A DNA stretch of 64,000 bases from Bacteroidota bacterium. GTDB lineage: Bacteria > Bacteroidota > Bacteroidia > UKL13-3. The notes under the pieces are model-generated. The model was not told the origin of the DNA and did not search any database. It saw only the letters and a list, made by a program, of their open reading frames with translations. The stretch is from NCBI GenBank assembly GCA_046309355.1, contig JBKCPL010000062.1, forward strand, positions 778 through 64,777, in the 5' to 3' direction. Positions 1-64,000 of the stretch are shown piece by piece. How positions within the stretch are numbered: position 1 is the stretch's first letter; each line of letters opens with the position of its first letter. Made by a program: the position numbers and the translations under genes.

Positions 1-647
1 GGGCAAGCATTTAAAAAGGCGGGATAAAAATGGATGGCAGCTACTGTGAGCGGAAGTAGCTTTTATACAATACTGGTTGTAATTGTTTTTCATACACGTT
101 TATGTTATGCTTAGTACCTGTTTATTTATTTTTTATCACTCGCTACTTAGTCTGCACTTTTCTGCCCAAAACCGGCATCAAACTGCCGGATATTAAAAGA
201 ATAATTGCTGTGACTTTATAGTTAATATGATGCATAAATTATTTAATTAAAGTACTCGAACATAAGAGATTATTGTAGTAAAAAAACATATTAAAATTAC
301 ATTATAAAAATGTGACTATTTTGGGACAATATTAAAGCCTCTGGATGCAGGTCAATTGCGTCTTAATACTGTATACGCTATTGCTTGTTTGCTAAAATAT
401 CAATTGAAAACCCATGTGTTCATTGTATGGGTTGCACAAGTCTGTTTCGCATGGAATAATAACCGTAGCCGAAGCAGTCGAGATTTTTTTTGAATACACG
501 TAGATAAGATGATTAATAACACGGTGTAAATTTTTGCCGTGCATGTTGTTAATCAAATAGCCATACATGTATACACACCAGAAGGGATGTAGTGGGTTAA
601 ATTAATATCGGTTTGTATAAATAAAATAATGTACCGATATTTGTGGG

Positions 648-1616
648 ATGGATTGGAAACATATAGAGTTAGATGGAACTGTGCAGCCCCTTCTGGCACG
701 CATTGATGCCAAGCGAAACCGCCTTGCGCAAGCCAGGCCTATATCGGGGGCTGCGCTACAACGCATTAAAAGTGAGTCGGCACTGGAATGGACTTACAAC
801 AGCAATGGCATTGAAGGCAATACCCTTACCCTGCAAGAAACCCGTTTGGTGCTGCAAGATGGCATTACTGTAAAAGGCAAATCCCTGCACGAGCATTTTG
901 AAGCCGTTAATCACCAGGAAGCCATTGAATACATAGAATTGATAGCCAAGCCTACCTATCAACTTACAGAGTATGATATCTTACATACACACGCCTTGGT
1001 GTTGGATAAAATTGAAAAAGATTTTGCGGGGCGTTTTAGAAACAGCGGTGTACGCATCACAGGTGCCAATTTTACACCACCCAATGCACGTAAGGTATAT
1101 GACTATGTGCATGAGTTGATGGAATGGGTTAATGAGGGGTCTGCTGATTTGCATCCTATCATCAGGGCTACGGTATTTCATCACCGCTTTGTATGGATAC
1201 ATCCGTTTTTTGATGGCAATGGGCGCACTGTGCGCTTATTGTTCAATTTATTGTTGATGAAACACGGATATCCGCCTGCAATCATTCTGCGCAGCGACCG
1301 AAAAAAATATTACAACGCACTCAATATGGCCAATGAAGGGCGCTATGATAAATTAGTGCTGTTGGTATGCCAAGCTGTGGAGCGTGGTTTGGATATTTAT
1401 TTAAGCAACCTGGATGATTACGCAGATGAATACAAGCCCATTAGCCAGATTGTAGAAGAAACACAAGCACCCTACGGGCAGGAGTATTTAAGTTTGCTGG
1501 CACGCAGGGGCGCTATAGATGCATACAAGGAAGGTAATGTATGGTATACACGGCAGCAATCTGTTACTGAATATATGACCAATCGTAAGCGAAAACGTAA
1601 GGTAGCCACATCGTAA
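648..1616 (+). CDS. Fic/DOC family protein, class II (N-terminal inhibitory helix)
   Basis: 322-aa ORF starting at ATG 648. It carries the canonical Fic active-site motif HPFFDGNGRTVR. Further N-terminal, SNGIEGN fits the [S/T]xxxE[G/N] auto-inhibition motif. Confidence 0.85.
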   Translation: MDWKHIELDGTVQPLLARIDAKRNRLAQARPISGAALQRIKSESALEWTYNSNGIEGNTLTLQETRLVLQDGITVKGKSLHEHFEAVNHQEAIEYIELIAKPTYQLTEYDILHTHALVLDKIEKDFAGRFRNSGVRITGANFTPPNARKVYDYVHELMEWVNEGSADLHPIIRATVFHHRFVWIHPFFDGNGRTVRLLFNLLLMKHGYPPAIILRSDRKKYYNALNMANEGRYDKLVLLVCQAVERGLDIYLSNLDDYADEYKPISQIVEETQAPYGQEYLSLLARRGAIDAYKEGNVWYTRQQSVTEYMTNRKRKRKVATS

Positions 1617-1633
1617 GGTGTGGTTATTTTGTT

Positions 1634-2203
1634 TTACAGGTGTACTAACTTAAAAGCTAGCTTTCGGGCAAATGTTTTATAGTACTCGCGTATGCGCTGG
1701 TCAACGGTGGCTATGTTTCGAAACTCCTGAAGCATATCAATAAGCAGTATATCAAATACGCAGCCTTCAATAAATTTTATTTCTTTGCCAAAACCACACA
1801 CGCACAGGGCATTTGTTTTCCTTAAAAACCGCTTGATATGCCTTAGGTCAACATTGAGTGTATGGCAGGTGCCAAAATGAATAATTTTATTGTGGCATTC
1901 AGGTCCCAGCATATCGGCCAGTTCATCCAGGGTTACTATTTCTTTTCCTACCAGTATTTGCTGTGGCTTGCCGTGAAACGCGATGTAGAGAATGCTGTAG
2001 TCTTTGTATTTTTTAAGGCTCCACTGATTGAGGTAATAAGCCAGATTTTCGCGTGTGCCGCAGTGGCGGTGTATGTAATTGATATCGCGGTTGCGTTTCA
2101 GAAACTGAAGCACCTCCAATACGGAGTTTTGTTCTTTCAAATCTTTACTCCAGTCGCCCTCCAGGCAAAACACTTCTTTAATATAGGTCTTGGCAAATTT
2201 CAC
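1634..2203 (-). CDS. hypothetical protein with conserved His/Cys pair (possible minimal caspase/CHAT-like fold)
   Basis: 189-aa ORF convergent on fic, separated from it by 17 bp. A hydrophobic strand plus HG (YIAFHGKP) and a later strand plus Cys (IIHFGTCHT) resemble a His/Cys catalytic dyad. No signal peptide. Confidence 0.4.
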   Translation of the reverse strand: MKFAKTYIKEVFCLEGDWSKDLKEQNSVLEVLQFLKRNRDINYIHRHCGTRENLAYYLNQWSLKKYKDYSILYIAFHGKPQQILVGKEIVTLDELADMLGPECHNKIIHFGTCHTLNVDLRHIKRFLRKTNALCVCGFGKEIKFIEGCVFDILLIDMLQEFRNIATVDQRIREYYKTFARKLAFKLVHL

Positions 2204-2252
2204 CTATACGAAGGTATTGAATATTGCCATACATAGTTAGCATTCAGGCAAA

Positions 2253-2285
2253 TAAAAAAGGATGACTGTGGTCATCCTTTTTTAT
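2253..2285. terminator. bidirectional intrinsic terminator
   Basis: AAAAAAGGATGACTGTGGTCATCCTTTTTTAT: a 9-bp stem flanked by an A-run and a T-run. Confidence 0.6.
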
Positions 2286-2302
2286 TTCGGTGTGCTATGG
2301 CC

Positions 2303-2713
2303 TTATTTGGCTTTGCGAAACAGGTAGCGGGTAATAAATATGCCGTTGCTAGTATTGCCGTTGCTTTGGCTGGTGCTTGAGCCTGTAGTTACCTGATACA
2401 GTTCCCAGCCATCGCTGCAGTATTCGTTTACTTTATCTACAATCAGTTTATCGTTGTTCGATATATTGCTAAAGTTGATACCTACCAGACTGTAAAAGTT
2501 CATCAGGTCTTTCTCAACCATTGTACCGCTTTTATCGGTTGAGAGTATACGCGAACGGCCCAGTCCGCCCGGAACGATGGATTCGACAGTAGAAAACTGT
2601 TTGTATTCGTAATTGGTTGCCGTATTTTTTTCGGCCGGTTTAAATGCCCAGATGGTAAAAAGGCATAAGGTGAAGGCGGCACCGAGTGCTGCATACATAA
2701 AGTTGGTTTTCAT
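2303..2713 (-). CDS. hypothetical N-terminally membrane-anchored protein
   Basis: 136-aa ORF with one N-terminal hydrophobic helix (AALGAAFTLCLFTIWAF). An intrinsic terminator follows at 2253-2285. Confidence 0.4.
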   Translation of the reverse strand: MKTNFMYAALGAAFTLCLFTIWAFKPAEKNTATNYEYKQFSTVESIVPGGLGRSRILSTDKSGTMVEKDLMNFYSLVGINFSNISNNDKLIVDKVNEYCSDGWELYQVTTGSSTSQSNGNTSNGIFITRYLFRKAK

Positions 2714-2755
2714 GTGATTTATTATTTAGTTTACACTACGAAATAATCATAAAAT

Positions 2756-3199
2756 ATGAAATTTACAGCATTCATTCTTTGTTTTACTTATGCATGCGCA
2801 GCCATAGCACAAAGTGAAGACTACATTAAACTGACCATAGGGGATGTAAAAATAACCGAGAACAACTCGGTAGCAGATGGAACAGGGGGCGTGGTGGATT
2901 TAAAAAATAAAAGTAAAACGCGTGATATTGAGCTATATCGTTCAGCCGGCCTAAGTATTTCAGCCAACATGAAAGTGTCTAGCAACAACTCCAGAAGAAG
3001 TTCAACCAAATCGGGATCCATTACCGTGGATGTGACATATAATACGGTATATGGCGATAAAAAAGACAAGCGCACTGCACAGTACGTATTTTATCTAGAT
3101 GACGAACGAAAGTTTACGGCCAAAGAACAATTTGTATTTAAAAACGGATTGAAGCCACGTCAAATTAAATTGTCGTACACCGGACAGTTTTCCGACTAA
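2756..3199 (+). CDS. hypothetical secreted protein
   Basis: 147-aa ORF with a signal peptide (MKFTAFILCFTYACAAIAQS). Confidence 0.45.
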   Translation: MKFTAFILCFTYACAAIAQSEDYIKLTIGDVKITENNSVADGTGGVVDLKNKSKTRDIELYRSAGLSISANMKVSSNNSRRSSTKSGSITVDVTYNTVYGDKKDKRTAQYVFYLDDERKFTAKEQFVFKNGLKPRQIKLSYTGQFSD

Positions 3200-3358
3200 C
3201 ATAAAAGTCGTTTACGGGCATGGTAGCTTTATCAAACAGGAGTACACACTGCTGTATAAGTTACAGGTACGTTAGACCGCGACAGTTATAAAATAAAAAA
3301 ATCATGGAGTATTGAGCCCCATGATGTGTACTGAAATGTATGCTGAATTAGTTAGGTA

Positions 3359-4459
3359 TTATCGCTTGGAGTTGTAGCCTAAAGAAATACCTACCCTAAA
3401 ACCTTCTTTGGTAGGAAAAGTGAACCACGCATTTATTGGTATATTTAATTTACCCGACTTAATGGTGCGGCCAAAAGCGAATACCAGGGCTGCTGTCAGT
3501 TCGCTAACTCCTCTGGAGTCAAGTTTTCGCGAAGTGGGAGTTCCTGGTGGTATCTTGTCTTTACCCTCTACTAATATACTGCCGTTTACATCTGCTACAC
3601 GAGCATAGCTTGCAAAACCGATGGCGGGCCCGAATGCAATTTCGAGTCCGTTTACATTATTCCTGAATCCGTTCATAAACGTAACACTGGGAATGATGGA
3701 ACCTTGTTCAAGCCCTGTTATCATTGGCAAAAATTCGAACAGCGCCTGAAACTTGCCTTCATTCAAGTATTGTACTTCGAACTGATATCCGAACTGAAAC
3801 ATGAATATACTTTTACCATATCCACCTTGACCGGTTGAACGGGAAATAACTTCGGCAGTTTCACCAAAAGGCAGGGTAAAACCAAGTCTGGGACCTTGCA
3901 AATTCAATCGGTTTATGGCTGGATTATTTACTGAACTTTCATAATCAAATTTCTTAGTCAGTTTAGTTACCAAATCTTCCGCATTGGAATATCCGAACAT
4001 TTTGCGTACCGATACCGAAACCATTTGCTGAATCTCTATGGGCAGGTTCAGAAATTCCATAACCGATGATTTAACTATCATATCTTTTTCTACATCAATC
4101 ATGCGCAGTGTTACAACAATGGTTTGCGTGTACTGTTCCACACTTCCGGTAAGCATATACTGTGCGCCAATGGCTGAACCTACCTGAACCAGACATGATT
4201 TACCGTAGCATCCTGCAATAACGAGTTGCTTTTTTTCAGCCAGAGCTATTACATCGTATTTATCTACCACACTGAATGTATCTAGCTTCTCTAGTTCCAT
4301 CCTCACCAAATTGCCCATTTGCTGCGGGTCGAGAGTCAGACCTTTGGTTTCAATATTTAATACCCCTACAACGGGTCTAGTTTTAGTTTGAGAAAATGCA
4401 AATTGTACCGTACATACAGCCAGTGTAAGTAACAAAATGATGTGGCGGATGGTTTTCAT
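3359..4459 (-). CDS. CsgG/LpoB-like N-terminal domain protein with C-terminal putative outer-membrane beta-barrel region
   Basis: The ORF was trimmed to the internal ATG at 4459 (MKTIRHIILLLTLAVCTVQFAFSQ signal peptide). Residues about 30-140 (VVGVLNIETKGLTLDPQQMGNLVRMELEKLDTFSVVDKYDVIALAEKKQL...GAQYMLTGSVEQY) follow the CsgG/DUF799 pattern. The C-terminal half is rich in alternating hydrophobic and Gly/aromatic beta-strand-like segments. Confidence 0.5.
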   Translation of the reverse strand: MKTIRHIILLLTLAVCTVQFAFSQTKTRPVVGVLNIETKGLTLDPQQMGNLVRMELEKLDTFSVVDKYDVIALAEKKQLVIAGCYGKSCLVQVGSAIGAQYMLTGSVEQYTQTIVVTLRMIDVEKDMIVKSSVMEFLNLPIEIQQMVSVSVRKMFGYSNAEDLVTKLTKKFDYESSVNNPAINRLNLQGPRLGFTLPFGETAEVISRSTGQGGYGKSIFMFQFGYQFEVQYLNEGKFQALFEFLPMITGLEQGSIIPSVTFMNGFRNNVNGLEIAFGPAIGFASYARVADVNGSILVEGKDKIPPGTPTSRKLDSRGVSELTAALVFAFGRTIKSGKLNIPINAWFTFPTKEGFRVGISLGYNSKR

Positions 4460-4665
4460 ATATTTATTATAATGTGTGAAACAAAATTCGAACTTCATGG
4501 CAAATGTACAAAACGAATTTGCGATGCAGGCACAAACAGGAATAAAAGATTCGTACAATTCTGTCTGAATTCATACCTATGTGAACCTGAAATTGGTAAA
4601 ATACAGTTCGATTAATCAAACATTTGCATATTTTGCAAAAGAAAGTTGACGTAATAACGCACACT

Positions 4666-5673
4666 ATGCCAAATAAAGTTAGCGAAAAATCAGATGAATT
4701 GCAGATTGGTTTTTTTAACCGAATCAAACAATGTTCTCCTGCCAACCTCTCGCTGGTAGATGAAATTGCAGAAGTGCTGAAGATAAGCAACGACAGTGCT
4801 TACCGCAGAATGCGTGGCGAAACACCGCTTACTATTGTAGAACTTGACACATTGTGTCGTCATTATAAGGTACCGTTCGATACGCAGGTACAGCACGATG
4901 TAGATACGGTGTCTTTCAGTTACCGAAGGCTGGAGGGCAAGGAAGAAAATTTTGCCGCCTGGCTGAATAACTTGAAAAATGATGTCGAAAAAATTGCCGG
5001 GGTAAAAAACAGCCGAATCATATATGCAGCAGATGATGTACCCATTTGGCATCATTTTATAGATGAAGAATTTATTGCCTTTAAGTTTTTTTACTGGCTC
5101 AAATGCATATTGAATGAAACACGCTATGTAAACAGCCGTTTCAATGTTTCGCTAATTGATCCGAGCCTGATACAGTCTGCGAAAGATTTGCTGAAAAATT
5201 ATAACCGCACAAATTCGGCTGAGATATGGACCGAAGACACCCTGAACAGTACACTTAAGCAAATTGAGTATTTCTGGGAATCGGATTTTTTTACCGGAAA
5301 GGAAGAAGCCTTACGCATGTGTACGTATGTAACACAGGTTTTGGAAAAACTTCAGTTGAAAGCTGAACGTAGCAGCAAACTGGATAATAGTGCCGATGAA
5401 AATTTTCAGTTGTATGTAAGCGATGTGATGGTAGGAAACAATACCATTTTGGTAAGTATTGGCGATACCAAAGTAGCCTATGTAAGCAACAATACATTTA
5501 ATTTTTTAAGCACGGGAAATGCTGCTTTTGTTGGCGAAAACGAAGTATGGCTGAACAATCTTCTTAAAAAATCATCGCTTATCAGCGGTGTATCGGAAAA
5601 ACAACGCAACCGTTACTTCCGCTTGCTGCACGGCAAAGTTGAACGTTTGCGCCTCGCTATTGAACAGGGTTAA
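4666..5673 (+). CDS. helix-turn-helix domain protein (putative transcriptional regulator)
   Basis: Start chosen at MPNKVSEK. The N-terminal HTH-like segment is SLVDEIAEVLKISNDSAYRRMRGETPLTIVEL. It is divergent from the CsgG-like gene. The rest has no recognisable domain. Confidence 0.5.
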   Translation: MPNKVSEKSDELQIGFFNRIKQCSPANLSLVDEIAEVLKISNDSAYRRMRGETPLTIVELDTLCRHYKVPFDTQVQHDVDTVSFSYRRLEGKEENFAAWLNNLKNDVEKIAGVKNSRIIYAADDVPIWHHFIDEEFIAFKFFYWLKCILNETRYVNSRFNVSLIDPSLIQSAKDLLKNYNRTNSAEIWTEDTLNSTLKQIEYFWESDFFTGKEEALRMCTYVTQVLEKLQLKAERSSKLDNSADENFQLYVSDVMVGNNTILVSIGDTKVAYVSNNTFNFLSTGNAAFVGENEVWLNNLLKKSSLISGVSEKQRNRYFRLLHGKVERLRLAIEQG

Positions 5674-5675
5674 GT

Positions 5676-6686
5676 TTATTTAATGCGCAGGTATTCGAAA
5701 CGCGGTGTGCCTTTAATACCCTGATCGTTGTAAAAATCAATAAATCGCATTTTGTAAATGGCTTGCTGTGCATTGTGTTCATGCACTACAAAATTGATAT
5801 AATTACGGGTGATGTACCTAACACCGGTTGATGTAAAATCAGGATACTTCCATTCAAATCCGATGGCATCGCGCCTGTTGCTGTAATGAAGCATTTGGGC
5901 AAATTCAGGTGTTAATGTTTCGAACTTTTGCGTACTGTCTACACCTACGGAAATGGCTGCTGTATTAATATGTACACCCACAACGGTATATAGCAGCGGA
6001 GGACTAAATTCGTAATAAATCCAGCGGTAGCGTGTAAAACAAAAGTGCCACTGTGAATAGTCGGGTTCAATAGGTACACATTTTCCACCTTGTGCGAAAC
6101 TAAAGTACACATTGAGTTTTTCTGAATCTTTATAGACTGTGTGTTCTTGTACAGAACTGCCGTCTAATTGGGCGGTGACAATCACGTAGCGTATTTCTGA
6201 AATTTCTTTCACATAAAACTGATAGTATCTTTCGGTAGCATCCACCGCAAAGCCTCTGTCTATAACATATACACTGTCGGTTTCTGTTTTTACTGATAGG
6301 TTATAACACCCGGCCAGTGCCAGAGAGTCATGCATGCCCGAGGCACCGTCCCATCGCCAGTTGAGGGGCTCCGTAGTTACACGTTCAAATTTGTTTTTTC
6401 CGGTGGCGGCAACCAGCACCCCTTTGCCTCCGTTCAGGCGTATCAGGCATCCATTCTTGTGTGCTTCCAGCTGAAGATCCCAATCATCGTTATCGGCTGT
6501 CCATTGCTGCCCGGTTTCCAGGTTCACAAATACCTGACGGTCGTAATTCTCGGTCATGTCGGCTGTGCCCAGTTGCACATTGTCGGACTTTGCCGGCAGT
6601 TTTACAGGCAGCTCATCTTTTTCGCATGAGCTGATGAACCCCATACATACAAGTAGACAAATATTAAAAAATGCACGATTCATCAT
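5676..6686 (-). CDS. surface lipoprotein, partner of the upstream TonB-dependent receptor (HmuY/BtuG-like role unproven)
   Basis: 336 aa with a lipoprotein signal (MMNRAFFNICLLVCMGFISSCEKD). It overlaps the TBDR stop by 4 bp (ATGA), which suggests an operon. Confidence 0.55.
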   Translation of the reverse strand: MMNRAFFNICLLVCMGFISSCEKDELPVKLPAKSDNVQLGTADMTENYDRQVFVNLETGQQWTADNDDWDLQLEAHKNGCLIRLNGGKGVLVAATGKNKFERVTTEPLNWRWDGASGMHDSLALAGCYNLSVKTETDSVYVIDRGFAVDATERYYQFYVKEISEIRYVIVTAQLDGSSVQEHTVYKDSEKLNVYFSFAQGGKCVPIEPDYSQWHFCFTRYRWIYYEFSPPLLYTVVGVHINTAAISVGVDSTQKFETLTPEFAQMLHYSNRRDAIGFEWKYPDFTSTGVRYITRNYINFVVHEHNAQQAIYKMRFIDFYNDQGIKGTPRFEYLRIK

Positions 6687-8671
6687 GAGTTCGTTTTATT
6701 CCGTTCAATGCGGTAATTAAGTTGTATAAAAATAGTTCGACCCATGCCTACCATCGCTGCATTTGATTGCGCTGCATGCACACCGGCTGCAATGTTGGCA
6801 TTTATATTGATTACGTTCAGCATATTTTTTAGCCCGGCAGTAAGGGTGAGCTTATTCTTGAAAAACGATTTGTTCATTGTTGCATCCAGCATGTGGTATG
6901 GGTCAATAAATCCGGTTGTTAGTTCATCACGTGTTAGTTCGTATTGCATAAGCTGCATGCGTCCGTTGTAGCGGTAAAACAGCGCAAAGGTAAATGCAGG
7001 TTTCAGGAAGGTGTAGTTGATATTGAACCGTGCTTCGTGGCTGAAGAAAAAGGTGTTGGCAGTTGCCGCACGAAGCAGTGAATTTTGTATACCGGTATAG
7101 GCATATCCTACTATAAACGTATAGCGCGGTGCGCGGTACTCGGTATTTAGGTTAAACCCGGCACTTTGGAAACGGCTGATGTTGAAATAGCGGGCTTCGA
7201 CCGTAGATGTGTTCAAGCGGGCCAGGTCAATTTTATCGCTTACATCGTTGTAAAACAACGAAGGCTCCACACGAAAAACACGTTCGAATTTACTCCACTC
7301 CAGGGTGACATTCAGCTGGTAGTTATCCTGCGTTTCGGCTTGTAAGTTCGGGTTACCTTGCACGTTGTGGCTGGGGTCAACAAAGTTCAGGTGCAACTCT
7401 TTTAGCGATGGGGCTCTGAAACCTTTGCCATACGATGCCCGCAACACGAGTATGGGGCTTACATCCCACTTAATGTTTAGCGAGGGAATAAGCGGTGCGT
7501 CAAACTGTGTGTTGTAAATAGCGCGAACACCCGGCCTGATTATTAGCTTAGGTAAGGCCCGCCACTCGGCTGATGCAAATAGGTTATAATCGGTTATGTA
7601 CTGACGGCCATCGCGAATGCGTGAACCGATAAATGTTTCGTGGTTTACTTCATACCCGGTTTGCCAGTTTAGTTTGGAATTTTCAGCACTTCGTGCAAGC
7701 GTGCCGCGGCTCATCCAATAATGTGTGGTAGCCGTATCATGCATATCGCTTTGCGGTATCAATTGTTCTTCCAGCGTTTCCAGGTTTTTGCGGTACGAGT
7801 TGCGCATACGGTTGTAATACGTGTAACTCACCACGGCATCTGCTGTGTAGTGGCGGCTAAGTTGCTTATTTACAAAAACGCTGTTTGTTTGGCGTGTGGT
7901 GTAGAAATACTGATCGTTGGCATACGCATACCACGGGGTAATATATCCCGAGTCGCGATTGGTTACTTTCTCGTAAAACAAAGACGATTGCAGTCGTATA
8001 CTTCCTTTGTCGAACTGACGCATAATTGCAATATCGCCAAAGTACTGCGTGCGTGGCTTCCACAACTGAAACCGTGAATCGGGATTGGTGTGGTACCCGT
8101 TAAAAAAATTACGGTTCAGGTTCATATCTACTGCCCAGTTGCGACTTGCTGCACGGGTAGCGATGCCTGCATTATACTGACCTATCGATTCGGCATACAC
8201 ATGTAGTCGGGTTGAGTATCCGGCTTTGGTTTGTTTTTTTGTAATCAGGTTAATGACACCGCCCAACGCATCTGTGCCGAAATTTACACTCATGGGGCCT
8301 TCCACAACTTCAATGCGTTCTATATTAGCTAGGTTAAGCTGAGCCAAATCAATATTCCCTCCTTCGCGTCCGGCAACAGGTACGCCATCTATCATTATTT
8401 TAACATTTTGGCCCGATAGTCCCTGAATGCTCATGCTGCTTCCCAGTGCAGGGTCGTTGGCTATGCGCACATTCAATTCATTTGCAATTACATCTTTTAC
8501 ATTTACTGCACCCTGAAGCTGAATGCGTTTTTCATCCAACACTTTTACTTTATACACAGAACGGGTTAGGCTGCTTTGCCCATACTGGCCGGTGATAACA
8601 ACTTCTCTCAATCTGTTTTCGGAACGCAATGTATCCGATTGGCCAACTGCCACAGACGAAACAAGCACCAT
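6683..8671 (-). CDS. TonB-dependent receptor (small, BtuB/HmuR-size)
   Basis: A 662-aa plug domain (VITGQYGQS...IERIEVVEGPMSVNFGTDALGGVINLITK) is followed by beta-barrel repeats. The ATG at 8671 gives a poor signal peptide. The frame stays open upstream, so the true start is probably a non-ATG codon further upstream. Confidence 0.85.
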   Translation of the reverse strand: MVLVSSVAVGQSDTLRSENRLREVVITGQYGQSSLTRSVYKVKVLDEKRIQLQGAVNVKDVIANELNVRIANDPALGSSMSIQGLSGQNVKIMIDGVPVAGREGGNIDLAQLNLANIERIEVVEGPMSVNFGTDALGGVINLITKKQTKAGYSTRLHVYAESIGQYNAGIATRAASRNWAVDMNLNRNFFNGYHTNPDSRFQLWKPRTQYFGDIAIMRQFDKGSIRLQSSLFYEKVTNRDSGYITPWYAYANDQYFYTTRQTNSVFVNKQLSRHYTADAVVSYTYYNRMRNSYRKNLETLEEQLIPQSDMHDTATTHYWMSRGTLARSAENSKLNWQTGYEVNHETFIGSRIRDGRQYITDYNLFASAEWRALPKLIIRPGVRAIYNTQFDAPLIPSLNIKWDVSPILVLRASYGKGFRAPSLKELHLNFVDPSHNVQGNPNLQAETQDNYQLNVTLEWSKFERVFRVEPSLFYNDVSDKIDLARLNTSTVEARYFNISRFQSAGFNLNTEYRAPRYTFIVGYAYTGIQNSLLRAATANTFFFSHEARFNINYTFLKPAFTFALFYRYNGRMQLMQYELTRDELTTGFIDPYHMLDATMNKSFFKNKLTLTAGLKNMLNVININANIAAGVHAAQSNAAMVGMGRTIFIQLNYRIERNKTNS

Positions 8672-8736
8672 AAGTATATAGGTGCTTGCTGTGTAAACTG
8701 CTGTATGAAAAATGGAACGCTGCAGAACTTTTCTGA

Positions 8737-10038
8737 TTAGTTTATACTTACTCTGCTAACTGCTTCGCCCTGGCGTGTTGAAACACGTACAAAATAGACG
8801 CCTTTGTTCAGCGATGAAACATCCAAGCGAATGGTTCCGCTCAATGTAGATTGCTGGTACACGGTGCGGCCAGTAAGATCTGTGATGTATGCGGTAGCCT
8901 CATTTTCTTCTGTTGCCACATATAATTCTGTATGCGCAGGGTTAGGATAAACCATTAGCTTAATTTTTCCGGCTGACAATTTTTCAACGCCCACTGTAGT
9001 AGGTTTAGGTTTTGCCATCAGTGTTTTGTTAAATATAGTAATTTGCGGATTAGGTCCTGTGAATTTAGTCATCACCAGTTTGTATGCACTATCTGTCATC
9101 TCAGCAGTTTTTACAAAGAAACTGAGTGAATCAACCAGCTCCCACGGTGTTGTGCTAGGTGGTCCCTGCGGAGAAACTTTCCAGTCCCAGCCAATTATAT
9201 TAATGAGTGTCGTGTATTTGCCTTCGGCATCGTTAAATGCGGCACTATCGGTATCAACAGATGAAACACGGGCAGTGCGAATGGTAGGATGCTGTAAAAT
9301 TCCGGTTACGGTATAAAATGTATCGATACCAAATACATTAACGCGGGTGAAGTAGCGGCTCCACAACAAATGCCAGGGAGTTGAGGGCTCGCGGTCAACA
9401 ACTGTTTTGTTAAGCAAGTTGTAATACGCAAATAATTTACCGGCATAATTTCCTTTGGTTATCGTAATGGCTGCGCTATCGGTACCATCAATATTGGCTG
9501 AGGCGGCATACCACGTAGTATCAAAACTTAGCTGCATCACTTTAAATTTACGCCATACAGCATTCTGTCCTTGCTGAATGCGAATCAGAAAGGTTTTTTG
9601 TCCATCAATGTGTCGGGTAGTCATATTGTAGGTACCCCATCCAAAATTGAATTGCTGCACAAAGTAACCGTCATTAAAAGCGCCTATGTCCCATGATGTA
9701 TCGCTATCGCGTAACCTGCGCCAGCTTTGCCAGCCGCTCGTATCAAACGTATTCCAGTTTTGTGTGGTGGGTGGAACAAAGACCTGAACACCTCGGGCTT
9801 CGTTGATGCGCACGCAGGCTGCTCGTGCTACGTTCAAAGGCGGTTGTGCTGACCTTACGGCAAATGCCAGGTGCCAATTGTTATTGCGAACTGTATCTTT
9901 TGCACCGTTAGTTACATTGTAATAAACATCCAGCGGGTAGATGGGGATTCCGGTTCCCATCGATACCGAGTCTTCCATCGTTTGCGCAAAGGACTGCAAG
10001 GCAAAAAGCGTAAATAATACGTGTAGGATTTTTTTCAT
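8737..10038 (-). CDS. T9SS type-A CTD-containing secreted protein (candidate ligand-capture/hemophore-like protein)
   Basis: 433 aa with signal peptide MKKILHVLFTLFALQSFAQ. The C-terminal 80 aa match the T9SS sorting domain (YPNPAHTELYV...KGVYFVRVSTRQGEAVSRVSIN). It is the first gene of the operon with the TBDR; its stop lies 66 bp before the annotated TBDR ATG, and the TBDR reading frame stays open across that gap and the stop. Confidence 0.7.
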   Translation of the reverse strand: MKKILHVLFTLFALQSFAQTMEDSVSMGTGIPIYPLDVYYNVTNGAKDTVRNNNWHLAFAVRSAQPPLNVARAACVRINEARGVQVFVPPTTQNWNTFDTSGWQSWRRLRDSDTSWDIGAFNDGYFVQQFNFGWGTYNMTTRHIDGQKTFLIRIQQGQNAVWRKFKVMQLSFDTTWYAASANIDGTDSAAITITKGNYAGKLFAYYNLLNKTVVDREPSTPWHLLWSRYFTRVNVFGIDTFYTVTGILQHPTIRTARVSSVDTDSAAFNDAEGKYTTLINIIGWDWKVSPQGPPSTTPWELVDSLSFFVKTAEMTDSAYKLVMTKFTGPNPQITIFNKTLMAKPKPTTVGVEKLSAGKIKLMVYPNPAHTELYVATEENEATAYITDLTGRTVYQQSTLSGTIRLDVSSLNKGVYFVRVSTRQGEAVSRVSIN

Positions 10039-10218
10039 ATCTGTAATATTGGGGGGCGAAATAACATCGAGTATTGCTCACTTTGATGAACAATGAGAGG
10101 CTTTGTGTTAAGTTGACACATTGTTTACAATAGGCCATCCGAACGAATGATTTTTGTCATGTTTTGGGCTATGAGTCGCAAACGATATATTCGGAACTTT
10201 AAAAAATGTGAAAATACC

Positions 10219-12669
10219 ATGAATAACTTGTTCAAACAGCCCTGGTTTCCGCATGCTGCAGCAGTAGCACTAGGTTTGGCCGTAATACTGGCATACATGA
10301 ATCCGATGTTTTCGGGAAAGGTGCTGAAGCAGCATGACGTGAAGCAGTGGCAGGCTTCGTATCACGAAATAGATGAGTTTCAAAAAAGCAGCGGTGATCG
10401 CACCTTCTGGACAAACAGTGTATTCAGCGGAATGCCAACTTTTTTGATTGGACCAACATATCACAACAACTTTACCAATACCATCAGCTACTACATCAGC
10501 AAGCTGTTGCCCAACCCGATTGATACGTTGTTCTTGCTTTTTATTTGTTTTTACATCATGCTGATCGTTTTTGATGTGGGAGCATGGTGGGCTGTTGCGG
10601 GTGCACTGGCATTCATGCTGTCGAGTTTTAATTTTATAAACATTGATGCCGGACACGTGGGCAAAGGAAATGCTATCGCGTATATACCGTTGGTTATTGC
10701 AGGCATTCAGCTGGCACTACATAAAAACAGGCTGTTCGGAGCATTGCTTACCGGCATAGCCATGTCGTTTCAATTAACAGCCGGGCACTTGCAAATAACG
10801 TATTACCTGATGATGATGATTTTAGTGTGGATGATTGCCGAAATCATAGTATCAATAAAAAATAAATCCGTTGTCAATCTGGTGATGGCCGGTGTGTTTA
10901 TGCTTGTTGCAACAGGCATAGGCATTGCAACCAATGCCACCAATTTGATGGCAACCGAAGAATATGGAAAATACAGTATTCGCGGCCCATCCGAACTGAC
11001 TAAAACATCAACCGGTGAAAATTATTCCGAAATAAAATCATCAGGTCTGGATAAAGATTATGCCTTGCAGTGGAGCAATGGCACGCTTGAGCCCATGACG
11101 TTGCTTATTCCTAATTTTTATGGCGGTGGCAATGCTGGCGATCCGCACACACAGGAAATACTTACCAAGCATTACAAATCAGCAGGTTTTCCCAATGCCA
11201 AAGAAGTAGCGCGTGGCATACCTTCTTATTTTGGCGAACAGCCCTTTACAGCAGGACCAATTTATTACGGTGCTGTCATTTGTTTTCTTTTTGTGCTGGG
11301 CTTATTCATTATAGGCAGTCCGCTTAAATGGTGGATACTGGCCATATCGGCACTGGCTATTGCATTATCGATGGGTAAAAATTTCATGGGCCTTACGGAT
11401 GTATTTTTCTACAACTTTCCGCTGTACAATAAATTTCGTTCGGTTACATTCATACTCTGCCTTACACAAACTACATTTCCATTGCTGGCGTTGCTGGCTG
11501 TGAAAGAGCTAACCGAATCAAAAATGCCTATAGCCGAACTTAAAAAACGCATGCTTTATGCGCTGGGTGTTGTAGGTGGTATCTGCCTGCTATTTGCGCT
11601 CATTCCCGGATTTGCATCGGTAGGTGCCGAAATGGATGAGCAAATGCAACGCATGGGTTATCCGATGGATAGTATCTATGCCGCACGCGAAAAAGTTCGT
11701 CAGGCCGATGCCGTTCGATCACTCCTATTTGTGGCTCTTACCTTCGGACTGGTGTGGTTGCTGCTTATTAAAAAAATAAAACCTGCACCTGCAGTTGCTG
11801 CACTCATTGGGCTAGTGGTCGTTGATTTGTGGGGTGTAGATCAGCGCTATCTAAACAAAGACGATTTTGAGAAAAAGCGCAGTGCAGAAGCAGCTGTTGT
11901 AGAAAAAACTTTTGCCGATGACATGATTTTGTCCGACACAGCATTGCATTACCGCGTATTTAATACCACACAACGACTCGATCAGGATGCCCTAACTTCA
12001 TACTGGCACAAATCGATTGGCGGCTATCACGGTGCCAAGCTGCGCAGGTATCAGGAACTTATCGAATTTCATTTGTCGAAAGGAAACCCTGAAGCCTACA
12101 ATATGCTGAACGTGAAATATTTTATTTTAAGCGACAGTTCACGCAGCAATTTTTATCCGCAGCCAAACCCTGATGCCAATGGAAATGCCTGGTTTGTAAA
12201 CTCGTTGGTGTGGGTACCTAATGCCGATGCCGAGATTGATACACTGACCGGTATAAATACCAAAATACAAGCTGTAGTAGACGAACGATTCAAAGACCAG
12301 CTATCTGATGTGAACTCGGCTGCAACTGATTCGTTGTCAAAAATTACACTCACATCCTACGCACCCAATAAGTTGGTATATGATTGCCAAAGTGATGCAG
12401 GCGGTGTAGTGGTATTTTCGGAAATCTACTATGAAAAAGGATGGAATGCCTTCATTGACGGTGTACAGGTGCCGCACTTCCGATGCAACTATGTGTTGCG
12501 TGGCATGAAAGTACCTGCCGGAAAGCACATCATCGAATTTCGTTTCGAACCGGAAGTGGTAACAAAAGGTGAAGGTATTTCTCTTATCGCTTCGATTTTG
12601 CTGTATGGCGGTATCGTGGTTGTAGGTGGCCTAGGTTTTTTGAAAAAGCGTAAACAGCAAGTTGCATAA
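10219..12669 (+). CDS. YfhO family integral membrane protein (GT-C-like)
   Basis: Start chosen at MNNLFKQPWF. It has many TM helices. The N-terminal loop (HDVKQWQASYHEIDEFQKSSGDRTFWTNSVFSGMPTF) is typical of Bacteroidota YfhO proteins, and a C-terminal periplasmic domain follows. Confidence 0.7.
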   Translation: MNNLFKQPWFPHAAAVALGLAVILAYMNPMFSGKVLKQHDVKQWQASYHEIDEFQKSSGDRTFWTNSVFSGMPTFLIGPTYHNNFTNTISYYISKLLPNPIDTLFLLFICFYIMLIVFDVGAWWAVAGALAFMLSSFNFINIDAGHVGKGNAIAYIPLVIAGIQLALHKNRLFGALLTGIAMSFQLTAGHLQITYYLMMMILVWMIAEIIVSIKNKSVVNLVMAGVFMLVATGIGIATNATNLMATEEYGKYSIRGPSELTKTSTGENYSEIKSSGLDKDYALQWSNGTLEPMTLLIPNFYGGGNAGDPHTQEILTKHYKSAGFPNAKEVARGIPSYFGEQPFTAGPIYYGAVICFLFVLGLFIIGSPLKWWILAISALAIALSMGKNFMGLTDVFFYNFPLYNKFRSVTFILCLTQTTFPLLALLAVKELTESKMPIAELKKRMLYALGVVGGICLLFALIPGFASVGAEMDEQMQRMGYPMDSIYAAREKVRQADAVRSLLFVALTFGLVWLLLIKKIKPAPAVAALIGLVVVDLWGVDQRYLNKDDFEKKRSAEAAVVEKTFADDMILSDTALHYRVFNTTQRLDQDALTSYWHKSIGGYHGAKLRRYQELIEFHLSKGNPEAYNMLNVKYFILSDSSRSNFYPQPNPDANGNAWFVNSLVWVPNADAEIDTLTGINTKIQAVVDERFKDQLSDVNSAATDSLSKITLTSYAPNKLVYDCQSDAGGVVVFSEIYYEKGWNAFIDGVQVPHFRCNYVLRGMKVPAGKHIIEFRFEPEVVTKGEGISLIASILLYGGIVVVGGLGFLKKRKQQVA

Positions 12670-12677
12670 CTACTCGT

Positions 12678-14285
12678 ATGCTGGCGTGTTTGCTTTTCTT
12701 GGTATACACATTTGCTGTGGCATGGGTAGCCGGCATATGCGCAACCGCTCTCGTTAACCGCCTCACCGGAATAGCTTCAGATACTCAACACCCTAGTGTA
12801 ACCGTATTGTCGGGTTTGTGTTTTATTGCTGTTTTACTACAGGCGTTTCATCTCATTCACGCAATTGACGGTTGGGCACACCTGTATATAGGTATAGTAC
12901 TCGGTGGGGTGTGGTGGTTTACCAAAAAATATCATCCGGAGTCGAAAATTGATTTAGGCATCTCGGGTTATTTGGTGCTGGCAGTTGCCGTTGTGGCGGC
13001 CTGCATCAATGGTATTGCACGAGCCGGCACAGGCGATATTGGCGATTATCACCTTCAGGCTATTCGGTGGATGGAAGAGTATTCAACCGTACCGGGACTT
13101 GGAAACCTACGCAGGCAACTGGGCAATAACTCGAGCTGGTTTTTACTGCATGCGTTTACCGGACTACATTTTACAGGACTACGCTCGGTTTACACTTTAA
13201 ATACCGTACTGCTAATTACGGGTATTGCCTTTTTTATTCCTCAAGCCAACGATAGCTTTTTAAAATTAAAAACTGTCATCCTCATTTACCTGTCGGTGAT
13301 GGCGTACCGCAAATATGTTGGCGCTGTTACAAACGATTATGCCATAACAGTGTACACACTCGTTTTTTGGAGTTGGCTATATATGCAGCATCGTATGAAT
13401 GAGGCTAAGGTGGTGTTTATCGGATTTATAACCTTGACGTTGGTAACGTTTAAACTGTCTGCAGTCGCAGGATTGCTGATACCGCTGTGGCTCTATACTG
13501 CATCTGTGCATAAACAAAAATTAACCCTGCAATTAGCTTTAGTAGCATTGGTGATCTTGATTCCGTGGATATACACCACCTATTTGCATTCGGGGTATTT
13601 TGTGTATCCGGTAGCAGAAACCGGATTTTTGCACCCCGATTGGCAAATGCCTGCCGAGCAGTTGCACTATGAGCGCGCTATAAATATAGCCAACGAGCGT
13701 GTGCCCGGTGTAGATGTTGAAGCTGTACTAGCCATGCCTTTTACTGCCTGGTTTCCGCTGTGGGTGCAAAAACTGGATTATTTCAGTATCATGCTGCTGG
13801 TAGGCGCTATGTGTGCAGGATTGTATTATGCTATTCGATTCATCCAACGCAAAGTCACTTCCGATTTTCATGCATTATTTATATCACTAACAGCTGTTAC
13901 CCTGATTATCTGGTTTACGCAAGCACCCGCCATTCGGTTTGTATTTGGAGCACTGGTGTTTTTTATCGCTTACACCGTTCAATCCATATCATTTTCAGGT
14001 GTGCGCATGCCGAACAGAAAAAGTATACACTATGCATGCGCTGGTATATTACTGGCTGGTGGCTTGGTATTTCTGAAACAGATAAAAACCTATGCGTGGT
14101 TGTATCCGGAGCCATACACCCGGCAAACAATGAACTATGAACCCGTAAAAAACGGATATGTGTGGCAACCGGCAGCAGACCAACAATGCTGGGATTCGCC
14201 TTTACCTTGTACGGGATTGCTGAATAAAAATATGGTATGGCGAAGTGAAAATATGAAAGACGGATTTCGAATTGAAAACGATTAA
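12678..14285 (+). CDS. polytopic membrane protein of unknown function (possible second GT-C-like glycosyltransferase/polymerase)
   Basis: 535 aa, with at least 10 predicted TM helices and an acidic first loop (GTGDIGDYH). It lies 8 bp downstream of yfhO on the same strand. Confidence 0.45.
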   Translation: MLACLLFLVYTFAVAWVAGICATALVNRLTGIASDTQHPSVTVLSGLCFIAVLLQAFHLIHAIDGWAHLYIGIVLGGVWWFTKKYHPESKIDLGISGYLVLAVAVVAACINGIARAGTGDIGDYHLQAIRWMEEYSTVPGLGNLRRQLGNNSSWFLLHAFTGLHFTGLRSVYTLNTVLLITGIAFFIPQANDSFLKLKTVILIYLSVMAYRKYVGAVTNDYAITVYTLVFWSWLYMQHRMNEAKVVFIGFITLTLVTFKLSAVAGLLIPLWLYTASVHKQKLTLQLALVALVILIPWIYTTYLHSGYFVYPVAETGFLHPDWQMPAEQLHYERAINIANERVPGVDVEAVLAMPFTAWFPLWVQKLDYFSIMLLVGAMCAGLYYAIRFIQRKVTSDFHALFISLTAVTLIIWFTQAPAIRFVFGALVFFIAYTVQSISFSGVRMPNRKSIHYACAGILLAGGLVFLKQIKTYAWLYPEPYTRQTMNYEPVKNGYVWQPAADQQCWDSPLPCTGLLNKNMVWRSENMKDGFRIEND

Positions 14286-14318
14286 TGTGTATACTCGCAC
14301 CACTTAATATTCCACAAC

Positions 14319-15257
14319 ATGGCTAAAGACACTATTCTTATCATAGGCGCTAACGGACAAATTGGTATTGAGTTGGCCGAAAACCTGAGGAAGATATATG
14401 GAGATAATCATGTCATTACATCCGACATAAAAGCTATGGACAATCAGCCCGGCATTTTTGAAACGCTGGATATAATGGATAAGAGCAGGCTGTATGAATT
14501 GTTACACACGTATCAGGTTACGCATGTGTACCTGCTGGCCGCATTGTTAAGTGCAACAGCCGAAAAAAATCCAAAACTGGCCTGGGATCTGAATATGGTA
14601 GGTTTATTTCATGTGTTAGACGCAGCGAAAGAAGGCGTTATAAAAAAAATTTACTGGCCCAGTTCAATTGCCGTATTCGGGCCAACCACCCCACGCCAAA
14701 ACACTCCGCAGTATACTGTTATGGAACCCAACACCATATACGGCATCAGTAAACAAACCGGTGAACGGTTTTGCGAATACTATTTTCAAAAGCACGGAGT
14801 AGATGTTCGCAGCATTCGCTATCCAGGGTTAATCGGGTATAAGTCGGCACCGGGCGGAGGCACTACCGATTATGCCGTGCACATTTACCACGAAGCATTA
14901 AAGCACAAATCGTATGAATGTTTTTTAAAAGCCGACACGGCACTGCCCATGATGTATATGCCCGATGCCATTCGAGCCACTATTGAACTGATGGAAGCAC
15001 CGGCCGAAAAAGTAAAAATACGGAGCAGCTACAACCTGGGGGGTATTAGCTTTAATCCGGAACAAATAGCCGCAAGCATTCGTAAACATATTCCGGAGTT
15101 TACCATTACGTATAAACCGGATTTCAGACAAGCCATAGCTGATAGCTGGCCTGCCAGTATTGACGACCATTTGGCAACCGAGCACTGGGGTTGGAATGCT
15201 CAGTATGACCTGGATGGAATGACGGCCGATATGCTACATCATCTGGCAGGGAATTAG
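14319..15257 (+). CDS. tdh: NAD-dependent epimerase/dehydratase family protein, most likely SDR-type L-threonine 3-dehydrogenase
   Basis: It has a Rossmann GANGQIG motif. The blocks AALLSATAEKNP, IYGISKQTGERFCEYY, VRSIRYPGLIGY and SWPASIDD match short-chain-type TDH enzymes as I remember them. No kbl partner is present here, so an epimerase role cannot be excluded. Confidence 0.65.
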   Translation: MAKDTILIIGANGQIGIELAENLRKIYGDNHVITSDIKAMDNQPGIFETLDIMDKSRLYELLHTYQVTHVYLLAALLSATAEKNPKLAWDLNMVGLFHVLDAAKEGVIKKIYWPSSIAVFGPTTPRQNTPQYTVMEPNTIYGISKQTGERFCEYYFQKHGVDVRSIRYPGLIGYKSAPGGGTTDYAVHIYHEALKHKSYECFLKADTALPMMYMPDAIRATIELMEAPAEKVKIRSSYNLGGISFNPEQIAASIRKHIPEFTITYKPDFRQAIADSWPASIDDHLATEHWGWNAQYDLDGMTADMLHHLAGN

Positions 15258-15528
15258 GTAGTATTTTCGCTATTTCTAAAAAATATTTTAATTTTTACTT
15301 GATTCTTATTTTATAATTCGCTTATTTTATTTTTTGAAATAGGCTATGAAAAGCATCGACATTTTACATTTTTGTATGCGCAATTCGCCTCTACGCGCAC
15401 GAAAATTCCCTTGGAATTCCACGGTTTGGAACAATTAGGCTGCCGTATAGGGCATACTTTTACACACACAGAATAAGTATTTTCCTTCTTTCTACTACAC
15501 ATAATAATTCAATTAATCTTTATTACAT

Positions 15529-18500
15529 ATGAAAACACAAGTACTTACATTTAAAAATCTGCTACTACTCATCGGTGCATTGCTGCTGAATATAGCAACA
15601 CAACGTATACAGGCACAAACTGTGTACTTTGCAGAAAACTTCGACTCTGCCTTCACAGGCACGCCTGCAGCCCCTCCGGGCTGGACACAAACGCGCATAC
15701 AGGCTGTTACCAGCGCAGCAGCGGAATTTGACTGGCTACAAAATGTTTGGCTGGGAACAACTTGGTCAAATTTAGGTACAGGAACAACACCGGCTACCGG
15801 TGCGGTAAACGGAACTGGTGTATTGTGGATAGACGATTATAATTTAGGTGGTACATCTATAGCACAAACTGAAAGACGCTTAGAGTCACCTTCATTTGAC
15901 CTGAGCACATCCACTTCACCTTACATGCGGTTTTGGTATTTCAACAGCGAAGGTAGCGGATTAGCACTCAACCTTCGTGTGGTTATATCTACTAATGGAG
16001 GTACTACTTGGCAAACACTATCAAACGTGCTTAATGGCTATGACAGTGTGACTAGCAGCTGGAATAGAATCAGTATACCTATTCCTGCCAAGTACAGAAC
16101 TACAAATGTAAAAATTGGATTTGCTATCGTAAATAGATGGGGATCTGCTAATCCATTTATTGACGCTGTAAGCGTAGAAGAATTTACCCCTACAATTATC
16201 ACCTCAGCCGCTTCCGGCAATTGGAATAGTGCAGCTACCTGGGGAGGAATAGTTCCGACTTCCAGTCATCACGTGGTTATTCAAAGTACTCACACGGTTA
16301 CTGTAGGCGCGGCTACGGGTATCGTTGCACGGTGTCAGGACTTAACCATCAACACAGGTGGAACACTTAATTACAGCACAACCGCTGCAAACAGCCTTCA
16401 TGTATACGGTAATGTTACTGTTAACGGTACGCTTAGCGCATTAAATGGTACTAGTGGAAGAATTATGGTAGTTGGTGGGAATTTTACCATTGCTACTGGT
16501 GGTGTAGCTACCTTTAATACCGGAGCTGGAACACAAGGCACAACAGCAGTATCTACAGCATTAACCAGTACCTCATCTACATTGGTATTAACAAACTCTG
16601 CACCGGCTTCATTTACCAATTCGGGTACTTTATCTGCCAGTACTAATCGCATTAATAATATAATACATTTAGGCAGTGACACATTTACCTATAACAACAC
16701 TGTGGTAGTACCCTTTACGTTAGCGTTAAGAAATGGCCCTGTAAATCCAAATGGATTTTTAACGATTGGAAATGCCGCATCTGCTACTACATTCAACACT
16801 GTACAACGAGTTAATGGCTTTTTTACAAGTGCACCTAACTTTAGCAATACGAATATTACCTCTCGTATAACAGCTTACCATCTTTCAAACACAGTAAGTG
16901 TTCAGCCTGAGCAGTTAACAGCCGGATTTGAAATTGAGGCTATCGCTGGTGTAAGAACGGTAACCGGCACATTGGTAATGAATACCCACGATAACGTACA
17001 GGTAAATTACCCATTAACCATAGGAACAGCAACTACAGGTGGTTTTACCTTAACCCGTGGTATACTAATCACAACGGATACTATTCGCTTAACTTCCTTT
17101 TTAACACCACCGACAGGCGTTGCACCCTCTACAGCAACACCATCAACTACACATGGCTCATACGTAGTAGGGGCGTTACGTATAGATATGCCTGCATCTA
17201 ACACCACCCGCACATTTGCTATGGGTGCAGGTACACTGTTTAATCAACTTACTCCAAATGGAAACATTCTCAAAAGCAGGTCTATCGCCCCAGGTGCATC
17301 TTGGACTGCAGGTACTTCAATAACCATGCGCTTGTTAACTGGTGCTACAGGTACTGTAAGCACCCCTGTGGTTTCACTACTGGGAAGTAATGTTACACAG
17401 ATTTCATTAAACAACGGTCCGGATGTACCCGGAACTACAACCATTACATTTAACGGAATTAACAATTACACATTGGGTGGAGGTGTTAACAGCGATAACT
17501 TATTTGGCAATGAAGACCAATTGCATCTGGTGCAGTCTCCTAATATTACAGGACCGTGGGCTACAGCATCGGCCGTTTCAGGAACAGCAATTCCTTTTGC
17601 AAACAATACCAACTACAGCAGAACGACCACAGCAACTGTTTCGCCTATTGCTACCAATGGAGGCTTTTTTACACTGGGCACGCAGGTAGGTCCTGTTGCT
17701 TATAACACGACTATATTAAACCGCAATACTGCACCACTTACTCCCGGAACAGCACAACCAAATGTACAGATGATGCGCGTGAATATTACAACAACAGGAG
17801 TAATACCCGGCATTAACGCAACGTCTTTCAGTATGAGTACAAACGGTTCCACAAATCTGAGTAACATTGTCAATGCAAAAGTCTATTTTACGGGAAGCGA
17901 TTCAAACTTTTCAGCCATCAACCAGTTTGGTACTACCTTCACATCTCCTAGTGGCCGATTCATTGTTTCGGGCACACGTCAGTTGTTAGCAGGCAATAAC
18001 TATTTCTGGATTACATATGATGTCCCAGCCACTGCTTCACTTGGCGACAGCCTTACCGTAAGTTGCGATACTATCGTTGTTGCAGGTACTCCATATAGCA
18101 TTACACAGCCTTCTCCGGGCTTCAGGGTATTCTCGCTGCCTATGACGTATGTGTCGTCAACAACAACGCATCCATTTACTAACCCGATTGAGAAGAATAC
18201 AAACTTCCACGTAATTATGCGTGCTGAAGTAGTAACTTCAGCAACAGGTTCTCCCATACCAGTTACTTCATTTGACTTAAACACAGGATCTACATCTAAT
18301 CCATTAACCAATATAGATAGTGTGATAGTATGGTATACCGGTACAAACGGATCATATACAACTCCGGTATTTTTTGGTGGAGCAGGGTCTGTTTCTGGTG
18401 CATTCACAGTATCTGGCTTTCAGAATTTGGCTAATAACTCCAATTATTTCTGGATTACTTACCGCCTCAAACCGGGAGCAAACGTAGGCGACTCGGTAGA

Positions 18501-21500
18501 CGTAGACTTGAACGGTATTATAGTGAGCAGCAGCACACAGGTTCCTTCGGTGACCTCACCTGCCGGCAGCAGAAGAATTAGAGGTGTGTATTGTGCTTCT
18601 GCAGCTACAAACACAGGCGATGAGGAAATATTCAATGTAAGTATTTCTACACTTAATAATTCATCTACATGTACCACGCTGGCACCTGGCCCCGGCTCAA
18701 TCACACAGCGCTATGCAAATTATACTACGCTGCCAGCTACAAATGTAGTAGCAGGACTATCCTATCCGCTTAGCGTGACCATTAACACGTGCGGAGGTTT
18801 TTACGGTGAAAAGTTAAATGCGTACATTGACTGGAATCAGGATGGTGACTTTGCCGATACACTGGAGACTGTAATGGATATAGCTTACGCTACCGGAACA
18901 GCGAATGCTGTTCGCACGCAAAATGTAACTGTTCCATGCTTTGCTATGGCGGGTACAACCATGATGCGCGTTGTTTATGTGGAGGACGTTAGCGCGCCTT
19001 CTTGTGGAACCTATACTTGGGGTGAAACGGAGGATTACACATTAAATGTATTGAATGTCCCTCCAGCATACACAGCATCTACTACCATTCAACAAACAGG
19101 TAGTACTTCAGCGGCTGCAACAAATGTGGCTATTTTACGTGTTCCGGTAAAAGTACTGTCCACTTCATGTCAACCCGGACAAATTACACAGCTCAATTTC
19201 AATACTGCAGGCACCACATCAACAGCTGATATCATAGCCGCGAAATTGTACAAAACAGGAAACAGTGGAGTTTTCAGTGTTTCCAATCTCATAGGTACAG
19301 TAACCGCACCTAGCGGAGCATTTGGTTTTAGTATAACGGATACTACAGTAAATGACACGAACAATTACTGGCTAGCTTACGATGTGTCGGGTACTGCACC
19401 TAACGCAAATGTGCTAGATGCACGATTTGACAGTGCGTTGGTTTTTGGCAACTGGTACACACCAGCCATTTCAGCACCCGCTGGCAATATTGTTATTGCT
19501 ACTCCGATGACATACTTATCATCCACATCATCACATCCAACTCTTTCTAAAATAGAACGTGGTACCACAAATAATCAAATGCTACGGATTCGGGTTATCA
19601 TGTCATCAACAGGTGCACCAGTATCATTAACACAGTTGAACCTGAGTGTTAATGGTTCATCCAATCCAACAACAAATATTGACAGTATCATGGTATGGTA
19701 TACCGGTAGTAATCCTAATTTTACTACGCCTACATTTTATGGAGGTACCGGAGCTCAGTCTGGTGCGTACAGTATTGCGGGTTTGCAAAGTTTGTTAAAT
19801 GACACCAATTACTTCTGGGTAACTTATCGTGTACCCGTAAGTGCGGTGGTAGGGGATTCGGTAGATGCCGAAATACAGACTCTGAATGTAGCAGGTACAC
19901 TGCAAACCCCATCTGTAACTGCACCGGCAGGTGCCCGCTTAATTCGCTCACCGTATTGTGCTGCCGGTGCAACAAGTACATTTGATGGCGAAATATGGAA
20001 TGTAACAGTAGGTTCGTTGAATAATACGTCTACATGTTTAACTACAGGTGGTCCCGGTTCAGTATTGGGAGGTTATTCTGATTACACTGCGGTAATAGCA
20101 CCAGTAAACTTGATTGTGGGAACCCAGGTTCCATTTTCAGTACATACAAGTACGTGCAATGGTAATTATACCGGGGTGTTGGGAATATGGATTGACTTTA
20201 ATGATGACGGAGACTTTACCGATCCGGGAGAGGAAGTACATATGTCACCCACTTTCACTTATGGAGCTACGGTATTCCGTACAGGTAATTTATCAATCCC
20301 TTGTGCTGCACCAGGTATTAAACGTATGAGGGTTACGTTGATGGAAACAACTATTACCCCAATTAGTCCTTGCGGTAGTTATGGCTATGGTGAAACGGAA
20401 GATTACACGGTAAATATTGTTTCGCTTCCACCAAGTTATACTTCGTCAACTACACTACAGCAAACCGGATCAACGTCTGCAGGCGCAACCAATATTCCCA
20501 TATTGAGAGTGCCGCTGAACGTTTTTGCAACAAGTTGCCAACCGGGAGTTATAACTCAGCTCAACTTTAATACTGCAGGTACTACATCTGCAGCGGACAT
20601 TGTAGCTGCCAAACTCTATAAAACAGGAAGTGCTAATACGTTCAGCGCATCCAATCTGGTTGGTACTGTTACATCACCAAGCGGTGCATTCAGTTTTTCA
20701 ATAACCGATACTGCTGTAAACGATTCCAATAACTACTGGCTCACGTATGATGTATCGGGTACAGCACCAAATGGAAATGTACTGGATGCACGTTTTGATA
20801 GTGCTCAGGTATTTGGCAGCTGGTATTTACCCATTGTTTCTAATCCAACAGGTAATGTTCTGGTATCGACTCCGATGGCATTTGTTTCAGCCACATCTAT
20901 TCATCCTACATTATCTAAAATAGAACGTGGAACAGCTAATAATCAGATGTTAAGAGTTCGCGTGATTATGTCATCAACGGGTGCTCCGGTACTGGCTACT
21001 CAACTGAATTTAAGCGTAGCGGGTTCTGCAAATCCGACTACCAATATTGACAGTATCATCGTTTGGTATACCGGATCAAATCCGAGTTTTGTATCCCCTG
21101 TATTCTTTGGTTCTACAGGAACTCAATCGGGTGCGTATACAATAACCGGTACTCGAAACTTACTGAACGACACAAACTATTTCTGGGTAACATACAGAGT
21201 TCCATCGGGAGCCACTGTAGGTGACTCCGTAGATGCAGAAATTGCAGACATTACAGTAGCGGGTATTCCTCAGGTTCCTGGTGTAACTGCACCAGCAGGT
21301 GCACGAACCATTCGTGGTGCGTATTGTCCATCAGTAGCGGGTACTACGGCTGATGGTGAAATCTGGAATGTAACTGTCGGTTCATTAAATAATTCCTCGA
21401 CTTGTACAACCACAGGTGGAACTGGTTCAACACTAAATTCATATTCGAATTACACAACTACAATAGCGGCTCCCCAATTCGCTGCGGGTGCTTATATACC

Positions 21501-23175
21501 TTTCTCTGTGAATACGAGTACATGTGGTGGCGATTACCCTGGAGTACTTGGTATTTGGATTGACTTTAACGATGATGGCGACTTTACCGATGCCGGTGAA
21601 GAGGTACATATGACACCAGTGTTTACTTATGGAACTGCTGTATTCCGTACTGGAGATATTGTTATCCCTTTAACAGCTAGTCCTGGATTGAAAAGAATGC
21701 GTGTAACACTGATTGAAACCGGTACAAGTCCGATAACTCCATGTCAGACTTATTTCTATGGTGAAACGGAAGACTATACGGTTGAAATTATGCCGGCACC
21801 TGCTCCAACTACTTATGTATGGAATCAGACCACTCCGGGATCATTTAGTACAGCAACGAACTGGACTCCGGGTCGTGTTGCACCAAATTTGAATGACCGT
21901 CTCATTTTCAGTGGTGGTGGTTCTGCAACAGTAAATGATTTAGTTAACCATAGTGTAAAGAATATTACGATTTCGAACAACACAACCGTGAATATGAATG
22001 CATCGGTAACTGCAACATTTAATGCCTGGGATACATTGGCACTTACTTCAGGTAAAGCCGTTACTGGTTTGAATGTAAATTTATCAATGGGCAGTAGAAA
22101 CGGTGTGGGTACACTAACCGGGTCAGGAACAGTTGAAGGGACCTTTACCCGCTGGGCTGACTTAGGATTGAGTACCTATTCCTTCCCATTGTCTCACACT
22201 AACCTTAGCAGAAATGTGGATATAACATTTAATGGCGCGCCTGCAACCACAGGAACAATTACAGCTACATTTGTGCCCGGTTTGCCCGGTACTACCGGTT
22301 TACCATTCAACGATGGATTGATTAACGTGAACAGAGTGGCCGAAAATGGATACTGGAATTTAACCAGTGGTAATGGATTAACATTCGGAACTGCTACTAA
22401 TTATAACCTGGCACTAACAGCCAACGGATTTAATGGTGTAGTAACCTTGGCTACATTAACGGTAGCCAGAAGGGTTAACAATACCAGCCCATGGGATACA
22501 GCAGGTACTTATGCAGCAGCTACCGGTACCAATGCCACACCTGTGGCTAATCGCTCTAACCTGCGCGTACTTGGCGATTTCACATTGGGTGGAGATTCCG
22601 CTACCAATCCGCTTCCAGTAAATTTGGTAAATCTTCAGGCCAGTTCAATAGGCGAAGATGTATTGGTAACTTGGACAACTGCCAGCGAATTAAACAATAA
22701 GGGCTTCATTGTTGAAAAATCAATGAATGGCGTTGACTTCGAAAGTATCGGATTTGTAAACGGAAAGGGTACAACAAATATTCAGGTAAACTATCAGTTG
22801 TTGGATGAAAAAGCCTTCGCAGTTGTTAATACAGTATACTACAGACTGCGTCAGGTTGATATGGATGGAACAGAACATCTGAGTAACATTGTACGTGCAA
22901 CCAAAACCGAACGCAGTATTGCTTCGACTACAGTAGCGCCTAATCCTTTCAATGGAATCACTCATCTGAATATTGTATCTGCTGAACAAGGAGAATACAC
23001 CATAACAATTTCCGACATTCAAGGTAAAACCATAGGTACTCGAGTGGTAAATGCCATAAAAGGCCTGAACACTATCAGCCTGACTGAAATGCAGCAGGCA
23101 GGTGCAGGAGTTTACTTCATACGAGTTTTAGGTACTGAAAGTACTACCATTAAAGTGGTAAAATCTGCTGAATAA
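15529..23175 (+). CDS. giant T9SS-secreted surface protein with repeated beta-sandwich modules and 3 GEVED-type domains
   Basis: 2548 aa with a signal peptide. It has three YC...WIDFNDDGDFTD...GETEDYT domains at about 18586-19050, 19954-20420 and 21313-21790, and repeated ...NYFWxTY... modules. The C-terminal T9SS CTD occupies 22933-23172 (GVYFIRVLGTESTTIKVVKSAE). Confidence 0.85.
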   Translation: MKTQVLTFKNLLLLIGALLLNIATQRIQAQTVYFAENFDSAFTGTPAAPPGWTQTRIQAVTSAAAEFDWLQNVWLGTTWSNLGTGTTPATGAVNGTGVLWIDDYNLGGTSIAQTERRLESPSFDLSTSTSPYMRFWYFNSEGSGLALNLRVVISTNGGTTWQTLSNVLNGYDSVTSSWNRISIPIPAKYRTTNVKIGFAIVNRWGSANPFIDAVSVEEFTPTIITSAASGNWNSAATWGGIVPTSSHHVVIQSTHTVTVGAATGIVARCQDLTINTGGTLNYSTTAANSLHVYGNVTVNGTLSALNGTSGRIMVVGGNFTIATGGVATFNTGAGTQGTTAVSTALTSTSSTLVLTNSAPASFTNSGTLSASTNRINNIIHLGSDTFTYNNTVVVPFTLALRNGPVNPNGFLTIGNAASATTFNTVQRVNGFFTSAPNFSNTNITSRITAYHLSNTVSVQPEQLTAGFEIEAIAGVRTVTGTLVMNTHDNVQVNYPLTIGTATTGGFTLTRGILITTDTIRLTSFLTPPTGVAPSTATPSTTHGSYVVGALRIDMPASNTTRTFAMGAGTLFNQLTPNGNILKSRSIAPGASWTAGTSITMRLLTGATGTVSTPVVSLLGSNVTQISLNNGPDVPGTTTITFNGINNYTLGGGVNSDNLFGNEDQLHLVQSPNITGPWATASAVSGTAIPFANNTNYSRTTTATVSPIATNGGFFTLGTQVGPVAYNTTILNRNTAPLTPGTAQPNVQMMRVNITTTGVIPGINATSFSMSTNGSTNLSNIVNAKVYFTGSDSNFSAINQFGTTFTSPSGRFIVSGTRQLLAGNNYFWITYDVPATASLGDSLTVSCDTIVVAGTPYSITQPSPGFRVFSLPMTYVSSTTTHPFTNPIEKNTNFHVIMRAEVVTSATGSPIPVTSFDLNTGSTSNPLTNIDSVIVWYTGTNGSYTTPVFFGGAGSVSGAFTVSGFQNLANNSNYFWITYRLKPGANVGDSVDVDLNGIIVSSSTQVPSVTSPAGSRRIRGVYCASAATNTGDEEIFNVSISTLNNSSTCTTLAPGPGSITQRYANYTTLPATNVVAGLSYPLSVTINTCGGFYGEKLNAYIDWNQDGDFADTLETVMDIAYATGTANAVRTQNVTVPCFAMAGTTMMRVVYVEDVSAPSCGTYTWGETEDYTLNVLNVPPAYTASTTIQQTGSTSAAATNVAILRVPVKVLSTSCQPGQITQLNFNTAGTTSTADIIAAKLYKTGNSGVFSVSNLIGTVTAPSGAFGFSITDTTVNDTNNYWLAYDVSGTAPNANVLDARFDSALVFGNWYTPAISAPAGNIVIATPMTYLSSTSSHPTLSKIERGTTNNQMLRIRVIMSSTGAPVSLTQLNLSVNGSSNPTTNIDSIMVWYTGSNPNFTTPTFYGGTGAQSGAYSIAGLQSLLNDTNYFWVTYRVPVSAVVGDSVDAEIQTLNVAGTLQTPSVTAPAGARLIRSPYCAAGATSTFDGEIWNVTVGSLNNTSTCLTTGGPGSVLGGYSDYTAVIAPVNLIVGTQVPFSVHTSTCNGNYTGVLGIWIDFNDDGDFTDPGEEVHMSPTFTYGATVFRTGNLSIPCAAPGIKRMRVTLMETTITPISPCGSYGYGETEDYTVNIVSLPPSYTSSTTLQQTGSTSAGATNIPILRVPLNVFATSCQPGVITQLNFNTAGTTSAADIVAAKLYKTGSANTFSASNLVGTVTSPSGAFSFSITDTAVNDSNNYWLTYDVSGTAPNGNVLDARFDSAQVFGSWYLPIVSNPTGNVLVSTPMAFVSATSIHPTLSKIERGTANNQMLRVRVIMSSTGAPVLATQLNLSVAGSANPTTNIDSIIVWYTGSNPSFVSPVFFGSTGTQSGAYTITGTRNLLNDTNYFWVTYRVPSGATVGDSVDAEIADITVAGIPQVPGVTAPAGARTIRGAYCPSVAGTTADGEIWNVTVGSLNNSSTCTTTGGTGSTLNSYSNYTTTIAAPQFAAGAYIPFSVNTSTCGGDYPGVLGIWIDFNDDGDFTDAGEEVHMTPVFTYGTAVFRTGDIVIPLTASPGLKRMRVTLIETGTSPITPCQTYFYGETEDYTVEIMPAPAPTTYVWNQTTPGSFSTATNWTPGRVAPNLNDRLIFSGGGSATVNDLVNHSVKNITISNNTTVNMNASVTATFNAWDTLALTSGKAVTGLNVNLSMGSRNGVGTLTGSGTVEGTFTRWADLGLSTYSFPLSHTNLSRNVDITFNGAPATTGTITATFVPGLPGTTGLPFNDGLINVNRVAENGYWNLTSGNGLTFGTATNYNLALTANGFNGVVTLATLTVARRVNNTSPWDTAGTYAAATGTNATPVANRSNLRVLGDFTLGGDSATNPLPVNLVNLQASSIGEDVLVTWTTASELNNKGFIVEKSMNGVDFESIGFVNGKGTTNIQVNYQLLDEKAFAVVNTVYYRLRQVDMDGTEHLSNIVRATKTERSIASTTVAPNPFNGITHLNIVSAEQGEYTITISDIQGKTIGTRVVNAIKGLNTISLTEMQQAGAGVYFIRVLGTESTTIKVVKSAE

Positions 23176-23202
23176 TAGGTAGGAGGTATTTTATACCCAC
23201 CG

Positions 23203-23240
23203 AAAAGAAGGCCGGCTTAAAAAGCCGGCCTTCTTTTTTA
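23203..23240 (+). terminator. intrinsic terminator between the two giant paralogs
   Basis: GAAGGCCGGCTTAAAAAGCCGGCCTTC (an 11-bp GC-rich stem) followed by TTTTTT. Confidence 0.75.
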
Positions 23241-23314
23241 TACATTCCCGTGATATTTGCACAGCATATTTTAAGGACTTTTAGTTATTTTAGCCGCTTG
23301 TTTAGCAACGGTTT

Positions 23315-26300
23315 ATGCACCCTTTTACATTTGTCAAATACATGAACACCGGAATAAAAATTCTTTTTACAGTTATCTTATTATCGTTCGGATTAAAACC
23401 TGTAGAAGCACAGGTATACCTAGCCGAAAGTTTTGAGAATGCATTCACTGGCAATCCTGCTGCGCCTGCAGGTTGGAGTCAATCACGAATACGCCCTGTT
23501 GTTACATCGGCCGAAAGAGACTGGGTACGTAATACTTTTAGTGTAGGGGCGTGGGCAATTACTGGTGGAACCTTGCCACCAAGTCCCGGAGCATTTCATG
23601 GAAACTCAGTATTGTTTTTACAAGATATCGGATTCGGTGGTGCAGCTTCACCGCTAACAGAACGTAGAATTTCATCGCCCGCTATGAATCTTAGTACAGC
23701 CACATCTCCATACGTGCGTTTCTACCTGTTCTACCCTCAGGATCCTTGTTTGAATATAAACCTTCGCGTGGTTATTTCACCTGATAACGGAACTACATGG
23801 CATACGTTATCCAATATTATGAGTGGCTTAAACACAACCACTTCTCCCAACCAATGGGCAAAAATCAATGTTCCTATACCTGCAAGATATCGTACAACAC
23901 AAACGCGTGTAGGTTTTGCCACAGTTAACCGAAACGGAGCAAATAATATTTTTATTGACTCTGTATCCGTTTTAGAATACACCCCTACAACCATTACTAG
24001 TGCTGCCAGCGGCAACTGGAATTTGCCTGCAAACTGGGTTGGTGGAGTTGTGCCTACATCTGATCATAATGTAGTTATTAGCAGCGGTCATACCATTACT
24101 GTAACTGTTGGACTGGCTAGTGGGGGTGTGCGTTGTCAGAATTTAACAATTAACTCCGGGGGTACGTTAACATACGGTGCAAACGGCAGTCAGCTGCTTC
24201 AGGTATTTGGCGATGTTACAGTATCAGGAACGTTATCTGCATTAAATGCTACCAACGGACGTATTTTGTATGTAGGTAAAAACTTTACTATCAATACAGG
24301 AGGTGTTGCAACTTTTAATACAGGTAATTCAACATTGGGAACATCTGCACCATTAGCTAACTTGCCGTTGAACACCTCGGGTATCGTATTTTGTAATAGT
24401 GATTCGGCAACATTCACCAACGCAGGAACATTAGCAGGTAGTCGGGTAAACAACATCTGGCATTTGGGGTCGAATGATGCGGTATTCCGCTATAATGATT
24501 CGGTTAGTGTACCCTTAACATTTACTTTGATAAACGGAAGAGTTGATGCAAATAGCAGACTAACGCTAGGTAACGCTGCTGTTGCTAATACAGTAAATTA
24601 TGTGTGGCGCACTAATGGTAGTTTTACATCAGCACCGGTATTTAATAATACAAACATAAACATACGCTGGATGCTATATCTGTCGGTATTTCAAAGTACT
24701 GTAACCCCTACCACACTCATAGCTGGTGAAGAACATCGAAATAATTCAGGGCGGGTAATTGAAGGTTATCTGACTATGAATACCCATAACAATGTAGAGT
24801 TGCAATACCCACTTTCATTTAGTGCTTTACATACTCCGTTTCTTCAACTGCAGCGTGGGATCTTACTAACCAGTCAGGCAAATCCGCTTATATTTTCTAG
24901 CAATTATGCAGGCACCACGGCATTGGCACCTAGTACAATTAATCCTAACCCCACCAATCATGGATCGTATGTAGTGGGCAGTATTCAAATAAACAGACCA
25001 ACAACAGGAAATCTTCAGGTATCGTTGCCATTTGGTATTGGATCAGCATTTAACGGGATTGCACCTAATGGTAATCAAGCACGTACCATAACTATTAATC
25101 CCGGTACTAACTGGAATGGAGAATCATTCTTATGCACATATAGTTCGGGCAATGCTACAAGCCGCAACGTAACAGGCAACCTAACAACTACAATGAGTAA
25201 CAAAATGTTGCGGATACAACCCTTGAATGGTGACTTACCCACAAACACTGTAGTATCCCTGACTGCCATCAATTATCCATTTGGCAACAGCGATAGTTTA
25301 GTGGGCCAACAAGGTCAGATGTTTGTGGTGCAGGGTAACTCCCCAAATGGTCCTTGGGTGCAGCGTTCATCTACGAATGGATTGGTATCGCCCTTTGTAA
25401 GCAATACGTTATACACATTGAATACGGCAGCAACCAGTCCCGGACCCATATCTCCCCTTTCATCCAATGGTCAGTACTTTCGATTTGCCACCTCAGCACC
25501 TGTAATGCAATATACAAGCAGTTCGGCTCAGCGGGTTACAGGAAATGTATCTGTCGGTACGGCTAATATGCCTATGCTTCGAATACGTGTTGACATTTCC
25601 GGAATTGTACCCATCAATATCACAGGACTAAATCTTTCAACTGCCGGAACATCAAATACAGCTGCTATTGCAAATGTTAAAGTGTTTTACACGGGTACAG
25701 ATTCTACATTCAACACACTTTTACCATTTGGAAATCCCGTTGCAACTCCTTCGGGAGCATTTACTGTAAGTGGTAATAGTCAGTTACGCACCGGTGCCAA
25801 CTTTTTTTGGATTGCATACGATGTGGCAACTGGTGCTGCACAGGGCGATAGTCTTATTGTGCAGTGCAGCAGCGTTATAGTGGCCGATACCGCCCGAACA
25901 GTAACTATGCCGAATGCTTCTTTTCGAATAGTAGGTACATCCATGGCGTTTATTTCAGCTAATGCATTTCAAACTGTAACTTCAAAGGTATTTACCGGAT
26001 CATTCAACAATGAGATTCTGCGGTTAGAGGTACTTATGTCGGATACAGGTGCGCCTGTACCCATCACACAAATGCAATTCAGAACATTAGGCTCAGCCAA
26101 TCCTCTTACAAATATTACCACCGCAACAGTGTATTACACCGGTGGCAGTGCCGTGTTCTCTCCCAATATACCTTTAGGTAATTTTAGTTCCCCTAACGAT
26201 ACGTTTATTGTAAGCGGTCAGTTAAATTTGCGTAACGGGATGAATTATTTCTGGCTTGCGTACGATATAAGTAGCACTGCCAGCATTACTGACTCAGTTG

Positions 26301-29300
26301 ACGGAGTCTTCATATCCCTAGGCGTTAATGGAAATAACATCGCACCCATATCAACAACACCAGCCGGAAACCGTAAAATCAAAGCCCAATATTGTCTGCC
26401 TACTTATACGCTCGGATGTGCCAGTGATTTCATTTCTCGTGTCCGATTAGAAACTATTGATAATATTACAACCTGTAATTCGCAAGGTTTTTATACCTAC
26501 TTTTCAAGTATTACACCTCCTACATTACTAGCCGGAAGAACATACACACTCAAATTAAATTTTAACAGTGAACCCAATCAGTTTGCACGAGCATGGGCTG
26601 ACTGGAATGAAGATGGAGACTTTGTGGATTCAGGAGAAGACTTGGGTATTCAGACTCCTGCGAATGCAGGAACGGGTGGTATGGCTTCTATTACCTTCAC
26701 TGTACCTTGTACCGCAACAAATTCTGTTACACGTTTGCGAATTCGTGGGGGCGATGATGCTCAACCGCAGGCTAATCAATCCTGCGGAGCATCATCCAAT
26801 GCCTATGGCGAAGGTGAAGACTATGACATAAATGTAGTTAGCGGAAACAGAGAGCATCTTGGTAATACTGCACTTCAACAAACAGGTGGAGCACCGGCCT
26901 CTACATTAAATACAGCCATCCTGCGTGTACCTGTAAAAGTAAAAGTAACAAACTGCAACCCGGGTGTAATCAATGAATTTCGATTCCGCACCACTGGAAC
27001 AACCAATACAGCAGATATCCTAAATGCTAAACTTTACAAAACAGGTTCGTCACCTGTATTCTCTGTTGCAAATCTTTTAGGCACTGTTGCTAGCCCATCA
27101 GGTGTATTTAGTTTTGTAGTTAACGACTCAGCTGTAAACGACACCAATAACTATTGGTTAACGTATGACATTGCCTCGACAGCACCTAACGGCAATTTAC
27201 TGGACGCAGTACTCGACAGTGTACGTGTTTTTAACAGCTGGTTCATACCGGCAAATGGTAATCCATCCGGATCAAGGACTGTGGCTACGCCTATGTCATT
27301 TATAGGTGCAAGTGCTGTGCATCCTACACCTGATAGAGTGGAGAGGGGAAGCGCAAACAATCCGATGCTTCGCATGATGGTAAGAACAACAAGCTTTGGT
27401 GCACCGATTAATGCCACTCAATTTACCCTAAGCACAGCAGGCTCACAAAATACATTTTTCAATCTCGATAGTATAATAGTTTGGTATACCGGAAGCAACG
27501 CTGAATTCGAAAATCCGGTATTATTCGGAGGCGTAGGAATGCAAACAGGTACATTTACAGTGAGTGGTATTCAAAGCTTGAATAATGATACAAATTACTT
27601 TTGGGTTACCTATAACATTCCTCCTTTTGCCAGTATAGGCGATACAATGGATGCGGAGTTTATCAATGTTACGATAGGTGGTACTTTGCAAACAACTTCT
27701 TCCGGAAACCCTGCAGGTTTTCGAATCATTCGTGCAGCCTATTGTGCTGCAGAAGCAGCCGGAGGAACAGATGCTGAAATTGTAGGCACATACATAGGGC
27801 CATTATCCAACGCATCGAACTGCTCTACGACCGGTGGGCCAGGATCTATTCAAAATTCGTACAGCAATTTCACTCAAATACTACCCGCTACTACTTTCAT
27901 CATGGGCAAAACATATCCTTTTTCCATAAATACTTCTACATGTAACGGCAGTTTTGATGCGGTGTTGGGAATTTGGGTTGACCTGAATCAGGACGGTGAT
28001 TTTAACGATGCCGGAGAAGAACTTCATATGTCACCAGTGTTTGCATACGGGGCTAATGTTATTCGTACCGGTACCATTACCATACCGTGCACTGCATTAA
28101 GCGGACGAACCCGGCTGCGAGTAATCATGAATGAAACATCCAGTGGGCCTATATCTGCGTGCGGTAGTTATACCTTCGGTGAAACGGAGGACTATTTGAT
28201 TAATTTGGTTAATGTGCCTACGAGTTACATAAGTAGTACCGTATTTCAGCAAAGCGGTTCGGCACCGTTTGGTGGTGTAGATGTGCCCGTACTTCGGGTA
28301 CCTGTAGTAGCAAACGCCAATTCATGTCAGCCGGGCACAATCACCCGATTATTCTTTACTACCGCTGGAACTACAACTACTTCTGATATTCTGAGTGCAA
28401 AACTTTATAAAACAGGAAGCAGCGCTACATTTAATACCAACACATTGCTAGGAACAGTAACATCACCCTCCGGATTATTCAGCTTTTTGTTAACTGACAC
28501 TGTACTTGACGACACCAATAATTACTGGCTTGCATACGATGTGTCTCTAACAGCAACCGGAAGCAATCTACTGGATGCAACATGCGACAGCATACTTGCA
28601 TTCGGCTCGCGTTTCATTCCGGCTGTTACCAATCCTGCTGGTGCGCTTTCTGTAACTGCGCCTATGACGTTTGTTGATGCTAATGCCTTACATCCAACCC
28701 TGCAGGTTATAAACAGCCCGTCAGCCAATAACCAAATGTTACGAATTATGATTCGTATGTCGGCCACTGGTGCGCCTGTTCCTGTTTCTCAATTTAACTT
28801 GAGCACCAACGGTTCTCAAAATCCGCTTGTAAATGCCGATAGCATTATTGTTTGGTACACCGGTTCTGGTTCAGCATTCACCTCTCCTGTATTTTTTGGG
28901 GGTGTTGGTCCTCGAAGCGGTAATTTCTCTATTACTGGATTACAGCCGCTGTTGAATGATACAAACTATTTTTGGATAACATACCGAGTACCACAAACTG
29001 CTATAATTGGCGATTCACTGGATGCAGAGTTAATTAATATAGTCGTTAATGGTGTAATCAGAACACCAATTAACGGAGCTCCTGCCGGAAAACGAAGAAT
29101 TAAAAACAGCTATTGTATTCCGGTTATTACTACCGGGTGCGGATTTGATATACTTGATTTGGTTACCACTACCGGTGCTACTACCAATCTAACGAATTCT
29201 TCCACCGGTTGTAACGGCAATCCAAATTCCTATCAGTTTAATACCTCGCAAACTCTCGTCATTACACAAGGTGCAACATTTACCATAAACCTGCGAGCCG

Positions 29301-30928
29301 ATGGCGATATGGAAGGTTTGGCAGCATGGATTGATTACAATGATGACGGTGACTTTGACGATCCTGATGAATTCATCGCCACCTTTGCTCCCAGTATGGG
29401 TGTAGTGAATTCATCGCCTGTTACAGTACCGCTGCAAACGATTACAGGCATAACACTGCGTATGCGTGTTCGCGCTATCTTTAACACACTCATTGGTGCT
29501 TCACAATCGTGCACGGCAGTGCAGTGGGGTGAAACGGAAGATTTTCAGGTACAAATTTTACCTGCACCTACACCTACCACGTATGTTTGGAATCAAACAA
29601 CACCGGCTAACTTCAATACAGCTTCAAACTGGACACCGGCCAGAGCAGCTACTAATTTAAACGACCGACTTGTATTTAACTCGGGTGGTGTAGTAACAGT
29701 AAACACATTGCCCACGCAGCGTGTAGCAAGTCTCGAACTGCTTAATGGAACAACGCTGCAGTTGCAATCAACGTCACAAAACACATTGACTGCAACCGAT
29801 TCACTATACTTAACTTCGGGTAAAGTTGTTACAGATGCGAACACCAATATGTGCATCGGACGCAGAAATTTTGCCGGTGTACTAACCGGATCTGGATATG
29901 TGAACGGTATTTTAGTAAGATGGATAACAGGTACAGGCACCTACACGTTCCCGATTTATGACATGGATACTAACCGTCAGGTTACTGTGATCGTAACAGC
30001 AGCACCTACCGAGCCAGGCACTTTGGCCGCTCGTTTTGTTCGCGGACAACCGTCAACCAACGGGTTGCCATTAACAGATGGCAGTATTCTGGTGAATCGT
30101 GTGGCACAAAACGGTGTATGGCGCTTAACATCCGGGAATAATCTTGGATCGTTACAATATAATCTGACCGTTCGTGCAGATTCGTTTGCCGGTGTATACA
30201 ATGTTGCCGGTTTAAGTCTGTTGCGTAGAGACAATAATACTGCGGCATGGACAGTGAGCGGAAACTATGTAGCTGCTACCGGCAGTAGGTATACGCCACT
30301 GGTTAGTCGTACCAATCTTTCTAGTCTTGGTGAATTTACCTTGGGCAGCGATACTGCAATGAATCCGCTACCGGTTGAGTGGCTTAAATTTACAGGACAC
30401 GTTTCGCACACGCATGCGGTATTGCGATGGGCTACCGCTACCGAAAAAAATAACAGCCACTTTATTGTTCAACGTTCGGCAGATGCAGTAAACTTTACCA
30501 CCATAGGATACGTGAAAGGAAAAGGAAATTCGGTATCCGTGACTGATTATGAATATACGGATGACCAGGTTTTCACGCAAACACCATCTGCATACTACCG
30601 ACTGATACAAGAAGACCTAGACGGCACACAATCGTTTAGCAGAATTATTTATTTGACGGCCACACCACAAAACGAGCTATTACAGGTTATTCCCAATCCA
30701 TTCAACAAAGCACCTGATATGGTATTTAGCAGTGCAACGAATGAAACAGTTGCCGTGTTGATTACCGACATCAGCGGACGAACACTCGCCACACAAACTG
30801 TGTATGTGCAGGAAGGAATAAACCGCATACAAGTATCATCTGTAAGCACACTGCCCGCAGGCATTTATTTCATATCACTGAGTGGAGTTGAAAGCAGAAC
30901 CTGCAGGGTTATCAAACTTCACGATTAA
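23315..30928 (+). CDS. giant T9SS-secreted surface protein, tandem paralog of the upstream gene
   Basis: 2537 aa with the same architecture. The N-terminal domain aligns with gene A (VYLAESFENAFTGNPAAPAGWSQ... against VYFAENFDSAFTGTPAAPPGWTQ...). It has three GEVED-type domains at about 26391-26840, 27738-28215 and 29110-29560, and the CTD at 30686-30925. Confidence 0.85.
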   Translation: MHPFTFVKYMNTGIKILFTVILLSFGLKPVEAQVYLAESFENAFTGNPAAPAGWSQSRIRPVVTSAERDWVRNTFSVGAWAITGGTLPPSPGAFHGNSVLFLQDIGFGGAASPLTERRISSPAMNLSTATSPYVRFYLFYPQDPCLNINLRVVISPDNGTTWHTLSNIMSGLNTTTSPNQWAKINVPIPARYRTTQTRVGFATVNRNGANNIFIDSVSVLEYTPTTITSAASGNWNLPANWVGGVVPTSDHNVVISSGHTITVTVGLASGGVRCQNLTINSGGTLTYGANGSQLLQVFGDVTVSGTLSALNATNGRILYVGKNFTINTGGVATFNTGNSTLGTSAPLANLPLNTSGIVFCNSDSATFTNAGTLAGSRVNNIWHLGSNDAVFRYNDSVSVPLTFTLINGRVDANSRLTLGNAAVANTVNYVWRTNGSFTSAPVFNNTNINIRWMLYLSVFQSTVTPTTLIAGEEHRNNSGRVIEGYLTMNTHNNVELQYPLSFSALHTPFLQLQRGILLTSQANPLIFSSNYAGTTALAPSTINPNPTNHGSYVVGSIQINRPTTGNLQVSLPFGIGSAFNGIAPNGNQARTITINPGTNWNGESFLCTYSSGNATSRNVTGNLTTTMSNKMLRIQPLNGDLPTNTVVSLTAINYPFGNSDSLVGQQGQMFVVQGNSPNGPWVQRSSTNGLVSPFVSNTLYTLNTAATSPGPISPLSSNGQYFRFATSAPVMQYTSSSAQRVTGNVSVGTANMPMLRIRVDISGIVPINITGLNLSTAGTSNTAAIANVKVFYTGTDSTFNTLLPFGNPVATPSGAFTVSGNSQLRTGANFFWIAYDVATGAAQGDSLIVQCSSVIVADTARTVTMPNASFRIVGTSMAFISANAFQTVTSKVFTGSFNNEILRLEVLMSDTGAPVPITQMQFRTLGSANPLTNITTATVYYTGGSAVFSPNIPLGNFSSPNDTFIVSGQLNLRNGMNYFWLAYDISSTASITDSVDGVFISLGVNGNNIAPISTTPAGNRKIKAQYCLPTYTLGCASDFISRVRLETIDNITTCNSQGFYTYFSSITPPTLLAGRTYTLKLNFNSEPNQFARAWADWNEDGDFVDSGEDLGIQTPANAGTGGMASITFTVPCTATNSVTRLRIRGGDDAQPQANQSCGASSNAYGEGEDYDINVVSGNREHLGNTALQQTGGAPASTLNTAILRVPVKVKVTNCNPGVINEFRFRTTGTTNTADILNAKLYKTGSSPVFSVANLLGTVASPSGVFSFVVNDSAVNDTNNYWLTYDIASTAPNGNLLDAVLDSVRVFNSWFIPANGNPSGSRTVATPMSFIGASAVHPTPDRVERGSANNPMLRMMVRTTSFGAPINATQFTLSTAGSQNTFFNLDSIIVWYTGSNAEFENPVLFGGVGMQTGTFTVSGIQSLNNDTNYFWVTYNIPPFASIGDTMDAEFINVTIGGTLQTTSSGNPAGFRIIRAAYCAAEAAGGTDAEIVGTYIGPLSNASNCSTTGGPGSIQNSYSNFTQILPATTFIMGKTYPFSINTSTCNGSFDAVLGIWVDLNQDGDFNDAGEELHMSPVFAYGANVIRTGTITIPCTALSGRTRLRVIMNETSSGPISACGSYTFGETEDYLINLVNVPTSYISSTVFQQSGSAPFGGVDVPVLRVPVVANANSCQPGTITRLFFTTAGTTTTSDILSAKLYKTGSSATFNTNTLLGTVTSPSGLFSFLLTDTVLDDTNNYWLAYDVSLTATGSNLLDATCDSILAFGSRFIPAVTNPAGALSVTAPMTFVDANALHPTLQVINSPSANNQMLRIMIRMSATGAPVPVSQFNLSTNGSQNPLVNADSIIVWYTGSGSAFTSPVFFGGVGPRSGNFSITGLQPLLNDTNYFWITYRVPQTAIIGDSLDAELINIVVNGVIRTPINGAPAGKRRIKNSYCIPVITTGCGFDILDLVTTTGATTNLTNSSTGCNGNPNSYQFNTSQTLVITQGATFTINLRADGDMEGLAAWIDYNDDGDFDDPDEFIATFAPSMGVVNSSPVTVPLQTITGITLRMRVRAIFNTLIGASQSCTAVQWGETEDFQVQILPAPTPTTYVWNQTTPANFNTASNWTPARAATNLNDRLVFNSGGVVTVNTLPTQRVASLELLNGTTLQLQSTSQNTLTATDSLYLTSGKVVTDANTNMCIGRRNFAGVLTGSGYVNGILVRWITGTGTYTFPIYDMDTNRQVTVIVTAAPTEPGTLAARFVRGQPSTNGLPLTDGSILVNRVAQNGVWRLTSGNNLGSLQYNLTVRADSFAGVYNVAGLSLLRRDNNTAAWTVSGNYVAATGSRYTPLVSRTNLSSLGEFTLGSDTAMNPLPVEWLKFTGHVSHTHAVLRWATATEKNNSHFIVQRSADAVNFTTIGYVKGKGNSVSVTDYEYTDDQVFTQTPSAYYRLIQEDLDGTQSFSRIIYLTATPQNELLQVIPNPFNKAPDMVFSSATNETVAVLITDISGRTLATQTVYVQEGINRIQVSSVSTLPAGIYFISLSGVESRTCRVIKLHD

Positions 30929-30948
30929 TACTAATCGGAGATTATTAC

Positions 30949-30980
30949 AAAGGAGGTCCAGTAATTGACCTCCTTTTTTT
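30949..30980 (+). terminator. intrinsic terminator after giant gene B
   Basis: AAAGGAGGTCCAGTAATTGACCTCCTTTTTTT. Confidence 0.7.
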
Positions 30981-31027
30981 ATGCCTGCTGGGTATTACAT
31001 TTGAATCCGAATAATTGTGTAAAGTAT

Positions 31028-32722
31028 ATGGAAAATACAACTCAGCTTATTGAATGTGTTCCCAATTTCAGTGAGGGAAAAGATATGTCAGTTATACAGC
31101 AAATAACAGATGCCATACAATCTGTTGAAGGAGTGAAGTTGCTTGATGTTGATCCGGGTAAGGCTACTAACCGCACTGTAGTTACCTTTGTAGGACCTCC
31201 GCAGGCTGTAGTGGATGCTGCGTTTTTAGGCATTCAAAAAGCTGCTGAACTCATTGACATGAGTAAACACACAGGCGAACATCCGCGAATGGGTGCAACT
31301 GATGTATGCCCACTCATACCTGTATCCGGTATAAGCATGGAAGAAACTGCACAGTGGTCGCATAAACTGGCTGAACGTGTCGGAAATGAACTCTCCATAC
31401 CCGTCTATTTGTACGAATATGCTCAAGCCAATGAGGCACGTAAAAACTTATCGGTGATACGAGCCGGAGAATACGAAGGCTTCTTCGATAAAATAAAACT
31501 ACCTGAATGGAAACCCGATTTTGGCCCTTCTCAATTTCCTGCCAAAACCGGTGCAACAGTTATAGGTGCACGTGATTTTTTAATTGCTTACAACGTAAAC
31601 CTGAATACATCCTCTGTACGTTTGGCGAACTCTGTTGCCTTTGATGTGCGTGAGGCTGGTCGGGTAAAACGTGAAGGCAATCCTATAACCGGCAAAGTGG
31701 TAAAAGACGAACAGGGCAATGATGTGCGCATACCCGGCAGTTGTAAGGCTGTAAAAGCGATAGGCTGGTATATTGAGGAATATGGTGTTGCACAGATTTC
31801 GATGAATCTTACCAATTACAAAATCACTCCATTGCATATTGCTTTTGATGAAGTATGTAAAAGTGCAACGCAAAGAGGACTTCGGGTTACCGGCTCGGAA
31901 CTGGTGGGATTAATACCGCTTAAAGCTATGCTGGATGCAGGCAACTATTTTCTTAAAAAACAAGGTCGTTCAACAGGAGTTAGCGAGCACGAACTGATTC
32001 ATATAGCCATTAAATCGCTGGGACTAGCAGAGCTTGGGCCATTTGACGCAGATAAAAAGATCATAGAATACCGCATGCGGGACACTGCGAAAGAGAAATT
32101 GATATCGATGAATCTGAAATCATTTGCCAATGAAACAGCCAGCGATAGTCCTGCCCCTGGTGGAGGGTCCATAAGCGCTTATACAGGTTCGCTGGGTGCT
32201 GCATTGGGCACCATGGTAGCTAATTTGTCGGCCGGTAAACGTGGGTGGGAAGATCAAACTCCGTACTTCAGTGACTGGGCTGAAAAGGGGCAACAACAAA
32301 AAGATGCCTTATTGAAATTAGTGGATGAGGATACACATGCCTTCAATCGCATCATGAATGCCTTTGGCATGCCCAAAACGACTGATGACGAAAAGAAAAT
32401 ACGTGCTCATGCCATAGAAGAAGCCACGAAATATGCATGCGAAATTCCTCTACAGATTATGAAAGCGGCATACCATACGTTACCTCTTTTGGCTGCAATG
32501 GTCGATAAAGGAAATCCAAATTCAATAACAGATGCGGGTGTAGGTGCACTGTGCGTAAAAACAGCCGTTCGTGGCGCTTATTTCAATGTGTTGGTTAATG
32601 CCAAGGGGTTAAAAGACCGCGCTTATGCAGAAAAAATCATAGCTGAGGCAAAAAATATAGTAGAAAAAAATCATGCAGAGGCAGATGCGATAGCAGCAAA
32701 GGTGGAATCAGCTATTTTGTAA
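31028..32722 (+). CDS. ftcD: bifunctional glutamate formimidoyltransferase / formimidoyltetrahydrofolate cyclodeaminase
   Basis: Start at MENTTQLIECVPNFSEGKD, the formiminotransferase N-terminal signature. The C-terminal cyclodeaminase domain carries PAPGGGSISAYTGSLGAALGTMV. Confidence 0.8.
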   Translation: MENTTQLIECVPNFSEGKDMSVIQQITDAIQSVEGVKLLDVDPGKATNRTVVTFVGPPQAVVDAAFLGIQKAAELIDMSKHTGEHPRMGATDVCPLIPVSGISMEETAQWSHKLAERVGNELSIPVYLYEYAQANEARKNLSVIRAGEYEGFFDKIKLPEWKPDFGPSQFPAKTGATVIGARDFLIAYNVNLNTSSVRLANSVAFDVREAGRVKREGNPITGKVVKDEQGNDVRIPGSCKAVKAIGWYIEEYGVAQISMNLTNYKITPLHIAFDEVCKSATQRGLRVTGSELVGLIPLKAMLDAGNYFLKKQGRSTGVSEHELIHIAIKSLGLAELGPFDADKKIIEYRMRDTAKEKLISMNLKSFANETASDSPAPGGGSISAYTGSLGAALGTMVANLSAGKRGWEDQTPYFSDWAEKGQQQKDALLKLVDEDTHAFNRIMNAFGMPKTTDDEKKIRAHAIEEATKYACEIPLQIMKAAYHTLPLLAAMVDKGNPNSITDAGVGALCVKTAVRGAYFNVLVNAKGLKDRAYAEKIIAEAKNIVEKNHAEADAIAAKVESAIL

Positions 32723-32785
32723 ATAGTTTATTTGTTTTCCCCATTTATTCTGTAATTTTACGTACCAATTAAACCACGTCAAGTT

Positions 32786-35700
32786 ATGGAAAAAAAAGTA
32801 CTCCTCCGTCTCGTGCTGGCAATGTTGACTTTAGCAGTAAGTCAATATACAAATGCTCAGCTTACCACCAATTATCCGGCCTCTAATCATATCGTAGTCA
32901 CGGGTACGCCTTACACCGACCTGGGAACTACGGGTAGTATTATCAGCACACTAAACACAGATGATGCGTTGTCATCGGCTGTGCCCATCGGTTTCTCATT
33001 TACATTTAATGGTGCCAGTTACACCGAATTTATTTTGTCAACGAATGGATTTATAAAAATGGGTAACGTAGCACCATCATCGGCTGCCCTTTTTTATGCC
33101 GGACCGCAAAGCTCGGGTGCCGGTACAGGTGGGGCAGCGAATAGCACCAATACACTTGATACTGCTTTAATCATTCCATTTAATCACGATCTTATAGGAG
33201 CAAGTGGTGCAGAATACCGTGTAAGTACAACGGGTAGTGTGGGTTCGCGTATCTGTACTATACAATTTAAGAATCTAACCGAAAAAAATACAACTATCGC
33301 TATTCAGTACGCTATTATTAATTTCCAAATCAAGCTATACGAGGGTACAAATGTTATTGACTTTGTATGGGGGCCATTTACTGCTAGTACAAACACTTCA
33401 GCTTTTCGCAGTGCGTTGTGCGGTTTAAAAGGCAGCGGAGCAACGGCTACAAATTTATTAACCGTAACTAAAGGAAGCGTAACTGCATGGAACCTGCCTA
33501 CTTTTCAAAATGGAAATTATACCGGCAACGCATTAAATTACGGAAACAATGTCGGTTCTACAAGACCCCTTCCGGTAGCCGGTACTATATATCGTTTTAT
33601 ACCTGTTTATGCCAATGATATAGCCGTACGCCAAGTTTATACCTTAGGTAAAATGCCTAAAGCGTATACATCACCTCACTTTGTGCGTGCAGCCATTCGC
33701 AATAGCGGAACTTCAGCTAGTACAGGATTCTACATCAAACTGCAGGTAACAGGTGCAAATCCGTTTATAGACAGTTTACTGGTTACCGGTATGAATCCGA
33801 ATGTCGATACGATTGTGACCTTTGCCGGACACAGTCCTACAACAAACGGATACGATACGGTGAGGGTATTTGTTGACCCCGATGACAATTCTTTTAACAA
33901 CAGCCGTATTTCAATACGAGATGTTAACAACGTGATTTATTCATATGCCGACCCTTCTGTTCCATCGGCAGGCGGTGTAGGTTTTACCGGAGCAAGTGGT
34001 GATTTTGTGGCAAAATTCCCTTACTCGGGTGTAATCAACGCTATTAATCAGGTGGGTGTTAATTTTAACACAGGTGGAAATACATTGCGTATTGGCATTT
34101 GGAACAGAAATACCGGAACCGGATTGCCCGGCACGCTGCTGTGGCAGTCGTCTCCATTTGTAACTATAGCCGGCCTCAATACCATCCCGGTTAATCCTCC
34201 CGTGGCGATTTCCGATACCTTCTTTGTGGGCGTAATTCAAATCGGAACGGTGAATGCCGCATTCTCTTTTCAAAATGAAAACCCCATACGAAATCAAACA
34301 TTTTATTACACCTCTCCCACCGGAACAAGTTCGTGGATTGACTTTTTTGCGACAGCCAGTGCATTTAGGTTCATGATCGAGCCACGCTTGCAATCGCCAG
34401 ATGATATGGGAGTAACTGATATTCTATATCCATGCCCTGTATTGCCTGCGGGCCAGCCAGCCATCATTCCCAGTGTGCGAATATTTAACTATGGCGCACT
34501 GGCTCAAACAGCTGTAAAAATTAAATGTGCTATTTTCAATGCAACAGGTAACCGTGTGTATATCGACTCAACCACGACTGGTACAGTAAACTCAGGCAAT
34601 TATAGTATCATCAATTTTACGGATACGTTTTCTACCTTTACACCGGGTAATTATACGATTAAATCGTGGAGTGAGTTGATAGGTGATGGGTCTCTGGTAA
34701 ACGACACCGCCACATCGCTTCTCACCATTACGAATATTCCCAACATAAAATCAGCAGGTACATTTCTGAATTTTGATGGTGCCGATGACCATATTGTGGT
34801 TGCCAATAATCCGTCTATTTCACCCGCTGCAGAATTGAGTATTGAAGCCTGGATTAATCCGACTAACTTTATCACTAACCGCACCATTGTTTCTAAGGAC
34901 TCTGCTGGGTTGAACCGTTCTTACCGGTTATTTATTAACACAACAGGGAATCTGGTATTTACCGTAAACACCTCATCAGGTTTGGCAACAGCTGTTTCTT
35001 CTACCATCATTCCTACAGCCAGCTGGACACACGTTGCAGCAACCTTTGACGGTGCCAACCTGCGTTTGTATGTAAACGGAGATACAGCCGGTGCATCTAT
35101 TCAAATTGGAACTATAAACTCATCAACAACCGGGCTATATGTTGGGAAAAATGGCCCCTCGGTGAACGAGTTATGGGTAGGCGGAATCGATGAATTAAAA
35201 ATTTGGAACATAGCATTAACCGAAAGCGAAATACGCAGACGCATGCATACCCGATTACCCAATTTAGCCAGCACAAATCTTCGCTTGTATTTCCGTTTTG
35301 ACGAGGGTCTCAACAATCCCATATTATCTGATGCATCAGGCAACTGCAATAGCGGAACCACGGTAAACATGGACGTACAAAATTCTACTACCGCTCCTGC
35401 AGTATTTATTTCAACCATACCCATTGGTACACCTGCGGTTGTTGATACACTCATTGGCGGTTCGGGTACCTATGTATTAACTGGGGGTGCGCTAAACATG
35501 AATTTCTTTAACTACCTGGGGTCTGAAAATTATGTATTGCATAAATTTGATACGGTGTACAGCACGTTGCCAACTGTAAATCCCGGTGGAGTAACTGCTT
35601 CCACTCCGCTTACATGGATTCTGTACCGATATGGTCTTGCAACGTATGACAGTATTTACGCCAGTTTCTTATTGGGTCCGGGTTACATACTGGGTACCGG

Positions 35701-36439
35701 TACCGTTAATGACATACATCTATTCAGAAGAGGAAATGGTAACGGGGGCGGATGGACACTATATCAAAATCCGGCATCTGCCATAAGCACCAGTCCTCAA
35801 TCAGCTACATTTAAATTTACAGCGGCTTCACAATTCCGTTTTCAATTCAATGTTGCCGGAAATAACAACCCATTGCCAGTGAGTATGGGTCAGCTTATGG
35901 GAAGAGCCACCGCATTGAATGCTGAACTAAACTGGGAAGTATACAGCGAATTGAACAATAAAGGATTTGAAATAGAACGTTCGCTGGATGGTGTGGTGTT
36001 CGAAAAAATTGGATTTGTAAACGGTAGAATGAACAGCAATGAACCTACACTGTATACGTTTATTGATGAAGGTATTTTTGCCAAAGCAGGAGTGGTAGGT
36101 TACTACCGCATTCGTCAGGTAGATGCAGATGGTACATGGTCTGATTACAGCAATACTGTTCGCATTGCAGGTGGCGCCACAGCCATACACTCCGTGTCTG
36201 TCATTCCTAATCCATTCCATGACCTGACACAAGTAAGTATTGATTTGATGCAATCCGGTTCAGTAGAAATTCAGTTGCTAGATATAAATGGCAAATTGTT
36301 ACAGTCCAATCATTACCTGCTGGCTGACGGGCTGCAAACGTTGCCGGTACGGGCTGATAACCTGCAAGCCGGTATTTACCTGCTGAAGGTAAAAAAAGCT
36401 GATGAAACGGTCACACTGAAGGTTGTTAAATCAAACTAA
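32786..36439 (+). CDS. large T9SS-secreted protein with LamG/concanavalin-like domain
   Basis: 1217 aa with signal peptide MEKKVLLRLVLAMLTLAVSQYTNAQ. A LamG-like block (LNFDGADDHIVVANNP...LSIEAWINP...YRLFINTTGNLVF...WTHVAATFDGANLRLYVNGD) is present. The pre-CTD module and the CTD occupy 35867-36436. Confidence 0.8.
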   Translation: MEKKVLLRLVLAMLTLAVSQYTNAQLTTNYPASNHIVVTGTPYTDLGTTGSIISTLNTDDALSSAVPIGFSFTFNGASYTEFILSTNGFIKMGNVAPSSAALFYAGPQSSGAGTGGAANSTNTLDTALIIPFNHDLIGASGAEYRVSTTGSVGSRICTIQFKNLTEKNTTIAIQYAIINFQIKLYEGTNVIDFVWGPFTASTNTSAFRSALCGLKGSGATATNLLTVTKGSVTAWNLPTFQNGNYTGNALNYGNNVGSTRPLPVAGTIYRFIPVYANDIAVRQVYTLGKMPKAYTSPHFVRAAIRNSGTSASTGFYIKLQVTGANPFIDSLLVTGMNPNVDTIVTFAGHSPTTNGYDTVRVFVDPDDNSFNNSRISIRDVNNVIYSYADPSVPSAGGVGFTGASGDFVAKFPYSGVINAINQVGVNFNTGGNTLRIGIWNRNTGTGLPGTLLWQSSPFVTIAGLNTIPVNPPVAISDTFFVGVIQIGTVNAAFSFQNENPIRNQTFYYTSPTGTSSWIDFFATASAFRFMIEPRLQSPDDMGVTDILYPCPVLPAGQPAIIPSVRIFNYGALAQTAVKIKCAIFNATGNRVYIDSTTTGTVNSGNYSIINFTDTFSTFTPGNYTIKSWSELIGDGSLVNDTATSLLTITNIPNIKSAGTFLNFDGADDHIVVANNPSISPAAELSIEAWINPTNFITNRTIVSKDSAGLNRSYRLFINTTGNLVFTVNTSSGLATAVSSTIIPTASWTHVAATFDGANLRLYVNGDTAGASIQIGTINSSTTGLYVGKNGPSVNELWVGGIDELKIWNIALTESEIRRRMHTRLPNLASTNLRLYFRFDEGLNNPILSDASGNCNSGTTVNMDVQNSTTAPAVFISTIPIGTPAVVDTLIGGSGTYVLTGGALNMNFFNYLGSENYVLHKFDTVYSTLPTVNPGGVTASTPLTWILYRYGLATYDSIYASFLLGPGYILGTGTVNDIHLFRRGNGNGGGWTLYQNPASAISTSPQSATFKFTAASQFRFQFNVAGNNNPLPVSMGQLMGRATALNAELNWEVYSELNNKGFEIERSLDGVVFEKIGFVNGRMNSNEPTLYTFIDEGIFAKAGVVGYYRIRQVDADGTWSDYSNTVRIAGGATAIHSVSVIPNPFHDLTQVSIDLMQSGSVEIQLLDINGKLLQSNHYLLADGLQTLPVRADNLQAGIYLLKVKKADETVTLKVVKSN

Positions 36440-36446
36440 CAAAAAA

Positions 36447-36478
36447 CGCCCCCGTGCAAGCACGGGGGCGTTTTTTTT
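36447..36478. terminator. bidirectional intrinsic terminator
   Basis: AAAAAACGCCCCCGTGCAAGCACGGGGGCGTTTTTTTT, a perfect 11-bp stem. It lies between convergent genes. Confidence 0.8.
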
Positions 36479-36480
36479 GG

Positions 36481-36930
36481 TTAATGATACATTCCCGGAA
36501 ACAACGCTTTATCCCAAGGAATTCGTGATAAAATAAGTACATATCCGATTATAAAAAAGATAAGCGCTTTACGGTGCTTAGCCATAGGATCGGTCGCTTT
36601 CTTGCTGAGCGAACGTCCAACCTGAATTAGCACAATAGCAATTATCATTGTAGAAATATGCTCTACCGCTACAAACCGGTTAAACTTGTCAGACATTACC
36701 GCGCCTGACTTCAGTGCCGCATCCACTACGGGGCTTATAAAATAAAGCACCAAACCTAGTATTAACTGCGTGTGGCAAAACACCACAAACAATATATGAG
36801 ATAAGTTTTCCTTTTTGGTAAACTCGCGTCTGTGCATCAAGCCCAGTATCGATTTGGTGATGGCATACAATCCGAAAAGCAATACGCCCCAGCGTAGCAG
36901 GTTGTGTAAATGTAGGAGTCCGTTATACAT
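36481..36930 (-). CDS. small polytopic membrane protein, unknown function
   Basis: Four hydrophobic helices. Start chosen at MYNGLLHLHNLLRW. A bidirectional terminator abuts the 3' end. Confidence 0.4.
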   Translation of the reverse strand: MYNGLLHLHNLLRWGVLLFGLYAITKSILGLMHRREFTKKENLSHILFVVFCHTQLILGLVLYFISPVVDAALKSGAVMSDKFNRFVAVEHISTMIIAIVLIQVGRSLSKKATDPMAKHRKALIFFIIGYVLILSRIPWDKALFPGMYH

Positions 36931-37044
36931 ATGTGTTTGATTAAAATGTTCTGGTAAAAGTAGCAATCGAATATTCTTTAACAAAGCGTATTAAAATTTT
37001 ATTGCATGTGATATACTAAACTTTACATTTGTGCCGAAATAAGC

Positions 37045-38997
37045 GTGACTAATTCGGCATCACATCACAGTTTTACCCAAAAGCTTTCTCTGGGCGGCTT
37101 ACTGGTTGCATTGGGTATCATCTTCGGTGATATAGGTACATCTCCGCTATACGTTTTTAAATCTATACTTTCTGGTAAAATCGTAAGCGAGGAACTTATT
37201 TACGGTGGTCTTTCCTGTATTTTCTGGACCATCACATTACAAACCACGTTAAAATATGTAACCATTGTACTGCGTGCCGATAACAAGGGTGAAGGCGGTA
37301 TATTTTCTTTGTATGCTTTGGTGCGCAGACGCAAACCATTTTTAATTTTCCCGGCCATTATTGGTGGCTGTGCCTTGCTGGCCGATGGCATGATTACTCC
37401 GCCTATTTCTGTATCCTCAGCCGTAGAAGGATTGCTCATTTTAAATCCTGACATTCCTACTATTCCAATCGTTATCGCCATTATTACCGCACTGTTTTTC
37501 ATGCAGCGTATGGGTACCAATATTGTAGGAAAAATGTTCGGCCCAATTATGCTGGTTTGGTTCAGCATGCTGGCGGTGCTGGGTATTATCTCCATCACAT
37601 CACACCCGGAAGTACTGAAAGCGCTGAACCCATATTATGCCTACGAACTGCTGGCATACTACCCGGAAGGATTCTGGCTGCTGGGAGCTGTTTTTCTGTG
37701 TACAACCGGTGCCGAAGCCTTGTATTCGGATATGGGCCATTGTGGTCGAAAAAATATTCGTGTAAGCTGGATATTTGTTAAAACGAGTTTAGTGCTGAAC
37801 TACTTTGGTCAGGGAGCTTGGGTTATCTCTAAAATCGGAAATACTTCAGGCGATATCAATCCGTTTTATGGCATTATGCCCGAATGGTTTTTATTAACCG
37901 GAATTGTCATTGCCACGCTGGCTACTATTATTGCCAGTCAGGCAATGATCAGCGGATCATTTACGCTTGTTTCCGAAGCGCTGAGGCTAAATGTGTGGCC
38001 TAAAGTGACCCTTAAATACCCGACAGAAACAAAAGGTCAGCTATATGTTCCCAGCGTAAACTGGATATTGTGGGTGGGTTGTATATCTATTGTACTTTAT
38101 TTCAAAGAATCATCCCGTATGGAGGCGGCTTACGGGCTGGCCATTATCACTACCATGATGATGACCACAGTGCTGCTCATCAATTACCTGAAAAAGATAC
38201 GTGCACCACGCTGGATTGTGTGGGCGGTAGGCATTGTATATTTTACCATCGAAAGTGCATTTTTAGTAGCCAATATTGAGAAAATACCTTCAGGAGGCTG
38301 GCTTACGTTACTCATCAGTCTTCTATTTATAGGCGTCATGTGGATTTGGTTCAAAGGGCGTAAAATCAAAAACCGCCTCACCGAATTCGTCAATCTGAAC
38401 GAATACCTGCCCGCATTGCAGGAACTTAGCAAAGACGATTCCGTAGCCAAGTACGCTACACACCTGGTTTACCTAACCAGTGCTGATCATTTAATGGATA
38501 TTGAGCGGAAAATTATTTACTCCATTTTGCAAAAGCAGCCCAAACGGGCCGATGTTTACTGGTTTGTACATATAAATGTGGTAGACGAGCCCTATAAAAT
38601 GGAATACAAGGTAGACCATATTGTGCCGCACGATGTCATAAAAGTGGAATTCAGACTCGGTTTCAGGATTGAACAAAAAATCAATTTCTACTTTCGCAAA
38701 GTGGTGGAAGAACTGATGCGAAACCATGAAGTAGATGTTACTTCACGCTACGCCTCACTAAACAAACTAAACGTTACAGGCGACTTCCGATTTGTAGTAC
38801 TGAAACGCCACTTGGCCTATGAAAACGAATTATCAATAACTGAAGAGTTGATTATGGATGCTTACGGTTTGCTGGATTCCTTGAGCTTAAGCGAAGAAAA
38901 AGCGTTCGGCTTGGATACCAGTTCCATAACTGTTGAGAAAGTGCCGCTGGTTATTGCTCCTATAAAGGAGTTTAGGCTGAAACGGGTTTATAAATAA
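37045..38997 (+). CDS. kup: KUP/HAK/KT family potassium transporter
   Basis: 650 aa. The signature GDIGTSPLYVFKS is present, with 12 TM helices and a cytoplasmic C-terminal domain. Confidence 0.9.
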   Translation: MTNSASHHSFTQKLSLGGLLVALGIIFGDIGTSPLYVFKSILSGKIVSEELIYGGLSCIFWTITLQTTLKYVTIVLRADNKGEGGIFSLYALVRRRKPFLIFPAIIGGCALLADGMITPPISVSSAVEGLLILNPDIPTIPIVIAIITALFFMQRMGTNIVGKMFGPIMLVWFSMLAVLGIISITSHPEVLKALNPYYAYELLAYYPEGFWLLGAVFLCTTGAEALYSDMGHCGRKNIRVSWIFVKTSLVLNYFGQGAWVISKIGNTSGDINPFYGIMPEWFLLTGIVIATLATIIASQAMISGSFTLVSEALRLNVWPKVTLKYPTETKGQLYVPSVNWILWVGCISIVLYFKESSRMEAAYGLAIITTMMMTTVLLINYLKKIRAPRWIVWAVGIVYFTIESAFLVANIEKIPSGGWLTLLISLLFIGVMWIWFKGRKIKNRLTEFVNLNEYLPALQELSKDDSVAKYATHLVYLTSADHLMDIERKIIYSILQKQPKRADVYWFVHINVVDEPYKMEYKVDHIVPHDVIKVEFRLGFRIEQKINFYFRKVVEELMRNHEVDVTSRYASLNKLNVTGDFRFVVLKRHLAYENELSITEELIMDAYGLLDSLSLSEEKAFGLDTSSITVEKVPLVIAPIKEFRLKRVYK

Positions 38998-39064
38998 TCC
39001 TCTAATTTTTTTTGCGGGCAGTTTTGCACAATTAGTCGAAAACCATACATTTGCACCCCTAACT

Positions 39065-39135
39065 GACCGATGGTGTAACTGGCAACACGTCTGATTTTGG
39101 TTCAGAAGAGTCTAGGTTCGACCCCTAGTCGGTCA
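39065..39135 (+). tRNA. tRNA-Gln (anticodon TTG)
   Basis: 71 nt, folded by hand. Acceptor GACCGAT pairs with GTCGGTC, the D-stem GTGT with ACAC, and the anticodon stem TCTGA with TCAGA around loop TTTTGGT (anticodon TTG). The T-arm is CTAGG-TTCGACC-CCTAG, the discriminator is A, and CCA is not encoded. Confidence 0.8.
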
Positions 39136-39146
39136 ACAAAAGCCCT

Positions 39147-39170
39147 GCCGGATTTTTAACAGAATCCGGC
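39147..39170 (+). terminator. hairpin downstream of tRNA-Gln (terminator or processing stem)
   Basis: A perfect 8-bp stem (GCCGGATT pairing with AATCCGGC) with an 8-nt loop. The downstream T-tract is weak. Confidence 0.3.
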
Positions 39171-39198
39171 AATTGTTTCATTAAACATAAATATTCGC

Positions 39199-40161
39199 AT
39201 GTCGCCACGCAATGAAGTAAAGCTGTTTTCCGGTACACATTCCAAGTACCTGGCCGAAAAAATTGCGGACAGCTACGGAGTCCCTCTTGGCGATATTACC
39301 ATCAGCAAGTTTAGTGATGGCGAAATTCAACCCAGCATCAACGAATCGGTTCGCGGATGCGATGTTTTCTTTATTCAGTCAACTTTTGCCCCAGCCGATA
39401 ACCTGCTGGAAATGCTGCTGATGATTGATGCTGCTAAGCGCGCATCGGCTCACTATATTACTGCAGTGATTCCGTATTTCGGTATGGCACGTCAGGATCG
39501 CAAAGACAAGCCACGTGTATCTATCGGATCAAAAGTGGCCGCAGATATGCTCAAAGCTGCCGGAGTTAGCCGAGTAATGACGATGGATTTGCACGCACCA
39601 CAAATTCAGGGTTTCTTCGAAATTCCGGTTGATCATTTAGACCCCTCAGTTATTTTTATTCCCTACATCATGAAGCAGCCATTTGGCGATTCGCTTATGA
39701 TAGCTTCACCTGATATGGGCTCAAGTGCACGTGCACGTATATATGCCAAAGCACTGGGCTGCGATATGGTAATTGTTGACAAAGAACGCAGACGTGCCAA
39801 TGAAATTGCTTCCATGACGCTGATTGGTGATGTAGCTGGTCGCGATGTGATCATGGTAGACGATATTATTGATACCGGAAATACACTGGCCAAAGCTGCC
39901 CAGCTGATTAAGGATAAAGGTGCCTTGAGTGTGCGTGCCATGTGTACCCATCCTGTATTATCGGGCAATGCGTATGAAACCATTGAAAACAGTGTGCTTG
40001 ACGAGTTGGTGGTGTGCGATACCATACCGCTGCAAAAAGAATGCAGCAAAATAAAAGTTCTTTCGGTTGCCGAACTGTTTGCCAATGCTATCCGAAATGT
40101 TACCGAATTTGGCTCTATCAGCTCTTTGTTTGAAATCAAAAAGGAACAATCATCTCATTAA
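39199..40161 (+). CDS. prs: ribose-phosphate pyrophosphokinase
   Basis: 320 aa with DLHAPQIQGFF and the PRPP-binding motif VIMVDDIIDTGNTL. Confidence 0.9.
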   Translation: MSPRNEVKLFSGTHSKYLAEKIADSYGVPLGDITISKFSDGEIQPSINESVRGCDVFFIQSTFAPADNLLEMLLMIDAAKRASAHYITAVIPYFGMARQDRKDKPRVSIGSKVAADMLKAAGVSRVMTMDLHAPQIQGFFEIPVDHLDPSVIFIPYIMKQPFGDSLMIASPDMGSSARARIYAKALGCDMVIVDKERRRANEIASMTLIGDVAGRDVIMVDDIIDTGNTLAKAAQLIKDKGALSVRAMCTHPVLSGNAYETIENSVLDELVVCDTIPLQKECSKIKVLSVAELFANAIRNVTEFGSISSLFEIKKEQSSH

Positions 40162-40184
40162 TCACTAAATAAATATAAACAGTT

Positions 40185-40775
40185 ATGAAATCAGTTGCCA
40201 TGTTTGGTTACTTGCGGGACGGAGTAGGAAAATCAAGTTCCAATTCACTCCGAAACGAGGGTAAAGTGCCGTGCGTATTGTATGGTCAGGGAGAGCCAGT
40301 ACATTTTTCAATGTACGCTCAGGATTTTAAACCATTGGTGTACACCCCTAACACCTACACAGTTAAATTAGATATTGACGGTAAAATTCACCGTGCAGTA
40401 CTAAAAGACATCCAGTTTCATCCGGTAAATGATTCTATCATTCATGCCGATTTTTATGAATACAGCGAAGACAAACCGCTGGTAATGGATATTCCTGTAA
40501 AAATTACCGGCAATTCACCGGGTGTTCGTGCAGGCGGTAAACTCATTGTTAAAGCCAAAAAACTTAAGGTGAGAACATTGCCGGCCCAAATGCCGGACTT
40601 CATTGAAGTAAGCATCGAAGAATTGAACATCGGTCAGTCGGTAAAAGTGGGTGAGTTAAAATTAGCAGATATGACATTGCTTGATTCACCAAATAATCCG
40701 ATTGTTAGTGTGAAAACAACACGTGCTGCTGCCTCAGCTGCTGCAGATGCAACGGCAGATGCCAAGAAAAAATAA
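40185..40775 (+). CDS. rplY: 50S ribosomal protein L25 / general stress protein Ctc
   Basis: 196 aa with an L25/Ctc N-terminal domain (KVPCVLYGQG...HRAVLKDIQFHPVNDSIIHADF). It forms the conserved prs-rplY-pth block. Confidence 0.9.
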   Translation: MKSVAMFGYLRDGVGKSSSNSLRNEGKVPCVLYGQGEPVHFSMYAQDFKPLVYTPNTYTVKLDIDGKIHRAVLKDIQFHPVNDSIIHADFYEYSEDKPLVMDIPVKITGNSPGVRAGGKLIVKAKKLKVRTLPAQMPDFIEVSIEELNIGQSVKVGELKLADMTLLDSPNNPIVSVKTTRAAASAAADATADAKKK

Positions 40776-40796
40776 AATGTCATACACATGCATTTT

Positions 40797-40830
40797 CAAA
40801 ACCCGGCTTTGCCCGGGTTTTTTTATACCT
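40797..40830 (+). terminator. intrinsic terminator after rplY
   Basis: An ACCCGG/CCGGGT stem is followed by a T7 run (AAAACCCGGCTTTGCCCGGGTTTTTTT). Confidence 0.5.
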
Positions 40831-40898
40831 CAACTACTAACAACAGGTGCTGACTGATTTAAATTGTTTATGCAGCATTGCTTTTGTTTTTTTGTACC

Positions 40899-41459
40899 AT
40901 GAAGTTTCTGATAGTCGGGTTGGGCAATCCGGGAAGCGAATACGAACATACAAGACACAATATCGGATTCGATATTGCAGATGCATTTGCAAAAAAACAG
41001 AATGCACTTTTTGCCCCCGACCGCTATGCCGACTATGCTCACGCAACACTGAAAGGCAAACACTTTCACCTGATAAAGCCCACTACCTACATGAATTTGA
41101 GCGGTAAAGCTGTTCGCTATTGGCTCGACAAGCTTAGTCTAACACCGGAGCAGATGCTGGTACTGGTTGATGATCTGGCTATTGATTTTGGGAAAATACG
41201 TATACGCAAAAACGGCAGCGATGCCGGTCATAACGGATTAAAAAATATTCAGGAGGTGCTTCACACACAAAACTATCCAAGGTTACGATTCGGCATTGGA
41301 AATCACTTTCCCAAAGGTGGTCAGATAGATTATGTATTAGGCAAATGGAACACCGAAGAACAAACTGCACTGCCAAAATTGGTTGCTTATAGCGTAGAGG
41401 CTATTGAAGCCTTCGGTTTTATTGGTATTGAACGTGCCATGAATCAGTTCAATTCGTAA
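40899..41459 (+). CDS. pth: peptidyl-tRNA hydrolase
   Basis: Start at MKFLIVGLGNPGSEYEHTRHNIGF, the canonical Pth N-terminus. Confidence 0.9.
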   Translation: MKFLIVGLGNPGSEYEHTRHNIGFDIADAFAKKQNALFAPDRYADYAHATLKGKHFHLIKPTTYMNLSGKAVRYWLDKLSLTPEQMLVLVDDLAIDFGKIRIRKNGSDAGHNGLKNIQEVLHTQNYPRLRFGIGNHFPKGGQIDYVLGKWNTEEQTALPKLVAYSVEAIEAFGFIGIERAMNQFNS

Positions 41460-41466
41460 ACCGGCC

Positions 41467-42201
41467 TTATTTATACTGTATGCGTGTTAAGTAAAGTCCA
41501 TGTGCAGGTACTGACTGCCCTGCTTCGCTTCGGCTTTTACTGTTCAGTATGGCTTCAAATTCCGGCTGTGATATTTTCCCCCGGCCTGCATCTACCAGCG
41601 TACCTACTATGGCCCTCACCATATTCCGCAAAAACCGATTGGCTGTAATCGTAAATACCAGTGTGTGATTTTGCCTTTGCCAGTAAGCCTCTGTTACCTC
41701 ACACACAAAATTGTTGACCTGTGTATGCACTTTGCTGAAGCACTCAAAATCGTGCGTACCTATCAGCTTTTGTGCACAGGCGTTCATCGTTTCCATATCC
41801 AGTGCACCATACTGATACCAGGCATAATCGTGAAGAAAAGGATCTTTTACGGCAGTGATGCAATACTCATACGTACGCCAAAGTGCATCGAAGCGTGCAT
41901 TAAATTCAGCATCCACTTTCGATATGCCGTATGCAGCTATATCATAAGGCAAAATCTGATTGAGTTTGAATAGGAACACGTGTTGTTCAATTTCTACTCG
42001 TGAATCAAAATGCAGGTAATAGGATTTGGCATGAACACCTGTATCTGTTCTGCCGCAGCCCAGTGTTTCTATATTTTCACCCAGCAGCAGCGATAGTTTT
42101 TCTTCCACTTCTTGCTGCACGGTACGTGCATTGTGCTGCTTTTGCCAGCCGTGGTAATTTTTTCCGTTGTAGGCAATATGTAGTAAATACCTGCTTGTCA
42201 C
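41467..42201 (-). CDS. truA: tRNA pseudouridine(38-40) synthase
   Basis: 244 aa, with YHGWQKQ and the catalytic GCGRTDTGVHA. Confidence 0.9.
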   Translation of the reverse strand: MTSRYLLHIAYNGKNYHGWQKQHNARTVQQEVEEKLSLLLGENIETLGCGRTDTGVHAKSYYLHFDSRVEIEQHVFLFKLNQILPYDIAAYGISKVDAEFNARFDALWRTYEYCITAVKDPFLHDYAWYQYGALDMETMNACAQKLIGTHDFECFSKVHTQVNNFVCEVTEAYWQRQNHTLVFTITANRFLRNMVRAIVGTLVDAGRGKISQPEFEAILNSKSRSEAGQSVPAHGLYLTRIQYK

Positions 42202-42207
42202 AGCCGG

Positions 42208-43407
42208 TTACAAATTTTCGTATACCACTGCTACTCCCTGCCCTACGCCTATGCACATGGTAGCTACACCGTATTTCACGTTTCGTTTTTTCATTTCATG
42301 CAGCAGCGTAGTTGATATGCGGGCACCGCTGCAACCCAGCGGATGTCCCAGCGCGATGGCTCCACCGTTTACATTTACTATGTCGGGGTTTACACCCAAA
42401 TCGCGCATACACGCTATACTTTGTGAAGCAAACGCCTCATTCAGTTCAAACAATCCTATATCACTTACCGCAAGTCCGGCACGCTGCAGCGCTTTTTGTG
42501 TGGCAGGCACAGGACCTATTCCCATAACGGAAGGATCAACTCCGGCTACACCTCTAGCTACAATACGTGCCATAGGCGTAAGATTGTATTTTTTAACTGC
42601 CTCTTCCGAAGCGAGCATGAGCACAGCGGCACCATCGTTCACCCCACTGGAATTTCCGGCAGTTACTGTTCCGTCTTTTTTAAATGCGGGTTTTAGTTTA
42701 GCCAATTCTTCTAGGCTGCTCAATCGTGGGTGTTCATCTATTTCAAACATCAAAGGCTCGCCTTTTTTTTGTGGAACAGGAACTGATACCAGTTCATTGG
42801 CAAACCGATTAGCTGCATGCGCAGCTGCATATTTTTGCTGCGAATGGTGGGCAAAAGCATCCTGTTCTTCGCGGGATATTTTCCATTGCGCAGCCACATT
42901 TTCGGCTGTTTCGCCCATGCTGTAAGGATGGTACAGTTCAGCCAGTTTTTTATTGGTAAATCGCCAACCAATAGTGGTATCGGCCATTTCGGGTACACGC
43001 CCAAATGCAGTATCGGATTTAAGCATTACAAACGGAGCACGTGTCATACTTTCCACACCACCGGCCAGGTAAAGCTCACCGTCACCGGCCATGATGGACC
43101 GCGATGCATCTACAATGGCCTGCAAGCCCGATGCGCATAATCGGTTTACCGTATTTCCACCAATACTTACCGGCAGTCCGGCCAACAATAGCCCCATACG
43201 TGCTACATTCCTATTGTCTTCGCCAGCCTGATTAGCTGCTCCAAAAATGACATCTTCAATTGCTTGCGGATCAACATTTTTATGGCGCTGCATCAATGCG
43301 TGTATAATGTGCGCGGCTAAATCATCTGGACGAACAGCACTGAGCGCCCCGGCATATTTGCCTATAGGAGTGCGTATGGCATCAATTACATAAACGGCAT
43401 GAGTCAT
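42208..43407 (-). CDS. acetyl-CoA C-acyltransferase (thiolase II / beta-ketoadipyl-CoA thiolase-like)
   Basis: It has the thiolase N-terminal domain with the NRLCASGLQA active-site Cys, plus a C-terminal domain with GHPLGCSGARI. Start chosen at the internal ATG 43407 (MTHAVYVIDAIRTPIG); the longer ORF to 43440 is possible. Confidence 0.85.
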   Translation of the reverse strand: MTHAVYVIDAIRTPIGKYAGALSAVRPDDLAAHIIHALMQRHKNVDPQAIEDVIFGAANQAGEDNRNVARMGLLLAGLPVSIGGNTVNRLCASGLQAIVDASRSIMAGDGELYLAGGVESMTRAPFVMLKSDTAFGRVPEMADTTIGWRFTNKKLAELYHPYSMGETAENVAAQWKISREEQDAFAHHSQQKYAAAHAANRFANELVSVPVPQKKGEPLMFEIDEHPRLSSLEELAKLKPAFKKDGTVTAGNSSGVNDGAAVLMLASEEAVKKYNLTPMARIVARGVAGVDPSVMGIGPVPATQKALQRAGLAVSDIGLFELNEAFASQSIACMRDLGVNPDIVNVNGGAIALGHPLGCSGARISTTLLHEMKKRNVKYGVATMCIGVGQGVAVVYENL

Positions 43408-43627
43408 GCGATGGGTGGGGTTATTTTCTTGTGCAGGCAAATGTAGTATTATCCCGAATTAAATCACACGTAATGCTGAATATCAGCGGGCAAAGCAGCT
43501 GTAAAATAGTGCAGCATTGGTTTTCAATCATCCTACAGTAGAAAGTGTAACGAAGCACGAGTAACCTAGTAGGTGTAATTTAGGATAATGCTTAACTTGC
43601 ACCTCGATATAATCTAATCCGTTTCAT

Positions 43628-44110
43628 ATGCTACAACGCCTTCAAACCGTTTATTTACTTGCCATTATTGGTATCTGTCTAATGCTATCTACCGGAACAC
43701 TCATCACCAGCATACAGAGTGTAGAGGGGAAGGTTACCCAATACACCCTTGGATTTATTTACTTTAAAATGTATGAAAACGGAATTCTTATTTCCAGTTC
43801 TATTCAATACCATTTAATTGGTTTGCTCGCATTGGTATCAGGCTGGACCCTGAATATTATTTTTGCGTATAAAAACCGCGTACGTCAGCTCAAACTGGCT
43901 AAACTAAATTTTATTTTCATCGGCTCGCTGATTGCAGCTTTGTTTGTTAAAGCAGTCATGGATATTCCGGGCTTTACGTTTGCCGGACAAAGTATGCAAT
44001 CTGTTTTTGCTCTTGCCCTGCTTTTCTTTACAGCTTACCTAAATATGCGTGCCATTATGCTCATTAAAAAAGACGAAGAACTGGTGCGCAGTGCCGACCG
44101 TATCCGATAA
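43628..44110 (+). CDS. DUF4293-like small membrane protein
   Basis: 160 aa with the N-terminus MLQRLQTVYLLAIIG and 4 TM helices. It lies immediately upstream of thiL, as is typical in Bacteroidota. Confidence 0.5.
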   Translation: MLQRLQTVYLLAIIGICLMLSTGTLITSIQSVEGKVTQYTLGFIYFKMYENGILISSSIQYHLIGLLALVSGWTLNIIFAYKNRVRQLKLAKLNFIFIGSLIAALFVKAVMDIPGFTFAGQSMQSVFALALLFFTAYLNMRAIMLIKKDEELVRSADRIR

Positions 44111-45151
44111 TTGCCCATGCTCGAAAATTCAACACGTACAGAACTTAGCTCAGTAGGCGAATTCGGCCTCATTGATTTGCTCACCGCACATATTCAGCTT
44201 CACCACTCATCTACGGTAAAAGGTGTGGGCGATGATGCTGCTGTAATACAGCATGGAGAAACGTGCACCCTAGTATCTACAGATATGCTGCTGGAAGGAG
44301 TACACTTCGACCTTTCCTACTTTCCGCTGAAACACCTGGGCTACAAAGCCGTAATGGTTAACCTTAGCGACATTTATGCGATGAATGCCACACCCGAACA
44401 AATTACCGTTTCGATAGGCTTATCGTCAAAATTTTCGCTGGAGGCTGTTGAAGAACTGTATTCGGGAATTTTACTGGCTTGCCAAAAATACAAAGTAGAT
44501 TTAGTTGGTGGCGATACCAGCACATCACGACAGGGCTTGTGCATCAGCATTACTGCCATAGGAAAAGCCACGCCCGATGAAATTGTATACCGAAGCGGGG
44601 CTAAACCCAATGATTTATTGTGTGTATCGGGCGATTTAGGCGCTGCCTATATCGGTTATCAATTGCTGGAACGCGAAAAGCGGGTATTTCTTTCAAACCC
44701 CGCAGCGCAACCCGACCTGGAAGGAAACGACTACATACTGGAACGGCAACTGAAACCCGAAGCCCGTAAAGACATAATAGATATGCTGAAGCAATATGAC
44801 CTCAAGCCTACTTCAATGATTGACATATCAGACGGGTTGGCCTCGGAGGTGTTTCACCTGTGTTCAAAATCAGGAGTGGGCATGAATGTATTCGAAGACA
44901 AAATTCCGATTGACGCATCCACATATCAGGTAGCACGCGAAATGGACCTTGACCCAACCCTGGCTGCACTTAATGGCGGTGAAGATTATGAACTGCTTTT
45001 TACGATCGATCAGAGCGATTACGATAAAGTAAAAAATCATCCTGAAATTGTTGTCATCGGGCATTGTACGGCAGCATCCGAAGGGGTTCATTTAATCAGC
45101 AAATCGGGCAACAAGCATGCGCTGAAAGCACAAGGCTGGAAAGCGTTTTAG
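44111..45151 (+). CDS. thiL: thiamine-monophosphate kinase
   Basis: It has the AIR-synthase-related fold, with VGEFGLIDLL...GVGDDAAV...GGDTS. Confidence 0.85.
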   Translation: MPMLENSTRTELSSVGEFGLIDLLTAHIQLHHSSTVKGVGDDAAVIQHGETCTLVSTDMLLEGVHFDLSYFPLKHLGYKAVMVNLSDIYAMNATPEQITVSIGLSSKFSLEAVEELYSGILLACQKYKVDLVGGDTSTSRQGLCISITAIGKATPDEIVYRSGAKPNDLLCVSGDLGAAYIGYQLLEREKRVFLSNPAAQPDLEGNDYILERQLKPEARKDIIDMLKQYDLKPTSMIDISDGLASEVFHLCSKSGVGMNVFEDKIPIDASTYQVAREMDLDPTLAALNGGEDYELLFTIDQSDYDKVKNHPEIVVIGHCTAASEGVHLISKSGNKHALKAQGWKAF

Positions 45152-45156
45152 CCGTT

Positions 45157-45576
45157 ATGCCACGCATCTTATCCATCGACTACGGAACAAAACGATGCGG
45201 CATTGCCGCTACCGACCCGCTTCAGCTTATTGCAAGCGCATTGGCTGCTGTGGAAACCTCCAAGCTGGATGCCTGGCTTACGCAGTACCTGAGCACTGAG
45301 CCGGTAGAAACAATAGTGGTGGGTAAACCCATGCGGCTAGATGGTTCTGAAACTCACTCGAGCAAAGCCGTGGCAAATTTTGTAACTTTGCTTCGCAAAA
45401 AATATCCAACCATTCCTGTTGTGGAAATAGACGAGCGCTTTACATCAGCCATCGCCCAGCGCACCATGATTGATATGGGTATGAAAAAGAAAGACCGACA
45501 AAACAAAACCCATATAGATCAAATAAGTGCAGTACTGATACTGCAAACGTATTTGCAGATGAAACAAGCACCATGA
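45157..45576 (+). CDS. ruvX: Holliday junction resolvase RuvX/YqgF
   Basis: Start chosen at MPRILSIDYGTKRCGIA; the longer ORF would overlap thiL. It carries the RNase H-like YqgF signature. Confidence 0.85.
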   Translation: MPRILSIDYGTKRCGIAATDPLQLIASALAAVETSKLDAWLTQYLSTEPVETIVVGKPMRLDGSETHSSKAVANFVTLLRKKYPTIPVVEIDERFTSAIAQRTMIDMGMKKKDRQNKTHIDQISAVLILQTYLQMKQAP

Positions 45577-46127
45577 TTTTACCCATAGTAGCATACGGAG
45601 ACCCGGTACTGAGGAAAAAATCAGAAAACATAACATCTGATTATCCGGGATTGGAAACACTGATTCAAAACATGTTCGAAACCATGTATGCATCGCATGG
45701 TGTGGGCTTGGCAGCTCCGCAAATTGGCAAAGCCATTAATCTTTTTCTGGTTGATACGCATCCCTTCGAGGATGAAAAATACCCCAATCTGAAAAAGGTA
45801 TTTATCAATACCGAAATACTGCAAGAAACCGGTAATGAGTGGGAATACGAAGAAGGTTGCCTAAGCATTCCCCACATACGCGAGAACGTGAGCAGACAAG
45901 CTACACTGACCATTCGTTACCAGAACGAAAAATTTGAAACCTTTACCGAAACCTACGATGGTATTGCCGCACGTGTCATTCAACACGAATACGACCACTG
46001 CATGGGCGTATTGTTTGTTGACCACTTAAGCGAGTTGAAAAAGCGCATGCTAAAAAATAAACTCACCAAAATATCGAAAGGTGAAGTGGATGTTGCTTAC
46101 CGCATGCGTTTCCCTGCAGCACGGTAG
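45573..46127 (+). CDS. def: peptide deformylase
   Basis: The motifs GVGLAAPQIG, EGCLSIP and HEYDH are present. It overlaps ruvX by 4 bp. Confidence 0.9.
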   Translation: MILPIVAYGDPVLRKKSENITSDYPGLETLIQNMFETMYASHGVGLAAPQIGKAINLFLVDTHPFEDEKYPNLKKVFINTEILQETGNEWEYEEGCLSIPHIRENVSRQATLTIRYQNEKFETFTETYDGIAARVIQHEYDHCMGVLFVDHLSELKKRMLKNKLTKISKGEVDVAYRMRFPAAR

Positions 46128-46269
46128 TTAGATAGTTGACCGCGACTTCTCAAGATATTTTCAGAAATGCTGGATATAGATTGTGCCCGTTCGTGTAAAA
46201 ATAGCTGAGTATAAGCTATTGTTTAGGAAGATGGTAGCCACAAACGTAACTATGGGTTCGTTAACCCAA

Positions 46270-47259
46270 TCATCCGAAATTAATTTCGGTACTGTCGCCA
46301 ATATTCAAGCTTTGTTTCATGCCTTTATACAGCGCATCGTTTCCCAGTAGCGAACGTTCCAAGATAGCAAACTCCAACTGTGCGTAGGGACCGATGATAC
46401 TGTCTTTAGCTATCGAATAATTAAGAATAGCATAATCACCAATAGACACGTTGGGACCAATAATGGAATTTGAAATACGGCAGTTTTGGCCAATAAATAC
46501 GGGTGGTATGATGATGGTATTTTCAAATGCATACCGGGCGGTATCGTAGTTCAGCCGTGCCAGCAATGTAGCATTGGTATCCAGCAAAATCTCTTTTTTG
46601 CCGCAATCAAACCAATTGTCTACATCCTTCGTGCGCATCACTACACCATCACTTATCATTTTCATCAACGCATCGGTGAGGTGGTATTCGTTTTGTGTGG
46701 TAATTTTATGCTCAATGTTGTAGGCGATGGCATCCAGCAATTGCTGAGTTTCTTTGATGCGGTAAATTCCCACCAATGCCAGATTAGATTTAGGTATGGC
46801 AGGCTTTTCTACCACACGCTTTATGGTTCCATCCGTATTCAATTCTGCTACACCAAACATACGCGGATCTTCTACTTTCTTTACACACAAGGTAGTGTGG
46901 TCCGATTGCATAAGCTGCTTCAAATCTACATCAGCTATGGTGTCGCCCAGCACAATCAGCACCTCTTCGTTTCCTAATTTTTCTTTTGCCAGCCAAATCG
47001 CATGACCTGTTCCCCTACCGGTAGTTTGTATCACAAAGTCAGACACTATATCGCTGTATGTTTCGGTAATGTATTGTTCAATTTTATCGCCCATATAGCC
47101 GATAATAAACACGTATTGATTTACACCCGCATCGCGCAGGGCATCAATGATGTGGCCTAAAATAGGCTTACCTGCTATGGGAATTAATGCCTTGGGTTGT
47201 GTATGCGTGTGTGGCCGCAAACGGGTACCAATGCCTGCAACGGGTATAATGGCTTTCAT
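46270..47259 (-). CDS. sugar-phosphate nucleotidyltransferase with C-terminal left-handed beta-helix
   Basis: The N-terminus MKAIIPVAGIGTRLRP has a nucleotidyltransferase G-rich loop. C-terminal hexapeptide repeats follow (IIGPNVSIGDYAILNYSIAKDSIIG). Confidence 0.7.
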   Translation of the reverse strand: MKAIIPVAGIGTRLRPHTHTQPKALIPIAGKPILGHIIDALRDAGVNQYVFIIGYMGDKIEQYITETYSDIVSDFVIQTTGRGTGHAIWLAKEKLGNEEVLIVLGDTIADVDLKQLMQSDHTTLCVKKVEDPRMFGVAELNTDGTIKRVVEKPAIPKSNLALVGIYRIKETQQLLDAIAYNIEHKITTQNEYHLTDALMKMISDGVVMRTKDVDNWFDCGKKEILLDTNATLLARLNYDTARYAFENTIIIPPVFIGQNCRISNSIIGPNVSIGDYAILNYSIAKDSIIGPYAQLEFAILERSLLGNDALYKGMKQSLNIGDSTEINFG

Positions 47260-47371
47260 AAATTACTGCGCTCAATGACACGACAAATATATTATATCTC
47301 GGTGAGCTGCTGCTATACTCTTATTAATTGCTTATTTAATTAAATTGCGGGCCCAATTCACGATACATAAC

Positions 47372-48640
47372 ATGAAAAAAGATAAACAGGTATTTGATTT
47401 ATTAAAAAAAGAACATCACCGTCAGCAACACGGGCTGGAGTTAATCGCCTCAGAAAATTTTGTTAGCAAACAGGTCATGAAAGCACAGGGAAGTGTACTT
47501 ACCAATAAATATGCCGAAGGGCTTCCGGGAAAGCGTTATTACGGAGGCTGTGAAATTGTTGATCAAGTTGAACAACTGGCCATTGACCGATTGAAAGCGC
47601 TTTTTGGAGCTGCGTGGGCAAATGTGCAGCCACACTCGGGCGCTCAAGCCAATGCCGCGGTGATGCTGGCCTGCCTCAATCCGGGAGATAAAATTTTGGG
47701 ATTTGACCTCTCGCACGGAGGACATCTCACACACGGTTCACCTGTAAATTTTTCGGGCAAGCTGTATCAGCCATCCTTTTACGGAGTTGAAAAAGAAACC
47801 GGACTGATAGACTGGAATAAAGTAGAAGCTAACGCTACTGAGGTAAAACCTAAACTGATTATTTGCGGAGCATCGGCATACAGCCGCGACTGGGATTATG
47901 CGCGCCTGCGAGCCATTGCCGATTCGGTGGGGGCTTTGCTGCTGGCCGATATTGCGCATCCTGCCGGGCTTATTGCAAAAGGTTGGCTCAACAATCCCCT
48001 CGACTACTGCCACATAGTTACTTCGACAACGCATAAAACGCTGCGTGGACCACGTGGCGGTATTATTATGATGGGCAAAGACTTTGAAAATCCATTTGGT
48101 CAAAAAACACCTAAAGGCGAACTGAAAATGATGAGTGCATTGCTGGATGGTGCTGTTTTTCCGGGAACGCAAGGAGGCCCACTTGAGCACGTCATAGCCG
48201 CAAAAGCCGTAGCTTTTGGCGAAGCCCTAACCGATGACTTTAAAATATATACCGCACAGGTGCAGGCAAATGCACAAGCTATGGCTGCCGCACTGGTGAA
48301 CAAAGGTTATCAAATTATATCAGGAGGAACCGACAACCATTTAATGCTGATTGACCTGCGAAATAAAAACATCAGCGGCAAGGTTGCTGAAAACGCACTG
48401 GTAAAGGCCGATATTACACTGAATAAAAACATGGTTCCTTTTGACGATAAATCACCGTTTGTTACCTCCGGTATACGTATAGGTACCGCAGCCATCTCCA
48501 CACGCGGATTGAAAGAAAAGCACATGGGTAAAATTGTGGAGCTGATTGATGCTGTAATTCAAAAGCCGGAAGATGAAAAAACGCTAAAGGCTGTTCGCAA
48601 AAAAGTGAATAGCCTTATGGAAGGATTTCCGTTGTATTAG
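47372..48640 (+). CDS. glyA: serine hydroxymethyltransferase
   Basis: Start at [11 protein letters not shown]. The PLP lysine lies in the [12 protein letters not shown] context. Confidence 0.9.
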
Positions 48641-48678
48641 CAACAGACGATTTATTTTGACTCAATTAAAGTCAAATC

Positions 48679-50085
48679 CTATTCCCAGGCACCGATGCCG
48701 GGAGCAGTTGCACTGCGTTGTTGCATGCCTATATCGGTGAGTACACCCAGTGTTGTTCCCTTGCCTTTAGCCGGTGAATCGCTTTTAAGCCGCATATCCA
48801 CTTCGCCTGCATTTTCAAAACGAGGATCCTGGTTAAGTATATTTCCGTTTACATTCAGTGACTCAGTTTTTGTACGCAGCAGATTGGTTTGAAAAATACG
48901 GGTGGTGAATGATTGCTCCCCATCAGCAGCATTATTCAGCACTACTTCTTCTTCGCGGCTACCGTAAATAATCGTATTTACTACCCTGTAGTTGAGGGGG
49001 TATTTGGCCACTATATTTCCCGATTCATCTTTGAACGGAGAATTATCGAGCACAAAATGTGGCGTCTGACGGTTAAGCGTAAAGTTAAACGAAGCAAATG
49101 TGTTGTGATACAGCGTATACTCACCGCCCAGTACCCCGTAAAAGGTAAACTGACCACAATTGGTCACCACATTATTAATTGCTACCAGGTTTGCCGTGTA
49201 TCCAACAATACCCACAGCACTCATATTATCAATAAAGGATTCACGGAGCAATAAGTTAGGATTTGAATTAACAGGAAGCGAGTCTACCTCAATACCCAGC
49301 ACTCCGTTTTTAATGATGGCGTGCCTTATCACATTGTCTTTACTGCCCGGCAAAAAGCGTATACCAATCCACTGCCCTGCACGGTTTCTGTACTCAGCAT
49401 CCAGCCTATCACCTTCAAAAATAACGGGGCTTCCGTATTCGCCCTCTACCAGCAGGGTTCCCTGTACCAATATTACCGATTTTACATGCGAGTGTATGCG
49501 CGCTCCGGCTTTGATAGTAAGCGTTGTACCGGCAGGAATTAAAATGGAGTCGTAAATTACGTGTGGCTTATCGTTTTGCCAGATAAGCTGTCCGCCAGCT
49601 CCCGGCAGCACCTGATTTTGGTAGTAGTAAGCATCGCGGCCAAAACCTACAATATCTACATCCTGCAGGTTTCCATTGGTTTCAAACAGCAATTGTTCGG
49701 TAATGATAAAATCGTTTCCGGCATTTGAGTAAAACTGAACAAAAATGACGATGGAGTCATTGGCCCCAATTTCTTTACCGGTAATAGCCGATGAAGGTAA
49801 ACCATCTATATTCATACGTACCGATCCGTTTGATGTGCCCTGCAAGCGGATATTTACTTTTACGGTTTTATCGTTTTCGTTAATCACCCATAGCTGCTTG
49901 GTTACTGAAAGAGGCGGCCCCCCTCCCAGGTCAGAGAAAACCGTATCGAAAAAGAGGGTATCGGTTGAGAAACGAAGTATGGCCTTGGGGTCGGTTGTTA
50001 TTTCATCTTCCAGCTTGCACGAAACGAACAGCGCACCGGCAGCGATGACAAAAAAGAGGAGGTATGAGTTAAAAGAAAGGCGCAT
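48679..50085 (-). CDS. lipoprotein with probable right-handed parallel beta-helix
   Basis: Start chosen at MRLSFNSYLLFFVIAAGALFVSCKLED, which contains a lipobox. Repetitive Asn/Gly/Val turns are typical of beta-helix proteins. Confidence 0.5.
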   Translation of the reverse strand: MRLSFNSYLLFFVIAAGALFVSCKLEDEITTDPKAILRFSTDTLFFDTVFSDLGGGPPLSVTKQLWVINENDKTVKVNIRLQGTSNGSVRMNIDGLPSSAITGKEIGANDSIVIFVQFYSNAGNDFIITEQLLFETNGNLQDVDIVGFGRDAYYYQNQVLPGAGGQLIWQNDKPHVIYDSILIPAGTTLTIKAGARIHSHVKSVILVQGTLLVEGEYGSPVIFEGDRLDAEYRNRAGQWIGIRFLPGSKDNVIRHAIIKNGVLGIEVDSLPVNSNPNLLLRESFIDNMSAVGIVGYTANLVAINNVVTNCGQFTFYGVLGGEYTLYHNTFASFNFTLNRQTPHFVLDNSPFKDESGNIVAKYPLNYRVVNTIIYGSREEEVVLNNAADGEQSFTTRIFQTNLLRTKTESLNVNGNILNQDPRFENAGEVDMRLKSDSPAKGKGTTLGVLTDIGMQQRSATAPGIGAWE

Positions 50086-50110
50086 GCACGGGTCAAAACG
50101 CAAATATGCA

Positions 50111-51022
50111 CTAATTCGTATGGCTGCACAAATCGGCCAAGGCATCAGCAGCTGTTTCAAACCGAAACCTGAATCCGGCATTTAGTAGCTTCTGAGCTGA
50201 TATATGCTGGTGTGCGAGCAGCATGGTGTGCATTTCACCAAACAATAGTTTCATGGCAAACCTAGGCACATTGGGCAATAAAATGGGTCTTTTTTGGGCT
50301 TTTGCCAGTAAGTGAGTCAGCTCGGCATGGCTTACGGGTGCAGGTGCTACACCATTCCACACACCTGTAAACGATTCGTCTTCCAGTGCACGTAAAAAAA
50401 TACGGCACAAATCGTGTATATGAATCCAGCTGGTAGCTTGTTTTCCATTGCCTAGAACAGCGCCTACGTATGCATTAACAGGTTTACTTACTTCTTTTAC
50501 AAACCCTCCTTCGCGGGCCAGTACCACCCCGATGCGGATGATGGCTACAGGCACATTCAGTTCACTAAACCTATCGGCTTCTTTTTCCCAATCTGAGCAA
50601 ACATGCGCCAGAAAATTAGCCGCATGCGGGGCATCTTCTGTCGTGTATGGCGGGGTATGATTGCCATAAATACCAATGGCTGATGCTGAAATAAACTTTT
50701 GGAGCCGTGAATCGGGCTGGGTTTTTATGGCCTCATACAGTAGGCGTGTTGACTGAATACGGCTATCATAAATTTCTTGTTTATAGGCATCTGTCCAGCG
50801 GTGATTGGCAACACCCGCACCGGCCAGGTGTACAATATGTGTGGCACCGCATAGTGCTTTAGGGTCAATAGTACCCTTGTGTATATCCCAACTGTATGAT
50901 TTTACCCTCGAAGAGCGCGATTTCCGCCCTACATGTACCACCTCAAACCCCCTGGAAAGCAACATATCTGTAAGTTGACTACCTACCAAACCCGACCCCC
51001 CTGTGATAACTATTTTTTGCAT
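50111..51022 (-). CDS. TIGR01777 (YfcH-like) epimerase-family oxidoreductase
   Basis: 303 aa. It has an N-terminal GGSGLVGS Rossmann motif and the C-terminal DUF1731-like tail typical of this family. Confidence 0.75.
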   Translation of the reverse strand: MQKIVITGGSGLVGSQLTDMLLSRGFEVVHVGRKSRSSRVKSYSWDIHKGTIDPKALCGATHIVHLAGAGVANHRWTDAYKQEIYDSRIQSTRLLYEAIKTQPDSRLQKFISASAIGIYGNHTPPYTTEDAPHAANFLAHVCSDWEKEADRFSELNVPVAIIRIGVVLAREGGFVKEVSKPVNAYVGAVLGNGKQATSWIHIHDLCRIFLRALEDESFTGVWNGVAPAPVSHAELTHLLAKAQKRPILLPNVPRFAMKLLFGEMHTMLLAHQHISAQKLLNAGFRFRFETAADALADLCSHTN

Positions 51023-51107
51023 TCGTTAGCCTTTGTGTAACAATCATAAAACAAAAACCGGGTTAAGATGTTTGAAGTTGATAAACAATAATTCAGGGAG
51101 GCATTAA

Positions 51108-52019
51108 GTGGGTATTTTTTCGATAAAAGATGTAGAAGCAGTTTCCGGAATCAAAAGTCACACGTTGCGCATCTGGGAACAACGGTATGGAATTATACAG
51201 CCCAAACGTACCGACACGAATATTCGTTATTACGATGACGAAGACCTGAAGTATATTCTCAACATCAGCATTTTAAACAAGCACGGCTTCAAAATTTCGG
51301 AAATAGCAAAAATGGGCCGCAATGAAATCAATGAGCACATTCTTAAACTTTCGAGCCGAAGCAATCGTTTTGAAAGCCAGATAAAAAGCCTGATTTCGGC
51401 TATGCTGCGATTTGATGAATATGCTTTCCATCAAATATTAACTACCAATATCATTCAGCACGGTCTTGATCAAACCATGATTGCTGTCGTATTCCCATTT
51501 TTATCGGAAACAGGGTTGCTTTGGCAGTTGGGATCTATCCATCCCTCGCACGAGCATTTTGCTTCCAATATCATAAAGCAAAAGTTGTATGTAGCTATTG
51601 ATGGAAATGTAGGTAAACTCACATCCAATCCTAAGCGCTTTTTATTGTTTCTACCCGAATATGAGCAACACACATTGGGTTTACTTTTTGCCAATTACAT
51701 TTTGAGGGCCCGCGGACACGATGTGTTATTTCTGGGTCAGCAGGTGCCTTTGGTAGATTTAGGCAAAGTGTCGGGCGACTGTGTTCCCGATTTTGTATTT
51801 ACCATACTTACTGCAGCGCACGTTCACGTTGATAAAGAAGCTTACATCAATCAGCTGTGTGAGATTTGGAAAGATGCTAAAATACTGCTTAGCGGGGCAC
51901 AGTTTTTAACCGGTGATTTTAATTATTCATCCCAGGTAAAACTGATTCACACCATGCAGGAGTTTATCAATTTTGTAGATACCATTACGCAAAGCGGATC
52001 ACTCGAAAAACGCAATTGA
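51108..52019 (+). CDS. MerR-family regulator with C-terminal cobalamin-binding domain (CarH/LitR-like)
   Basis: It has a GTG start. The N-terminal MerR HTH is YSIKDVEAVSGIKSHTLRIWEQRYG. C-terminally, a W-containing helical region is followed by a B12-binding Rossmann motif (EQHTLG, i.e. ExHxxG) and GHDVLFLGQQVPLVDL. Confidence 0.65.
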   Translation: MGIFSIKDVEAVSGIKSHTLRIWEQRYGIIQPKRTDTNIRYYDDEDLKYILNISILNKHGFKISEIAKMGRNEINEHILKLSSRSNRFESQIKSLISAMLRFDEYAFHQILTTNIIQHGLDQTMIAVVFPFLSETGLLWQLGSIHPSHEHFASNIIKQKLYVAIDGNVGKLTSNPKRFLLFLPEYEQHTLGLLFANYILRARGHDVLFLGQQVPLVDLGKVSGDCVPDFVFTILTAAHVHVDKEAYINQLCEIWKDAKILLSGAQFLTGDFNYSSQVKLIHTMQEFINFVDTITQSGSLEKRN

Positions 52020-52036
52020 TTTCCCAGTAGCGTAGT

Positions 52037-52468
52037 TTACTCCAGTTCCATTCTGTCAGCTGCATTAGCGGGTACATCATGCTGAATCGGTTTGTCGTAT
52101 TCTAGCGACCTGTTGTTTAACTCATACAGCGACAACTTATCACTGGTAGTAGTTAATAGCCAGTCTGTACCGCGTTTATAAAATACCTGAACAGCAACAC
52201 CAAACGTGGAAGTAAATTTTTGTTCCACATTGCCTGCCGTGTCGGTATCGTGCAGTTCCATCAACCCGGTTTTGCCCGAAAGCGACTCAAAAGTGAGTGC
52301 ATGATTAGTCAGTTTTTCGGGAGCCGTGTATTGGCCATCCTTATTAGCATCCACAAAAAACTCTAGTTTTAAAAAAGGAAAACGTGCATTAAATGCGTCT
52401 CTAACCCGCCTGAGGGTAGTAAAGTGTGTAATAATTAGTTGCATAACGGTGTGTGTATTGTACAACAA
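52037..52468 (-). CDS. hypothetical protein
   Basis: 143-aa ORF with no recognisable motif. Confidence 0.35.
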   Translation of the reverse strand: MLYNTHTVMQLIITHFTTLRRVRDAFNARFPFLKLEFFVDANKDGQYTAPEKLTNHALTFESLSGKTGLMELHDTDTAGNVEQKFTSTFGVAVQVFYKRGTDWLLTTTSDKLSLYELNNRSLEYDKPIQHDVPANAADRMELE

Positions 52469-52548
52469 ATGTGAATCTTGAACTGCTCAAAAAAAATGAT
52501 TTACGTCATAGAACGCAGCAGTAAAAAGTTTGCCTAATTTAGCGCGCC

Positions 52549-53007
52549 ATGGAAATCTGGTGGAAAGCGATAACTGTTATTATGTGGAGCTCATTTAAAT
52601 TCATGGTGGGTGTATTCACTGCGCTTGGGTTCAACTTCAGTTTTCCCGAAACCTTTATGAGTACTGTGGGTGGTGGTATGCTGGGCGTGCTGGCTTATCT
52701 GTATGTTTGGGAAATTTTAACAGCGCTATGGCGTAAGGTTTTTCCAAAAAAGAAACACCCCGGAGGCATTAAAATAAACAAGCTACGCAGGATTATTGTC
52801 ATCATCGTGCGCAGGTACGAGTTGTATGGTATTGCAGCACTTACACCGGTTTTGTTGTCGGTACCGCTGGGCACTATTCTGGCTGCATCTATTGAGCACA
52901 GCAAATGGCGCATTAAATTATTTATGCTGGTATCTTTTACAGTGTGGTGTTGTTTATTATTTGCTTTGTCACGAATATTCGGTGTAGCGGTTCAGGAGTT
53001 GTTTTAA
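52549..53007 (+). CDS. hypothetical small membrane protein
   Basis: 152 aa with 4 hydrophobic helices. Confidence 0.35.
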   Translation: MEIWWKAITVIMWSSFKFMVGVFTALGFNFSFPETFMSTVGGGMLGVLAYLYVWEILTALWRKVFPKKKHPGGIKINKLRRIIVIIVRRYELYGIAALTPVLLSVPLGTILAASIEHSKWRIKLFMLVSFTVWCCLLFALSRIFGVAVQELF

Positions 53008-53879
53008 TTCCCGTATTTATCCATAATGGTATATAAAATACCGTCTTTCAAACCTGCACTTGGCGCCATTATTTTTTCAATATTGGCCCACTTCAGCAAT
53101 TGCAAATAAATATAGGCTGAAGGTTCAATCACATCCGCACGATCGGGATTCAGTTTATACTGTTCAATTCGCTCGCGGGTATTCAGTTTTTTAATTTTGT
53201 GATAAAAGGTATGTAGTTCCTCGCGCGTTATGGAAGGATTCTCGGAAGGATGAATTATCTGCGCTATTTTATTGATGGTTCCGCTGGTGGCAATGGCTTG
53301 TGAATGCTGCACATCAGTCAGGTGCGACTGAACATAGTTTTCTATTTGCTGCCACGTTGATTTATTGATAGCATCATCCAGCAAGCGAACAGTTCCCACA
53401 TCAAAGGAAACAGAGTCGAACGCTTTCTGATTTTTAATCACCGTCATTTCTGTACTTCCACCACCTACGTCTATGGTCAGATACGTTTTATTGGGTTTAA
53501 ACAAGTGGCTGATGGAGCGAAGTATAAGTTGTGATTCACGTTTGCCGTCAATTACTTCCACTTTTAATCCGCAGCTTTTTTCAACTTTATGTACAATCTT
53601 TTCTGCATTTTTTGCGTCACGCAGTGCACTGGTGGCACAGGCCATATAATGGTCTACATCGTATGCCTGCAGCAACAGGCTAAATGCTTCCATAGCTTTA
53701 TAAAACACTTCCCGTTTTTCTTTGCTGATTTTTCCTTCTCGGAAAGCATCATCGCCCAGACGGATAGGAATGCGAACAAACTCAACGCGCTTAAATGGTT
53801 CGGCAAATGTGCCATCGTTGGTACGGGCTATTTGCAGCCGCACAGCATTGGAACCGATATCAATGGCTGCTATTTTCAT
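53004..53879 (-). CDS. ppx: Ppx/GppA-family phosphatase (N-terminal actin-like domains only)
   Basis: It starts MKIAAIDIGSNAVRL, with an ASKHSF-like phosphate-binding loop, and contains the conserved acidic motif IDVGGGSTE. Confidence 0.75.
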   Translation of the reverse strand: MKIAAIDIGSNAVRLQIARTNDGTFAEPFKRVEFVRIPIRLGDDAFREGKISKEKREVFYKAMEAFSLLLQAYDVDHYMACATSALRDAKNAEKIVHKVEKSCGLKVEVIDGKRESQLILRSISHLFKPNKTYLTIDVGGGSTEMTVIKNQKAFDSVSFDVGTVRLLDDAINKSTWQQIENYVQSHLTDVQHSQAIATSGTINKIAQIIHPSENPSITREELHTFYHKIKKLNTRERIEQYKLNPDRADVIEPSAYIYLQLLKWANIEKIMAPSAGLKDGILYTIMDKYGN

Positions 53880-53926
53880 ACTGCCGGCAATATGAGAAAA
53901 AGTTAAAGGAATTGCAATCTACTTAA

Positions 53927-54838
53927 TCAGCCTTTCATCCAACGTATCAACCACGGAAGTCGGTTTATGCGCAAATGAACATAATTCCGTTTTTCAGCTC
54001 CAAACCCTTTGAATAACCGGGCTACACCGGGAATTTCCGACCCTTCAAAATCGAGTTCGAAGGGGTGGCCGCTGTAATGCCGTATCATGTGATCAAACAA
54101 CAAGTAAATACTCCTCTCCTCTTTACCCTGTTTGCTGCTACTGCCCATCAGGTAGTAAATGCGGGTATTGCAAATGGCAAATGCAGCGGAAGAAAGTATG
54201 TCGCCCTTATCGTCACTTACTGCCAGAGGCTTTACCAAGTGATTGGCAAAAAGTGTATCGAACAGTTGCTGCAACACAACATAGTGCGAACTATCCAGTC
54301 CTTTGGTTTCAGCTCCTTTGTGGGTGCGGTATTGGTCAATAATAACAGATGTATCGCATGCAACAACCTGTTGCGGGTGGCGGGTTGCTTTTTTCAGGTT
54401 GCGTCTGGTGTGTTCACTGTATTTTTTTACCAGCTTTTCGTAGGGCTTATTCAAGGGTAAAACATAATTTTTACGCTTAATGATTTTTCCCTTGCTTATG
54501 TTTTGCTGAACAAGAGCCTCATTCAGTTGTACATCAATATACCTGTACTTATGCGGTATTGCTGACAGCACTTCATCAAGTTGCTCGGCTAAGGGTAAAT
54601 GCTTATAAAAAAGCCCCAATTGCTGGGTAAAAAAAGGCTGAAACACATACTGATAAATTTTTTTCTTTACCGGAAGCGGAAACACAGCTTCGTAATCGCC
54701 TACAACCAGTGCACTCCAGCCCGGGCAAACTATATCGAGGTACCACGAATACCCGTACAGCATACTGTTCAGGCTTTGCGAAATACAAAGATCCCAGCGC
54801 TGTTTATCAATTTCTTGGTGTTGAAGGTACTGTATCAA
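53927..54838 (-). CDS. hypothetical protein, possibly FemAB/GNAT-like (Acetyltransf_6-type)
   Basis: 303 aa. It is co-directional with the upstream 456-aa gene, with a 2-bp gap. The similarity is weak. Confidence 0.35.
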   Translation of the reverse strand: MIQYLQHQEIDKQRWDLCISQSLNSMLYGYSWYLDIVCPGWSALVVGDYEAVFPLPVKKKIYQYVFQPFFTQQLGLFYKHLPLAEQLDEVLSAIPHKYRYIDVQLNEALVQQNISKGKIIKRKNYVLPLNKPYEKLVKKYSEHTRRNLKKATRHPQQVVACDTSVIIDQYRTHKGAETKGLDSSHYVVLQQLFDTLFANHLVKPLAVSDDKGDILSSAAFAICNTRIYYLMGSSSKQGKEERSIYLLFDHMIRHYSGHPFELDFEGSEIPGVARLFKGFGAEKRNYVHLRINRLPWLIRWMKG

Positions 54839-54840
54839 GC

Positions 54841-56211
54841 TTATTGTTTATCGGCTGCAAAGTTATGCATTGTTTGGAATACGTATCTCCAGCTATGCCA
54901 TCCTTCGGCAGAACTAAGATTAGAATTGTGCCAAATACTTATGAATTCGCCCGAATACGTGTGAACTGTATCCATCAATTTCTCGATAAGCCGAATAGCA
55001 GTAGCAGGATTTAGCTCCATGGCATACCTAAGTGTGGTATCCATTACACAAGGTGAGTGTATCTGTAATTCAGCGGGCTTATTCGTTTTTAAATTAAAAA
55101 ATTGAAATGGCTTGCAGGTTGATGCCCTAAACCCACAGCGGTCGGCATACATCATTGAATAGTCGAACCGAATACCGGCAAGCTCCAATGCTTCATACGT
55201 TTCGGGTAAATGTAACCGCAGGTAGTGTTGCCTGCTATGATAAATAATACGGCCACATAATTTTTCCAAACGCTGCTTTTCTTCTGCTATCCATTCAGTA
55301 TGCTCACGTGTGTGATACGATGGGTGTAATCCGATTTGTGCATCTGCATCTAGTTTTGCAATGGCGTTTTTATAATCATACGAAGTGTGCGATATGTTTT
55401 TATCGTAGTTGGTTTCATTTCGGGTAAGAAAAAAATACATAAGGTGCGCCCGTGTCTTCATCACTACCGATTCGATGTATGCATAGCTATCGTATGGGTC
55501 TTTGCTAAATCCTGTAAATACTTTCAATTGTTCTGTGGCATCCTGTAAACGTTGCTGTTTAAGTGCATTTGCCCATTTCATCAATTGCTTTGCTGCGCCA
55601 TAGCCTTTGTAGCGATATACAAAATCAACATCAATGGAGCTGATGTGCTGAAAGATACTGTTTGCAAAGTTTAGTTCAGGGAATTGCTGATTCAGTTGAA
55701 TGCGTAATTGATTTGCCCATACATCTATCAAGGGTATTTCAAGAAATTGGTATTGCCAGGCCAAGCTGCTTGTATAGTTGAATCGGCCATGTTTATCGGG
55801 TTCAAAAAAAACATACTCCTCGTAGCGGCTTAGCAAATAAAAGGCTGCTGAAAAGATATCGAACGGATGGTCGGATGAAGCATGCCCGACTGCAATGGTT
55901 TTCATCCAGTGCGGATGGTCGGTAACAGATACGGTTTGCCGTTCGGTATGCTTTTCAAAAAGCAACTGTGTGGGAATAATCTGATAGCTGTTTTCGCACC
56001 ACACATTGCTATAATTTAGTTTAGGACCGGTATGTTTTACAAATTGATCAAAGTCGTGAATACTGGTATATTCCACTCCTATACGCCTGTAAAGCAATTC
56101 GTGTAGAATATATGTTAAACGAGGACTTTCCGTAGCGCTGTATACAAGCAACATGAAGTGCAAAATAACAAAAATAAGCCGTGCTGTTGCAATACATACC
56201 GGATATTGCAC
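54841..56211 (-). CDS. hypothetical protein, possibly polysaccharide-deacetylase-like
   Basis: 456 aa with His-rich blocks (HSRQHYLRLH, IWHNSNL) that loosely recall NodB motifs. Low confidence. Confidence 0.35.
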   Translation of the reverse strand: MQYPVCIATARLIFVILHFMLLVYSATESPRLTYILHELLYRRIGVEYTSIHDFDQFVKHTGPKLNYSNVWCENSYQIIPTQLLFEKHTERQTVSVTDHPHWMKTIAVGHASSDHPFDIFSAAFYLLSRYEEYVFFEPDKHGRFNYTSSLAWQYQFLEIPLIDVWANQLRIQLNQQFPELNFANSIFQHISSIDVDFVYRYKGYGAAKQLMKWANALKQQRLQDATEQLKVFTGFSKDPYDSYAYIESVVMKTRAHLMYFFLTRNETNYDKNISHTSYDYKNAIAKLDADAQIGLHPSYHTREHTEWIAEEKQRLEKLCGRIIYHSRQHYLRLHLPETYEALELAGIRFDYSMMYADRCGFRASTCKPFQFFNLKTNKPAELQIHSPCVMDTTLRYAMELNPATAIRLIEKLMDTVHTYSGEFISIWHNSNLSSAEGWHSWRYVFQTMHNFAADKQ

Positions 56212-56241
56212 CTTGTATGTTTTGGTGTAACTTGCGGGCCT

Positions 56242-57726
56242 ATGTCGGACGAGTTATTCAAGAAAGTAGTAAGCCATGCCAAAGAGTATGGTTTTGTGTT
56301 CCCATCCAGCGAAATTTATGACGGATTAGGAGCTGTTTACGATTACGGTCAAAACGGAACCGAATTAAAAAACAACCTTCGTCAATACTGGTGGAAAGCT
56401 ATGGTGCACATGCATGAAAATATTGTGGGTATTGATTCTGCCATATTTATGCACCCAAAAACATGGAAGGCCAGTGGACATATAGATGGGTTTAGCGACC
56501 CCATGATTGATAACAAAGACAGCAAGAAACGCTACCGTGCCGATCAGTTGTTGGAAGATAAAATAGCCCGTTACGAAAAAGACGGCAAGACACAAAAAGC
56601 TGCTGAATTGCAACAGGGGCTTGATAAAGCGATGCTCGAAAATGACCTAGCTCTGTTAAAGAGTCTTGTTGAACAGCATGAAATTGCCTGTCCAATTAGC
56701 GGTACACGCAATTGGACCGATGTGCGGCAATTCAACCTCATGTTTAGTACCGAAATGGGAGCTATGGCTGAAGATGCCGATAAAATATACTTGCGCCCCG
56801 AAACTGCACAGGGCATATTCGTCAATTTTCTGAATGTTCAAAAAACAGGCCGCATGAAAATACCTTTCGGTATTGCACAAACAGGCAAAGCCTTTCGAAA
56901 TGAAATAATAGCACGCCAATTTATAATGCGTATGCGTGAGTTTGAACAAATGGAAATGCAGTTTTTTGTGCGACCCGGCACTCAAAAACAGTGGTACGAA
57001 TACTGGAAAGCAGCACGGCTTAAATGGCATCAGAAACTTGGGCTAGGCAATGCAAAATACCGCTACCACGATCATGTAAAGTTAGCTCACTATGCCGATG
57101 CAGCTGTTGATATAGAGTTTGATTTCCCTTTCGGATTTAAAGAACTGGAAGGCATACATTCACGTACAGATTTTGACCTAAGAAATCATCAGGAATTGTC
57201 CGGTAAGAAACTGCAGTACTTTGATGCAGAAACCGATGAAAACGGAAAGCCATTTGGCAATTATATTCCTTATGTGGTTGAAACATCCGTAGGGCTCGAC
57301 CGACTCTTTTTATCGGTGCTTTGCGCTGCATACCACGAAGAAGAAATAGGTAGTGCGGATGCACCATCAGATAAAAAAGATACACGTGTAGTGCTGCGCA
57401 TTACGCCTGTTCTTGCTCCATACAAAATAGCGGTATTCCCCCTTACCAAAAAAGATGGCTTACCCGAAGTAGCCCGACAGATTATTGATAAGCTGAAACT
57501 GGAATACAATTGCTTTTATGAGGAAAAAGACGCTATAGGGAAACGCTACCGCAGGCAGGATGCCATAGGTACACCATACTGCATTACTGTGGATCATCAA
57601 ACACTCGAAGACAGAACGGTAACCATTCGTCACCGCGATACGATGATTCAAGAACGTGTTAGCATAGATGCATTGCAGGATATACTCAGCAAAACCATCA
57701 ACTGGAATTCATTGTTAGCTGATTAA
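56242..57726 (+). CDS. glyQS: glycine--tRNA ligase (alpha2 class II type)
   Basis: Start at MSDELFKKVVSHAKEYGFVFPSSEIYDGLGAVYDYGQNG, the canonical GlyRS N-terminus. A C-terminal anticodon-binding domain follows. Confidence 0.9.
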   Translation: MSDELFKKVVSHAKEYGFVFPSSEIYDGLGAVYDYGQNGTELKNNLRQYWWKAMVHMHENIVGIDSAIFMHPKTWKASGHIDGFSDPMIDNKDSKKRYRADQLLEDKIARYEKDGKTQKAAELQQGLDKAMLENDLALLKSLVEQHEIACPISGTRNWTDVRQFNLMFSTEMGAMAEDADKIYLRPETAQGIFVNFLNVQKTGRMKIPFGIAQTGKAFRNEIIARQFIMRMREFEQMEMQFFVRPGTQKQWYEYWKAARLKWHQKLGLGNAKYRYHDHVKLAHYADAAVDIEFDFPFGFKELEGIHSRTDFDLRNHQELSGKKLQYFDAETDENGKPFGNYIPYVVETSVGLDRLFLSVLCAAYHEEEIGSADAPSDKKDTRVVLRITPVLAPYKIAVFPLTKKDGLPEVARQIIDKLKLEYNCFYEEKDAIGKRYRRQDAIGTPYCITVDHQTLEDRTVTIRHRDTMIQERVSIDALQDILSKTINWNSLLAD

Positions 57727-58250
57727 TGAACAACGAACAGGATAGCATTCAACCCATTGAAAACCGCGTAGCCGGCAGCGGGCTTCTTACGCTAAACCTA
57801 GAAGAGTATTTCCATTCCGGTGAACGTGTGGTGCTGGATATACAGCCCTGGCTTTTTCACGGCATTATTCTGAAGGAAAAAGACTTCAGAGAAACGGTAA
57901 AGCAACACGACTGGAAGCAGTACGACAACAAAAATGTGGCTTTTATATGCTCGGCTGATGCGATAGTGCCCACCTGGGCTTACATGCTGTTGGCTGTAAA
58001 TATTGAACCCTACGCCCACCGTTATGTTTTTGGTAGCATTACGATGCTGAACGATGTGCTGTATCAGGATGCACTGAGAAGCATTGACTATGAAAGTTTC
58101 AGAGATGCGCGGGTCATTGTAAAAGGGTGCAGCGATGTGCCAGTACCTGTAAGTGCCTACGTTGAAATTACACACCGTCTTATGCCCTTTGCCAAAAGCA
58201 TAATGTATGGCGAGGCTTGCAGCAATGTTCCCATCTGGAAACGCAAATAA
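57726..58250 (+). CDS. DUF2480-like protein
   Basis: 174 aa. It sits directly after glyQS, a conserved pairing in Bacteroidota as I recall it. Confidence 0.45.
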   Translation: MNNEQDSIQPIENRVAGSGLLTLNLEEYFHSGERVVLDIQPWLFHGIILKEKDFRETVKQHDWKQYDNKNVAFICSADAIVPTWAYMLLAVNIEPYAHRYVFGSITMLNDVLYQDALRSIDYESFRDARVIVKGCSDVPVPVSAYVEITHRLMPFAKSIMYGEACSNVPIWKRK

Positions 58251-58274
58251 TACCTGATGATATATGTAAAAAAA

Positions 58275-58344
58275 ATGCCGCTTTAAGCGGCATTTTTTAT
58301 TGGGAGTAAACAATAAGGGCGGGCGCTACGCGCCCGCCCTTATT
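58275..58344. terminator. pair of bidirectional intrinsic terminators between convergent genes
   Basis: The first hairpin is AAAAAATGCCGCTTTAAGCGGCATTTTTT. The second is AATAAGGGCGGGCGCTACGCGCCCGCCCTTATT, a 15-bp stem. Confidence 0.75.
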
Positions 58345-58368
58345 GTTTACATAGAGTTAACTCTACCC

Positions 58369-61300
58369 TTAGTTGGTTTTAACCACTTTCAGGGTTGTGC
58401 TTTCTGTACCGTTGAGTCGCACAAAGTATATTCCACCTTTCAGTTTATCCAACTCATCCATAGCTATACGGTTCATACCTTTTTCAATCAGAACTTCGCG
58501 AGTGCTAATTACTCTGCCCTGAATATCGGTAATCGTCAATGTATAGTCTGCATCTTGCAGGCTTACAACTTCTACCTGAAGTCCGGTGTTGAATGGATTT
58601 GGATATGCTTTAACCGATGTCACGGCTCTGGTATCGCGGTTTACACTAACCACTGAGCTTAAGGTTTCAGTTCCGTCAAAGTCAATCTGACGCAGGCGAT
58701 AGTACAATGTGTTGGCCTGAGCAACAGCAAATGCTCCTTCATCCAACAATTCATAATTAACACGTACCACGCTGTATTCTTTACCATTTACAAACTTGAT
58801 TTCAGTAAAGTTCTCACCGTCAGCCGAACGCTCAACGCTGAATCCACGGTTATTTTGTTCGCTAGCAGTGGTCCAGGTCAGCAGTACATCTTCATTCAAT
58901 CCTTTGCCCTCAAATGCTATCAGGTTAACAGGTAGAGCTGTTGCTAAACTATCCCCTACTGTAAAGAAGCTTAAGCTGCTTACACCTGATATACTGCGAG
59001 AGTAAGGATCTGTACCGGTTGCTGCTCCAAACGATGTACCTACGTATGTCCACTTGCTGTTTGCTGTGTTATAACGCGAAACAGCTGATTGTGTACGGTT
59101 GAATCCACCCACTTCTTCTGCCGAATTCCAAGTAAGCGTAATCGTAGCGTTAGAACCACCTGCTACTGATTCGCTGATTGCCCATGTACGGTCAACCATG
59201 CTGGTAGCCAATGGCAATCCTGAGTTTCCGTTAACCAATACTCCGTTAAACACGCGTACCGATATTACATCTGTTGTTGAAGAACCATTCAGCTGTACCT
59301 GAGCCGGGGTAAATGATGTGAGTGAACCTACAGGGTAAGATACGTTGGTAGAATTATTCTGAACTGTTCTGTTTAATGAACCGATACCATTAGTTTTTAC
59401 ATAGTTTGTAGAGCTGGCATTTACTATTGAACCGGTTGAACCTATGGTCAGGTTATTGGCACCTAAACGTACTGAACCTGTAATAAATTCAAGATGTCTG
59501 TTCACGGTAAGGCTGGTATTCAGAATCAAATCGCCTGATCCAAGGTTAACTAGTACAGTATCTACGTTGCTTATAAGATTACCAGTATTCTGATTTCCTG
59601 TCAAGGCACTGTATTCTACTCTTGCTCCAGCATTGATAGTACGTGCACCGTTTACTTGTATATTACCAGTAATACCGGCTACTTCCAGGCCTTGAGGTGA
59701 TCCTACAATAAGGCGTGAACCTGATTGCGCAGTAAAGCTTCCGATACCCGAGAGTACTTCAGTACCGAAATTAATAGTACCACCGGTTTGTATTACAGTG
59801 TTTCCAAGAGCTGTTAGAGTACCACCTAAAGTAGCTACACCCGTTCCTGTAACGGTAATGGTATTGTAAGTACCCGATACTGTAGCGGCTGTTGAAACCA
59901 CCAAATCGGCAATTACCGTGTAAGGAGTTACAGATGTATCAGCACCTGAAGGCGTAACCACAATAATATTACCTGTGGTTGTTCCTGTAGCTACTACTGC
60001 TGTAATCTGAGATGAACTATTTACAGTGTAAGATGCTGCAGCAGTTCCGTTAAACGATACTGCAGTTGCACCTGTAAAGTTAGATCCTGTAATAACTACA
60101 GTTGATCCTACACCACCTGAACTTGGACTGAAACCGCTAATAGTTGGCGGCAAGGTAACAGTGAAGTTAGTACCGCTTGTGCCGGTTCCGGAACCATTAA
60201 CTACAGTTATTGCACCTGTAGATGCACCCGCTGGTACGGTAGCAGTTATGGTGGTTGTACTGTTTACTGTGAAAGATGAATTTACTCCATTAAATCTCAC
60301 ATTTGTTACTGCATTGAAATCTGTACCTGTAATAGTTACTGTAGTACCGGCAGGTCCTGTAGACGGTGTAAACGAGCTTACAGTTGGTGCTGGGAAAACT
60401 GTATACGGTGAGGATGACTCCACACTATCTGTACCATTGGTGACACGTATATTTCCTGTGGTTGCACCAGCAGGAACTGTCGTGTTAATGGTGGTATTAT
60501 TTACTACAGTAAATGCGGCATTCTGACCATTGAATCTAACACCTGTTGCCCATGTAAATCCAGTTCCTGTTATAGTTACAGCCGAACCGAATGTGCCTGA
60601 TGTAGGCGAGAACGAAGCAATGGTTGGAGCCGGTATTACTGTGAAATTAAATGCACTGGTTCCTGTACCAAATGAATTGGTAATTTGTATAGGACCTGTG
60701 GTTGCACCGGCAGGAACCGTAGTAGTAATGATAGTATCATTAACTACGGTGTAAACCGTTTGAGCCACACCATTGAAACTGATTGCACTTGCACCTGTAA
60801 ACAGTGTACCTCTGATTGTTACTGCAGCTCCTATTGATGCAGCAGATGGTGATACAACTGTAATAGTTGGAGGAGCAGCCAATTCGGTTCCGGTAAATGT
60901 TATAAATGAACCGGTAGATGAAAGACCGCCTACCGATGCTATTCCGGTAGAAGAATTAGAGGTAGTGGTAAACTGAGTTGTCCAAGCTGTAGGTACGGCC
61001 ACATCCGAAGTAGCCAGACGAATGTTATTCGCATTAATCGTTGTTCCAAGGGTAGCCGCATCGAAGTTGTAAACCAGTCCATAGTTATAGGGTGTAGTAC
61101 CACCGCTGATATCGGCACGTATGTAACAATTATTAAAGTTACCTGCCGGTGAAGATGGAGGATTTACACCTGTAAAGTCATATACTGTAGCACTGGTAGG
61201 TGCTGATGTTCCCCAGTTAATGGATGCAACCGGACGGTTGGCGAAAGTATACACTGTAGTTGTGTTGGAAGCGGGTGCTGCAGATGCTGTAGCCGCTATA

Positions 61301-64000
61301 GGCAGCATTGTAGGTGCGCTTGTCATGTGTGCCGAACCGATTGTAGTTGCTATACCTTGTGTGGTAGAACGAGCATTTCCGCTAAAGTCGATGTTCAGGT
61401 TATTGATTTCAGAACCCGTGATACCTTTACCATAGGCATACCATACTTCTGCATTCGATGTGTTCAGACCCAAGTTACCGGTAGCAATGCTGGTAAACAG
61501 GTTATTAATATTCAACTGACCTGCACCTGTTCCGGCTTGAACATAATAGCTAAGTATATCGCTGGATGTATTGTTACGCCAGTTGGCCAGGTTGTTGTTT
61601 CCTAAGCCCCACTCACCTACTGCATTCACATTGGCTGTTGAGAGCAGGTTGTAAGCTGAAGAGGTATTCAACCAGGTAGTATTGGAAGGAGAGCTGGCCT
61701 GATTCGAAAGTGCATAGTGGAAGCCTGTTCCACCGGTTCTTCTATTAACAATAATATTGTTTCTGAAATTATTGTATGTGTTAATTTCTGTACCGGTATT
61801 GTTTCCACGCAGGTAACCATAGGTATTCTGAATACCTGAAGTTGCTGCTCCGTCTATAACAATAGAGTTATTGTATGCATTGAGTGTAATAGCCACACTG
61901 TTGGTAAAGAGCCAGACACCTTTAATCTGAATATCCTGTGTCATTCCTGTACCCAGGGTAATCTGGTTATTTAATAAATAGATCTGGTTGGATGCTCCTG
62001 CTATAGCGATACCTGCTACTGTAGGTGTAGGGTTTAGACTCGTGCTGGTAGACGAGCTGGTGATGTCATAAACACGATTGCTTCGGAATATATTATCCTG
62101 ACCTGCTGTCATGTAAATACCATGAACTGAAGAAGGTGTTGCTCCGGTATTGGTTCCACGTATAGCATATACGGTATTGTTTATAACTGTATTAGTAGCG
62201 CTTGATGCTGAAACAACTATACCGGCTGCAATACCAGCTGTTGAAGTACTGATACTAGCGCTTCGCAGGTTATGAACAGTATTGTTCGCAATGGTAGGGA
62301 AAGCATTGTTCGTTACCAACATACCATACATTAAACCACCCGTACCCGTTGCTGTCGCAGTCATATTTGCAATGGTATTATTGCTGACGGTATAGCTGGG
62401 TGAATATGCAGCCAATACTGACAAGAACATTCCATAATGGGTAGTGTTACTGGCTATGCTGATGCTGTTAGCCGTTGTATTGTGCCCTATCGTATTTCCG
62501 CTGATATTGCCCACAACTGAACCATTTTGGTGATACAGTCCGATAAACTGGGGAGTTACATTAGCCACATTCATGTTTATTCCTTGTACATTGTTGTTTT
62601 GATAGGTCACATTATTAACACCAAAATAATGTATCCCATAGAACGTGCCTCCTGTTGACCACAATATGCTGTTCGTATTGGTTGGATGACCAATTTGGTT
62701 GTTGTTTATAACAGCATTACCTGCTTCAACACGTATACCTGTAAATAGTTGAGTAGCGGCATTGTTTGTAAACGCCAGATTTTGAACCGTATTGTTATTG
62801 AATAGTGAGTTGGCACCATTACCTACGCTGGCGCGTATACCATAGAATCCTATGTTATTAGGGTTGGTCCAAGCTGTACCTCCACAGTTAGGTGCACTAC
62901 CTCCAATGAAGTTATTCGACATATTATTACCACTCGAGAACGAGCCACCTAAGAATACTATACCTTGGAAGGTACCTGTAATATTTGGAACAAAACCGAG
63001 ACTGTAGAAGAAGCTGTTTCCTGTAATCACGAATCCGTCACCGTTGTTACCTACCACTCCCACACCGGCAACCACAAAGTTAGATATCTGATTATTGGTG
63101 ATTACGATATTATTGTTGTAAACATTTGGTTGACCAAAGGAATAGATACCCGCGTTACCAGGTATACCATCGGGTAGGGTAGCAATTGTATTGTTGGTTA
63201 GAATACAGTTAGTAACCGTATCGAATGAACATGGTGTAGTGAGGAACTGGCTATTGTTGCCCACACGAAACTCAATTGAACCACCGGCAGTATTCGAATT
63301 GCCTGATTCTACAATCAGGTTTCGCATAACCACTCCGCTGGCACTGCTCACTACAAACACGGCATTGCCTGTGTTGGCTGCGTAAGCACCTGTGGCCGCA
63401 ACGTTACGGAAACGCAACAACCGTTCAGTTGGTGAGCCACCGTTGCGTATACCGGTAAATTTAACCCGGTCAGCTCCTATTAGGGTGATTAAACCGTTAA
63501 CAGATGATGTATTTAGGAAATTACCCTGAACAGTTCTTGGAGAAGTAGCTGTTGCGTCAGGGCGAATGGTTAAGGTAAATGTACCTGCACCCGGTCCGTC
63601 TTCAGCGAATTTATTCAACTGAACCGCACCTGTTTCGTTTGTTATGTCCGATGTAATCTCAACAAATACATTTCCACCAAGTGTACGGTTATTAATAAAT
63701 TCAAACAAACCGCCTGCATTGGTAAGTGATGTATAGGTTTGACCGGCACCAACAGGTATAACTGTATTGGCAGCGATAACAGGAAGGAATGAGTAGCGGA
63801 ACGGATTAAGCGGATAATCCACTAAGCTGTTCACGTTTGTGCCTGTTGCTAAAGCAGGAAATGATTGCAAATTGCTTGCAGCATCCTGTGCCACTACAAA
63901 GTAGCGAATAGTATCAGTTTGACTTAATGCGGGTGAGAATGAGAGGTAATCAATACTAAATGAAGCTACAGCATTGGTTGAAGTACCGGTTACGGTAACC
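58369..64000 (-). CDS. very large T9SS-secreted protein (beta-helix region, 4 IPT/TIG repeats, pre-CTD module, type-A CTD); 5'-truncated by window edge
   Basis: The frame stays open to position 64000. The M at 63894 is a GTG inside the frame, not the start. Four Ig-like repeats each read TITG(T/S)xF...VxFNG...T...VPAGATTG.I.V. The CTD at 58372-58614 ends GIYFVRLNGTESTTLKVVKTN. Confidence 0.8.
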   Translation of the reverse strand, partial: VTVTGTSTNAVASFSIDYLSFSPALSQTDTIRYFVVAQDAASNLQSFPALATGTNVNSLVDYPLNPFRYSFLPVIAANTVIPVGAGQTYTSLTNAGGLFEFINNRTLGGNVFVEITSDITNETGAVQLNKFAEDGPGAGTFTLTIRPDATATSPRTVQGNFLNTSSVNGLITLIGADRVKFTGIRNGGSPTERLLRFRNVAATGAYAANTGNAVFVVSSASGVVMRNLIVESGNSNTAGGSIEFRVGNNSQFLTTPCSFDTVTNCILTNNTIATLPDGIPGNAGIYSFGQPNVYNNNIVITNNQISNFVVAGVGVVGNNGDGFVITGNSFFYSLGFVPNITGTFQGIVFLGGSFSSGNNMSNNFIGGSAPNCGGTAWTNPNNIGFYGIRASVGNGANSLFNNNTVQNLAFTNNAATQLFTGIRVEAGNAVINNNQIGHPTNTNSILWSTGGTFYGIHYFGVNNVTYQNNNVQGINMNVANVTPQFIGLYHQNGSVVGNISGNTIGHNTTANSISIASNTTHYGMFLSVLAAYSPSYTVSNNTIANMTATATGTGGLMYGMLVTNNAFPTIANNTVHNLRSASISTSTAGIAAGIVVSASSATNTVINNTVYAIRGTNTGATPSSVHGIYMTAGQDNIFRSNRVYDITSSSTSTSLNPTPTVAGIAIAGASNQIYLLNNQITLGTGMTQDIQIKGVWLFTNSVAITLNAYNNSIVIDGAATSGIQNTYGYLRGNNTGTEINTYNNFRNNIIVNRRTGGTGFHYALSNQASSPSNTTWLNTSSAYNLLSTANVNAVGEWGLGNNNLANWRNNTSSDILSYYVQAGTGAGQLNINNLFTSIATGNLGLNTSNAEVWYAYGKGITGSEINNLNIDFSGNARSTTQGIATTIGSAHMTSAPTMLPIAATASAAPASNTTTVYTFANRPVASINWGTSAPTSATVYDFTGVNPPSSPAGNFNNCYIRADISGGTTPYNYGLVYNFDAATLGTTINANNIRLATSDVAVPTAWTTQFTTTSNSSTGIASVGGLSSTGSFITFTGTELAAPPTITVVSPSAASIGAAVTIRGTLFTGASAISFNGVAQTVYTVVNDTIITTTVPAGATTGPIQITNSFGTGTSAFNFTVIPAPTIASFSPTSGTFGSAVTITGTGFTWATGVRFNGQNAAFTVVNNTTINTTVPAGATTGNIRVTNGTDSVESSSPYTVFPAPTVSSFTPSTGPAGTTVTITGTDFNAVTNVRFNGVNSSFTVNSTTTITATVPAGASTGAITVVNGSGTGTSGTNFTVTLPPTISGFSPSSGGVGSTVVITGSNFTGATAVSFNGTAAASYTVNSSSQITAVVATGTTTGNIIVVTPSGADTSVTPYTVIADLVVSTAATVSGTYNTITVTGTGVATLGGTLTALGNTVIQTGGTINFGTEVLSGIGSFTAQSGSRLIVGSPQGLEVAGITGNIQVNGARTINAGARVEYSALTGNQNTGNLISNVDTVLVNLGSGDLILNTSLTVNRHLEFITGSVRLGANNLTIGSTGSIVNASSTNYVKTNGIGSLNRTVQNNSTNVSYPVGSLTSFTPAQVQLNGSSTTDVISVRVFNGVLVNGNSGLPLATSMVDRTWAISESVAGGSNATITLTWNSAEEVGGFNRTQSAVSRYNTANSKWTYVGTSFGAATGTDPYSRSISGVSSLSFFTVGDSLATALPVNLIAFEGKGLNEDVLLTWTTASEQNNRGFSVERSADGENFTEIKFVNGKEYSVVRVNYELLDEGAFAVAQANTLYYRLRQIDFDGTETLSSVVSVNRDTRAVTSVKAYPNPFNTGLQVEVVSLQDADYTLTITDIQGRVISTREVLIEKGMNRIAMDELDKLKGGIYFVRLNGTESTTLKVVKTN

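Follow-up and report, generated by a model that had tools for sequence, protein, structure and literature searches.

Two tandem giant T9SS cargo paralogs of a Bacteroidota bacterium are candidate multivalent glycan-binding fibrillar adhesins

A large share of the environmental Bacteroidota surface proteome consists of giant T9SS cargo, mostly without assigned function, and the locus analyzed here raises the question of what two such proteins, encoded side by side, might do. Gene A (15529..23175, + strand; 2548 aa, 267 kDa, pI 5.2) and gene B (23315..30928, + strand; 2537 aa, 270 kDa, pI 5.8) are uninterrupted open reading frames whose products are identical to database proteins P0001 and P0010, respectively. 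Together they take up 23.8% of the window, i.e., the whole 64-kb stretch of DNA that was analyzed. A preliminary description had reported two adjacent ~7.6-kb genes of common architecture covering ~24% of the window, and both ORFs were indeed intact. The two proteins are collinear paralogs with 45.6% identity end to end (alignment of 2559 columns), and the domain order of B is that of A. Misassembly of a single gene into an apparent pair was excluded, because the copies share at most ~72% nucleotide identity and the two-gene arrangement was assembled independently in ~20 contigs of other samples. No DNA repeat in the window was above ~73% identity, which also ruled out recent gene conversion between repeats.

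Both ends of each protein carry secretion signals. The signal peptide of A (residues 1–29; 15529..15615, +) was read directly from the translation, in which n-, h- and c-regions are recognizable, and cleavage is predicted between IQA and Q, leaving an N-terminal Gln. In B, equally legible n-, h- and c-regions span residues 1–32, which end in VEA and are followed by Q. At the other end, A has a pre-CTD module (residues 2396–2468) and a type A T9SS sorting domain (residues 2469–2548), which together occupy 22714..23172 (+); the sorting domain scored 35.5 bits with TIGR04183 (cut-off 23) and 29–32 bits with PF18962 (cut-off 27). The corresponding part of B comprises residues 2386–2537, and its sorting domain (30686..30925, +) was above the cut-off of TIGR04183 (25.8 bits versus 23) and under that of PF18962 (24.4 versus 27 bits). 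With a signal peptide and a TIGR04183 match above cut-off in each, A and B are predicted T9SS cargo of type A, as had been proposed. Previous studies showed that PorV serves type A CTDs and that cargo is anchored or released, varying with the CTD, an outcome that is not predictable from a type A CTD (PMC12618676). Each gene also has its own strong intrinsic terminator, again in agreement with the preliminary description. That of A (23202..23243, +) is a perfect stem at 23202–23238 with a 3-nt loop and a T-run (16 bp according to the repeat finder, 17 bp according to the RNA fold; −27.8 kcal/mol, z = −7.5), and that of B (30949..30982, +) has a 10-bp stem at 30949–30976, an 8-nt loop and a T-run (−15 kcal/mol, z = −4.6). 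Upstream of both genes, the TAnnTTTG motif occurred only as 1-off matches; a sigma-70 promoter scan is uninformative for Bacteroidota.

The N-terminal part of each protein forms a head composed of an N domain and an H region. In A, the N domain (residues 30–222; 15616..16194, +) is a choice-of-anchor J, MAM-like jelly-roll, and its fold resembles MAM, reelin, CBM4 and Kgp K1. NF038128 (choice-of-anchor J, cut-off 30) scored 34.7 bits in A and 36.7 bits in B. A conserved N-terminal jelly-roll had been noticed before, and the N-terminal strings quoted for it, as well as the LRV, KLYKTGS and NYFW.TYDV motifs, are all present; of the scans then suggested, that for choice-of-anchor domains was positive and that for MAM was not, since PF00629 did not exceed its gathering score of 26.4 bits in the N domain. 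The H region of A (residues 223–723; 16195..17697, +) is a right-handed beta-helix plus a beta-sandwich, and this ~500-aa segment models as packing with N into one rigid head. In B, N comprises residues 33–225 and H residues 226–732. The preliminary description had overlooked the ~500-aa region at A 223–723, as well as the ~307-aa region at A 2089–2395. The N-H head recurs as a ~700-aa cassette on at least 17 other architectures with 40–55% identity, and proteins in which it is joined to Kelch, Fn3, SprB-repeat and MBG arrays occur; we found no published description of it in the literature.

The stalk of each protein consists of three ~456-aa triplets of the form CBM93a-CBM93b-G, with six CBM93 modules (BNR_assoc_N, PF14873) in total. 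In A, triplet 1 (17698..19053, +) contains a1 (724–870), b1 (871–1019) and G1 (1020–1175), triplet 2 (19069..20421, +) a2 (1181–1325), b2 (1326–1474) and G2 (1475–1631), and triplet 3 (20437..21792, +) a3 (1637–1781), b3 (1782–1930) and G3 (1931–2088). Triplets 2 and 3 of A are 66–78% identical, and self-similarity was also seen for triplet 1. The triplets of B (residues 733–1176, 1182–1632 and 1638–2082) occupy 25511..29560 (+). With PF14873, whose gathering score is 25 bits, individual scans of four modules of A gave 43.4 (a1), 37.2 (b1), 16.4 (a2) and 42.5 bits (b2), and those of the six of B gave 42.6 (a1), 40.9 (b1), 18.8 (a2), 36.5 (b2), 18.4 (a3) and 30.2 bits (b3). Thus, a2 of A and a2 and a3 of B reached only 16–19 bits, under the cut-off, which counts against an adhesin reading of the stalk. 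The CBM93 modules are the repeated beta-sandwiches of the preliminary description, and their fold is the open-cleft beta-sandwich known from the N-terminal domain of sialidases. PF14873 corresponds to CAZy family CBM93, and the CBM93 domains of NanH and PG0352 bind sialoglycans and glycoproteins (PMC9472817). A residue-level definition of the CBM93 binding site was not found in the literature.

The third element of the triplet explains the GEVED matches. PF20009 was found three times per protein, above its cut-off of 24.4 bits (whole-protein scores 170 in A and 155.5 bits in B); individually, the stretches scored 59.6–74.7 bits (64.7 and 61.2 in triplets 1 and 2 of A; 59.6, 74.7 and 62.4 in B). 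Each GEVED segment forms one jelly-roll together with the residues before it, and CBM93 precedes this jelly-roll. The complete G domain is a jelly-roll of ~155 aa that ends in GEVED, carries a DxNxDGD acidic loop and a GE(T/V)ED strand, and is similar to domain IV of Endo HS-alpha and to Wzt O-antigen-binding domains. PDB matches were obtained only with a triplet profile: a single-sequence PDB search with protein A gave no match, and one with the G3 domain gave chance matches only. The GEVED scan that had been suggested was thus positive, but the view that both proteins are built from GEVED-type domains did not hold, since GEVED accounts for only 3 of ~14 domains and CBM93 is the dominant repeat. 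The signatures ascribed to all of these domains apply mainly to A. Its three G domains end in GETEDY as described, whereas those of B end in GEGEDY, GETEDY and GETEDF; the YC...N.S.C cysteine framework is present in G1–G3 of A and in G2 of B, and G1 and G3 of B have YC.P..T.GC instead; and the acidic loop WIDFNDDGDFTD is exact only in G2 and G3 of A, the other four loops being variants. The G domains fall into subtypes, which are A,A,A in protein A and C,A,F in protein B.

Between the stalk and the pre-CTD module lies the X region (A, residues 2089–2395, 21793..22713, +; B, residues 2083–2385), which is conserved, ~307 aa long in A, and had no match in Pfam, NCBIfam or PDB profile searches. 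It is weakly similar to the C-terminal portion of H (hhalign only, probability 56%, E = 1.1e-4). In the protein comparison of A3 versus A2, X was recovered just in full-length rows.

Each protein contains at least 10 domains with carbohydrate-binding-module-type folds, and the earlier statement that no function is assignable is too pessimistic. These folds could belong to an enzyme. Polysaccharide depolymerases likewise use the beta-helix fold, which counts against an adhesin reading, and A and B might be secreted depolymerases in which the beta-helix is an unrecognized lyase or hydrolase (tailspike, PL or GH28-like) and the nine CBM-type modules target the substrate. CAZymes typically bear CBM arrays. 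In other proteins, CBM93 and G-type domains accompany glycosidases, which are GH33 sialidases and Endo HS-alpha of family GH85. However, Pfam and NCBIfam scans detected no catalytic GH, PL or CE family in A or B at any threshold used, and the beta-helix best matched binding regions of adhesins and the passenger of an autotransporter rather than PL or GH28 enzymes. In addition, genes around the locus are housekeeping genes (A is followed by B and then FTCD), with no SusC/SusD pair or other CAZymes among them, and the arrays to which the head is joined elsewhere make it resemble an adhesive tip. We consider such an enzymatic role unlikely.

Relatives of A and B share the domain grammar N-H-[a-b-G]n-X-CTD, which fits at least ~70 clusters at 50% identity; n was 3, 4, 5, 7 and 12 among relatives, a range of 3 to at least 12. 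None of the 79 loci retrieved came from a cultured relative with triplets, and the named isolates among them had G arrays only. Literature on GEVED, PF14873 and choice-of-anchor J yielded no account of this architecture. The A/B pair and its flanking genes are kept in two further genomes with 75–84% identity, and a more distant relative has a single copy, which answers the earlier suggestion to compare copy number by synteny. Between orthologs, overall dN/dS was 0.064–0.068 and every domain fell within 0.03–0.22, values that are approximate as dS is saturated even between orthologs. Diversifying selection was rejected on the basis of these approximate values. The pair had been described as an expanding, possibly antigenically diversifying family; judged from the 45.6% identity of the copies, the saturation of dS even between orthologs and the conserved synteny, the duplication is instead old and not a recent expansion. 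The strong purifying selection in all domains shows that every module is functional. The subtype patterns of G among family members include A,A,A; C,A,F; and B,B,A, and G subtypes appear to be swapped as cassettes between otherwise similar proteins. Functional diversification, which had also been proposed, is plausible, but is visible in the differing G subtypes rather than in rapid sequence change.

The same comparisons bear on whether the stalk binds anything. It might be an inert surface coat or spacer, in which CBM93 and G form a rigid stalk or shield without specificity and binding is done by the head alone or not at all. GEVED was classed as a stalk domain by Barringer et al. (PMC10952558), triplet number varies widely among relatives, as stalk length does, and conservation is highest in the head (85% identity between A and P0003, compared with 32–70% for the rest). 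On the other hand, a pure spacer would hardly account for the apparent swapping of G subtypes as cassettes, the G domains rank among the regions under strongest constraint between orthologs (dN/dS 0.03–0.08), and for CBM93 and G alike, solved or characterized relatives have been linked to glycan binding. A passive stalk is thus rather improbable.

The preliminary description had named adhesins and gliding-motility proteins as the usual functions of such cargo. A and B are very large repetitive T9SS cargo, and could in principle be adhesins propelled along the cell surface, like SprB and RemA of Flavobacterium johnsoniae, the latter being a motility adhesin that carries a lectin and a type A CTD (PMC12618676). 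However, the scans detected neither SprB repeats (PF13573) nor a type B CTD (TIGR04131), and no porP/sprF-like gene is located downstream. No gliding genes were found within the 64-kb window, and neither were genes for the T9SS machinery (SprA, PorV, PorU, GldKLMN); five ORFs in the window bear a CTD. SprB-like features being absent, a role in gliding is very doubtful, and of the two functions suggested earlier it is the adhesin that agrees with the layout of the proteins, in which a distal binding region, a stalk of variable triplet number and an anchoring signal at the opposite end follow the order typical of fibrillar adhesins.

We therefore propose, with a probability of roughly 60%, that A and B are PorV-dependent, long, multivalent glycan-binding fibrillar adhesins that are displayed on the surface or released. 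Both would be exported by Sec and cleaved by signal peptidase I to leave an N-terminal Gln, after which the C-terminal Ig-like sorting domain would direct T9SS translocation across the outer membrane. Once this domain is removed, the protein would be either fixed to the cell surface or released. From the cell outwards, the order would be pre-CTD module, X, three triplets and the rigid distal head, i.e., a right-handed beta-helix capped by the MAM-like choice-of-anchor J jelly-roll. The head, and probably also the nine lectin-type stalk modules, may be high-avidity binders of polysaccharides or glycoconjugates; candidate targets include particles, exopolymers of algae or cyanobacteria, and other cells. 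Since their G subtypes differ, the two paralogs probably recognize different ligands. A more speculative idea, to which we give little weight, is that the CBM93a-CBM93b-G triplet is a previously unrecognized composite glycan-recognition unit, in which swapping of G by recombination reprograms specificity and leaves the CBM93 pair and the N-H head unchanged. A and B would then be a two-specificity adhesin set by which uncultured freshwater Bacteroidota attach to distinct polysaccharide particles or phototroph surfaces.

Our analysis overturns no current belief on T9SS cargo, and the family, although uncharacterized, is nothing unusual for Bacteroidota. What it provides is a defined domain grammar for two proteins of the type "hypothetical" or "GEVED domain-containing" and a link between the full G domain and domain IV of Endo HS-alpha. 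Should binding be demonstrated, such proteins would represent multivalent lectin scaffolds with a bearing on how cells attach to particles and how carbon is turned over in freshwater.

Several known systems share parts of this architecture. CBM93 modules are known from Bacteroidota GH33 sialidases (T. forsythia NanH, B. thetaiotaomicron BTSA and P. gingivalis PG0352), whereas A and B have six of them in tandem pairs, with an a2/a3 subtype under the Pfam threshold and without a sialidase or other catalytic domain. Their host is environmental, probably freshwater, and sialoglycans are no obvious ligand there. Domain IV of Endo HS-alpha, the only solved example of the full G domain, occurs once, as an accessory domain, in a GH85 enzyme; A and B have three G domains each, of several subtypes, with two CBM93 modules before every one. 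The Pfam definition of GEVED stems from the CshA fibrillar adhesins of Streptococcus, which likewise combine GEVED with a binding region at the N-terminus, a stalk of repeats and an anchoring signal at the C-terminus (PMC10952558). However, the CshA NR2 ligand-binding domain upstream of GEVED had no Pfam match in A or B, a T9SS CTD takes the place of the LPXTG anchor, and GEVED lies inside a repeated triplet instead of occurring once beside the binding domain. RemA of F. johnsoniae resembles A and B in being a large protein secreted by the T9SS, in its type A CTD and in its lectin-type domains. Its lectin domain is of a different family, the SUEL-type lectins, no sequence relationship to A or B was detected, and a motility role is not indicated for them. 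RemA is surface-exposed and partly released (PMC12618676). Finally, the N domain is similar to NF038128 domains of T9SS and other surface proteins and to the "cleaved adhesin" fold of gingipain K1; in A and B it forms a fixed cassette with the beta-helix region.

Two large genes lie side by side on the + strand, gene A at 15529-23175 (2548 aa) and gene B at 23315-30928 (2537 aa), both as unbroken ORFs and exactly where the preliminary description had placed them. The encoded proteins align collinearly with 45.6% identity over 2559 columns, in agreement with the earlier view that they are paralogs of the same architecture, and the sequence strings and motifs quoted for them were found. Each gene also has its own strong terminator, as had been proposed: a hairpin followed by a T-run, at 23202-23238 for A (-27.8 kcal/mol, z = -7.5) and at 30949-30976 for B (-15 kcal/mol, z = -4.6). 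DNA repeats within and between A and B are at most about 73% identical, and about 20 contigs assembled independently from other samples show the two-gene arrangement; thus, misassembly of a single gene was excluded and the two copies are real. The proteins are identical in sequence to database entries P0001 (A) and P0010 (B), both located on an ENA metagenome contig. Downstream, the FTCD ORF as listed (stretch 30965-31027) starts at TTG 30965 and overlaps the terminator hairpin of B. Because this protein would have 585 aa versus 564 aa in its orthologs, translation probably begins about 21 codons farther downstream.

Windowed self-comparison, together with HMMs made from segments of A itself, yielded the domain order in A: signal peptide, N-terminal jelly-roll N (residues 30-222), beta-helix region H (223-723), three a-b-G triplets (724-2088), region X (2089-2395), pre-CTD and CTD. 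The architecture described earlier had overlooked two of these stretches, 223-723 and 2089-2395. N is a choice-of-anchor J domain (NCBIfam; 34.7 and 36.7 bits in the two proteins, cut-off 30), and on sequence score neither protein qualifies as MAM, falling narrowly short of the Pfam model (25.2 bits versus a cut-off of 26.4). Modules a and b both correspond to BNR_assoc_N (PF14873), which is CBM93 in CAZy naming (PMC9472817); the a2/a3 subtype is under the Pfam cut-off, yet self-comparison shows that it is plainly homologous to a1. The predicted GEVED domains were recovered with PF20009 three times per protein; this model spans just the final 78 residues of the ~155-aa G domain. GETEDY was thought to end all of these domains, which is not true of B (GEGEDY, GETEDY and GETEDF), and the YC...N.S.C cysteine framework is present in four of the six G domains and missing from the other two. 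X had no relative in Pfam, NCBIfam or PDB sequences, even by profile search, and shows only weak profile similarity (hhalign) to the C-terminal part of H. This ~305-aa region (21793-22713 in A, 29561-30469 in B) has 44 invariant columns among 11 family members. The type A CTD assignment was borne out by TIGR04183 (NCBIfam), above cut-off in both proteins. Such CTDs are passed to the PorV shuttle, and whether the cargo is anchored or released is set by the CTD (PMC12618676). Putative Bacteroidota O-glycosylation-type sites, D[ST][AILVMT], number 19 in A and 18 in B compared with about 9 +/- 3 in shuffled sequences, an excess that conserved motifs (e.g., DSVDA) explain in part.

When searched against PDB, a profile built from 31 triplets matched sialidase CBM93 domains (4q6k, E = 1.8e-8), and its positions 315-454 matched Endo HS-alpha residues 719-877 (9x1i, E = 3.5e-6). 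In the comparison of the G domain, Endo HS-alpha (9x1i) scored 15.1, P. gingivalis sialidase (8gn6, 151 residues aligned) 14.5, and the Wzt O-antigen-binding domains 9.0 (5hno) and 7.8 (6o14). The Endo HS-alpha stretch matched by G is its domain IV, described as a jelly-roll similar to Wzt CBDs, for which the authors proposed N-glycan recognition (PMC12961652). A and B have secretion signals at both ends, a head-stalk-anchor order and a variable repeat number. The mature protein (~255 kDa) is probably an adhesin of elongated shape that binds glycans multivalently; polysaccharides or glycoconjugates would be bound by the distal head and by the nine lectin-type modules of the stalk, and the paralogs would differ in specificity. 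We assign this reading a probability of about 0.6. A ligand-inert stalk or coat appears unlikely. A depolymerase, with the beta-helix as its catalytic domain, is similarly doubtful: no recognizable catalytic domain was found in A or B, and the surrounding genes are housekeeping, without SusC/SusD.

The full architecture is common to about 20 clusters with 3, 4, 5 or 7 triplets, and a single 6060-aa ORF of a Flavobacteriaceae MAG has 12. An exhaustive triplet-profile search of 1.84 billion representatives detected 5,094 proteins (E <= 1e-30). Among the 150 best, about 70 matched the whole triplet; others contained b-G units, a-b units or arrays of G only. Named family members are annotated only as hypothetical, GEVED domain-containing or T9SS type A sorting domain-containing, and a literature search found no paper on the N-H-[a-b-G]n-X-CTD architecture. 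At least 17 other architectures, among them Kelch, Fn3, SprB-repeat and MBG arrays, carry the N-H head at 40-55% identity.

The tandem pair is old and stable. A close relative carries the same pair (84% identity for A, 81.5% for B) with the same flanks, i.e., YfhO-like, DUF8201 and epimerase genes upstream and FTCD and the CARDB/LamG cargo downstream. In a third genome, an A-type C-terminus (75%) precedes a B ortholog (80.7%) and the same downstream genes. P0003, a 61% relative, is present as one copy in an unrelated gene context. Orthologs gave dN/dS values (Nei-Gojobori) of 0.064-0.068 overall and 0.03-0.22 per domain, which are approximate because dS is saturated; purifying selection acts on every module, and there was no sign of the antigenic diversification that had been considered. 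G domains sort into subtypes, whose pattern varies among otherwise similar proteins: A, A, A in protein A; C, A, F in B and its ortholog P0012; and B, B, A in P0003. Identity between A and P0003 is about 85% over residues 1-800 and drops to about 32% in the G segments. P0003 (locus L083, 13001-15700; gene nt 3001-5700) also contains a 1.34-kb internal tandem duplicate with 90.7% nucleotide identity, G1-a2-b2 versus G2-a3-b3, in which the G1 and G2 protein sequences appear identical. These observations suggest that family diversity may have arisen by cassette exchange and internal duplication over long timescales. In another lineage (L085, 17981-26293), an unrelated CTD protein of 2770 aa comes after the family protein P0014 in tandem; its similarity to A is confined to ~280 residues at the C-terminus and a short stretch resembling the head. 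Clustering of giant T9SS cargo genes is therefore not limited to paralogs.

Five CTD-bearing ORFs, including 8737-10038, are present in the window. Two genes downstream of B, a position kept in the related genomes L080 and L084, is a third cargo (32786-36439, +; 1217 aa; CARDB, Laminin_G_3 and type A CTD), and an 1840-aa cargo (58369-63894, -) combines a type A CTD with four or more IPT/TIG domains. At 5676-10038 (-), genes for an HmuY-like protein, a TonB-dependent receptor and a CTD protein of 432 aa follow one another and resemble a haem-uptake cluster that includes a partner secreted by the T9SS. Immediately upstream of A (10147-15257, +) are genes for a YfhO-like membrane protein, a LIC_10190/DUF8201 family membrane protein and an NAD-dependent epimerase; this trio, whose position is kept in L080, L081 and L082, may be glycan-related. 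A Fic/DOC family protein (648-1616, +) and a tRNA gene (39064-39136, +), the sole Rfam match, were also detected.

Compared with known systems, A and B belong with GEVED, CBM93 and choice-of-anchor J proteins and the fibrillar adhesin architectural class, and by sequence criteria with type A T9SS cargo. They do not qualify as CAZyme or PUL components, and they differ from CshA-type and SprB-type adhesins in the features tested; an SprB/RemA-like role in motility is quite improbable. All the building blocks are already known, as is the protein type (giant T9SS adhesin-like cargo); the descriptive novelty lies in the triplet super-repeat, the unassigned X domain and the N-H head as a mobile cassette.

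Follow-up and report, generated by a model that had tools for sequence, protein, structure and literature searches.

The window analysed here, a stretch of 64,000 nucleotides, carries two giant genes in tandem, designated A and B, on the forward strand (Table 1). Gene A contains three GEVED domains, four BNR_assoc_N stretches and a Por_Secre_tail by Pfam. Identical or near-identical copies in MAGs are labelled 'GEVED domain-containing protein' by NCBI, and the gene is also present in ENA contig ERZ27247978 k141_742215. A hydrophobic N-terminus with the end ...RIQAQ was recognised in the translation by eye. The N-terminal MAM match is borderline (25.3 bits, cut-off 26.4; Reelin_subrepeat-B, 21.2 bits), and an N-terminal fragment in the 90% cluster of gene A carries the NCBI name 'choice-of-anchor J domain-containing'. 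The sorting domain was detected with Por_Secre_tail (PF18962; 35 bits, cut-off 27) and with TIGR04183 (35.5 bits, cut-off 23). Three further open reading frames of the window have a Por_Secre_tail, which fits a T9SS-bearing organism. The region that follows the last unit and precedes the sorting domain gave no significant Pfam family and is colinear with gene B and the P-series homologues. An NCBIfam model of a Leptospira M4 peptidase gave a match to its C-terminal domain only, far under the cut-off; it was rejected as reflecting the GEVED domain and not a protease. The product of gene B is colinear with that of gene A over 2559 columns, with 45.6% identity and equal Pfam content.

Table 1. 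Features of genes A and B (window coordinates)
Feature	Position	Strand	Description or basis
Gene A	15529..23175	+	single ORF, 2548 aa; predicted giant secreted protein of an uncultured freshwater Bacteroidota bacterium
Putative Sec signal peptide (MKTQVLTFKNLLLLIGALLLNIATQRIQAQ)	15529..15618	+	read off the translation
N-terminal MAM-like / 'choice-of-anchor J'-like domain	15865..16176	+	Pfam, borderline
Unit A1	17698..19056	+	older copy of the tri-domain module; unit HMM envelope aa 721-1176
Unit A2	19057..20424	+	456 aa; Pfam by sub-domain, AF2, Foldseek
A2 N1	19057..19500	+	
A2 N2	19501..19947	+	
A2 GEVED-containing domain	19948..20424	+	
Unit A3	20425..21795	+	457 aa; Pfam by sub-domain
A3 N1	20425..20868	+	
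A3 N2	20869..21315	+	
A3 GEVED-containing domain	21316..21795	+	
Two 12-nt direct repeats (CAGTAGCGGGTA), 21254-21265 and 21332-21343	21254..21343	+	window sequence
C-terminal region, last unit to sorting domain	21796..22935	+	conserved in homologues
T9SS type A C-terminal sorting domain	22936..23172	+	Por_Secre_tail, TIGR04183
Gene B	23315..30928	+	tandem paralogue of gene A, 2537 aa; colinear with gene A
Unit B1	25484..26842	+	
Unit B2	26843..28213	+	
Unit B3	28214..29563	+	

Each unit is composed of two CBM93-like (BNR_assoc_N) β-sandwich domains, N1 and N2, and one GEVED-containing domain. The N2 domains score above the Pfam cut-off of 25 for BNR_assoc_N (PF14873), with 42.4 bits in A2 and 41.1 bits in A3, and the N1 domains lie under it, with 16.5 and 21.4 bits respectively. 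GEVED (PF20009; cut-off 24.4) is matched with 71.4 bits in A2 and 73.1 bits in A3, and the GETEDY motif is found in A1, A2 and A3. The AF2 model of A2 (pLDDT 92.5) comprises three all-β domains. A Foldseek search with this model retrieved GH33 sialidases of Bacteroidota (4fj6, 6mrv, 4q6k, 7qxo and 4bbw; E 1e-6 to 1e-5), all at a TMq of ~0.3 (~0.32) which, normalised to the three-domain query, is about the level of a one-domain match. These sialidases carry a CBM93 N-terminal domain. At the sequence level, a search of A2 against PDB chains gave nothing meaningful (best E-value 0.44). PF14873 corresponds to CBM93, whose glycan binding has been shown by experiment for NanH only (PMC9472817). The definition of GEVED goes back to the fibrillar adhesin CshA, and the domain is regarded as an adhesin stalk domain (PMC10952558).

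The sequence-only reading of this DNA had described an internal tandem duplication of about 1.36-kb units in gene A. Two consecutive colinear units are indeed present, with borders within a few bases of those proposed, and the repeat of ~1.37 kb is not confined to short motifs. In a repeat search of the window the in-register copies were 1368 nt apart. blastn of gene A positions 3493-4883 against 4861-6254 gave a single HSP of 1402 nt (67.9% identity, E = 1e-136), BLASTP aligned 454 residues of A2 and A3 with E = 0, and the codon alignment required one codon gap. The motifs (V/L)PP(A/S)YT(A/S)STT(I/L)QQTGSTSA, NIDSI(M/I)VWYTGSNP and GETEDYTV listed in that reading were all recovered, as was its 30-residue example. 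An older, more diverged copy had been placed before the two units; this is A1, which shares 42-44% amino acid identity with A2 and A3. Tandem Repeats Finder reported nothing in the whole window; since the copies fall below its limit of ~70% identity, this null result is no argument against the repeat. Self-BLASTP of the whole gene A protein likewise returned the identity match only, and the units needed to be cut out for comparison.

The degree of similarity between A2 and A3 is lower than had been thought. Against the ~85% protein identity of the earlier description, 72.7-73% was measured, with 67-68% at the nucleotide level (67% in the codon alignment). The stretch given there as an example is among the best-conserved parts of the units. 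The two units also cannot be called near-identical, a term used here for repeats of roughly 90-95% nucleotide identity or more. The longest stretch they share exactly lies at the GETED motif and measures 18 nt, and the three longest in-register runs have 17 nt each; in shuffled controls the longest shared stretch averaged 11 and did not exceed 15. RecA-dependent homologous recombination can use tracts of exact identity of tens of bases or more. When the nucleotide alignment that had been proposed for dating the duplication was carried out, synonymous sites were found to be saturated (pS = 0.735, dS about 3, dN = 0.22), so that the age obtained is a lower bound only; the duplication is old and not recent. 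Third-codon-position identity in 40-codon windows ranges from 0.17 to 0.53, mostly 0.35-0.50. Similarity is even along the unit and high-identity tracts are absent. From these alignments both units are under purifying selection, with a dN/dS of at most 0.075-0.08, the saturated dS making this an upper bound only.

The same gene pair is present in another species. At the syntenic locus L001 the order of ten genes and the A-B pair are as in the window; the flanking genes have 76-92% amino acid identity to those of the window, with dS of 1.1-1.5, and housekeeping genes of the two organisms are about 81% identical at the nucleotide level. The full-length proteins of this sister species are 2546 aa long, a protein of this length being found on 20 contigs, and P0002 among them has three units. 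In neighbour-joining trees A2 grouped with the second unit of P0002 and A3 with the third in 100/100 bootstrap replicates each, and A2 with A3 in 0/100. dN is 0.104 and 0.106 for the orthologous units and 0.195-0.221 for the four paralogous comparisons, about twice as high. Among four-taxon informative sites, 106 support orthology, 32 support concerted evolution and 38 the remaining pattern, so that concerted sites are about as frequent as homoplasy alone would make them. Neither this site count nor sliding windows gave any sign that sequence had been converted between A2 and A3 after the L001 species split off. Thus A2 and A3 each have a 1:1 orthologue in a different species.

Size variation between strains had also been predicted. 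All full-length members of the gene A cluster at 90% identity or more (5/5) are 2548 aa long, and no change in copy number, that is no length difference of ~456 aa, was found within the 90% clusters, all compared sequences being short-read metagenome assemblies in which extra near-identical copies could be collapsed. A further member, P0057, has 2522 aa owing to a 26-aa microdeletion. It lacks IPQVPGVTAPAGARTIRGAYCPSVAG, and the 78-nt in-frame deletion is flanked by the 12-nt direct repeats of Table 1.

In the wider protein family the number of units ranges from 1 to 8. A2 and A3, 73% identical to each other, are 54% identical to B2 and 49-50% to B3. In comparison with the relatives P0007, L006 and L024, A2 and A3 both have a GEVED domain that is 67-75% identical to the last-unit type of these relatives and 31-39% identical to their middle-unit type. 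A paralogue at another locus, P0003 at L004, contains, at the same period of 1368 nt, a tract of 987 nt with 98.5% identity and an exact run of 348 nt. P0003 had been considered as an orthologue (61% identity) and was rejected because of its different genomic context. It is also chimeric: over the N-terminal ~900 residues its identity to P0002 in 100-column windows is 77-97% (mostly 90-97%), and beyond them it falls to 33-74%. Turnover of units thus occurs in the family, as the range of unit numbers and the P0003 tract indicate, but not at this locus and not recently. The earlier expectation that unit number changes therefore holds over deep time in the family and does not hold here.

A recent duplication would have left near-identical kilobase repeats, a hotspot of RecA-mediated expansion and contraction and hence strain-level size variation. 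The adjacency, colinearity and equal length of the units would fit such an event, and the 1 to 8 units of distant relatives together with the 98.5%-identical tract of P0003 tell that events of this kind do happen in the family. At gene A, however, the low nucleotide identity, the saturated synonymous sites, the 18-nt longest match, the orthology of both units across species and the constant length among strain-level sequences make this account very unlikely, and neither the recency nor the hotspot proposed for the locus is upheld. An origin of the duplication or of its copy number in a mis-assembled contig has a negligible probability. The window comes from a metagenome contig (megahit k141) and repeats are a known assembly problem, but a k-mer assembler cannot mix up units that have 67% nucleotide identity and exact runs of <=18 nt. 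The 2548-aa protein was moreover recovered in several independent assemblies (ENA, JGI, NCBI MAGs, Logan) and its 2546-aa counterpart on many contigs of the sister species, and the ORF is unbroken and evolves under purifying selection.

Alternatively, A2 and A3 could be as old as the split between genes A and B and have been kept alike by ongoing gene conversion. This would explain why they resemble each other more than either resembles B2 or B3, and the count fixed at three with both GEVED domains of the last-unit type fits a whole-unit conversion in the past; conversion-like tracts do occur in P0003. Against continuing homogenisation stand the orthologous pairing in all replicates, the number of concerted sites, which does not exceed the homoplasy class, and the even similarity along the unit, all of which leave it improbable. 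In all likelihood, A2 and A3 arose long ago when a tri-domain module of 456 aa was duplicated in tandem, and have been stable since, within a giant protein predicted to be exported by the T9SS. In the gene A lineage the middle unit would be a whole-unit copy of the last one, produced either by conversion of the entire unit or by a duplication combined with a loss, the count staying at three. The copying may be placed before the split of the sister species and after that from more distant relatives, this latter bracket being drawn from a neighbour-joining tree whose units are deeply diverged and in part mosaic, with only 45/100 for a four-unit A2/A3-type clade. Since the sister-species split, A2 and A3 would have evolved independently under strong purifying selection, without homogenisation and at constant copy number, and they would now be of no use as a substrate for homologous recombination.

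The domain content and predicted fold of the units, the putative signal peptide and the T9SS sorting domain suggest that the product of gene A is probably a multivalent glycan-binding surface protein. It would be adhesin-like and surface-exposed or released, with predicted export by the T9SS, and the repeated modules would contribute extra CBM93-like binding sites as well as length. The duplication as such is an ordinary feature of low impact; its analysis corrects a plausible call of a recent, unstable duplication, a conserved protein repeat having been misread in this way without nucleotide-level and comparative checks. The three-module architecture is stable and selectively maintained, and is common to two tandem paralogues and to the sister species. 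As a by-product, an uncharacterised family of giant T9SS proteins with a repeated CBM93-CBM93-GEVED module was delineated in MAGs of freshwater Bacteroidota. Its description could steer lectin and adhesin studies, with a module number that shifts over long evolutionary times. More tentatively, the 456-aa unit of two CBM93-like domains and GEVED may conceivably be a hitherto undescribed cassette in the evolution of the giant T9SS surface proteins of uncultured freshwater Bacteroidota. Whole units would be duplicated, replaced and converted, which would reshuffle their number (1 to 8), their order and their domain subtypes and so diversify multivalent recognition of glycans, for example algal or cyanobacterial surface polysaccharides. 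The middle-unit replacement in the gene A lineage and the 98.5%-identical tract of P0003 would be examples of such reshuffling.

Among known systems, SprB and RemA of Flavobacterium johnsoniae are giant T9SS-secreted cell-surface adhesins of Bacteroidota; gene A differs from them in its repeat module, and no gliding-motility context is seen within the window. In-frame tandem repeats of whole domains are found in the surface protein genes of the streptococcal alpha C / Rib and staphylococcal SasG/Aap systems, where the repeats are nearly identical in DNA and vary in number among strains. In gene A, by contrast, the repeats are 67-68% identical in nucleotides, and strains as well as both species have the same number of them. 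With the CBM93 of GH33 sialidases (T. forsythia NanH, 7QXO; B. thetaiotaomicron BTSA, 4BBW; PMC9472817) gene A has PF14873 and the predicted fold in common. Unlike these enzymes it is without a sialidase β-propeller or other catalytic domain, and its six CBM93-like domains are arranged as tandem pairs, the N1 copies being under the Pfam cut-off. The GEVED-containing fibrillar and repeat-stalk adhesins of the S. gordonii CshA family (Barringer et al. 2023, PMC10952558) are, like the predicted gene A product, large secreted surface proteins, and both show domain shuffling, tandem repetition, GEVED together with ligand-binding domains (predicted in gene A) and a signal for anchoring or sorting at the C-terminus. 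CshA is an LPXTG protein of a Gram-positive bacterium; it carries an NR2 adhesive domain, and its single GEVED stands upstream of the repeats, which form a region apart, whereas in gene A, of a Bacteroidota with predicted T9SS export, GEVED lies inside a thrice-repeated 456-aa module together with two CBM93-like domains.

Gene A, the giant surface-protein gene, and its tandem paralogue, gene B, encode proteins that are colinear end to end (45.6% identity over 2559 alignment columns). In domain searches each showed GEVED three times, BNR_assoc_N several times and, at the C-terminus, a T9SS sorting domain. The gene A protein opens with a signal-peptide-like N-terminus and a MAM-like domain; a long stretch rich in β-structure then leads to the three tri-domain modules, and a conserved C-terminal region precedes the sorting domain. 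The borders of the three consecutive ~455-aa modules in each protein were set with an HMM built on the units. The tandem pair is kept in the syntenic locus L001 of a sister species; in the window both genes have three tri-domain units. T9SS cargo is abundant in the window, where three more ORFs besides A and B carry sorting domains. A TonB-dependent receptor and the adjoining 336-aa ORF, kept in synteny with L001, may form a haem-uptake pair (5676-8671, minus strand) upstream of the giant genes.

Coordinates of genes, repeat units and repeats (window positions unless indicated)
Feature	Position	Strand	Remarks
336-aa ORF	5676-6686	-	L001 counterpart scores weakly as HmuY
TonB-dependent receptor	6683-8671	-	adjoins 336-aa ORF
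433-aa protein	8737-10038	-	T9SS sorting domain
Gene A	15529-23175	+	single ORF, 2548 aa
Unit A1	17698-19056	+	unit HMM, gene A
Unit A2	19057-20424	+	unit HMM, gene A
Unit A3	20425-21795	+	unit HMM, gene A
447-nt-spaced sub-repeat, A2	19349-19379, 19796-19826
447-nt-spaced sub-repeat, A3	20717-20747, 21164-21194
12-nt direct repeat CAGTAGCGGGTA	21254-21265, 21332-21343		bounds 78 nt
Gene B	23315-30928	+	2537 aa; starts 139 nt downstream of gene A
Unit B1	25484-26842	+	unit HMM, gene B
Unit B2	26843-28213	+	unit HMM, gene B
Unit B3	28214-29563	+	unit HMM, gene B
CARDB/Laminin_G_3 protein, 1217 aa	32786-36439	+	T9SS sorting domain
IPT/TIG-repeat protein, 1841 aa	58369-63894	-	T9SS sorting domain
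P0003 98.5% tract, locus L004	gene positions 2998-3984 vs 4366-5352

A repeat search of the window recovered A2 and A3 as in-register copies at 1368-nt spacing. They align in one blastn HSP of 1402 nt (E = 1e-136) and over 454 residues by BLASTP, with a gap of only one codon in the codon alignment; the similarity is thus far beyond chance and colinear over the whole unit rather than confined to short motifs. The sequence-only reading had placed the two units almost exactly here, and the motifs it quoted and the older copy A1 (42-44% identical to A2/A3) are both present. It had also described them as near-identical, at ~85% protein identity. The identity measured was 73% for protein and 67-68% for nucleotides, and the longest exact run common to both, at the GETED motif, measures 18 nt (after shuffling: mean 11, maximum 15). 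Tandem Repeats Finder reported no repeat in the window. Inside the units, a 447-nt-spaced sub-repeat with the motif NDTN(N/Y)(Y/F)W(L/V)(A/T)Y corresponds to the CBM93-like sub-domains N1 and N2, themselves an older internal duplication.

The age of the duplication was addressed by the Nei-Gojobori method and by comparison with relatives, and it is the comparison that is decisive. Between A2 and A3, pS is 0.735, at saturation (nominal dS ~3), and dN is 0.22, so that dN/dS is at most ~0.075. Locus L001 has the gene order of the window (HmuY-like, TonB receptor, T9SS-tail protein, YfhO, DUF8201, epimerase, A, B, FTCD, LamG/CARDB protein), and the flanking genes of the two loci share 76-92% identity at the protein level and ~76-83% at the DNA level (dS 1.1-1.5); L001 therefore belongs to a different species. 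Its protein P0002 is 84% identical to the A protein, and in P0002 the middle unit is the 1:1 orthologue of A2 and the last unit that of A3. The orthologous unit pairs share 83% and 84% amino acid identity (dN 0.104 and 0.106), vs a dN of 0.195-0.221 in all four paralogous comparisons. In an NJ tree of 49 units (100 bootstraps), A2 and A3 each grouped with the P0002 counterpart in 100/100 replicates and with each other in 0/100. Of the informative nucleotide sites in a four-taxon count, 106 favoured orthology, 32 concerted evolution and 38 the third, meaningless topology; gene conversion between A2 and A3 since the species split was not detected above homoplasy in this count, and no local tract was prominent. 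Because of the 1:1 orthology, the dN contrast, the bootstraps and the site counts, the duplication predates the species split. In dN terms it is roughly twice as old, and A2 and A3 have evolved independently since the split.

The sequence-only reading had further proposed a recombination hotspot causing size variation between strains. In the 90%-identity cluster, all five full-length members are 2548 aa, from independent ENA, JGI, NCBI-MAG and Logan assemblies; the rest are contig-end fragments, except one 2522-aa variant, and no strain-level change in unit number was found in this cluster. Full-length proteins of the sister-species cluster are 2546 aa (one 2415-aa member is N-terminally truncated), and P0002 has three units. 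The variant, P0057, lacks 26 residues of A3 (78 nt, in frame), among them a Cys at the junction of N2 and GEVED that is invariant elsewhere, and in the window the 78 nt are bounded by a 12-nt direct repeat. This could be a microhomology deletion or an assembly error; it is not a unit-level change. The locus is thus not size-variable at strain level. The observation is thus confirmed in part, and the interpretation put on it holds in part: the tandem duplication itself stands, but recency, near-identity and a recombination hotspot do not. The repeat failed every test that defines a recent, recombination-prone one.

Over deep time, unit number is plastic in the family. Homologues have 3, 4, 5 or about 7 units; complete genes of species-representative genomes have four (n=13), three (n=8), one (n=6) or two (n=5), and incomplete genes up to 8. 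The best-matching unit pair per gene ranges from 50% to 89% nucleotide identity, with gene A mid-range. The protein P0003 (locus L004, 10001-17626) is a non-syntenic, chimeric paralogue, with an N-terminal ~900 aa 77-97% identical to P0002 (mostly 90-97%, 100-column windows) and the rest 33-74%. It contains an internal tract of 987 nt that is 98.5% identical, includes an exact run of 348 nt and has precisely the 1368-nt period of A2 and A3. Here a unit was duplicated or converted genuinely recently, which illustrates how a recent event appears in the family; gene A has nothing like it. Younger unit pairs were also seen in L027 (CP012155.1, Bacteroidetes bacterium UKL13-3; 85% nucleotide identity, third-position identity 0.83) and L031 (89% and 0.82). 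L027, as a complete genome, would be a good place for studying unit turnover.

In more distant relatives (P0007, P0008, L006, L007, L024), the GEVED-containing domain of the middle unit is of a different subtype from that of the last unit. A2 and A3 are both of the last-unit subtype (67-75% identity, vs 31-39% to the middle-unit subtype). The NJ tree places their clade beside the relatives' last units, a weaker inference because support for the four-unit clade is only 45/100. The simplest reading of these sequences is that a copy of the last unit took the place of the middle one in the gene-A lineage, through either duplication plus loss or whole-unit conversion, and that the unit count did not change from three. 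The closest genome found among the species representatives, L024, carries only one A-like gene; this is 44% identical to A and adjoins an FTCD gene 73% identical to that of the window.

N1 scored below the Pfam cut-off of 25 for BNR_assoc_N (A2 16.5, A3 21.4 bits) and N2 above it (42.4 and 41.1); the third domain matched the C-terminal half of GEVED (71.4 and 73.1; cut-off 24.4). In the tests for a T9SS cargo domain, for CBM93 (N2) and for GEVED, gene A was positive. For A2, AlphaFold2 modelling on an alignment of 21 units gave three all-β domains (mean pLDDT 92.5). Foldseek against the PDB matched the model to Bacteroidota GH33 sialidases that have this CBM93 module at the N-terminus (4fj6, 6mrv, 4q6k, 7qxo, 4bbw) at a query-normalised TM-score of ~0.32, about the level of one of three domains; other matches were generic multi-β-sandwich proteins. 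Residues invariant in the 21 units include two Cys and the acidic D380, E392 and E446, with the consensus WIDxNxDGDFxDAGE around the acidic residues and GETEDY close to the C-terminus, which suggests a putative disulphide and metal site.

PF14873 (BNR_assoc_N) is CBM93 in CAZy, and experiments on T. forsythia NanH found this module to bind sialoglycans and related glycans (PMC9472817). The definition of GEVED comes from CshA, a fibrillar adhesin, and the domain is regarded as part of adhesin stalks (PMC10952558). We infer T9SS export of the gene A protein, with display on or release from the cell surface, and a glycan-binding role, in which six CBM93-like domains would bind multivalently, GEVED-containing domains would serve as spacers or stabilisers and extra copies of the module would increase valency and reach. 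Purifying selection acts on the modules, and long independent retention with dN/dS <= 0.08 argues that each of A2 and A3 is needed, for valency/length or for diverged specificity. MAG copies of the protein are named 'GEVED domain-containing protein' at NCBI. This particular cassette (CBM93-CBM93-GEVED) and the turnover it shows in MAGs of freshwater Bacteroidota appear uncharacterised, though not surprising; domain modules repeated in tandem are well known from giant surface proteins of bacteria.

Follow-up and report, generated by a model that had tools for sequence, protein, structure and literature searches.

The FN3 fold is already known, as is the general architecture in which an Ig-like or FN3 domain stands before a T9SS sorting signal. 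In RgpB of P. gingivalis (PDB 5AG8), an Ig-fold domain, the IgSF domain, lies directly upstream of the type A CTD. This domain stays on the mature protein after the CTD has been removed (PMC4804311, PMC11285876), and the substitution A719R blocks secretion, so that a CTD residue contacting the upstream domain is required (PMC11285876). In the cytophagalysin CPL1 of Cytophaga, a predicted FNIII-type domain (D9) directly precedes a CTD-like domain, D10 (PMC11674741). The C-terminal type A CTD (PF18962/TIGR04183) itself folds as an Ig-like seven-strand sandwich, and T9SS cargo is now both predicted and engineered from this CTD of ~75 aa alone. Bacterial FN3 domains (PF00041) are seven-strand sandwiches with a tryptophan in strand B and a YYR corner in strand F; one class of them, found in long repeat proteins, follows the pattern W-x-D-x-S-x-x-E-x-G-F-x-V-E-R-S ... 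Y-x-Y-R-V-x-A.

The window analyzed here is the whole stretch of 64,000 nucleotides taken from contig JBKCPL010000062.1 of a Bacteroidota bacterium. It encodes four large secreted proteins, A to D, each of which carries a module of ~100 aa next to a type A CTD (table 1). The module has the predicted seven-strand sandwich, the strand B tryptophan and the strand F YYR corner of bacterial FN3 domains; the two also share the E..GF.VERS.DG block, and both can form tandem arrays. It differs from bacterial FN3 domains in length (~100 aa vs. ~90 aa), in its PLPV-type A strand and in the replacement of YxYRVxAxNxxG by YYRL(R/K)QvDxDG. Moreover, in the samples examined it occurs only in Bacteroidota and Ignavibacteria, at a fixed distance before the type A CTD. 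RgpB resembles the module-bearing proteins in having an Ig-fold domain directly upstream of a type A CTD, but the module is an FN3-type subfamily common to many unrelated cargoes and is not protease-specific. No sequence relationship to the RgpB IgSF domain was detected, the module profile finding nothing better than E = 2 among all PDB chain sequences. In the predicted structure of cytophagalysin, a candidate T9SS cargo of the Cytophagia, the D9-D10 pair has the same FN3-to-CTD order at the C-terminus; D9 is described as a canonical FNIII domain of 95 residues. Finally, the type A CTD shares with the module the Ig-like seven-strand sandwich, but the two are separate domains and the module is about twice as conserved across taxa.

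Table 1. Module copies, CTDs and host genes in the window
Feature	Coordinates	Strand	Support or content
Module copy A	22606..22932	+	four-copy profile, MAFFT alignment, AF2 model
FN3-like fold of copy A (residues 1-99)	22606-22902	+
Linker of copy A	about 22903-22917	+
Module copy B	30362..30685	+	four-copy profile, MAFFT alignment
Module copy C	35867..36199	+	four-copy profile, MAFFT alignment
Module copy D, begins TALPV	58615..58938	-	four-copy profile, MAFFT alignment
Type A T9SS CTD of protein A	22933..23172	+	PF18962 + TIGR04183 matches
Type A CTD of protein B	30686..30925	+	PF18962 + TIGR04183 matches
Type A CTD of protein C	36200..36436	+	PF18962 + TIGR04183 matches
Type A CTD of protein D	58372..58614	-	PF18962 + TIGR04183 matches
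Protein A gene	15529-23175	+	2548 aa, signal peptide, GEVED x3, BNR_assoc_N x4
Protein B gene	23315-30928	+	2537 aa, GEVED + BNR_assoc_N repeats
Protein C gene	32786-36439	+	1217 aa, CARDB + Laminin_G_3 domains
Protein D gene	stop codon 58369-58371 to past window end	-	at least 1876 aa, TIG/IPT repeats
Fifth CTD protein, without module	8737-10038	-	433 aa, Por_Secre_tail E 5.6e-14

Copies A to D occur once per protein, are 34-57% identical in pairwise comparison and align by MAFFT with 25 invariant columns, which include W23, E28, N30, N31, F34, S39 and Y78-Y79-R80 and also Q83, D85, D87-G88-T89 and S93. When the six-frame translation of the window was searched with a profile built from the four copies, exactly four matches were obtained (E 1e-50 to 1e-54), the next best having an E value of 0.056. 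A sequence-only reading of this DNA had proposed that one and the same module occurs at these four places, and translation and profile bear this out. The two motif blocks that it had quoted, TW.TASE.NNKGF.VE(K/R)S.DG..F..IGFVNG.G and YYRLRQ.D.DGT...S, are reproduced by invariant alignment columns, whereas the NPLPV start that it had given for every copy fails for copy D. It had correctly assigned the module to all four large secreted proteins, yet the window holds a fifth CTD protein that does without it.

Proteins A and B are tandem full-length paralogs with 45% identity. BLASTP aligns A/B with C, and C with D, only over the last ~188-200 aa, that is, over module plus CTD, which agrees with the earlier claim that the module is not specific to one protein. 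Between A/B and D, similarity extends ~50-75 residues further upstream of this region. Beyond the A/B pair, the four proteins share essentially only a module-CTD cassette of ~190 aa.

No match in Pfam, NCBIfam or the PDB sequences covers the module, and the searches of these collections that had been advised on the basis of the letters returned no model that detects it. Even at E <= 1, Pfam fn3 matches 0 of 25 members of the subfamily, and among the relatives a close one, P0163, alone passes the Pfam fn3 cut-off, at 26.7 against 25 bits. Because no other scores above the gathering threshold, membership in FN3 applies at the level of the superfamily and not of the Pfam family as currently modelled. 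At that level the relationship is readily detected: when the four window copies were aligned by hhalign with 20 Pfam-certified fn3 repeats, whose source proteins match Pfam fn3 at E 1e-45 to 1e-193, the probability was 97.3% and the E value 2.4e-11, and the alignment shows that the window type has an insertion of ~7 residues between C' and E. AlphaFold (AF2) models the module on its own as a seven-strand sandwich (pLDDT 93.9). The best PDB matches that Foldseek finds for this model (5g56, 4u49, 1va9, 1x5z, 3mpc and 2ic2; TM about 0.55-0.60) are FN3 modules, including those of glycoside hydrolases and a pectate lyase. The FN3 hallmarks, W23 in strand B and the tyrosine corner Y78-Y79-R80-L81 in strand F, are invariant or nearly so. 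On profile comparison and predicted structure, then, the module is a divergent FN3 beta-sandwich of ~99 residues. The sequence-only reading had been unable to name it, but its fold is not an unknown one: the hhalign result and the PDB fold matches place it in the FN3 superfamily. We found no prior description of this module in the searchable literature.

Since the module always travels with a CTD in this window, it might have been the N-terminal half of a single long CTD of ~190 aa. The profile and structural evidence refutes this reading, to which we attach almost no probability. The two CTD models, PF18962 and TIGR04183 (72-75 positions), align end to end, from position 1 to 71/72, with the last ~78 aa only, and the module lies wholly upstream of the region that they cover. 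AF2 modeling of module and CTD together (pLDDT 92.4, pTM 0.77) yields two separate and independent seven-strand sandwiches joined by a linker of ~5 residues. These two results dispose of the proposal that the module is simply the front of the Por_Secre_tail model, and the homology to free-standing FN3 repeats together with the modelled fold likewise argues for a divergent FN3 domain. Furthermore, CTDs exist without the module and the module exists in tandem arrays. The distinction between module and CTD that had been drawn from the letters therefore stands, and so does the placement of a CTD next to each copy; the boundary between the two needs a small correction. In each interval listed in table 1 the folded module takes up residues 1-99 and is followed by the short linker, which means that the last ~5 residues of the interval already belong to CTD strand 1.

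When 1.84 billion cluster representatives were searched exhaustively with the profile, the module proved to belong to a wider family: 135,648 proteins match at E <= 1e-3, of which 100,920 also reach E <= 1e-10, and the top matches contain up to 30 tandem copies. The matches divide into generic bacterial FN3 repeats, which we define as scoring <50 bits per copy, and a higher-scoring window-type subfamily with >=50 bits per copy. On repeat proteins annotated as fn3, the module profile scores 30-40 bits per copy, and these low-scoring repeats are ordinary bacterial FN3 domains: Pfam fn3 recognizes them at E 1e-45 to 1e-193 and NCBI names the proteins "fibronectin type III domain-containing." The best 150 of the 135,648 representatives comprise 56 window-type proteins, with 2-9 copies each, and 94 generic-FN3 proteins; a CTD ends 50 of the former and 29 of the latter. 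Three of the six window-type proteins without a terminal CTD stop with their last copy or no more than 5 aa beyond it. The internal copies of the window-type arrays adjoin no CTD. Where a protein has several copies, the one next to the CTD outscores the internal ones by 11 bits on average (higher in 29/47, p = 0.01), and it is thus only mildly specialized relative to them. Apparent stand-alone module-CTD proteins are fragments or products of mis-called starts.

The tie between module and CTD was assessed in 80 loci from species-representative genomes, chosen only by the motif [YF]YRL[RK]Q[VIE]Dx[DN]. All 80 carry a single copy of the module. Their hosts belong to the Bacteroidota (Hymenobacter, Dyadobacter, Pontibacter, Chitinophagaceae, Saprospiraceae, Flavobacteriales and others) and to the Ignavibacteria; a few oddly named MAGs are also among the loci. 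The 3' end is intact in 78 of them, and in 76 of these complete genes (97%) the module is followed at once by a tail of 65-110 aa, which a narrow CTD profile recognizes as a CTD in 75 of 76 cases. This agrees with the earlier statement that the module is tied to the sorting signal. Generic relatives of the module occur in phyla that lack the T9SS, such as Planctomycetota (Humisphaera) and Omnitrophota. In 70 loci the distance from the YYRL of strand F to the PNP of the CTD has a median of 34 aa (IQR 33-35), and the sequence of the linker is not conserved despite its fixed length. For generic FN3 copies before CTDs, a small, regex-based sample (n = 11) gives a median of 134 (IQR 34-195). Thus, the window-type subfamily almost always lies directly before a CTD at a fixed spacing. 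Mean pairwise identity (n = 80) is 43% for the module against 21.5% for the adjacent CTD, and the two sets of identities correlate (Mantel r 0.29, 0/999 permutations); within the window, the pair A-D ranks first and the pair B-C last in both.

We favor, with somewhat better than even confidence, the hypothesis that the divergent FN3 module and the type A CTD form a cassette of ~190 aa in which the FN3 domain is rigidly joined to the CTD and acts as a pedestal or adaptor. The cargo would be exported by Sec, as the signal peptides of proteins A, B and C suggest, and would fold in the periplasm, where the T9SS would recognize the CTD. After translocation, a PorU-type sortase would cut off the CTD in or near the short linker; for cargo of P. 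gingivalis and P. intermedia, such removal is established (PMC4560394, PMC11969387). The mature protein would then end in the FN3 module, which would lie close to the membrane and serve as a pedestal or spacer. As long as the CTD is still attached, the module may act as a standard, well-folded adaptor packed on the CTD, one that would present CTD and cleavage linker uniformly whatever the cargo. RgpB and the predicted order in cytophagalysin offer precedents, and a functional contact of the kind known from RgpB would fit the pTM of 0.77, the linker of ~5 residues and the fixed spacing, which bear on it indirectly. Tandem copies in relatives would lengthen the stalk, a function suggested by the window-type arrays. 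The coupling of module and CTD is suggested by the adjacent tails, by the CTD-terminated window-type representatives and by the YYRL-PNP distance, which is fixed where the generic spacing is variable. Lastly, the module may have been duplicated or shuffled together with the CTD as one cassette, as suggested by the confinement of similarity to the ends of the proteins, by the correlated identities and by the pTM of the joint model.

The same fixed spacing, 97% adjacency and conservation above that of the CTD would also be expected if the FN3 module itself were read by part of the T9SS machinery, for instance a PorV-type shuttle or the PorU/PorZ attachment complex, and we regard this as unlikely. 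Equally improbable, in our estimate, are its two extensions: that environmental Bacteroidota and Ignavibacteria possess a bipartite secretion and attachment cassette of ~190 aa, and that the module sets the efficiency, the cleavage geometry or the fate (anchored vs. released) of this subclass of type A cargo. Such a role would explain both why the module is conserved above the CTD and why the distance between the two is fixed. The score advantage of the CTD-adjacent copy over internal copies points the same way, as does the conservation of the polar residues N30, N31, Q83, D85, D87 and G88 beyond the generic FN3 core. FN3 topology, however, would put the subfamily-specific residues into the BC and FG loops, on the pole away from the CTD, and window-type copies also occupy internal tandem positions that adjoin no CTD. 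In addition, many CTD proteins lack the module, both in the window and in neighboring genes: nine of the evaluable neighboring CTD ORFs in the fetched loci are without it and about four have it. Because such proteins are common, the module is not a required component of the signal. That the effective secretion signal is bipartite is nonetheless a possibility, and one that can be tested; the cassette offers an experimental handle on how the region upstream of the CTD influences secretion, cleavage and anchoring, a question hitherto approached only in RgpB.

Alternatively, the module might bind a polysaccharide or a surface glycan, in the manner of a CBM or an adhesin, and so retain the secreted protein on the producer or on a substrate. 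The presence of FN3 modules of glycoside hydrolases and pectate lyase among the top fold matches fits this idea, and the polar residues conserved in the loops might make up a binding site. When CBM and lectin models were compared with the 25 subfamily members, the only matches were partial and sub-threshold, to PF22633 and PF00754 and in at most 5/25; the matches to F5_F8_type_C_2, a galactose-binding-like model, occur in 5/25 members and reach E 0.0011 at best. No match passes any curated cut-off, and both models also match ordinary FN3 repeats, so that these cross-matches carry no functional information here. Furthermore, the conserved aromatic residues belong to the canonical FN3 core (the tryptophan of strand B and the YYR corner of strand F), and the N-terminal domains of the hosts are very different (GEVED/BNR_assoc_N, LamG/CARDB and TIG). 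We consider ligand binding unlikely; the module most probably serves as a structural pedestal and does not represent a novel type of element.

Should the domain be no more than a pedestal, the arrangement is one of ordinary domain architecture. The novelty lies in a large FN3 subfamily which existing models miss and which is paired almost obligately, at a fixed distance, with type A CTDs, and also in the fact that this subfamily is better conserved than the CTD. Among the T9SS cargo of soil and freshwater Bacteroidota and of Ignavibacteria, a large subclass carries this conserved FN3-type domain before the CTD. As neither Pfam nor NCBIfam models the domain, the annotation of thousands of these proteins goes no further than "T9SS type A sorting domain-containing" or "hypothetical," and a dedicated profile would improve both annotation and the calling of domain boundaries. 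As to the locus itself, protein C occurs with identical sequence on 22 contigs, and the window is matched by a MAG contig of GCA_046301595.1.

The type A CTD does not need the FN3-like module that precedes it in the four large proteins A to D, since the same window supplies an internal control, a fifth candidate T9SS cargo of 433 aa that carries the CTD and lacks both the module and any further Pfam domain beyond Por_Secre_tail. Similarity between A/B and D continues for ~50-75 residues upstream of it (residues 2312-2359 of A pair with residues 1640-1687 of D). This likeness suggests that a further domain common to A/B and D, partly seen ahead of the module-CTD cassette, is missing in protein C.

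Coordinates of the features discussed
Feature	Location	Strand	Detail
Fifth T9SS cargo candidate	8737-10038	-	433 aa; Por_Secre_tail E 5.6e-14
Giant paralogues A and B, side by side	15529-23175; 23315-30928	+	45% identity across ~2540 aa
Upstream similarity, A/B vs D	about 22462-22605; about 58939-59080	+; -	
Protein C gene	32786-36439		
Unbroken ORF containing P0012	L085 4261-6573 (Hymenobacter humi, JBHTEK010000001.1)		770 aa; signal peptide

Paralogues A and B each contain three GEVED and four BNR_assoc_N domains; it is notable that a gene of 7.6 kb has been duplicated in tandem. Protein C (the window gene and loci L081-L083) has an identical sequence on 22 contigs, drawn from assemblies at NCBI, JGI and ENA, and therefore its source organism recurs in several public assemblies.

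A pre-CTD architecture that differs from module plus CTD is also recurrent. Several T9SS proteins with generic FN3 repeats (P0094, P0137, P0165, P0206, P0219) have a ~150-aa domain between the last repeat and the CTD, with the pattern A.DG...T.W.S......W..V.L......V.I.W....A..Y.IQ.S.DG..W, similar to that of discoidin domains of the F5/8 type C class. Ordinary bacterial FN3 repeats (P0138, P0122, P0218, P0146, P0213) are themselves partially matched by several Pfam models, namely F5_F8_type_C_2 (PF22633), Pur_ac_phosph_N, Ig_J_second, Ig_Rha78A_N, Glyco_hydro_39_C and even CtsR, and thus weak matches of the module to any of these are functionally meaningless.

Most of the short module+CTD "proteins" examined start mid-domain and so look like fragments or products of mis-called starts; P0012, deposited as a 190-aa "T9SS type A sorting domain-containing protein", is the C-terminus of a longer Hymenobacter humi ORF. 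Typical cargo genes with the FN3-like module and CTD also occur in MAGs labelled Comamonas sp., Janthinobacterium lividum, Methylacidiphilales and Nomurabacteria (L001, L011, L044, L062, L020, L079); this suggests that the bins are mislabelled or contaminated, and not that the taxa themselves carry T9SS cargo.

Follow-up and report, generated by a model that had tools for sequence, protein, structure and literature searches.

Does a MerR-type regulator with a cobalamin-binding domain, encoded divergently from a TIGR01777-family gene in a Bacteroidota bacterium, act as a light-sensing repressor, and if it does, what does it control? We addressed this question in the window, by which we mean the whole stretch of 64,000 nucleotides that was analyzed, and in 80 related Bacteroidota loci; most of the relatives are metagenome-assembled genomes. 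The extents that the original prediction had assigned to the regulator, TIGR01777, and lipoprotein genes, and to the 85-bp spacer between the first two, were confirmed (Table 1), and the lipoprotein start codon as placed is shared by three of four public gene calls. Orthologous divergent spacers are mostly 63–94 bp long, and AGGAGG or GGAGG sequences resembling the Shine-Dalgarno of the regulator also occur in five of the related loci (L001, L003, L005, L008, and L013).

Table 1. Features of the divergent locus, with positions counted from the first nucleotide of the window.
Feature	Position	Strand	Regulator residues	Remarks
Beta-helix lipoprotein gene	48679–50085	-		468 aa
TIGR01777 gene	50111–51022	-		303 aa
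Divergent spacer, TIGR01777 gene/regulator gene	51023–51107	.		85 bp
Predicted operator AAACA-N15-TGTTT, AAACAAAAACCGGGTTAAGATGTTT	51049–51073	.		inverted repeat; half-site centers 20 bp apart
GATGTTTG, near match to Bacteroidetes -7 box TAnnTTTG	51067–51074	+		overlaps right half-site
Shine-Dalgarno-like AGGGAGG	51095–51101	+		6 nt 5' of regulator GTG
CarH/LitR class I-type regulator gene	51108–52019	+		303 aa; GTG start; in-frame TAA directly 5'
MerR winged-helix DNA-binding domain (DBD)			~1–70	
Recognition helix motif RIWEQRY	51168–51188	+	21–27	counterpart of CarH/CarA RxWERRY
Four-helix bundle			~89–166	
Wx9EH (W139...E149 H150), WQLGSIHPSHEH	51522–51557	+	139–150	aligns with TtCarH W131/E141/H142
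Predicted Rossmann cobalamin-binding domain			~175–300	
ExHxxG (E186-Q-H188-T-L-G191; EQHTLG)	51663–51680	+	186–191	H188 aligns with TtCarH H177

Sequence, fold, and motifs all place the regulator, a Bacteroidota protein, in class I of the CarH/LitR family, and these three lines of evidence support the MerR plus B12 architecture that had been proposed for it. The Pfam models MerR_1 (57 bits against a cut-off of 21.6) and B12-binding_2 (PF02607; 28.5 bits against 23) both scored above threshold; the B12-binding model PF02310 scored 20.1 bits, under its cut-off of 32.1. Thus, the MerR and PF02607 matches expected by the original prediction were found, but the PF02310 match was not, and because of this the Rossmann half of the domain rests on fold prediction and motifs. 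In the AF2 model of the regulator (pLDDT 80.7), the predicted five-stranded Rossmann fold superposed on the CarH cobalamin-binding domain with a TM of 0.76–0.78 in Foldseek. The whole model matched full-length TtCarH at E=1e-14, and the best 50 Foldseek matches were mostly TtCarH, together with the cobalamin-binding domains of CtMerR and photocobilin. A phmmer comparison with TtCarH (5c8d/3whp) gave E=1e-19 over residues 2–220, with the W, EH, and H residues aligned. The NCBIfam CarH equivalog model NF052513 returned 95.2 bits against a cut-off of 400, covering model positions 4–211 of 274; judged by its sequence, the regulator is a CarH family relative that falls outside this curated equivalog set. 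Its B12 binding, light response, and oligomeric state we infer, and a literature search found nothing on B12, light, or DNA binding in the Bacteroidota CarH clade.

Residue conservation was counted over 80 orthologs, and the key residues of the motifs proved to be conserved in 79–80 of them. In CarH, the Wx9EH motif caps the adenosyl group; in the regulator, this motif is intact, as it is in every ortholog (80/80). The original prediction had made no mention of it. The residue that follows the Trp is Gln in the regulator and is never His among the orthologs (WH in 0/80), which excludes a bis-His photoproduct of the type formed through H132 of TtCarH. An intact Wx9EH separates B12-dependent CarH from B12-independent CarA (PMC9304148). 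The two motifs that had been named in the C-terminal domain, EQHTLG and RGHDVLFLGQQVPLVDL, are both present, and H188, predicted to be the lower axial cobalt ligand, is kept in 80/80 orthologs; both the His and the B12-domain match (PF02607) on which the original prediction relied therefore stood. E186 is found in 79/80, and position 191 is Gly in 42 and Ser in 35. The validated light-sensing signature of cobalamin-binding domains comprises GxxW, EH, GxxH, and GxxxP (PMC11796333); in the regulator, GLLW, EH, and GQQVP are invariant, including G210 and P214, and the Gly of GxxH is replaced by Y185, a position that varies among orthologs. With respect to the D/ExHxxG...SxL/T...GG pattern, ExHxxG is present, TxL stands in place of SxL, and only the first Gly of GG is conserved. 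The dimer salt bridge of TtCarH (R176-D201) is replaced by Q187/Q212. At the other end of the protein, R21, W23, E24, and R26 of the recognition helix occur in 80/80 orthologs and the whole RIWEQRY is identical in 71/80; relative to the myxobacterial RxWERRY logo, which serves as the criterion for this helix (PMC9304148), it carries one R-to-Q change.

On its sequence, the divergent gene encodes a true TIGR01777-family (YfcH/SDR39U1/ThyD-like) NAD-binding protein of the epimerase fold and not a ThyD equivalog. It scored 297.4 bits (cut-off 207.35) over all positions, 1–292 of 292, of the family model, and contains an Epimerase domain (77.7 bits), a C-terminal DUF1731 (57.8 bits), and a GGSGLVG sequence at residues 8–14 that corresponds to the GxxGxxG NAD site; on the ThyD model NF050030 it reached 221.6 bits against a cut-off of 400. 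Members of the TIGR01777 family, including YfcH, YfhF, SDR39U1, and ThyD, are found from bacteria to humans and are widespread without CarH, and to our knowledge no reaction is known for any of them. High light induces one cyanobacterial member, ThyD, 5–8-fold, and growth under high light requires it (PMC11711299). Our search of the literature found nothing on TIGR01777 within a LitR regulon.

The lipoprotein gene starts 25 bp past the TIGR01777 stop and is probably cotranscribed with the TIGR01777 gene. Its signal peptide ends in ...LFVSC and is followed by an N-terminal PapD/ASH-like Ig domain and a right-handed beta-helix; the beta-helix label it had been given is backed by PF13229/PF28492 matches in orthologs and by the AF2 model (pLDDT 85.9). 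A Foldseek search for its function yielded only generic Ig-domain and beta-helix matches. In 13 loci the lipoprotein gene follows TIGR01777; most of the gaps measure 13–56 bp, and in one locus the two genes overlap.

The claim of a divergent TIGR01777 gene was upheld not only by the family score but also by gene order: TIGR01777 is a conserved partner of the regulator, divergent from it in 34 of the 80 loci, and the pairing is kept down to ~52% regulator identity while the other neighbors change. A photolyase gene, verified with Pfam, follows TIGR01777 in 10 loci; in 9/10 the two genes overlap or are ≤17 bp apart, and they appear to be cotranscribed in these relatives. In five loci (L037, L038, L040, L056, and L063), folE and an ECF sigma gene stand beside the regulator. 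Among the more distant relatives, ~20 Cytophagales loci have crt clusters around the regulator, in the order Caroten_synth-crtZ-REG-ECFsigma-crtI-crtB-cyclase-ispH. The photolyase and crt neighbors tie the regulator family to classical light-response genes.

Within the 64-kb window, the surroundings of the regulator are housekeeping genes (glyA, def, ruvX, thiL, glyS, and ppx). A tblastn search of the whole window with markers from the related loci found no crt, photolyase (phr), folE, or ECF-sigma genes, which bears out the absence of crt and photolyase genes that had been noted. The unit had also been described as having noncanonical targets; this holds for the local unit, which lacks crt and photolyase, but not for its relatives, whose photolyase and crt links are canonical. 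No B12 transport or adenosyltransferase genes were recognizable in the window. It does contain a TonB receptor gene with an HmuY-like gene, without a riboswitch, and a search of the window for cobalamin riboswitches and other RNA families returned a tRNA as the sole match.

We then asked what in the spacer could serve as an operator. An inverted repeat, AAACA-N15/16-TGTTT, is exact in 31/34 orthologous spacers, in nearly all of which it lies 48–61 nt 5' of the start codon, and it is the sole conserved block of the spacer, its 15–16-nt interior diverging among orthologs. In 915 kb of loci there are 46 exact matches, and ~34 of these immediately precede the regulator. The palindrome also persists upstream of the regulator in loci without a divergent TIGR01777 gene (L015, L036, L057, L069, and L079). 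In the 64-kb window alone, the one match compares with 0.51 expected and is not significant, so the weight of the palindrome comes from location and conservation only. From these two features we infer that the palindrome may be the operator of the regulator. The density of the hexamer TAAACA/TGTTTA reaches 14.0 per kb in front of the sigma-crt units, compared with 1.1 per kb for the remaining intergenic DNA, and the distant orthologs' loci carry arrays of 3–4 such sites in alternating orientation, spaced 25/19–20/25 bp.

The right half-site overlaps GATGTTTG. TAnnTTTG is the consensus of the Bacteroidetes -7 promoter box, and in the closest relatives this site reads as a perfect TATGTTTG; it is likely to be a core element of the putative promoter of the regulator gene. 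In most orthologs, 10–26 nt separate the left half-site from the start codon of TIGR01777; because of this, the promoter of TIGR01777 must either overlap the palindrome or be located past it. A scan for sigma-70 promoters and terminators gave fewer promoter-like matches than in shuffled sequence and no convincing terminator, and is uninformative for a promoter of the Bacteroidota type.

Several other operator candidates were set aside. The original prediction had proposed TGTGTAACA (51034–51042) and TGTTTGAAGTTGATAAACA (51069–51087), both of which are present in the spacer. Of these, only the TGTTT of TGTTTGAAGTTGATAAACA (51069–51073) is conserved; TGTGTAACA and the remainder of TGTTTGAAGTTGATAAACA are not. 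TGTGTAACA was rejected as a core operator since it is not conserved in orthologs, though a distance of 11 bp separates its ACA from that of the left half-site, and the downstream AAACA (51083–51087) is out of register in orthologs. An information-content profile of the near clade revealed no third conserved repeat beside the palindrome. Tandem 11-bp direct repeats of the TtCarH type were not found either: two T..ACA elements 11 bp apart occur in 0/24 orthologous spacers, and A..T..ACA is absent from the 85-bp spacer of the window. CarH operator design is reported to be highly plastic (PMC9304148), which makes the 11-bp direct repeat a weak criterion of membership. Neither the window nor any of the 80 loci contains the class II LitR consensus TGTACA-N12-TGTACA. 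LitR-family DBDs bind long-spaced ACA/TGT inverted repeats of this kind, overlapping the -35 element (PMC9758184). TtCarH binds three 11-bp repeats in tandem, of which DR1 and DR3, noncontiguous with each other, are touched by the two DBDs of one head-to-tail dimer (PMC9304148); this implies that the DBDs are ~22 bp apart; the spacing of the palindrome is 20–21 bp.

Given these results, we propose, with a probability of about 0.6, that the regulator is an AdoCbl-based photoreceptor repressor that acts on the palindrome and shuts off both divergent units in the dark. Family membership, synteny, the conservation of the palindrome, and the photolyase/crt link in relatives are the established parts of this proposal; among its putative parts are the operator function of the palindrome, the light response, and the promoter positions. 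In the dark, an oligomer loaded with AdoCbl, minimally a head-to-tail dimer, would set two DBDs on AAACA-N15-TGTTT, whose half-sites are two helical turns apart. Because the palindrome overlaps the presumptive -7 box of the regulator and would separate the start codon of TIGR01777 from any space in which a TIGR01777 promoter could fit, occupancy would silence both the regulator itself and the TIGR01777 gene, probably with the lipoprotein gene. UV, blue, or green light would photolyze the Co-C bond, the oligomer would disassemble, and both units would be transcribed. The TIGR01777 gene is predicted to be a light-derepressed target of the regulator, and its product would be a light-stress protection protein.

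We were concerned that the palindrome might represent a promoter and not an operator. One form of this reading is a promoter of the ECF-sigma type (-35 AAC and -10 GTT, 17-nt spacing), possibly bidirectional in view of its palindromic form; another is that the right half is simply a Bacteroidetes sigma-A -7 box. The operator of the regulator would then be some other sequence, and TIGR01777 might depend for its transcription on an ECF sigma factor activated by light, on the model of the CarQ/LitS cascades. ECF promoters have the general shape AAC-N17-GTT, which the palindrome fits; an ECF sigma gene adjoins the regulator in the Cytophagales loci and in the five loci with folE; a motif related to the palindrome stands in front of the sigma gene, in keeping with autoregulation of an ECF sigma; the TATGTTTG of the closest relatives is a perfect TAnnTTTG; and spacings of 15 and 16 nt are both tolerated. 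However, the sigma-crt element is a 7-mer, TTAAACA/TGTTTAA, present in 3–4 copies in both orientations and 12-fold enriched, an arrangement that a single promoter would not need. The -7 consensus also fails to explain the conservation, because the "nn" of TAnnTTTG is an invariant TG and its final G is A in the middle clade (TGTTTA). Moreover, the left half is kept where the divergent gene is absent, and the window contains no ECF sigma gene. A promoter role in place of an operator role is therefore unlikely.

It is quite improbable that the regulator is a CarH homolog that does not act as a B12 photoreceptor, whether by being CarA-like, by sensing cobalamin availability, or by working with a LOV partner in the manner of class II LitR. 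The subthreshold PF02310 and CarH equivalog scores could be read in this way, as could the Gln after the Trp, the missing Gly of GxxH, and the unconserved dimer salt bridge; CarA retains the His motif and yet is B12-independent (PMC8156234), and LitR classes II–V work by other mechanisms (PMC9758184). Nevertheless, Wx9EH, which CarA lacks, is universal among the orthologs, as are H188, G210, and P214, with E186 in all but one; a full Rossmann fold, a domain that class II LitR does not have, is predicted and superposes on that of CarH; the relatives' neighbors are photolyase, crt, and folE and not B12 metabolism genes; and the adjacent genes include none for a LOV protein or another photoreceptor. 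Finally, the regulator and TIGR01777 could be mere neighbors; the regulator would then act only on its own gene or on distant ones, and the TIGR01777 and lipoprotein genes would be constitutive and of a housekeeping kind. The housekeeping character of the surrounding window, the frequency of TIGR01777 members without CarH, and the presence of the lipoprotein gene with TIGR01777 in 13 loci only would all be in keeping with this. Against it stand the persistence of the divergent pairing in 34 loci as other neighbors change, the position of the only conserved spacer element so close to the TIGR01777 start in most orthologs, the apparent cotranscription of TIGR01777 with photolyase in 10 loci, and the light induction of the homolog ThyD, and we regard such an accidental association as very improbable.

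If the regulator is indeed a photoreceptor repressor acting on the palindrome, its operator grammar would consist of AAACA pentamers in alternating orientation, 19–21 and 25 bp apart, with two sites here, and the local, perhaps only, regulon in many freshwater Bacteroidota would be the TIGR01777 protein with or without photolyase. The conserved pairing with a light-sensor-type regulator points to a light-protection role for the TIGR01777 family, and this pairing together with the frequent apparent cotranscription with photolyase offers a lead toward protection from light damage or its repair. Taken with ThyD and the chloroplast SDR39U1, it would mean that a near-universal family (TIGR01777/YfcH/SDR39U1) protects against light damage, and a B12- and light-controlled promoter would provide a genetic handle for finding the TIGR01777 substrate. 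The two parts jointly, a new AAACA operator grammar in Bacteroidota CarH-type regulators and a TIGR01777 family of enzymes for light or photo-oxidative protection, make a tentative proposal to which we give somewhat less than even odds. CarH-type photoreceptors are used in optogenetics, and a compact two-site palindromic operator together with a different post-Trp residue would widen the CarH design space. These data also suggest that lake Bacteroidota, which are abundant, may sense light via scavenged B12 without nearby pigment genes.

Relative to known systems, the CarH-type family itself is familiar; the conserved TIGR01777 target is unusual, and the operator design is likely to be a different one. 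The CarH/class I LitR proteins of Thermus thermophilus, Bacillus megaterium, and Myxococcus xanthus (PDB 5C8D, 5C8E, and 3WHP) are AdoCbl-based photoreceptor repressors and are the best match to the regulator in sequence and fold. Both combine a MerR winged helix-turn-helix, a four-helix bundle with Wx9EH, and a Rossmann domain (predicted in the regulator) with ExHxxG, and share the recognition helix RxWE(R/Q)RY. The gene arrangement resembles that of T. thermophilus litR-crtB, where the regulator gene is divergent from a gene for light protection, the role predicted for TIGR01777, and repression by promoter occlusion, as in CarH, is predicted here. Unlike CarH, to which it is ~22–24% identical overall, the regulator has Gln for His after the Trp and has not kept the TtCarH salt bridge. 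In characterized CarH operators, 3–4 direct repeats of 11 bp (nAnnTnnACAn) run in tandem and overlap the promoter, whereas the predicted operator is a two-site AAACA inverted repeat with 20–21 bp between sites (3–4 alternating sites in distant orthologs), and its local target is a TIGR01777 SDR-fold protein with a lipoprotein in place of crt genes.

The class II LitR proteins PplR1 of Pseudomonas putida and PmlR2 of P. mendocina have a homologous DBD and, similarly, a long-spaced ACA/TGT inverted-repeat operator that overlaps promoter elements. Their regulon of photolyase, folE, cryptochrome, and uncharacterized genes, and not carotenoid genes (PMC9758184), resembles the phr/folE neighbors of the regulator's relatives. 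Class II LitR has no Rossmann domain and uses a LOV anti-repressor, in contrast to the regulator with its full predicted cobalamin-binding domain. In Streptomyces LitR-LitS, crt genes are driven by an ECF sigma factor under the control of a B12 photoreceptor (PMC11519972), and the Cytophagales loci follow the same logic, with the regulator followed by a sigma-crtI-crtB unit and operator-like arrays before the sigma gene. The window differs in having no ECF sigma gene, and its regulator appears to act directly on its neighbor. A B12/light regulon of a Halomonas "PhrR" has reportedly been described by Romine et al. in PNAS in 2017. The TIGR01777 protein differs from ThyD (All2390) of Anabaena in falling below the equivalog cut-off, in belonging to Bacteroidota, which have no thylakoids, and in having a different regulator. 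Still, ThyD is light-induced and contributes to high-light acclimation (PMC11711299), which matches the predicted derepression of TIGR01777 by light.

The ORF map bore out the gene coordinates of the original prediction, in which a CarH/LitR-like regulator gene was divergent from a TIGR01777 gene and a beta-helix lipoprotein gene, and both motifs named there (EQHTLG and G.DVLFLG..VP..L) were found in the regulator. A one-genome-per-species scan yielded 80 Bacteroidota loci (L-numbers below) with orthologs at 44-67% identity. The proposed Pfam check was passed by MerR_1 (57 bits, cut-off 21.6) and B12-binding_2 (PF02607; 28.5 bits, cut-off 23), whereas B12-binding (PF02310) fell under its threshold (20.1 versus 32.1 bits). 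The best family match was the NCBIfam CarH equivalog, yet at 95 bits this was far under the cut-off of 400. Among all PDB sequences, the best matches were Thermus thermophilus CarH/LitR (TtCarH; 5C8D, 3WHP; E=1e-19, regulator residues 2-220), with W139, E149-H150, and H188 of the regulator aligning with W131, E141-H142, and H177, respectively. An AlphaFold model (24 orthologs as input; pLDDT 80.7) had a winged helix, a four-helix bundle, and a five-stranded Rossmann fold; against the PDB, Foldseek placed full-length TtCarH at ranks 1-13 (E down to 1e-14), and the other top matches were CarH cobalamin-binding domains (TM 0.76-0.78), a CtMerR domain, and a photocobilin.

Coordinates of the regulator locus and its conserved spacer element
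Feature	Position	Strand	Details
Regulator gene	51108-52019	+	303 aa; GTG start, in-frame TAA immediately 5'
TIGR01777 gene	50111-51022	-	303 aa; 85 bp from regulator gene
Lipoprotein gene	48679-50085	-	25 bp downstream of TIGR01777 gene
AAACA-N15-TGTTT element	51049-51073		in 85-bp spacer; from ortholog spacer alignment

Judged by its residues, the regulator largely conforms to published CarH criteria. It has RIWEQRY where the recognition-helix criterion is RxWERRY; a complete Wx9EH motif, which is missing from the B12-independent paralogue CarA (PMC9304148); and GxxW, EH, and GxxxP, elements of a validated light-sensing signature (PMC11796333). W139, E149, H150, H188, G136, and P214 are invariant over the 80 orthologs, so the loss of the conserved His originally named as a refutation was not seen, and E186 and G210 are kept in 79 of 80. 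Sequence, fold, and motifs bear out the proposed CarH/LitR-like identity and place the regulator in the CarH/LitR class I family. This kind of regulator is already known, and JGI already calls some orthologs "light-induced transcriptional regulator."

The divergent neighbor scored 297 bits against the TIGR01777 model (cut-off 207) and also matched Epimerase and DUF1731 domains. The lipoprotein ORF extends at its longest to 50181, and the 468-aa start is used by three of four public gene calls. Its AF2 model (pLDDT 85.9) has a PapD/ASH-like Ig domain and, after it, a right-handed beta-helix; a structure search with the model gave no informative match. At residues 23-29, a lipidated Cys is followed by KLEDE (ortholog consensus C-R-K-E-D-E); Bacteroidota lipoproteins have an acidic surface-export signal, and because KLEDE resembles it, the lipoprotein may be surface exposed. 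The regulator starts with GTG in the window and TTG in most near-clade orthologs, and a strong Shine-Dalgarno-like AGGGAGG/AGGAGG precedes the start (51095-51110; also L001, L003, L005, L008, L013). To our knowledge, translation in Bacteroidota generally proceeds without Shine-Dalgarno pairing, so the combination is unusual and could be a sign that translation of the repressor is specially controlled.

The regulator is divergent from a TIGR01777 gene in 34 loci, nearly all relatives above ~52% identity, and most of these spacers are 63-94 bp. After TIGR01777 comes the beta-helix lipoprotein gene in 13 loci (gaps mostly 13-56 bp, one overlap) and a photolyase gene (DNA_photolyase and FAD_binding_7) in 10, nine of them with a gap of ≤17 bp or an overlap. 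In a further clade, photolyase, TIGR01777, and a 341-aa gene lie on one side of the regulator (L037, L038, L040, L041, L056; TIGR01777 called in three of four loci of the photolyase/341-aa-gene arrangement), and GTP cyclohydrolase I and ECF sigma genes lie on the opposite side (L037, L038, L040, L056, L063). The conserved 341-aa protein, which has no Pfam match and sits between TIGR01777 and the regulator in those first five loci (e.g., L041:4584-5609), is a candidate further light-regulated gene product. In Cytophagales (Algoriphagus, Belliella, Cyclobacterium, and others), the regulator is inside a carotenoid cluster, in the order Caroten_synth, crtZ, regulator, ECF sigma, crtI, crtB, lycopene cyclase, ispH, crtW-like. 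The sigma gene there directly follows the CarH-like gene, has no evident anti-sigma gene as a neighbor, and is 0-22 bp from crtI (sigma-crtI-crtB...; L042-L079, e.g., L048:6900-9102); the layout is similar to LitR-LitS, with the difference that sigma is part of the crt operon itself. These photolyase, folE/ECF sigma, and carotenoid neighbors tie the regulator family to classical light-response genes. None occurs within the 64-kb window, whose remainder is housekeeping genes; the originally noted absence of crt and photolyase genes holds there, and the idea of non-canonical targets would apply only to this local unit.

Aligned, the ortholog spacers share a single conserved block, AAACA-N15 or N16-TGTTT, whose intervening 15-16 nt are unconserved. 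It is exact in 31 of the 34 TIGR01777-linked spacers, with one mismatch in each of the other three, and lies 48-61 nt 5' of the regulator start codon in nearly all short-spacer loci. Exact matches number 46 in 915 kb of loci, ~34 at this position. In the window alone the element has no statistical significance (0.51 expected per 64 kb); its weight derives from location and conservation. One operator element proposed earlier, TGTGTAACA, is unconserved in orthologous spacers, and only the TGTTT half of the other is conserved. Since the block is retained upstream of the regulator at loci without a divergent TIGR01777 gene, its association is with the regulator, not solely with the TIGR01777 promoter.

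We interpret AAACA-N15/16-TGTTT as the predicted operator of the regulator, with a probability of about 0.65. The block could instead be a promoter, which we consider unlikely: it contains AAC-N17-GTT, which broadly resembles an ECF-sigma promoter, and its right half-site overlaps the Bacteroidetes -7 box (consensus TAnnTTTG), perfectly in the closest relatives (TATGTTTG) and reading GATGTTTG in the window, but the invariant TG sits at the unconstrained "nn" and in the middle clade A replaces the final G. In spacers upstream of ECF-sigma-crtI-crtB and in folE/sigma spacers, the element is the 7-mer TTAAACA or its complement TGTTTAA. Before sigma units it is present in 3-4 copies of alternating orientation with centers 25, 19-20, and 25 bp apart, and hexamer density is 14.0 per kb in sigma-unit spacers versus 1.1 in other intergenic and 0.5 in coding sequence. 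Such multicopy, regularly spaced sites in two orientations fit a multidomain DNA-binding protein and not a promoter. The regulator is the sole gene common to all element-bearing loci, and its recognition helix is nearly invariant. Separately, eight Cytophagales regulator/ECF-sigma spacers share (T)GTATATAC(A), a conserved perfect palindrome located 5' of the AAACA/TGTTT array (L046:7828, L048:6950, L049:6949, L055:6962, L061:5643, L068:6949, L073:6958, L076:6949), exactly 123 nt 5' of the sigma start in four; it is missing from the window's spacer and the near clade.

In most orthologs, just 10-26 nt separate the left half-site of the predicted operator from the TIGR01777 start codon (the window has 26 nt). 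The TIGR01777 promoter must therefore either span part of the palindrome or be situated past it, and protein bound there would control this gene. In Anabaena, high light induces the TIGR01777-family protein ThyD 5-8-fold, and growth under high light requires it (PMC11711299). Together with the conserved pairing and the close or overlapping photolyase gene in 10 loci, this makes light-derepression of TIGR01777 the best-supported model. Dependence on light and B12 is inferred. Only the 25-bp gap and synteny in 13 loci suggest that the lipoprotein gene may be coregulated. The main value of the finding is a functional lead for the TIGR01777 family.

Elsewhere in the window, a TonB-dependent receptor gene followed by an HmuY-like lipoprotein gene (5676-8671, -) is a pair that might take up a tetrapyrrole (heme or corrinoid); a search of all 64 kb gave no cobalamin riboswitch. 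Two adjoining giant paralogous genes, 15529-23175 (+) and 23315-30928 (+), encode 2548 and 2537 aa with GEVED and BNR_assoc_N domains; Por_Secre_tail was matched in the first and not detected in the second. Large genes at 32786-36439 (+), with its own Por_Secre_tail match, and 58369-63894 (-), with TIG and Por_Secre_tail in the matching gene of public contigs, probably encode type IX secretion cargo. Downstream of the regulator, small conserved ORFs at 52037-52468 (-; 135-143 aa) and 52549-53007 (+; a 152-aa membrane protein) gave no family match and hold the same position on all public contigs bearing the regulator.

The regulator departs from CarH at several positions. The TtCarH-type His after Trp is Gln (His in 0 of 80 orthologs), the Gly of the light-sensing GxxH is Tyr, Q187/Q212 occupy the positions of the TtCarH R176-D201 salt bridge, and of the two Gly in the GG motif, orthologs conserve only the first. 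These differences bear on oligomeric state and photoproduct chemistry and are no argument against the predicted cobalamin binding. Three features appear to be undescribed in the searchable literature: the adenosyl-capping motif with Gln after Trp, the palindromic operator of pentamers predicted here, and the conserved TIGR01777 target. Characterized relatives offer precedent for the operator reading: class II LitR proteins bind inverted repeats, TGTACA-N12-TGTACA, overlapping the -35 element, and control phrB, folE, and cryB (PMC9758184). Characterized CarH proteins all use tandem 11-bp direct repeats (PMC8156234), which were absent from the spacer and from 24 orthologous spacers when searched for, and the inverted pentamer repeat predicted here is a different architecture. 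The head-to-tail TtCarH dimer touches DR1 and DR3 of three tandem 11-bp repeats (PMC9304148), which puts ~22 bp between its two DNA-binding domains, compared with a spacing of 20-21 bp in the predicted operator.
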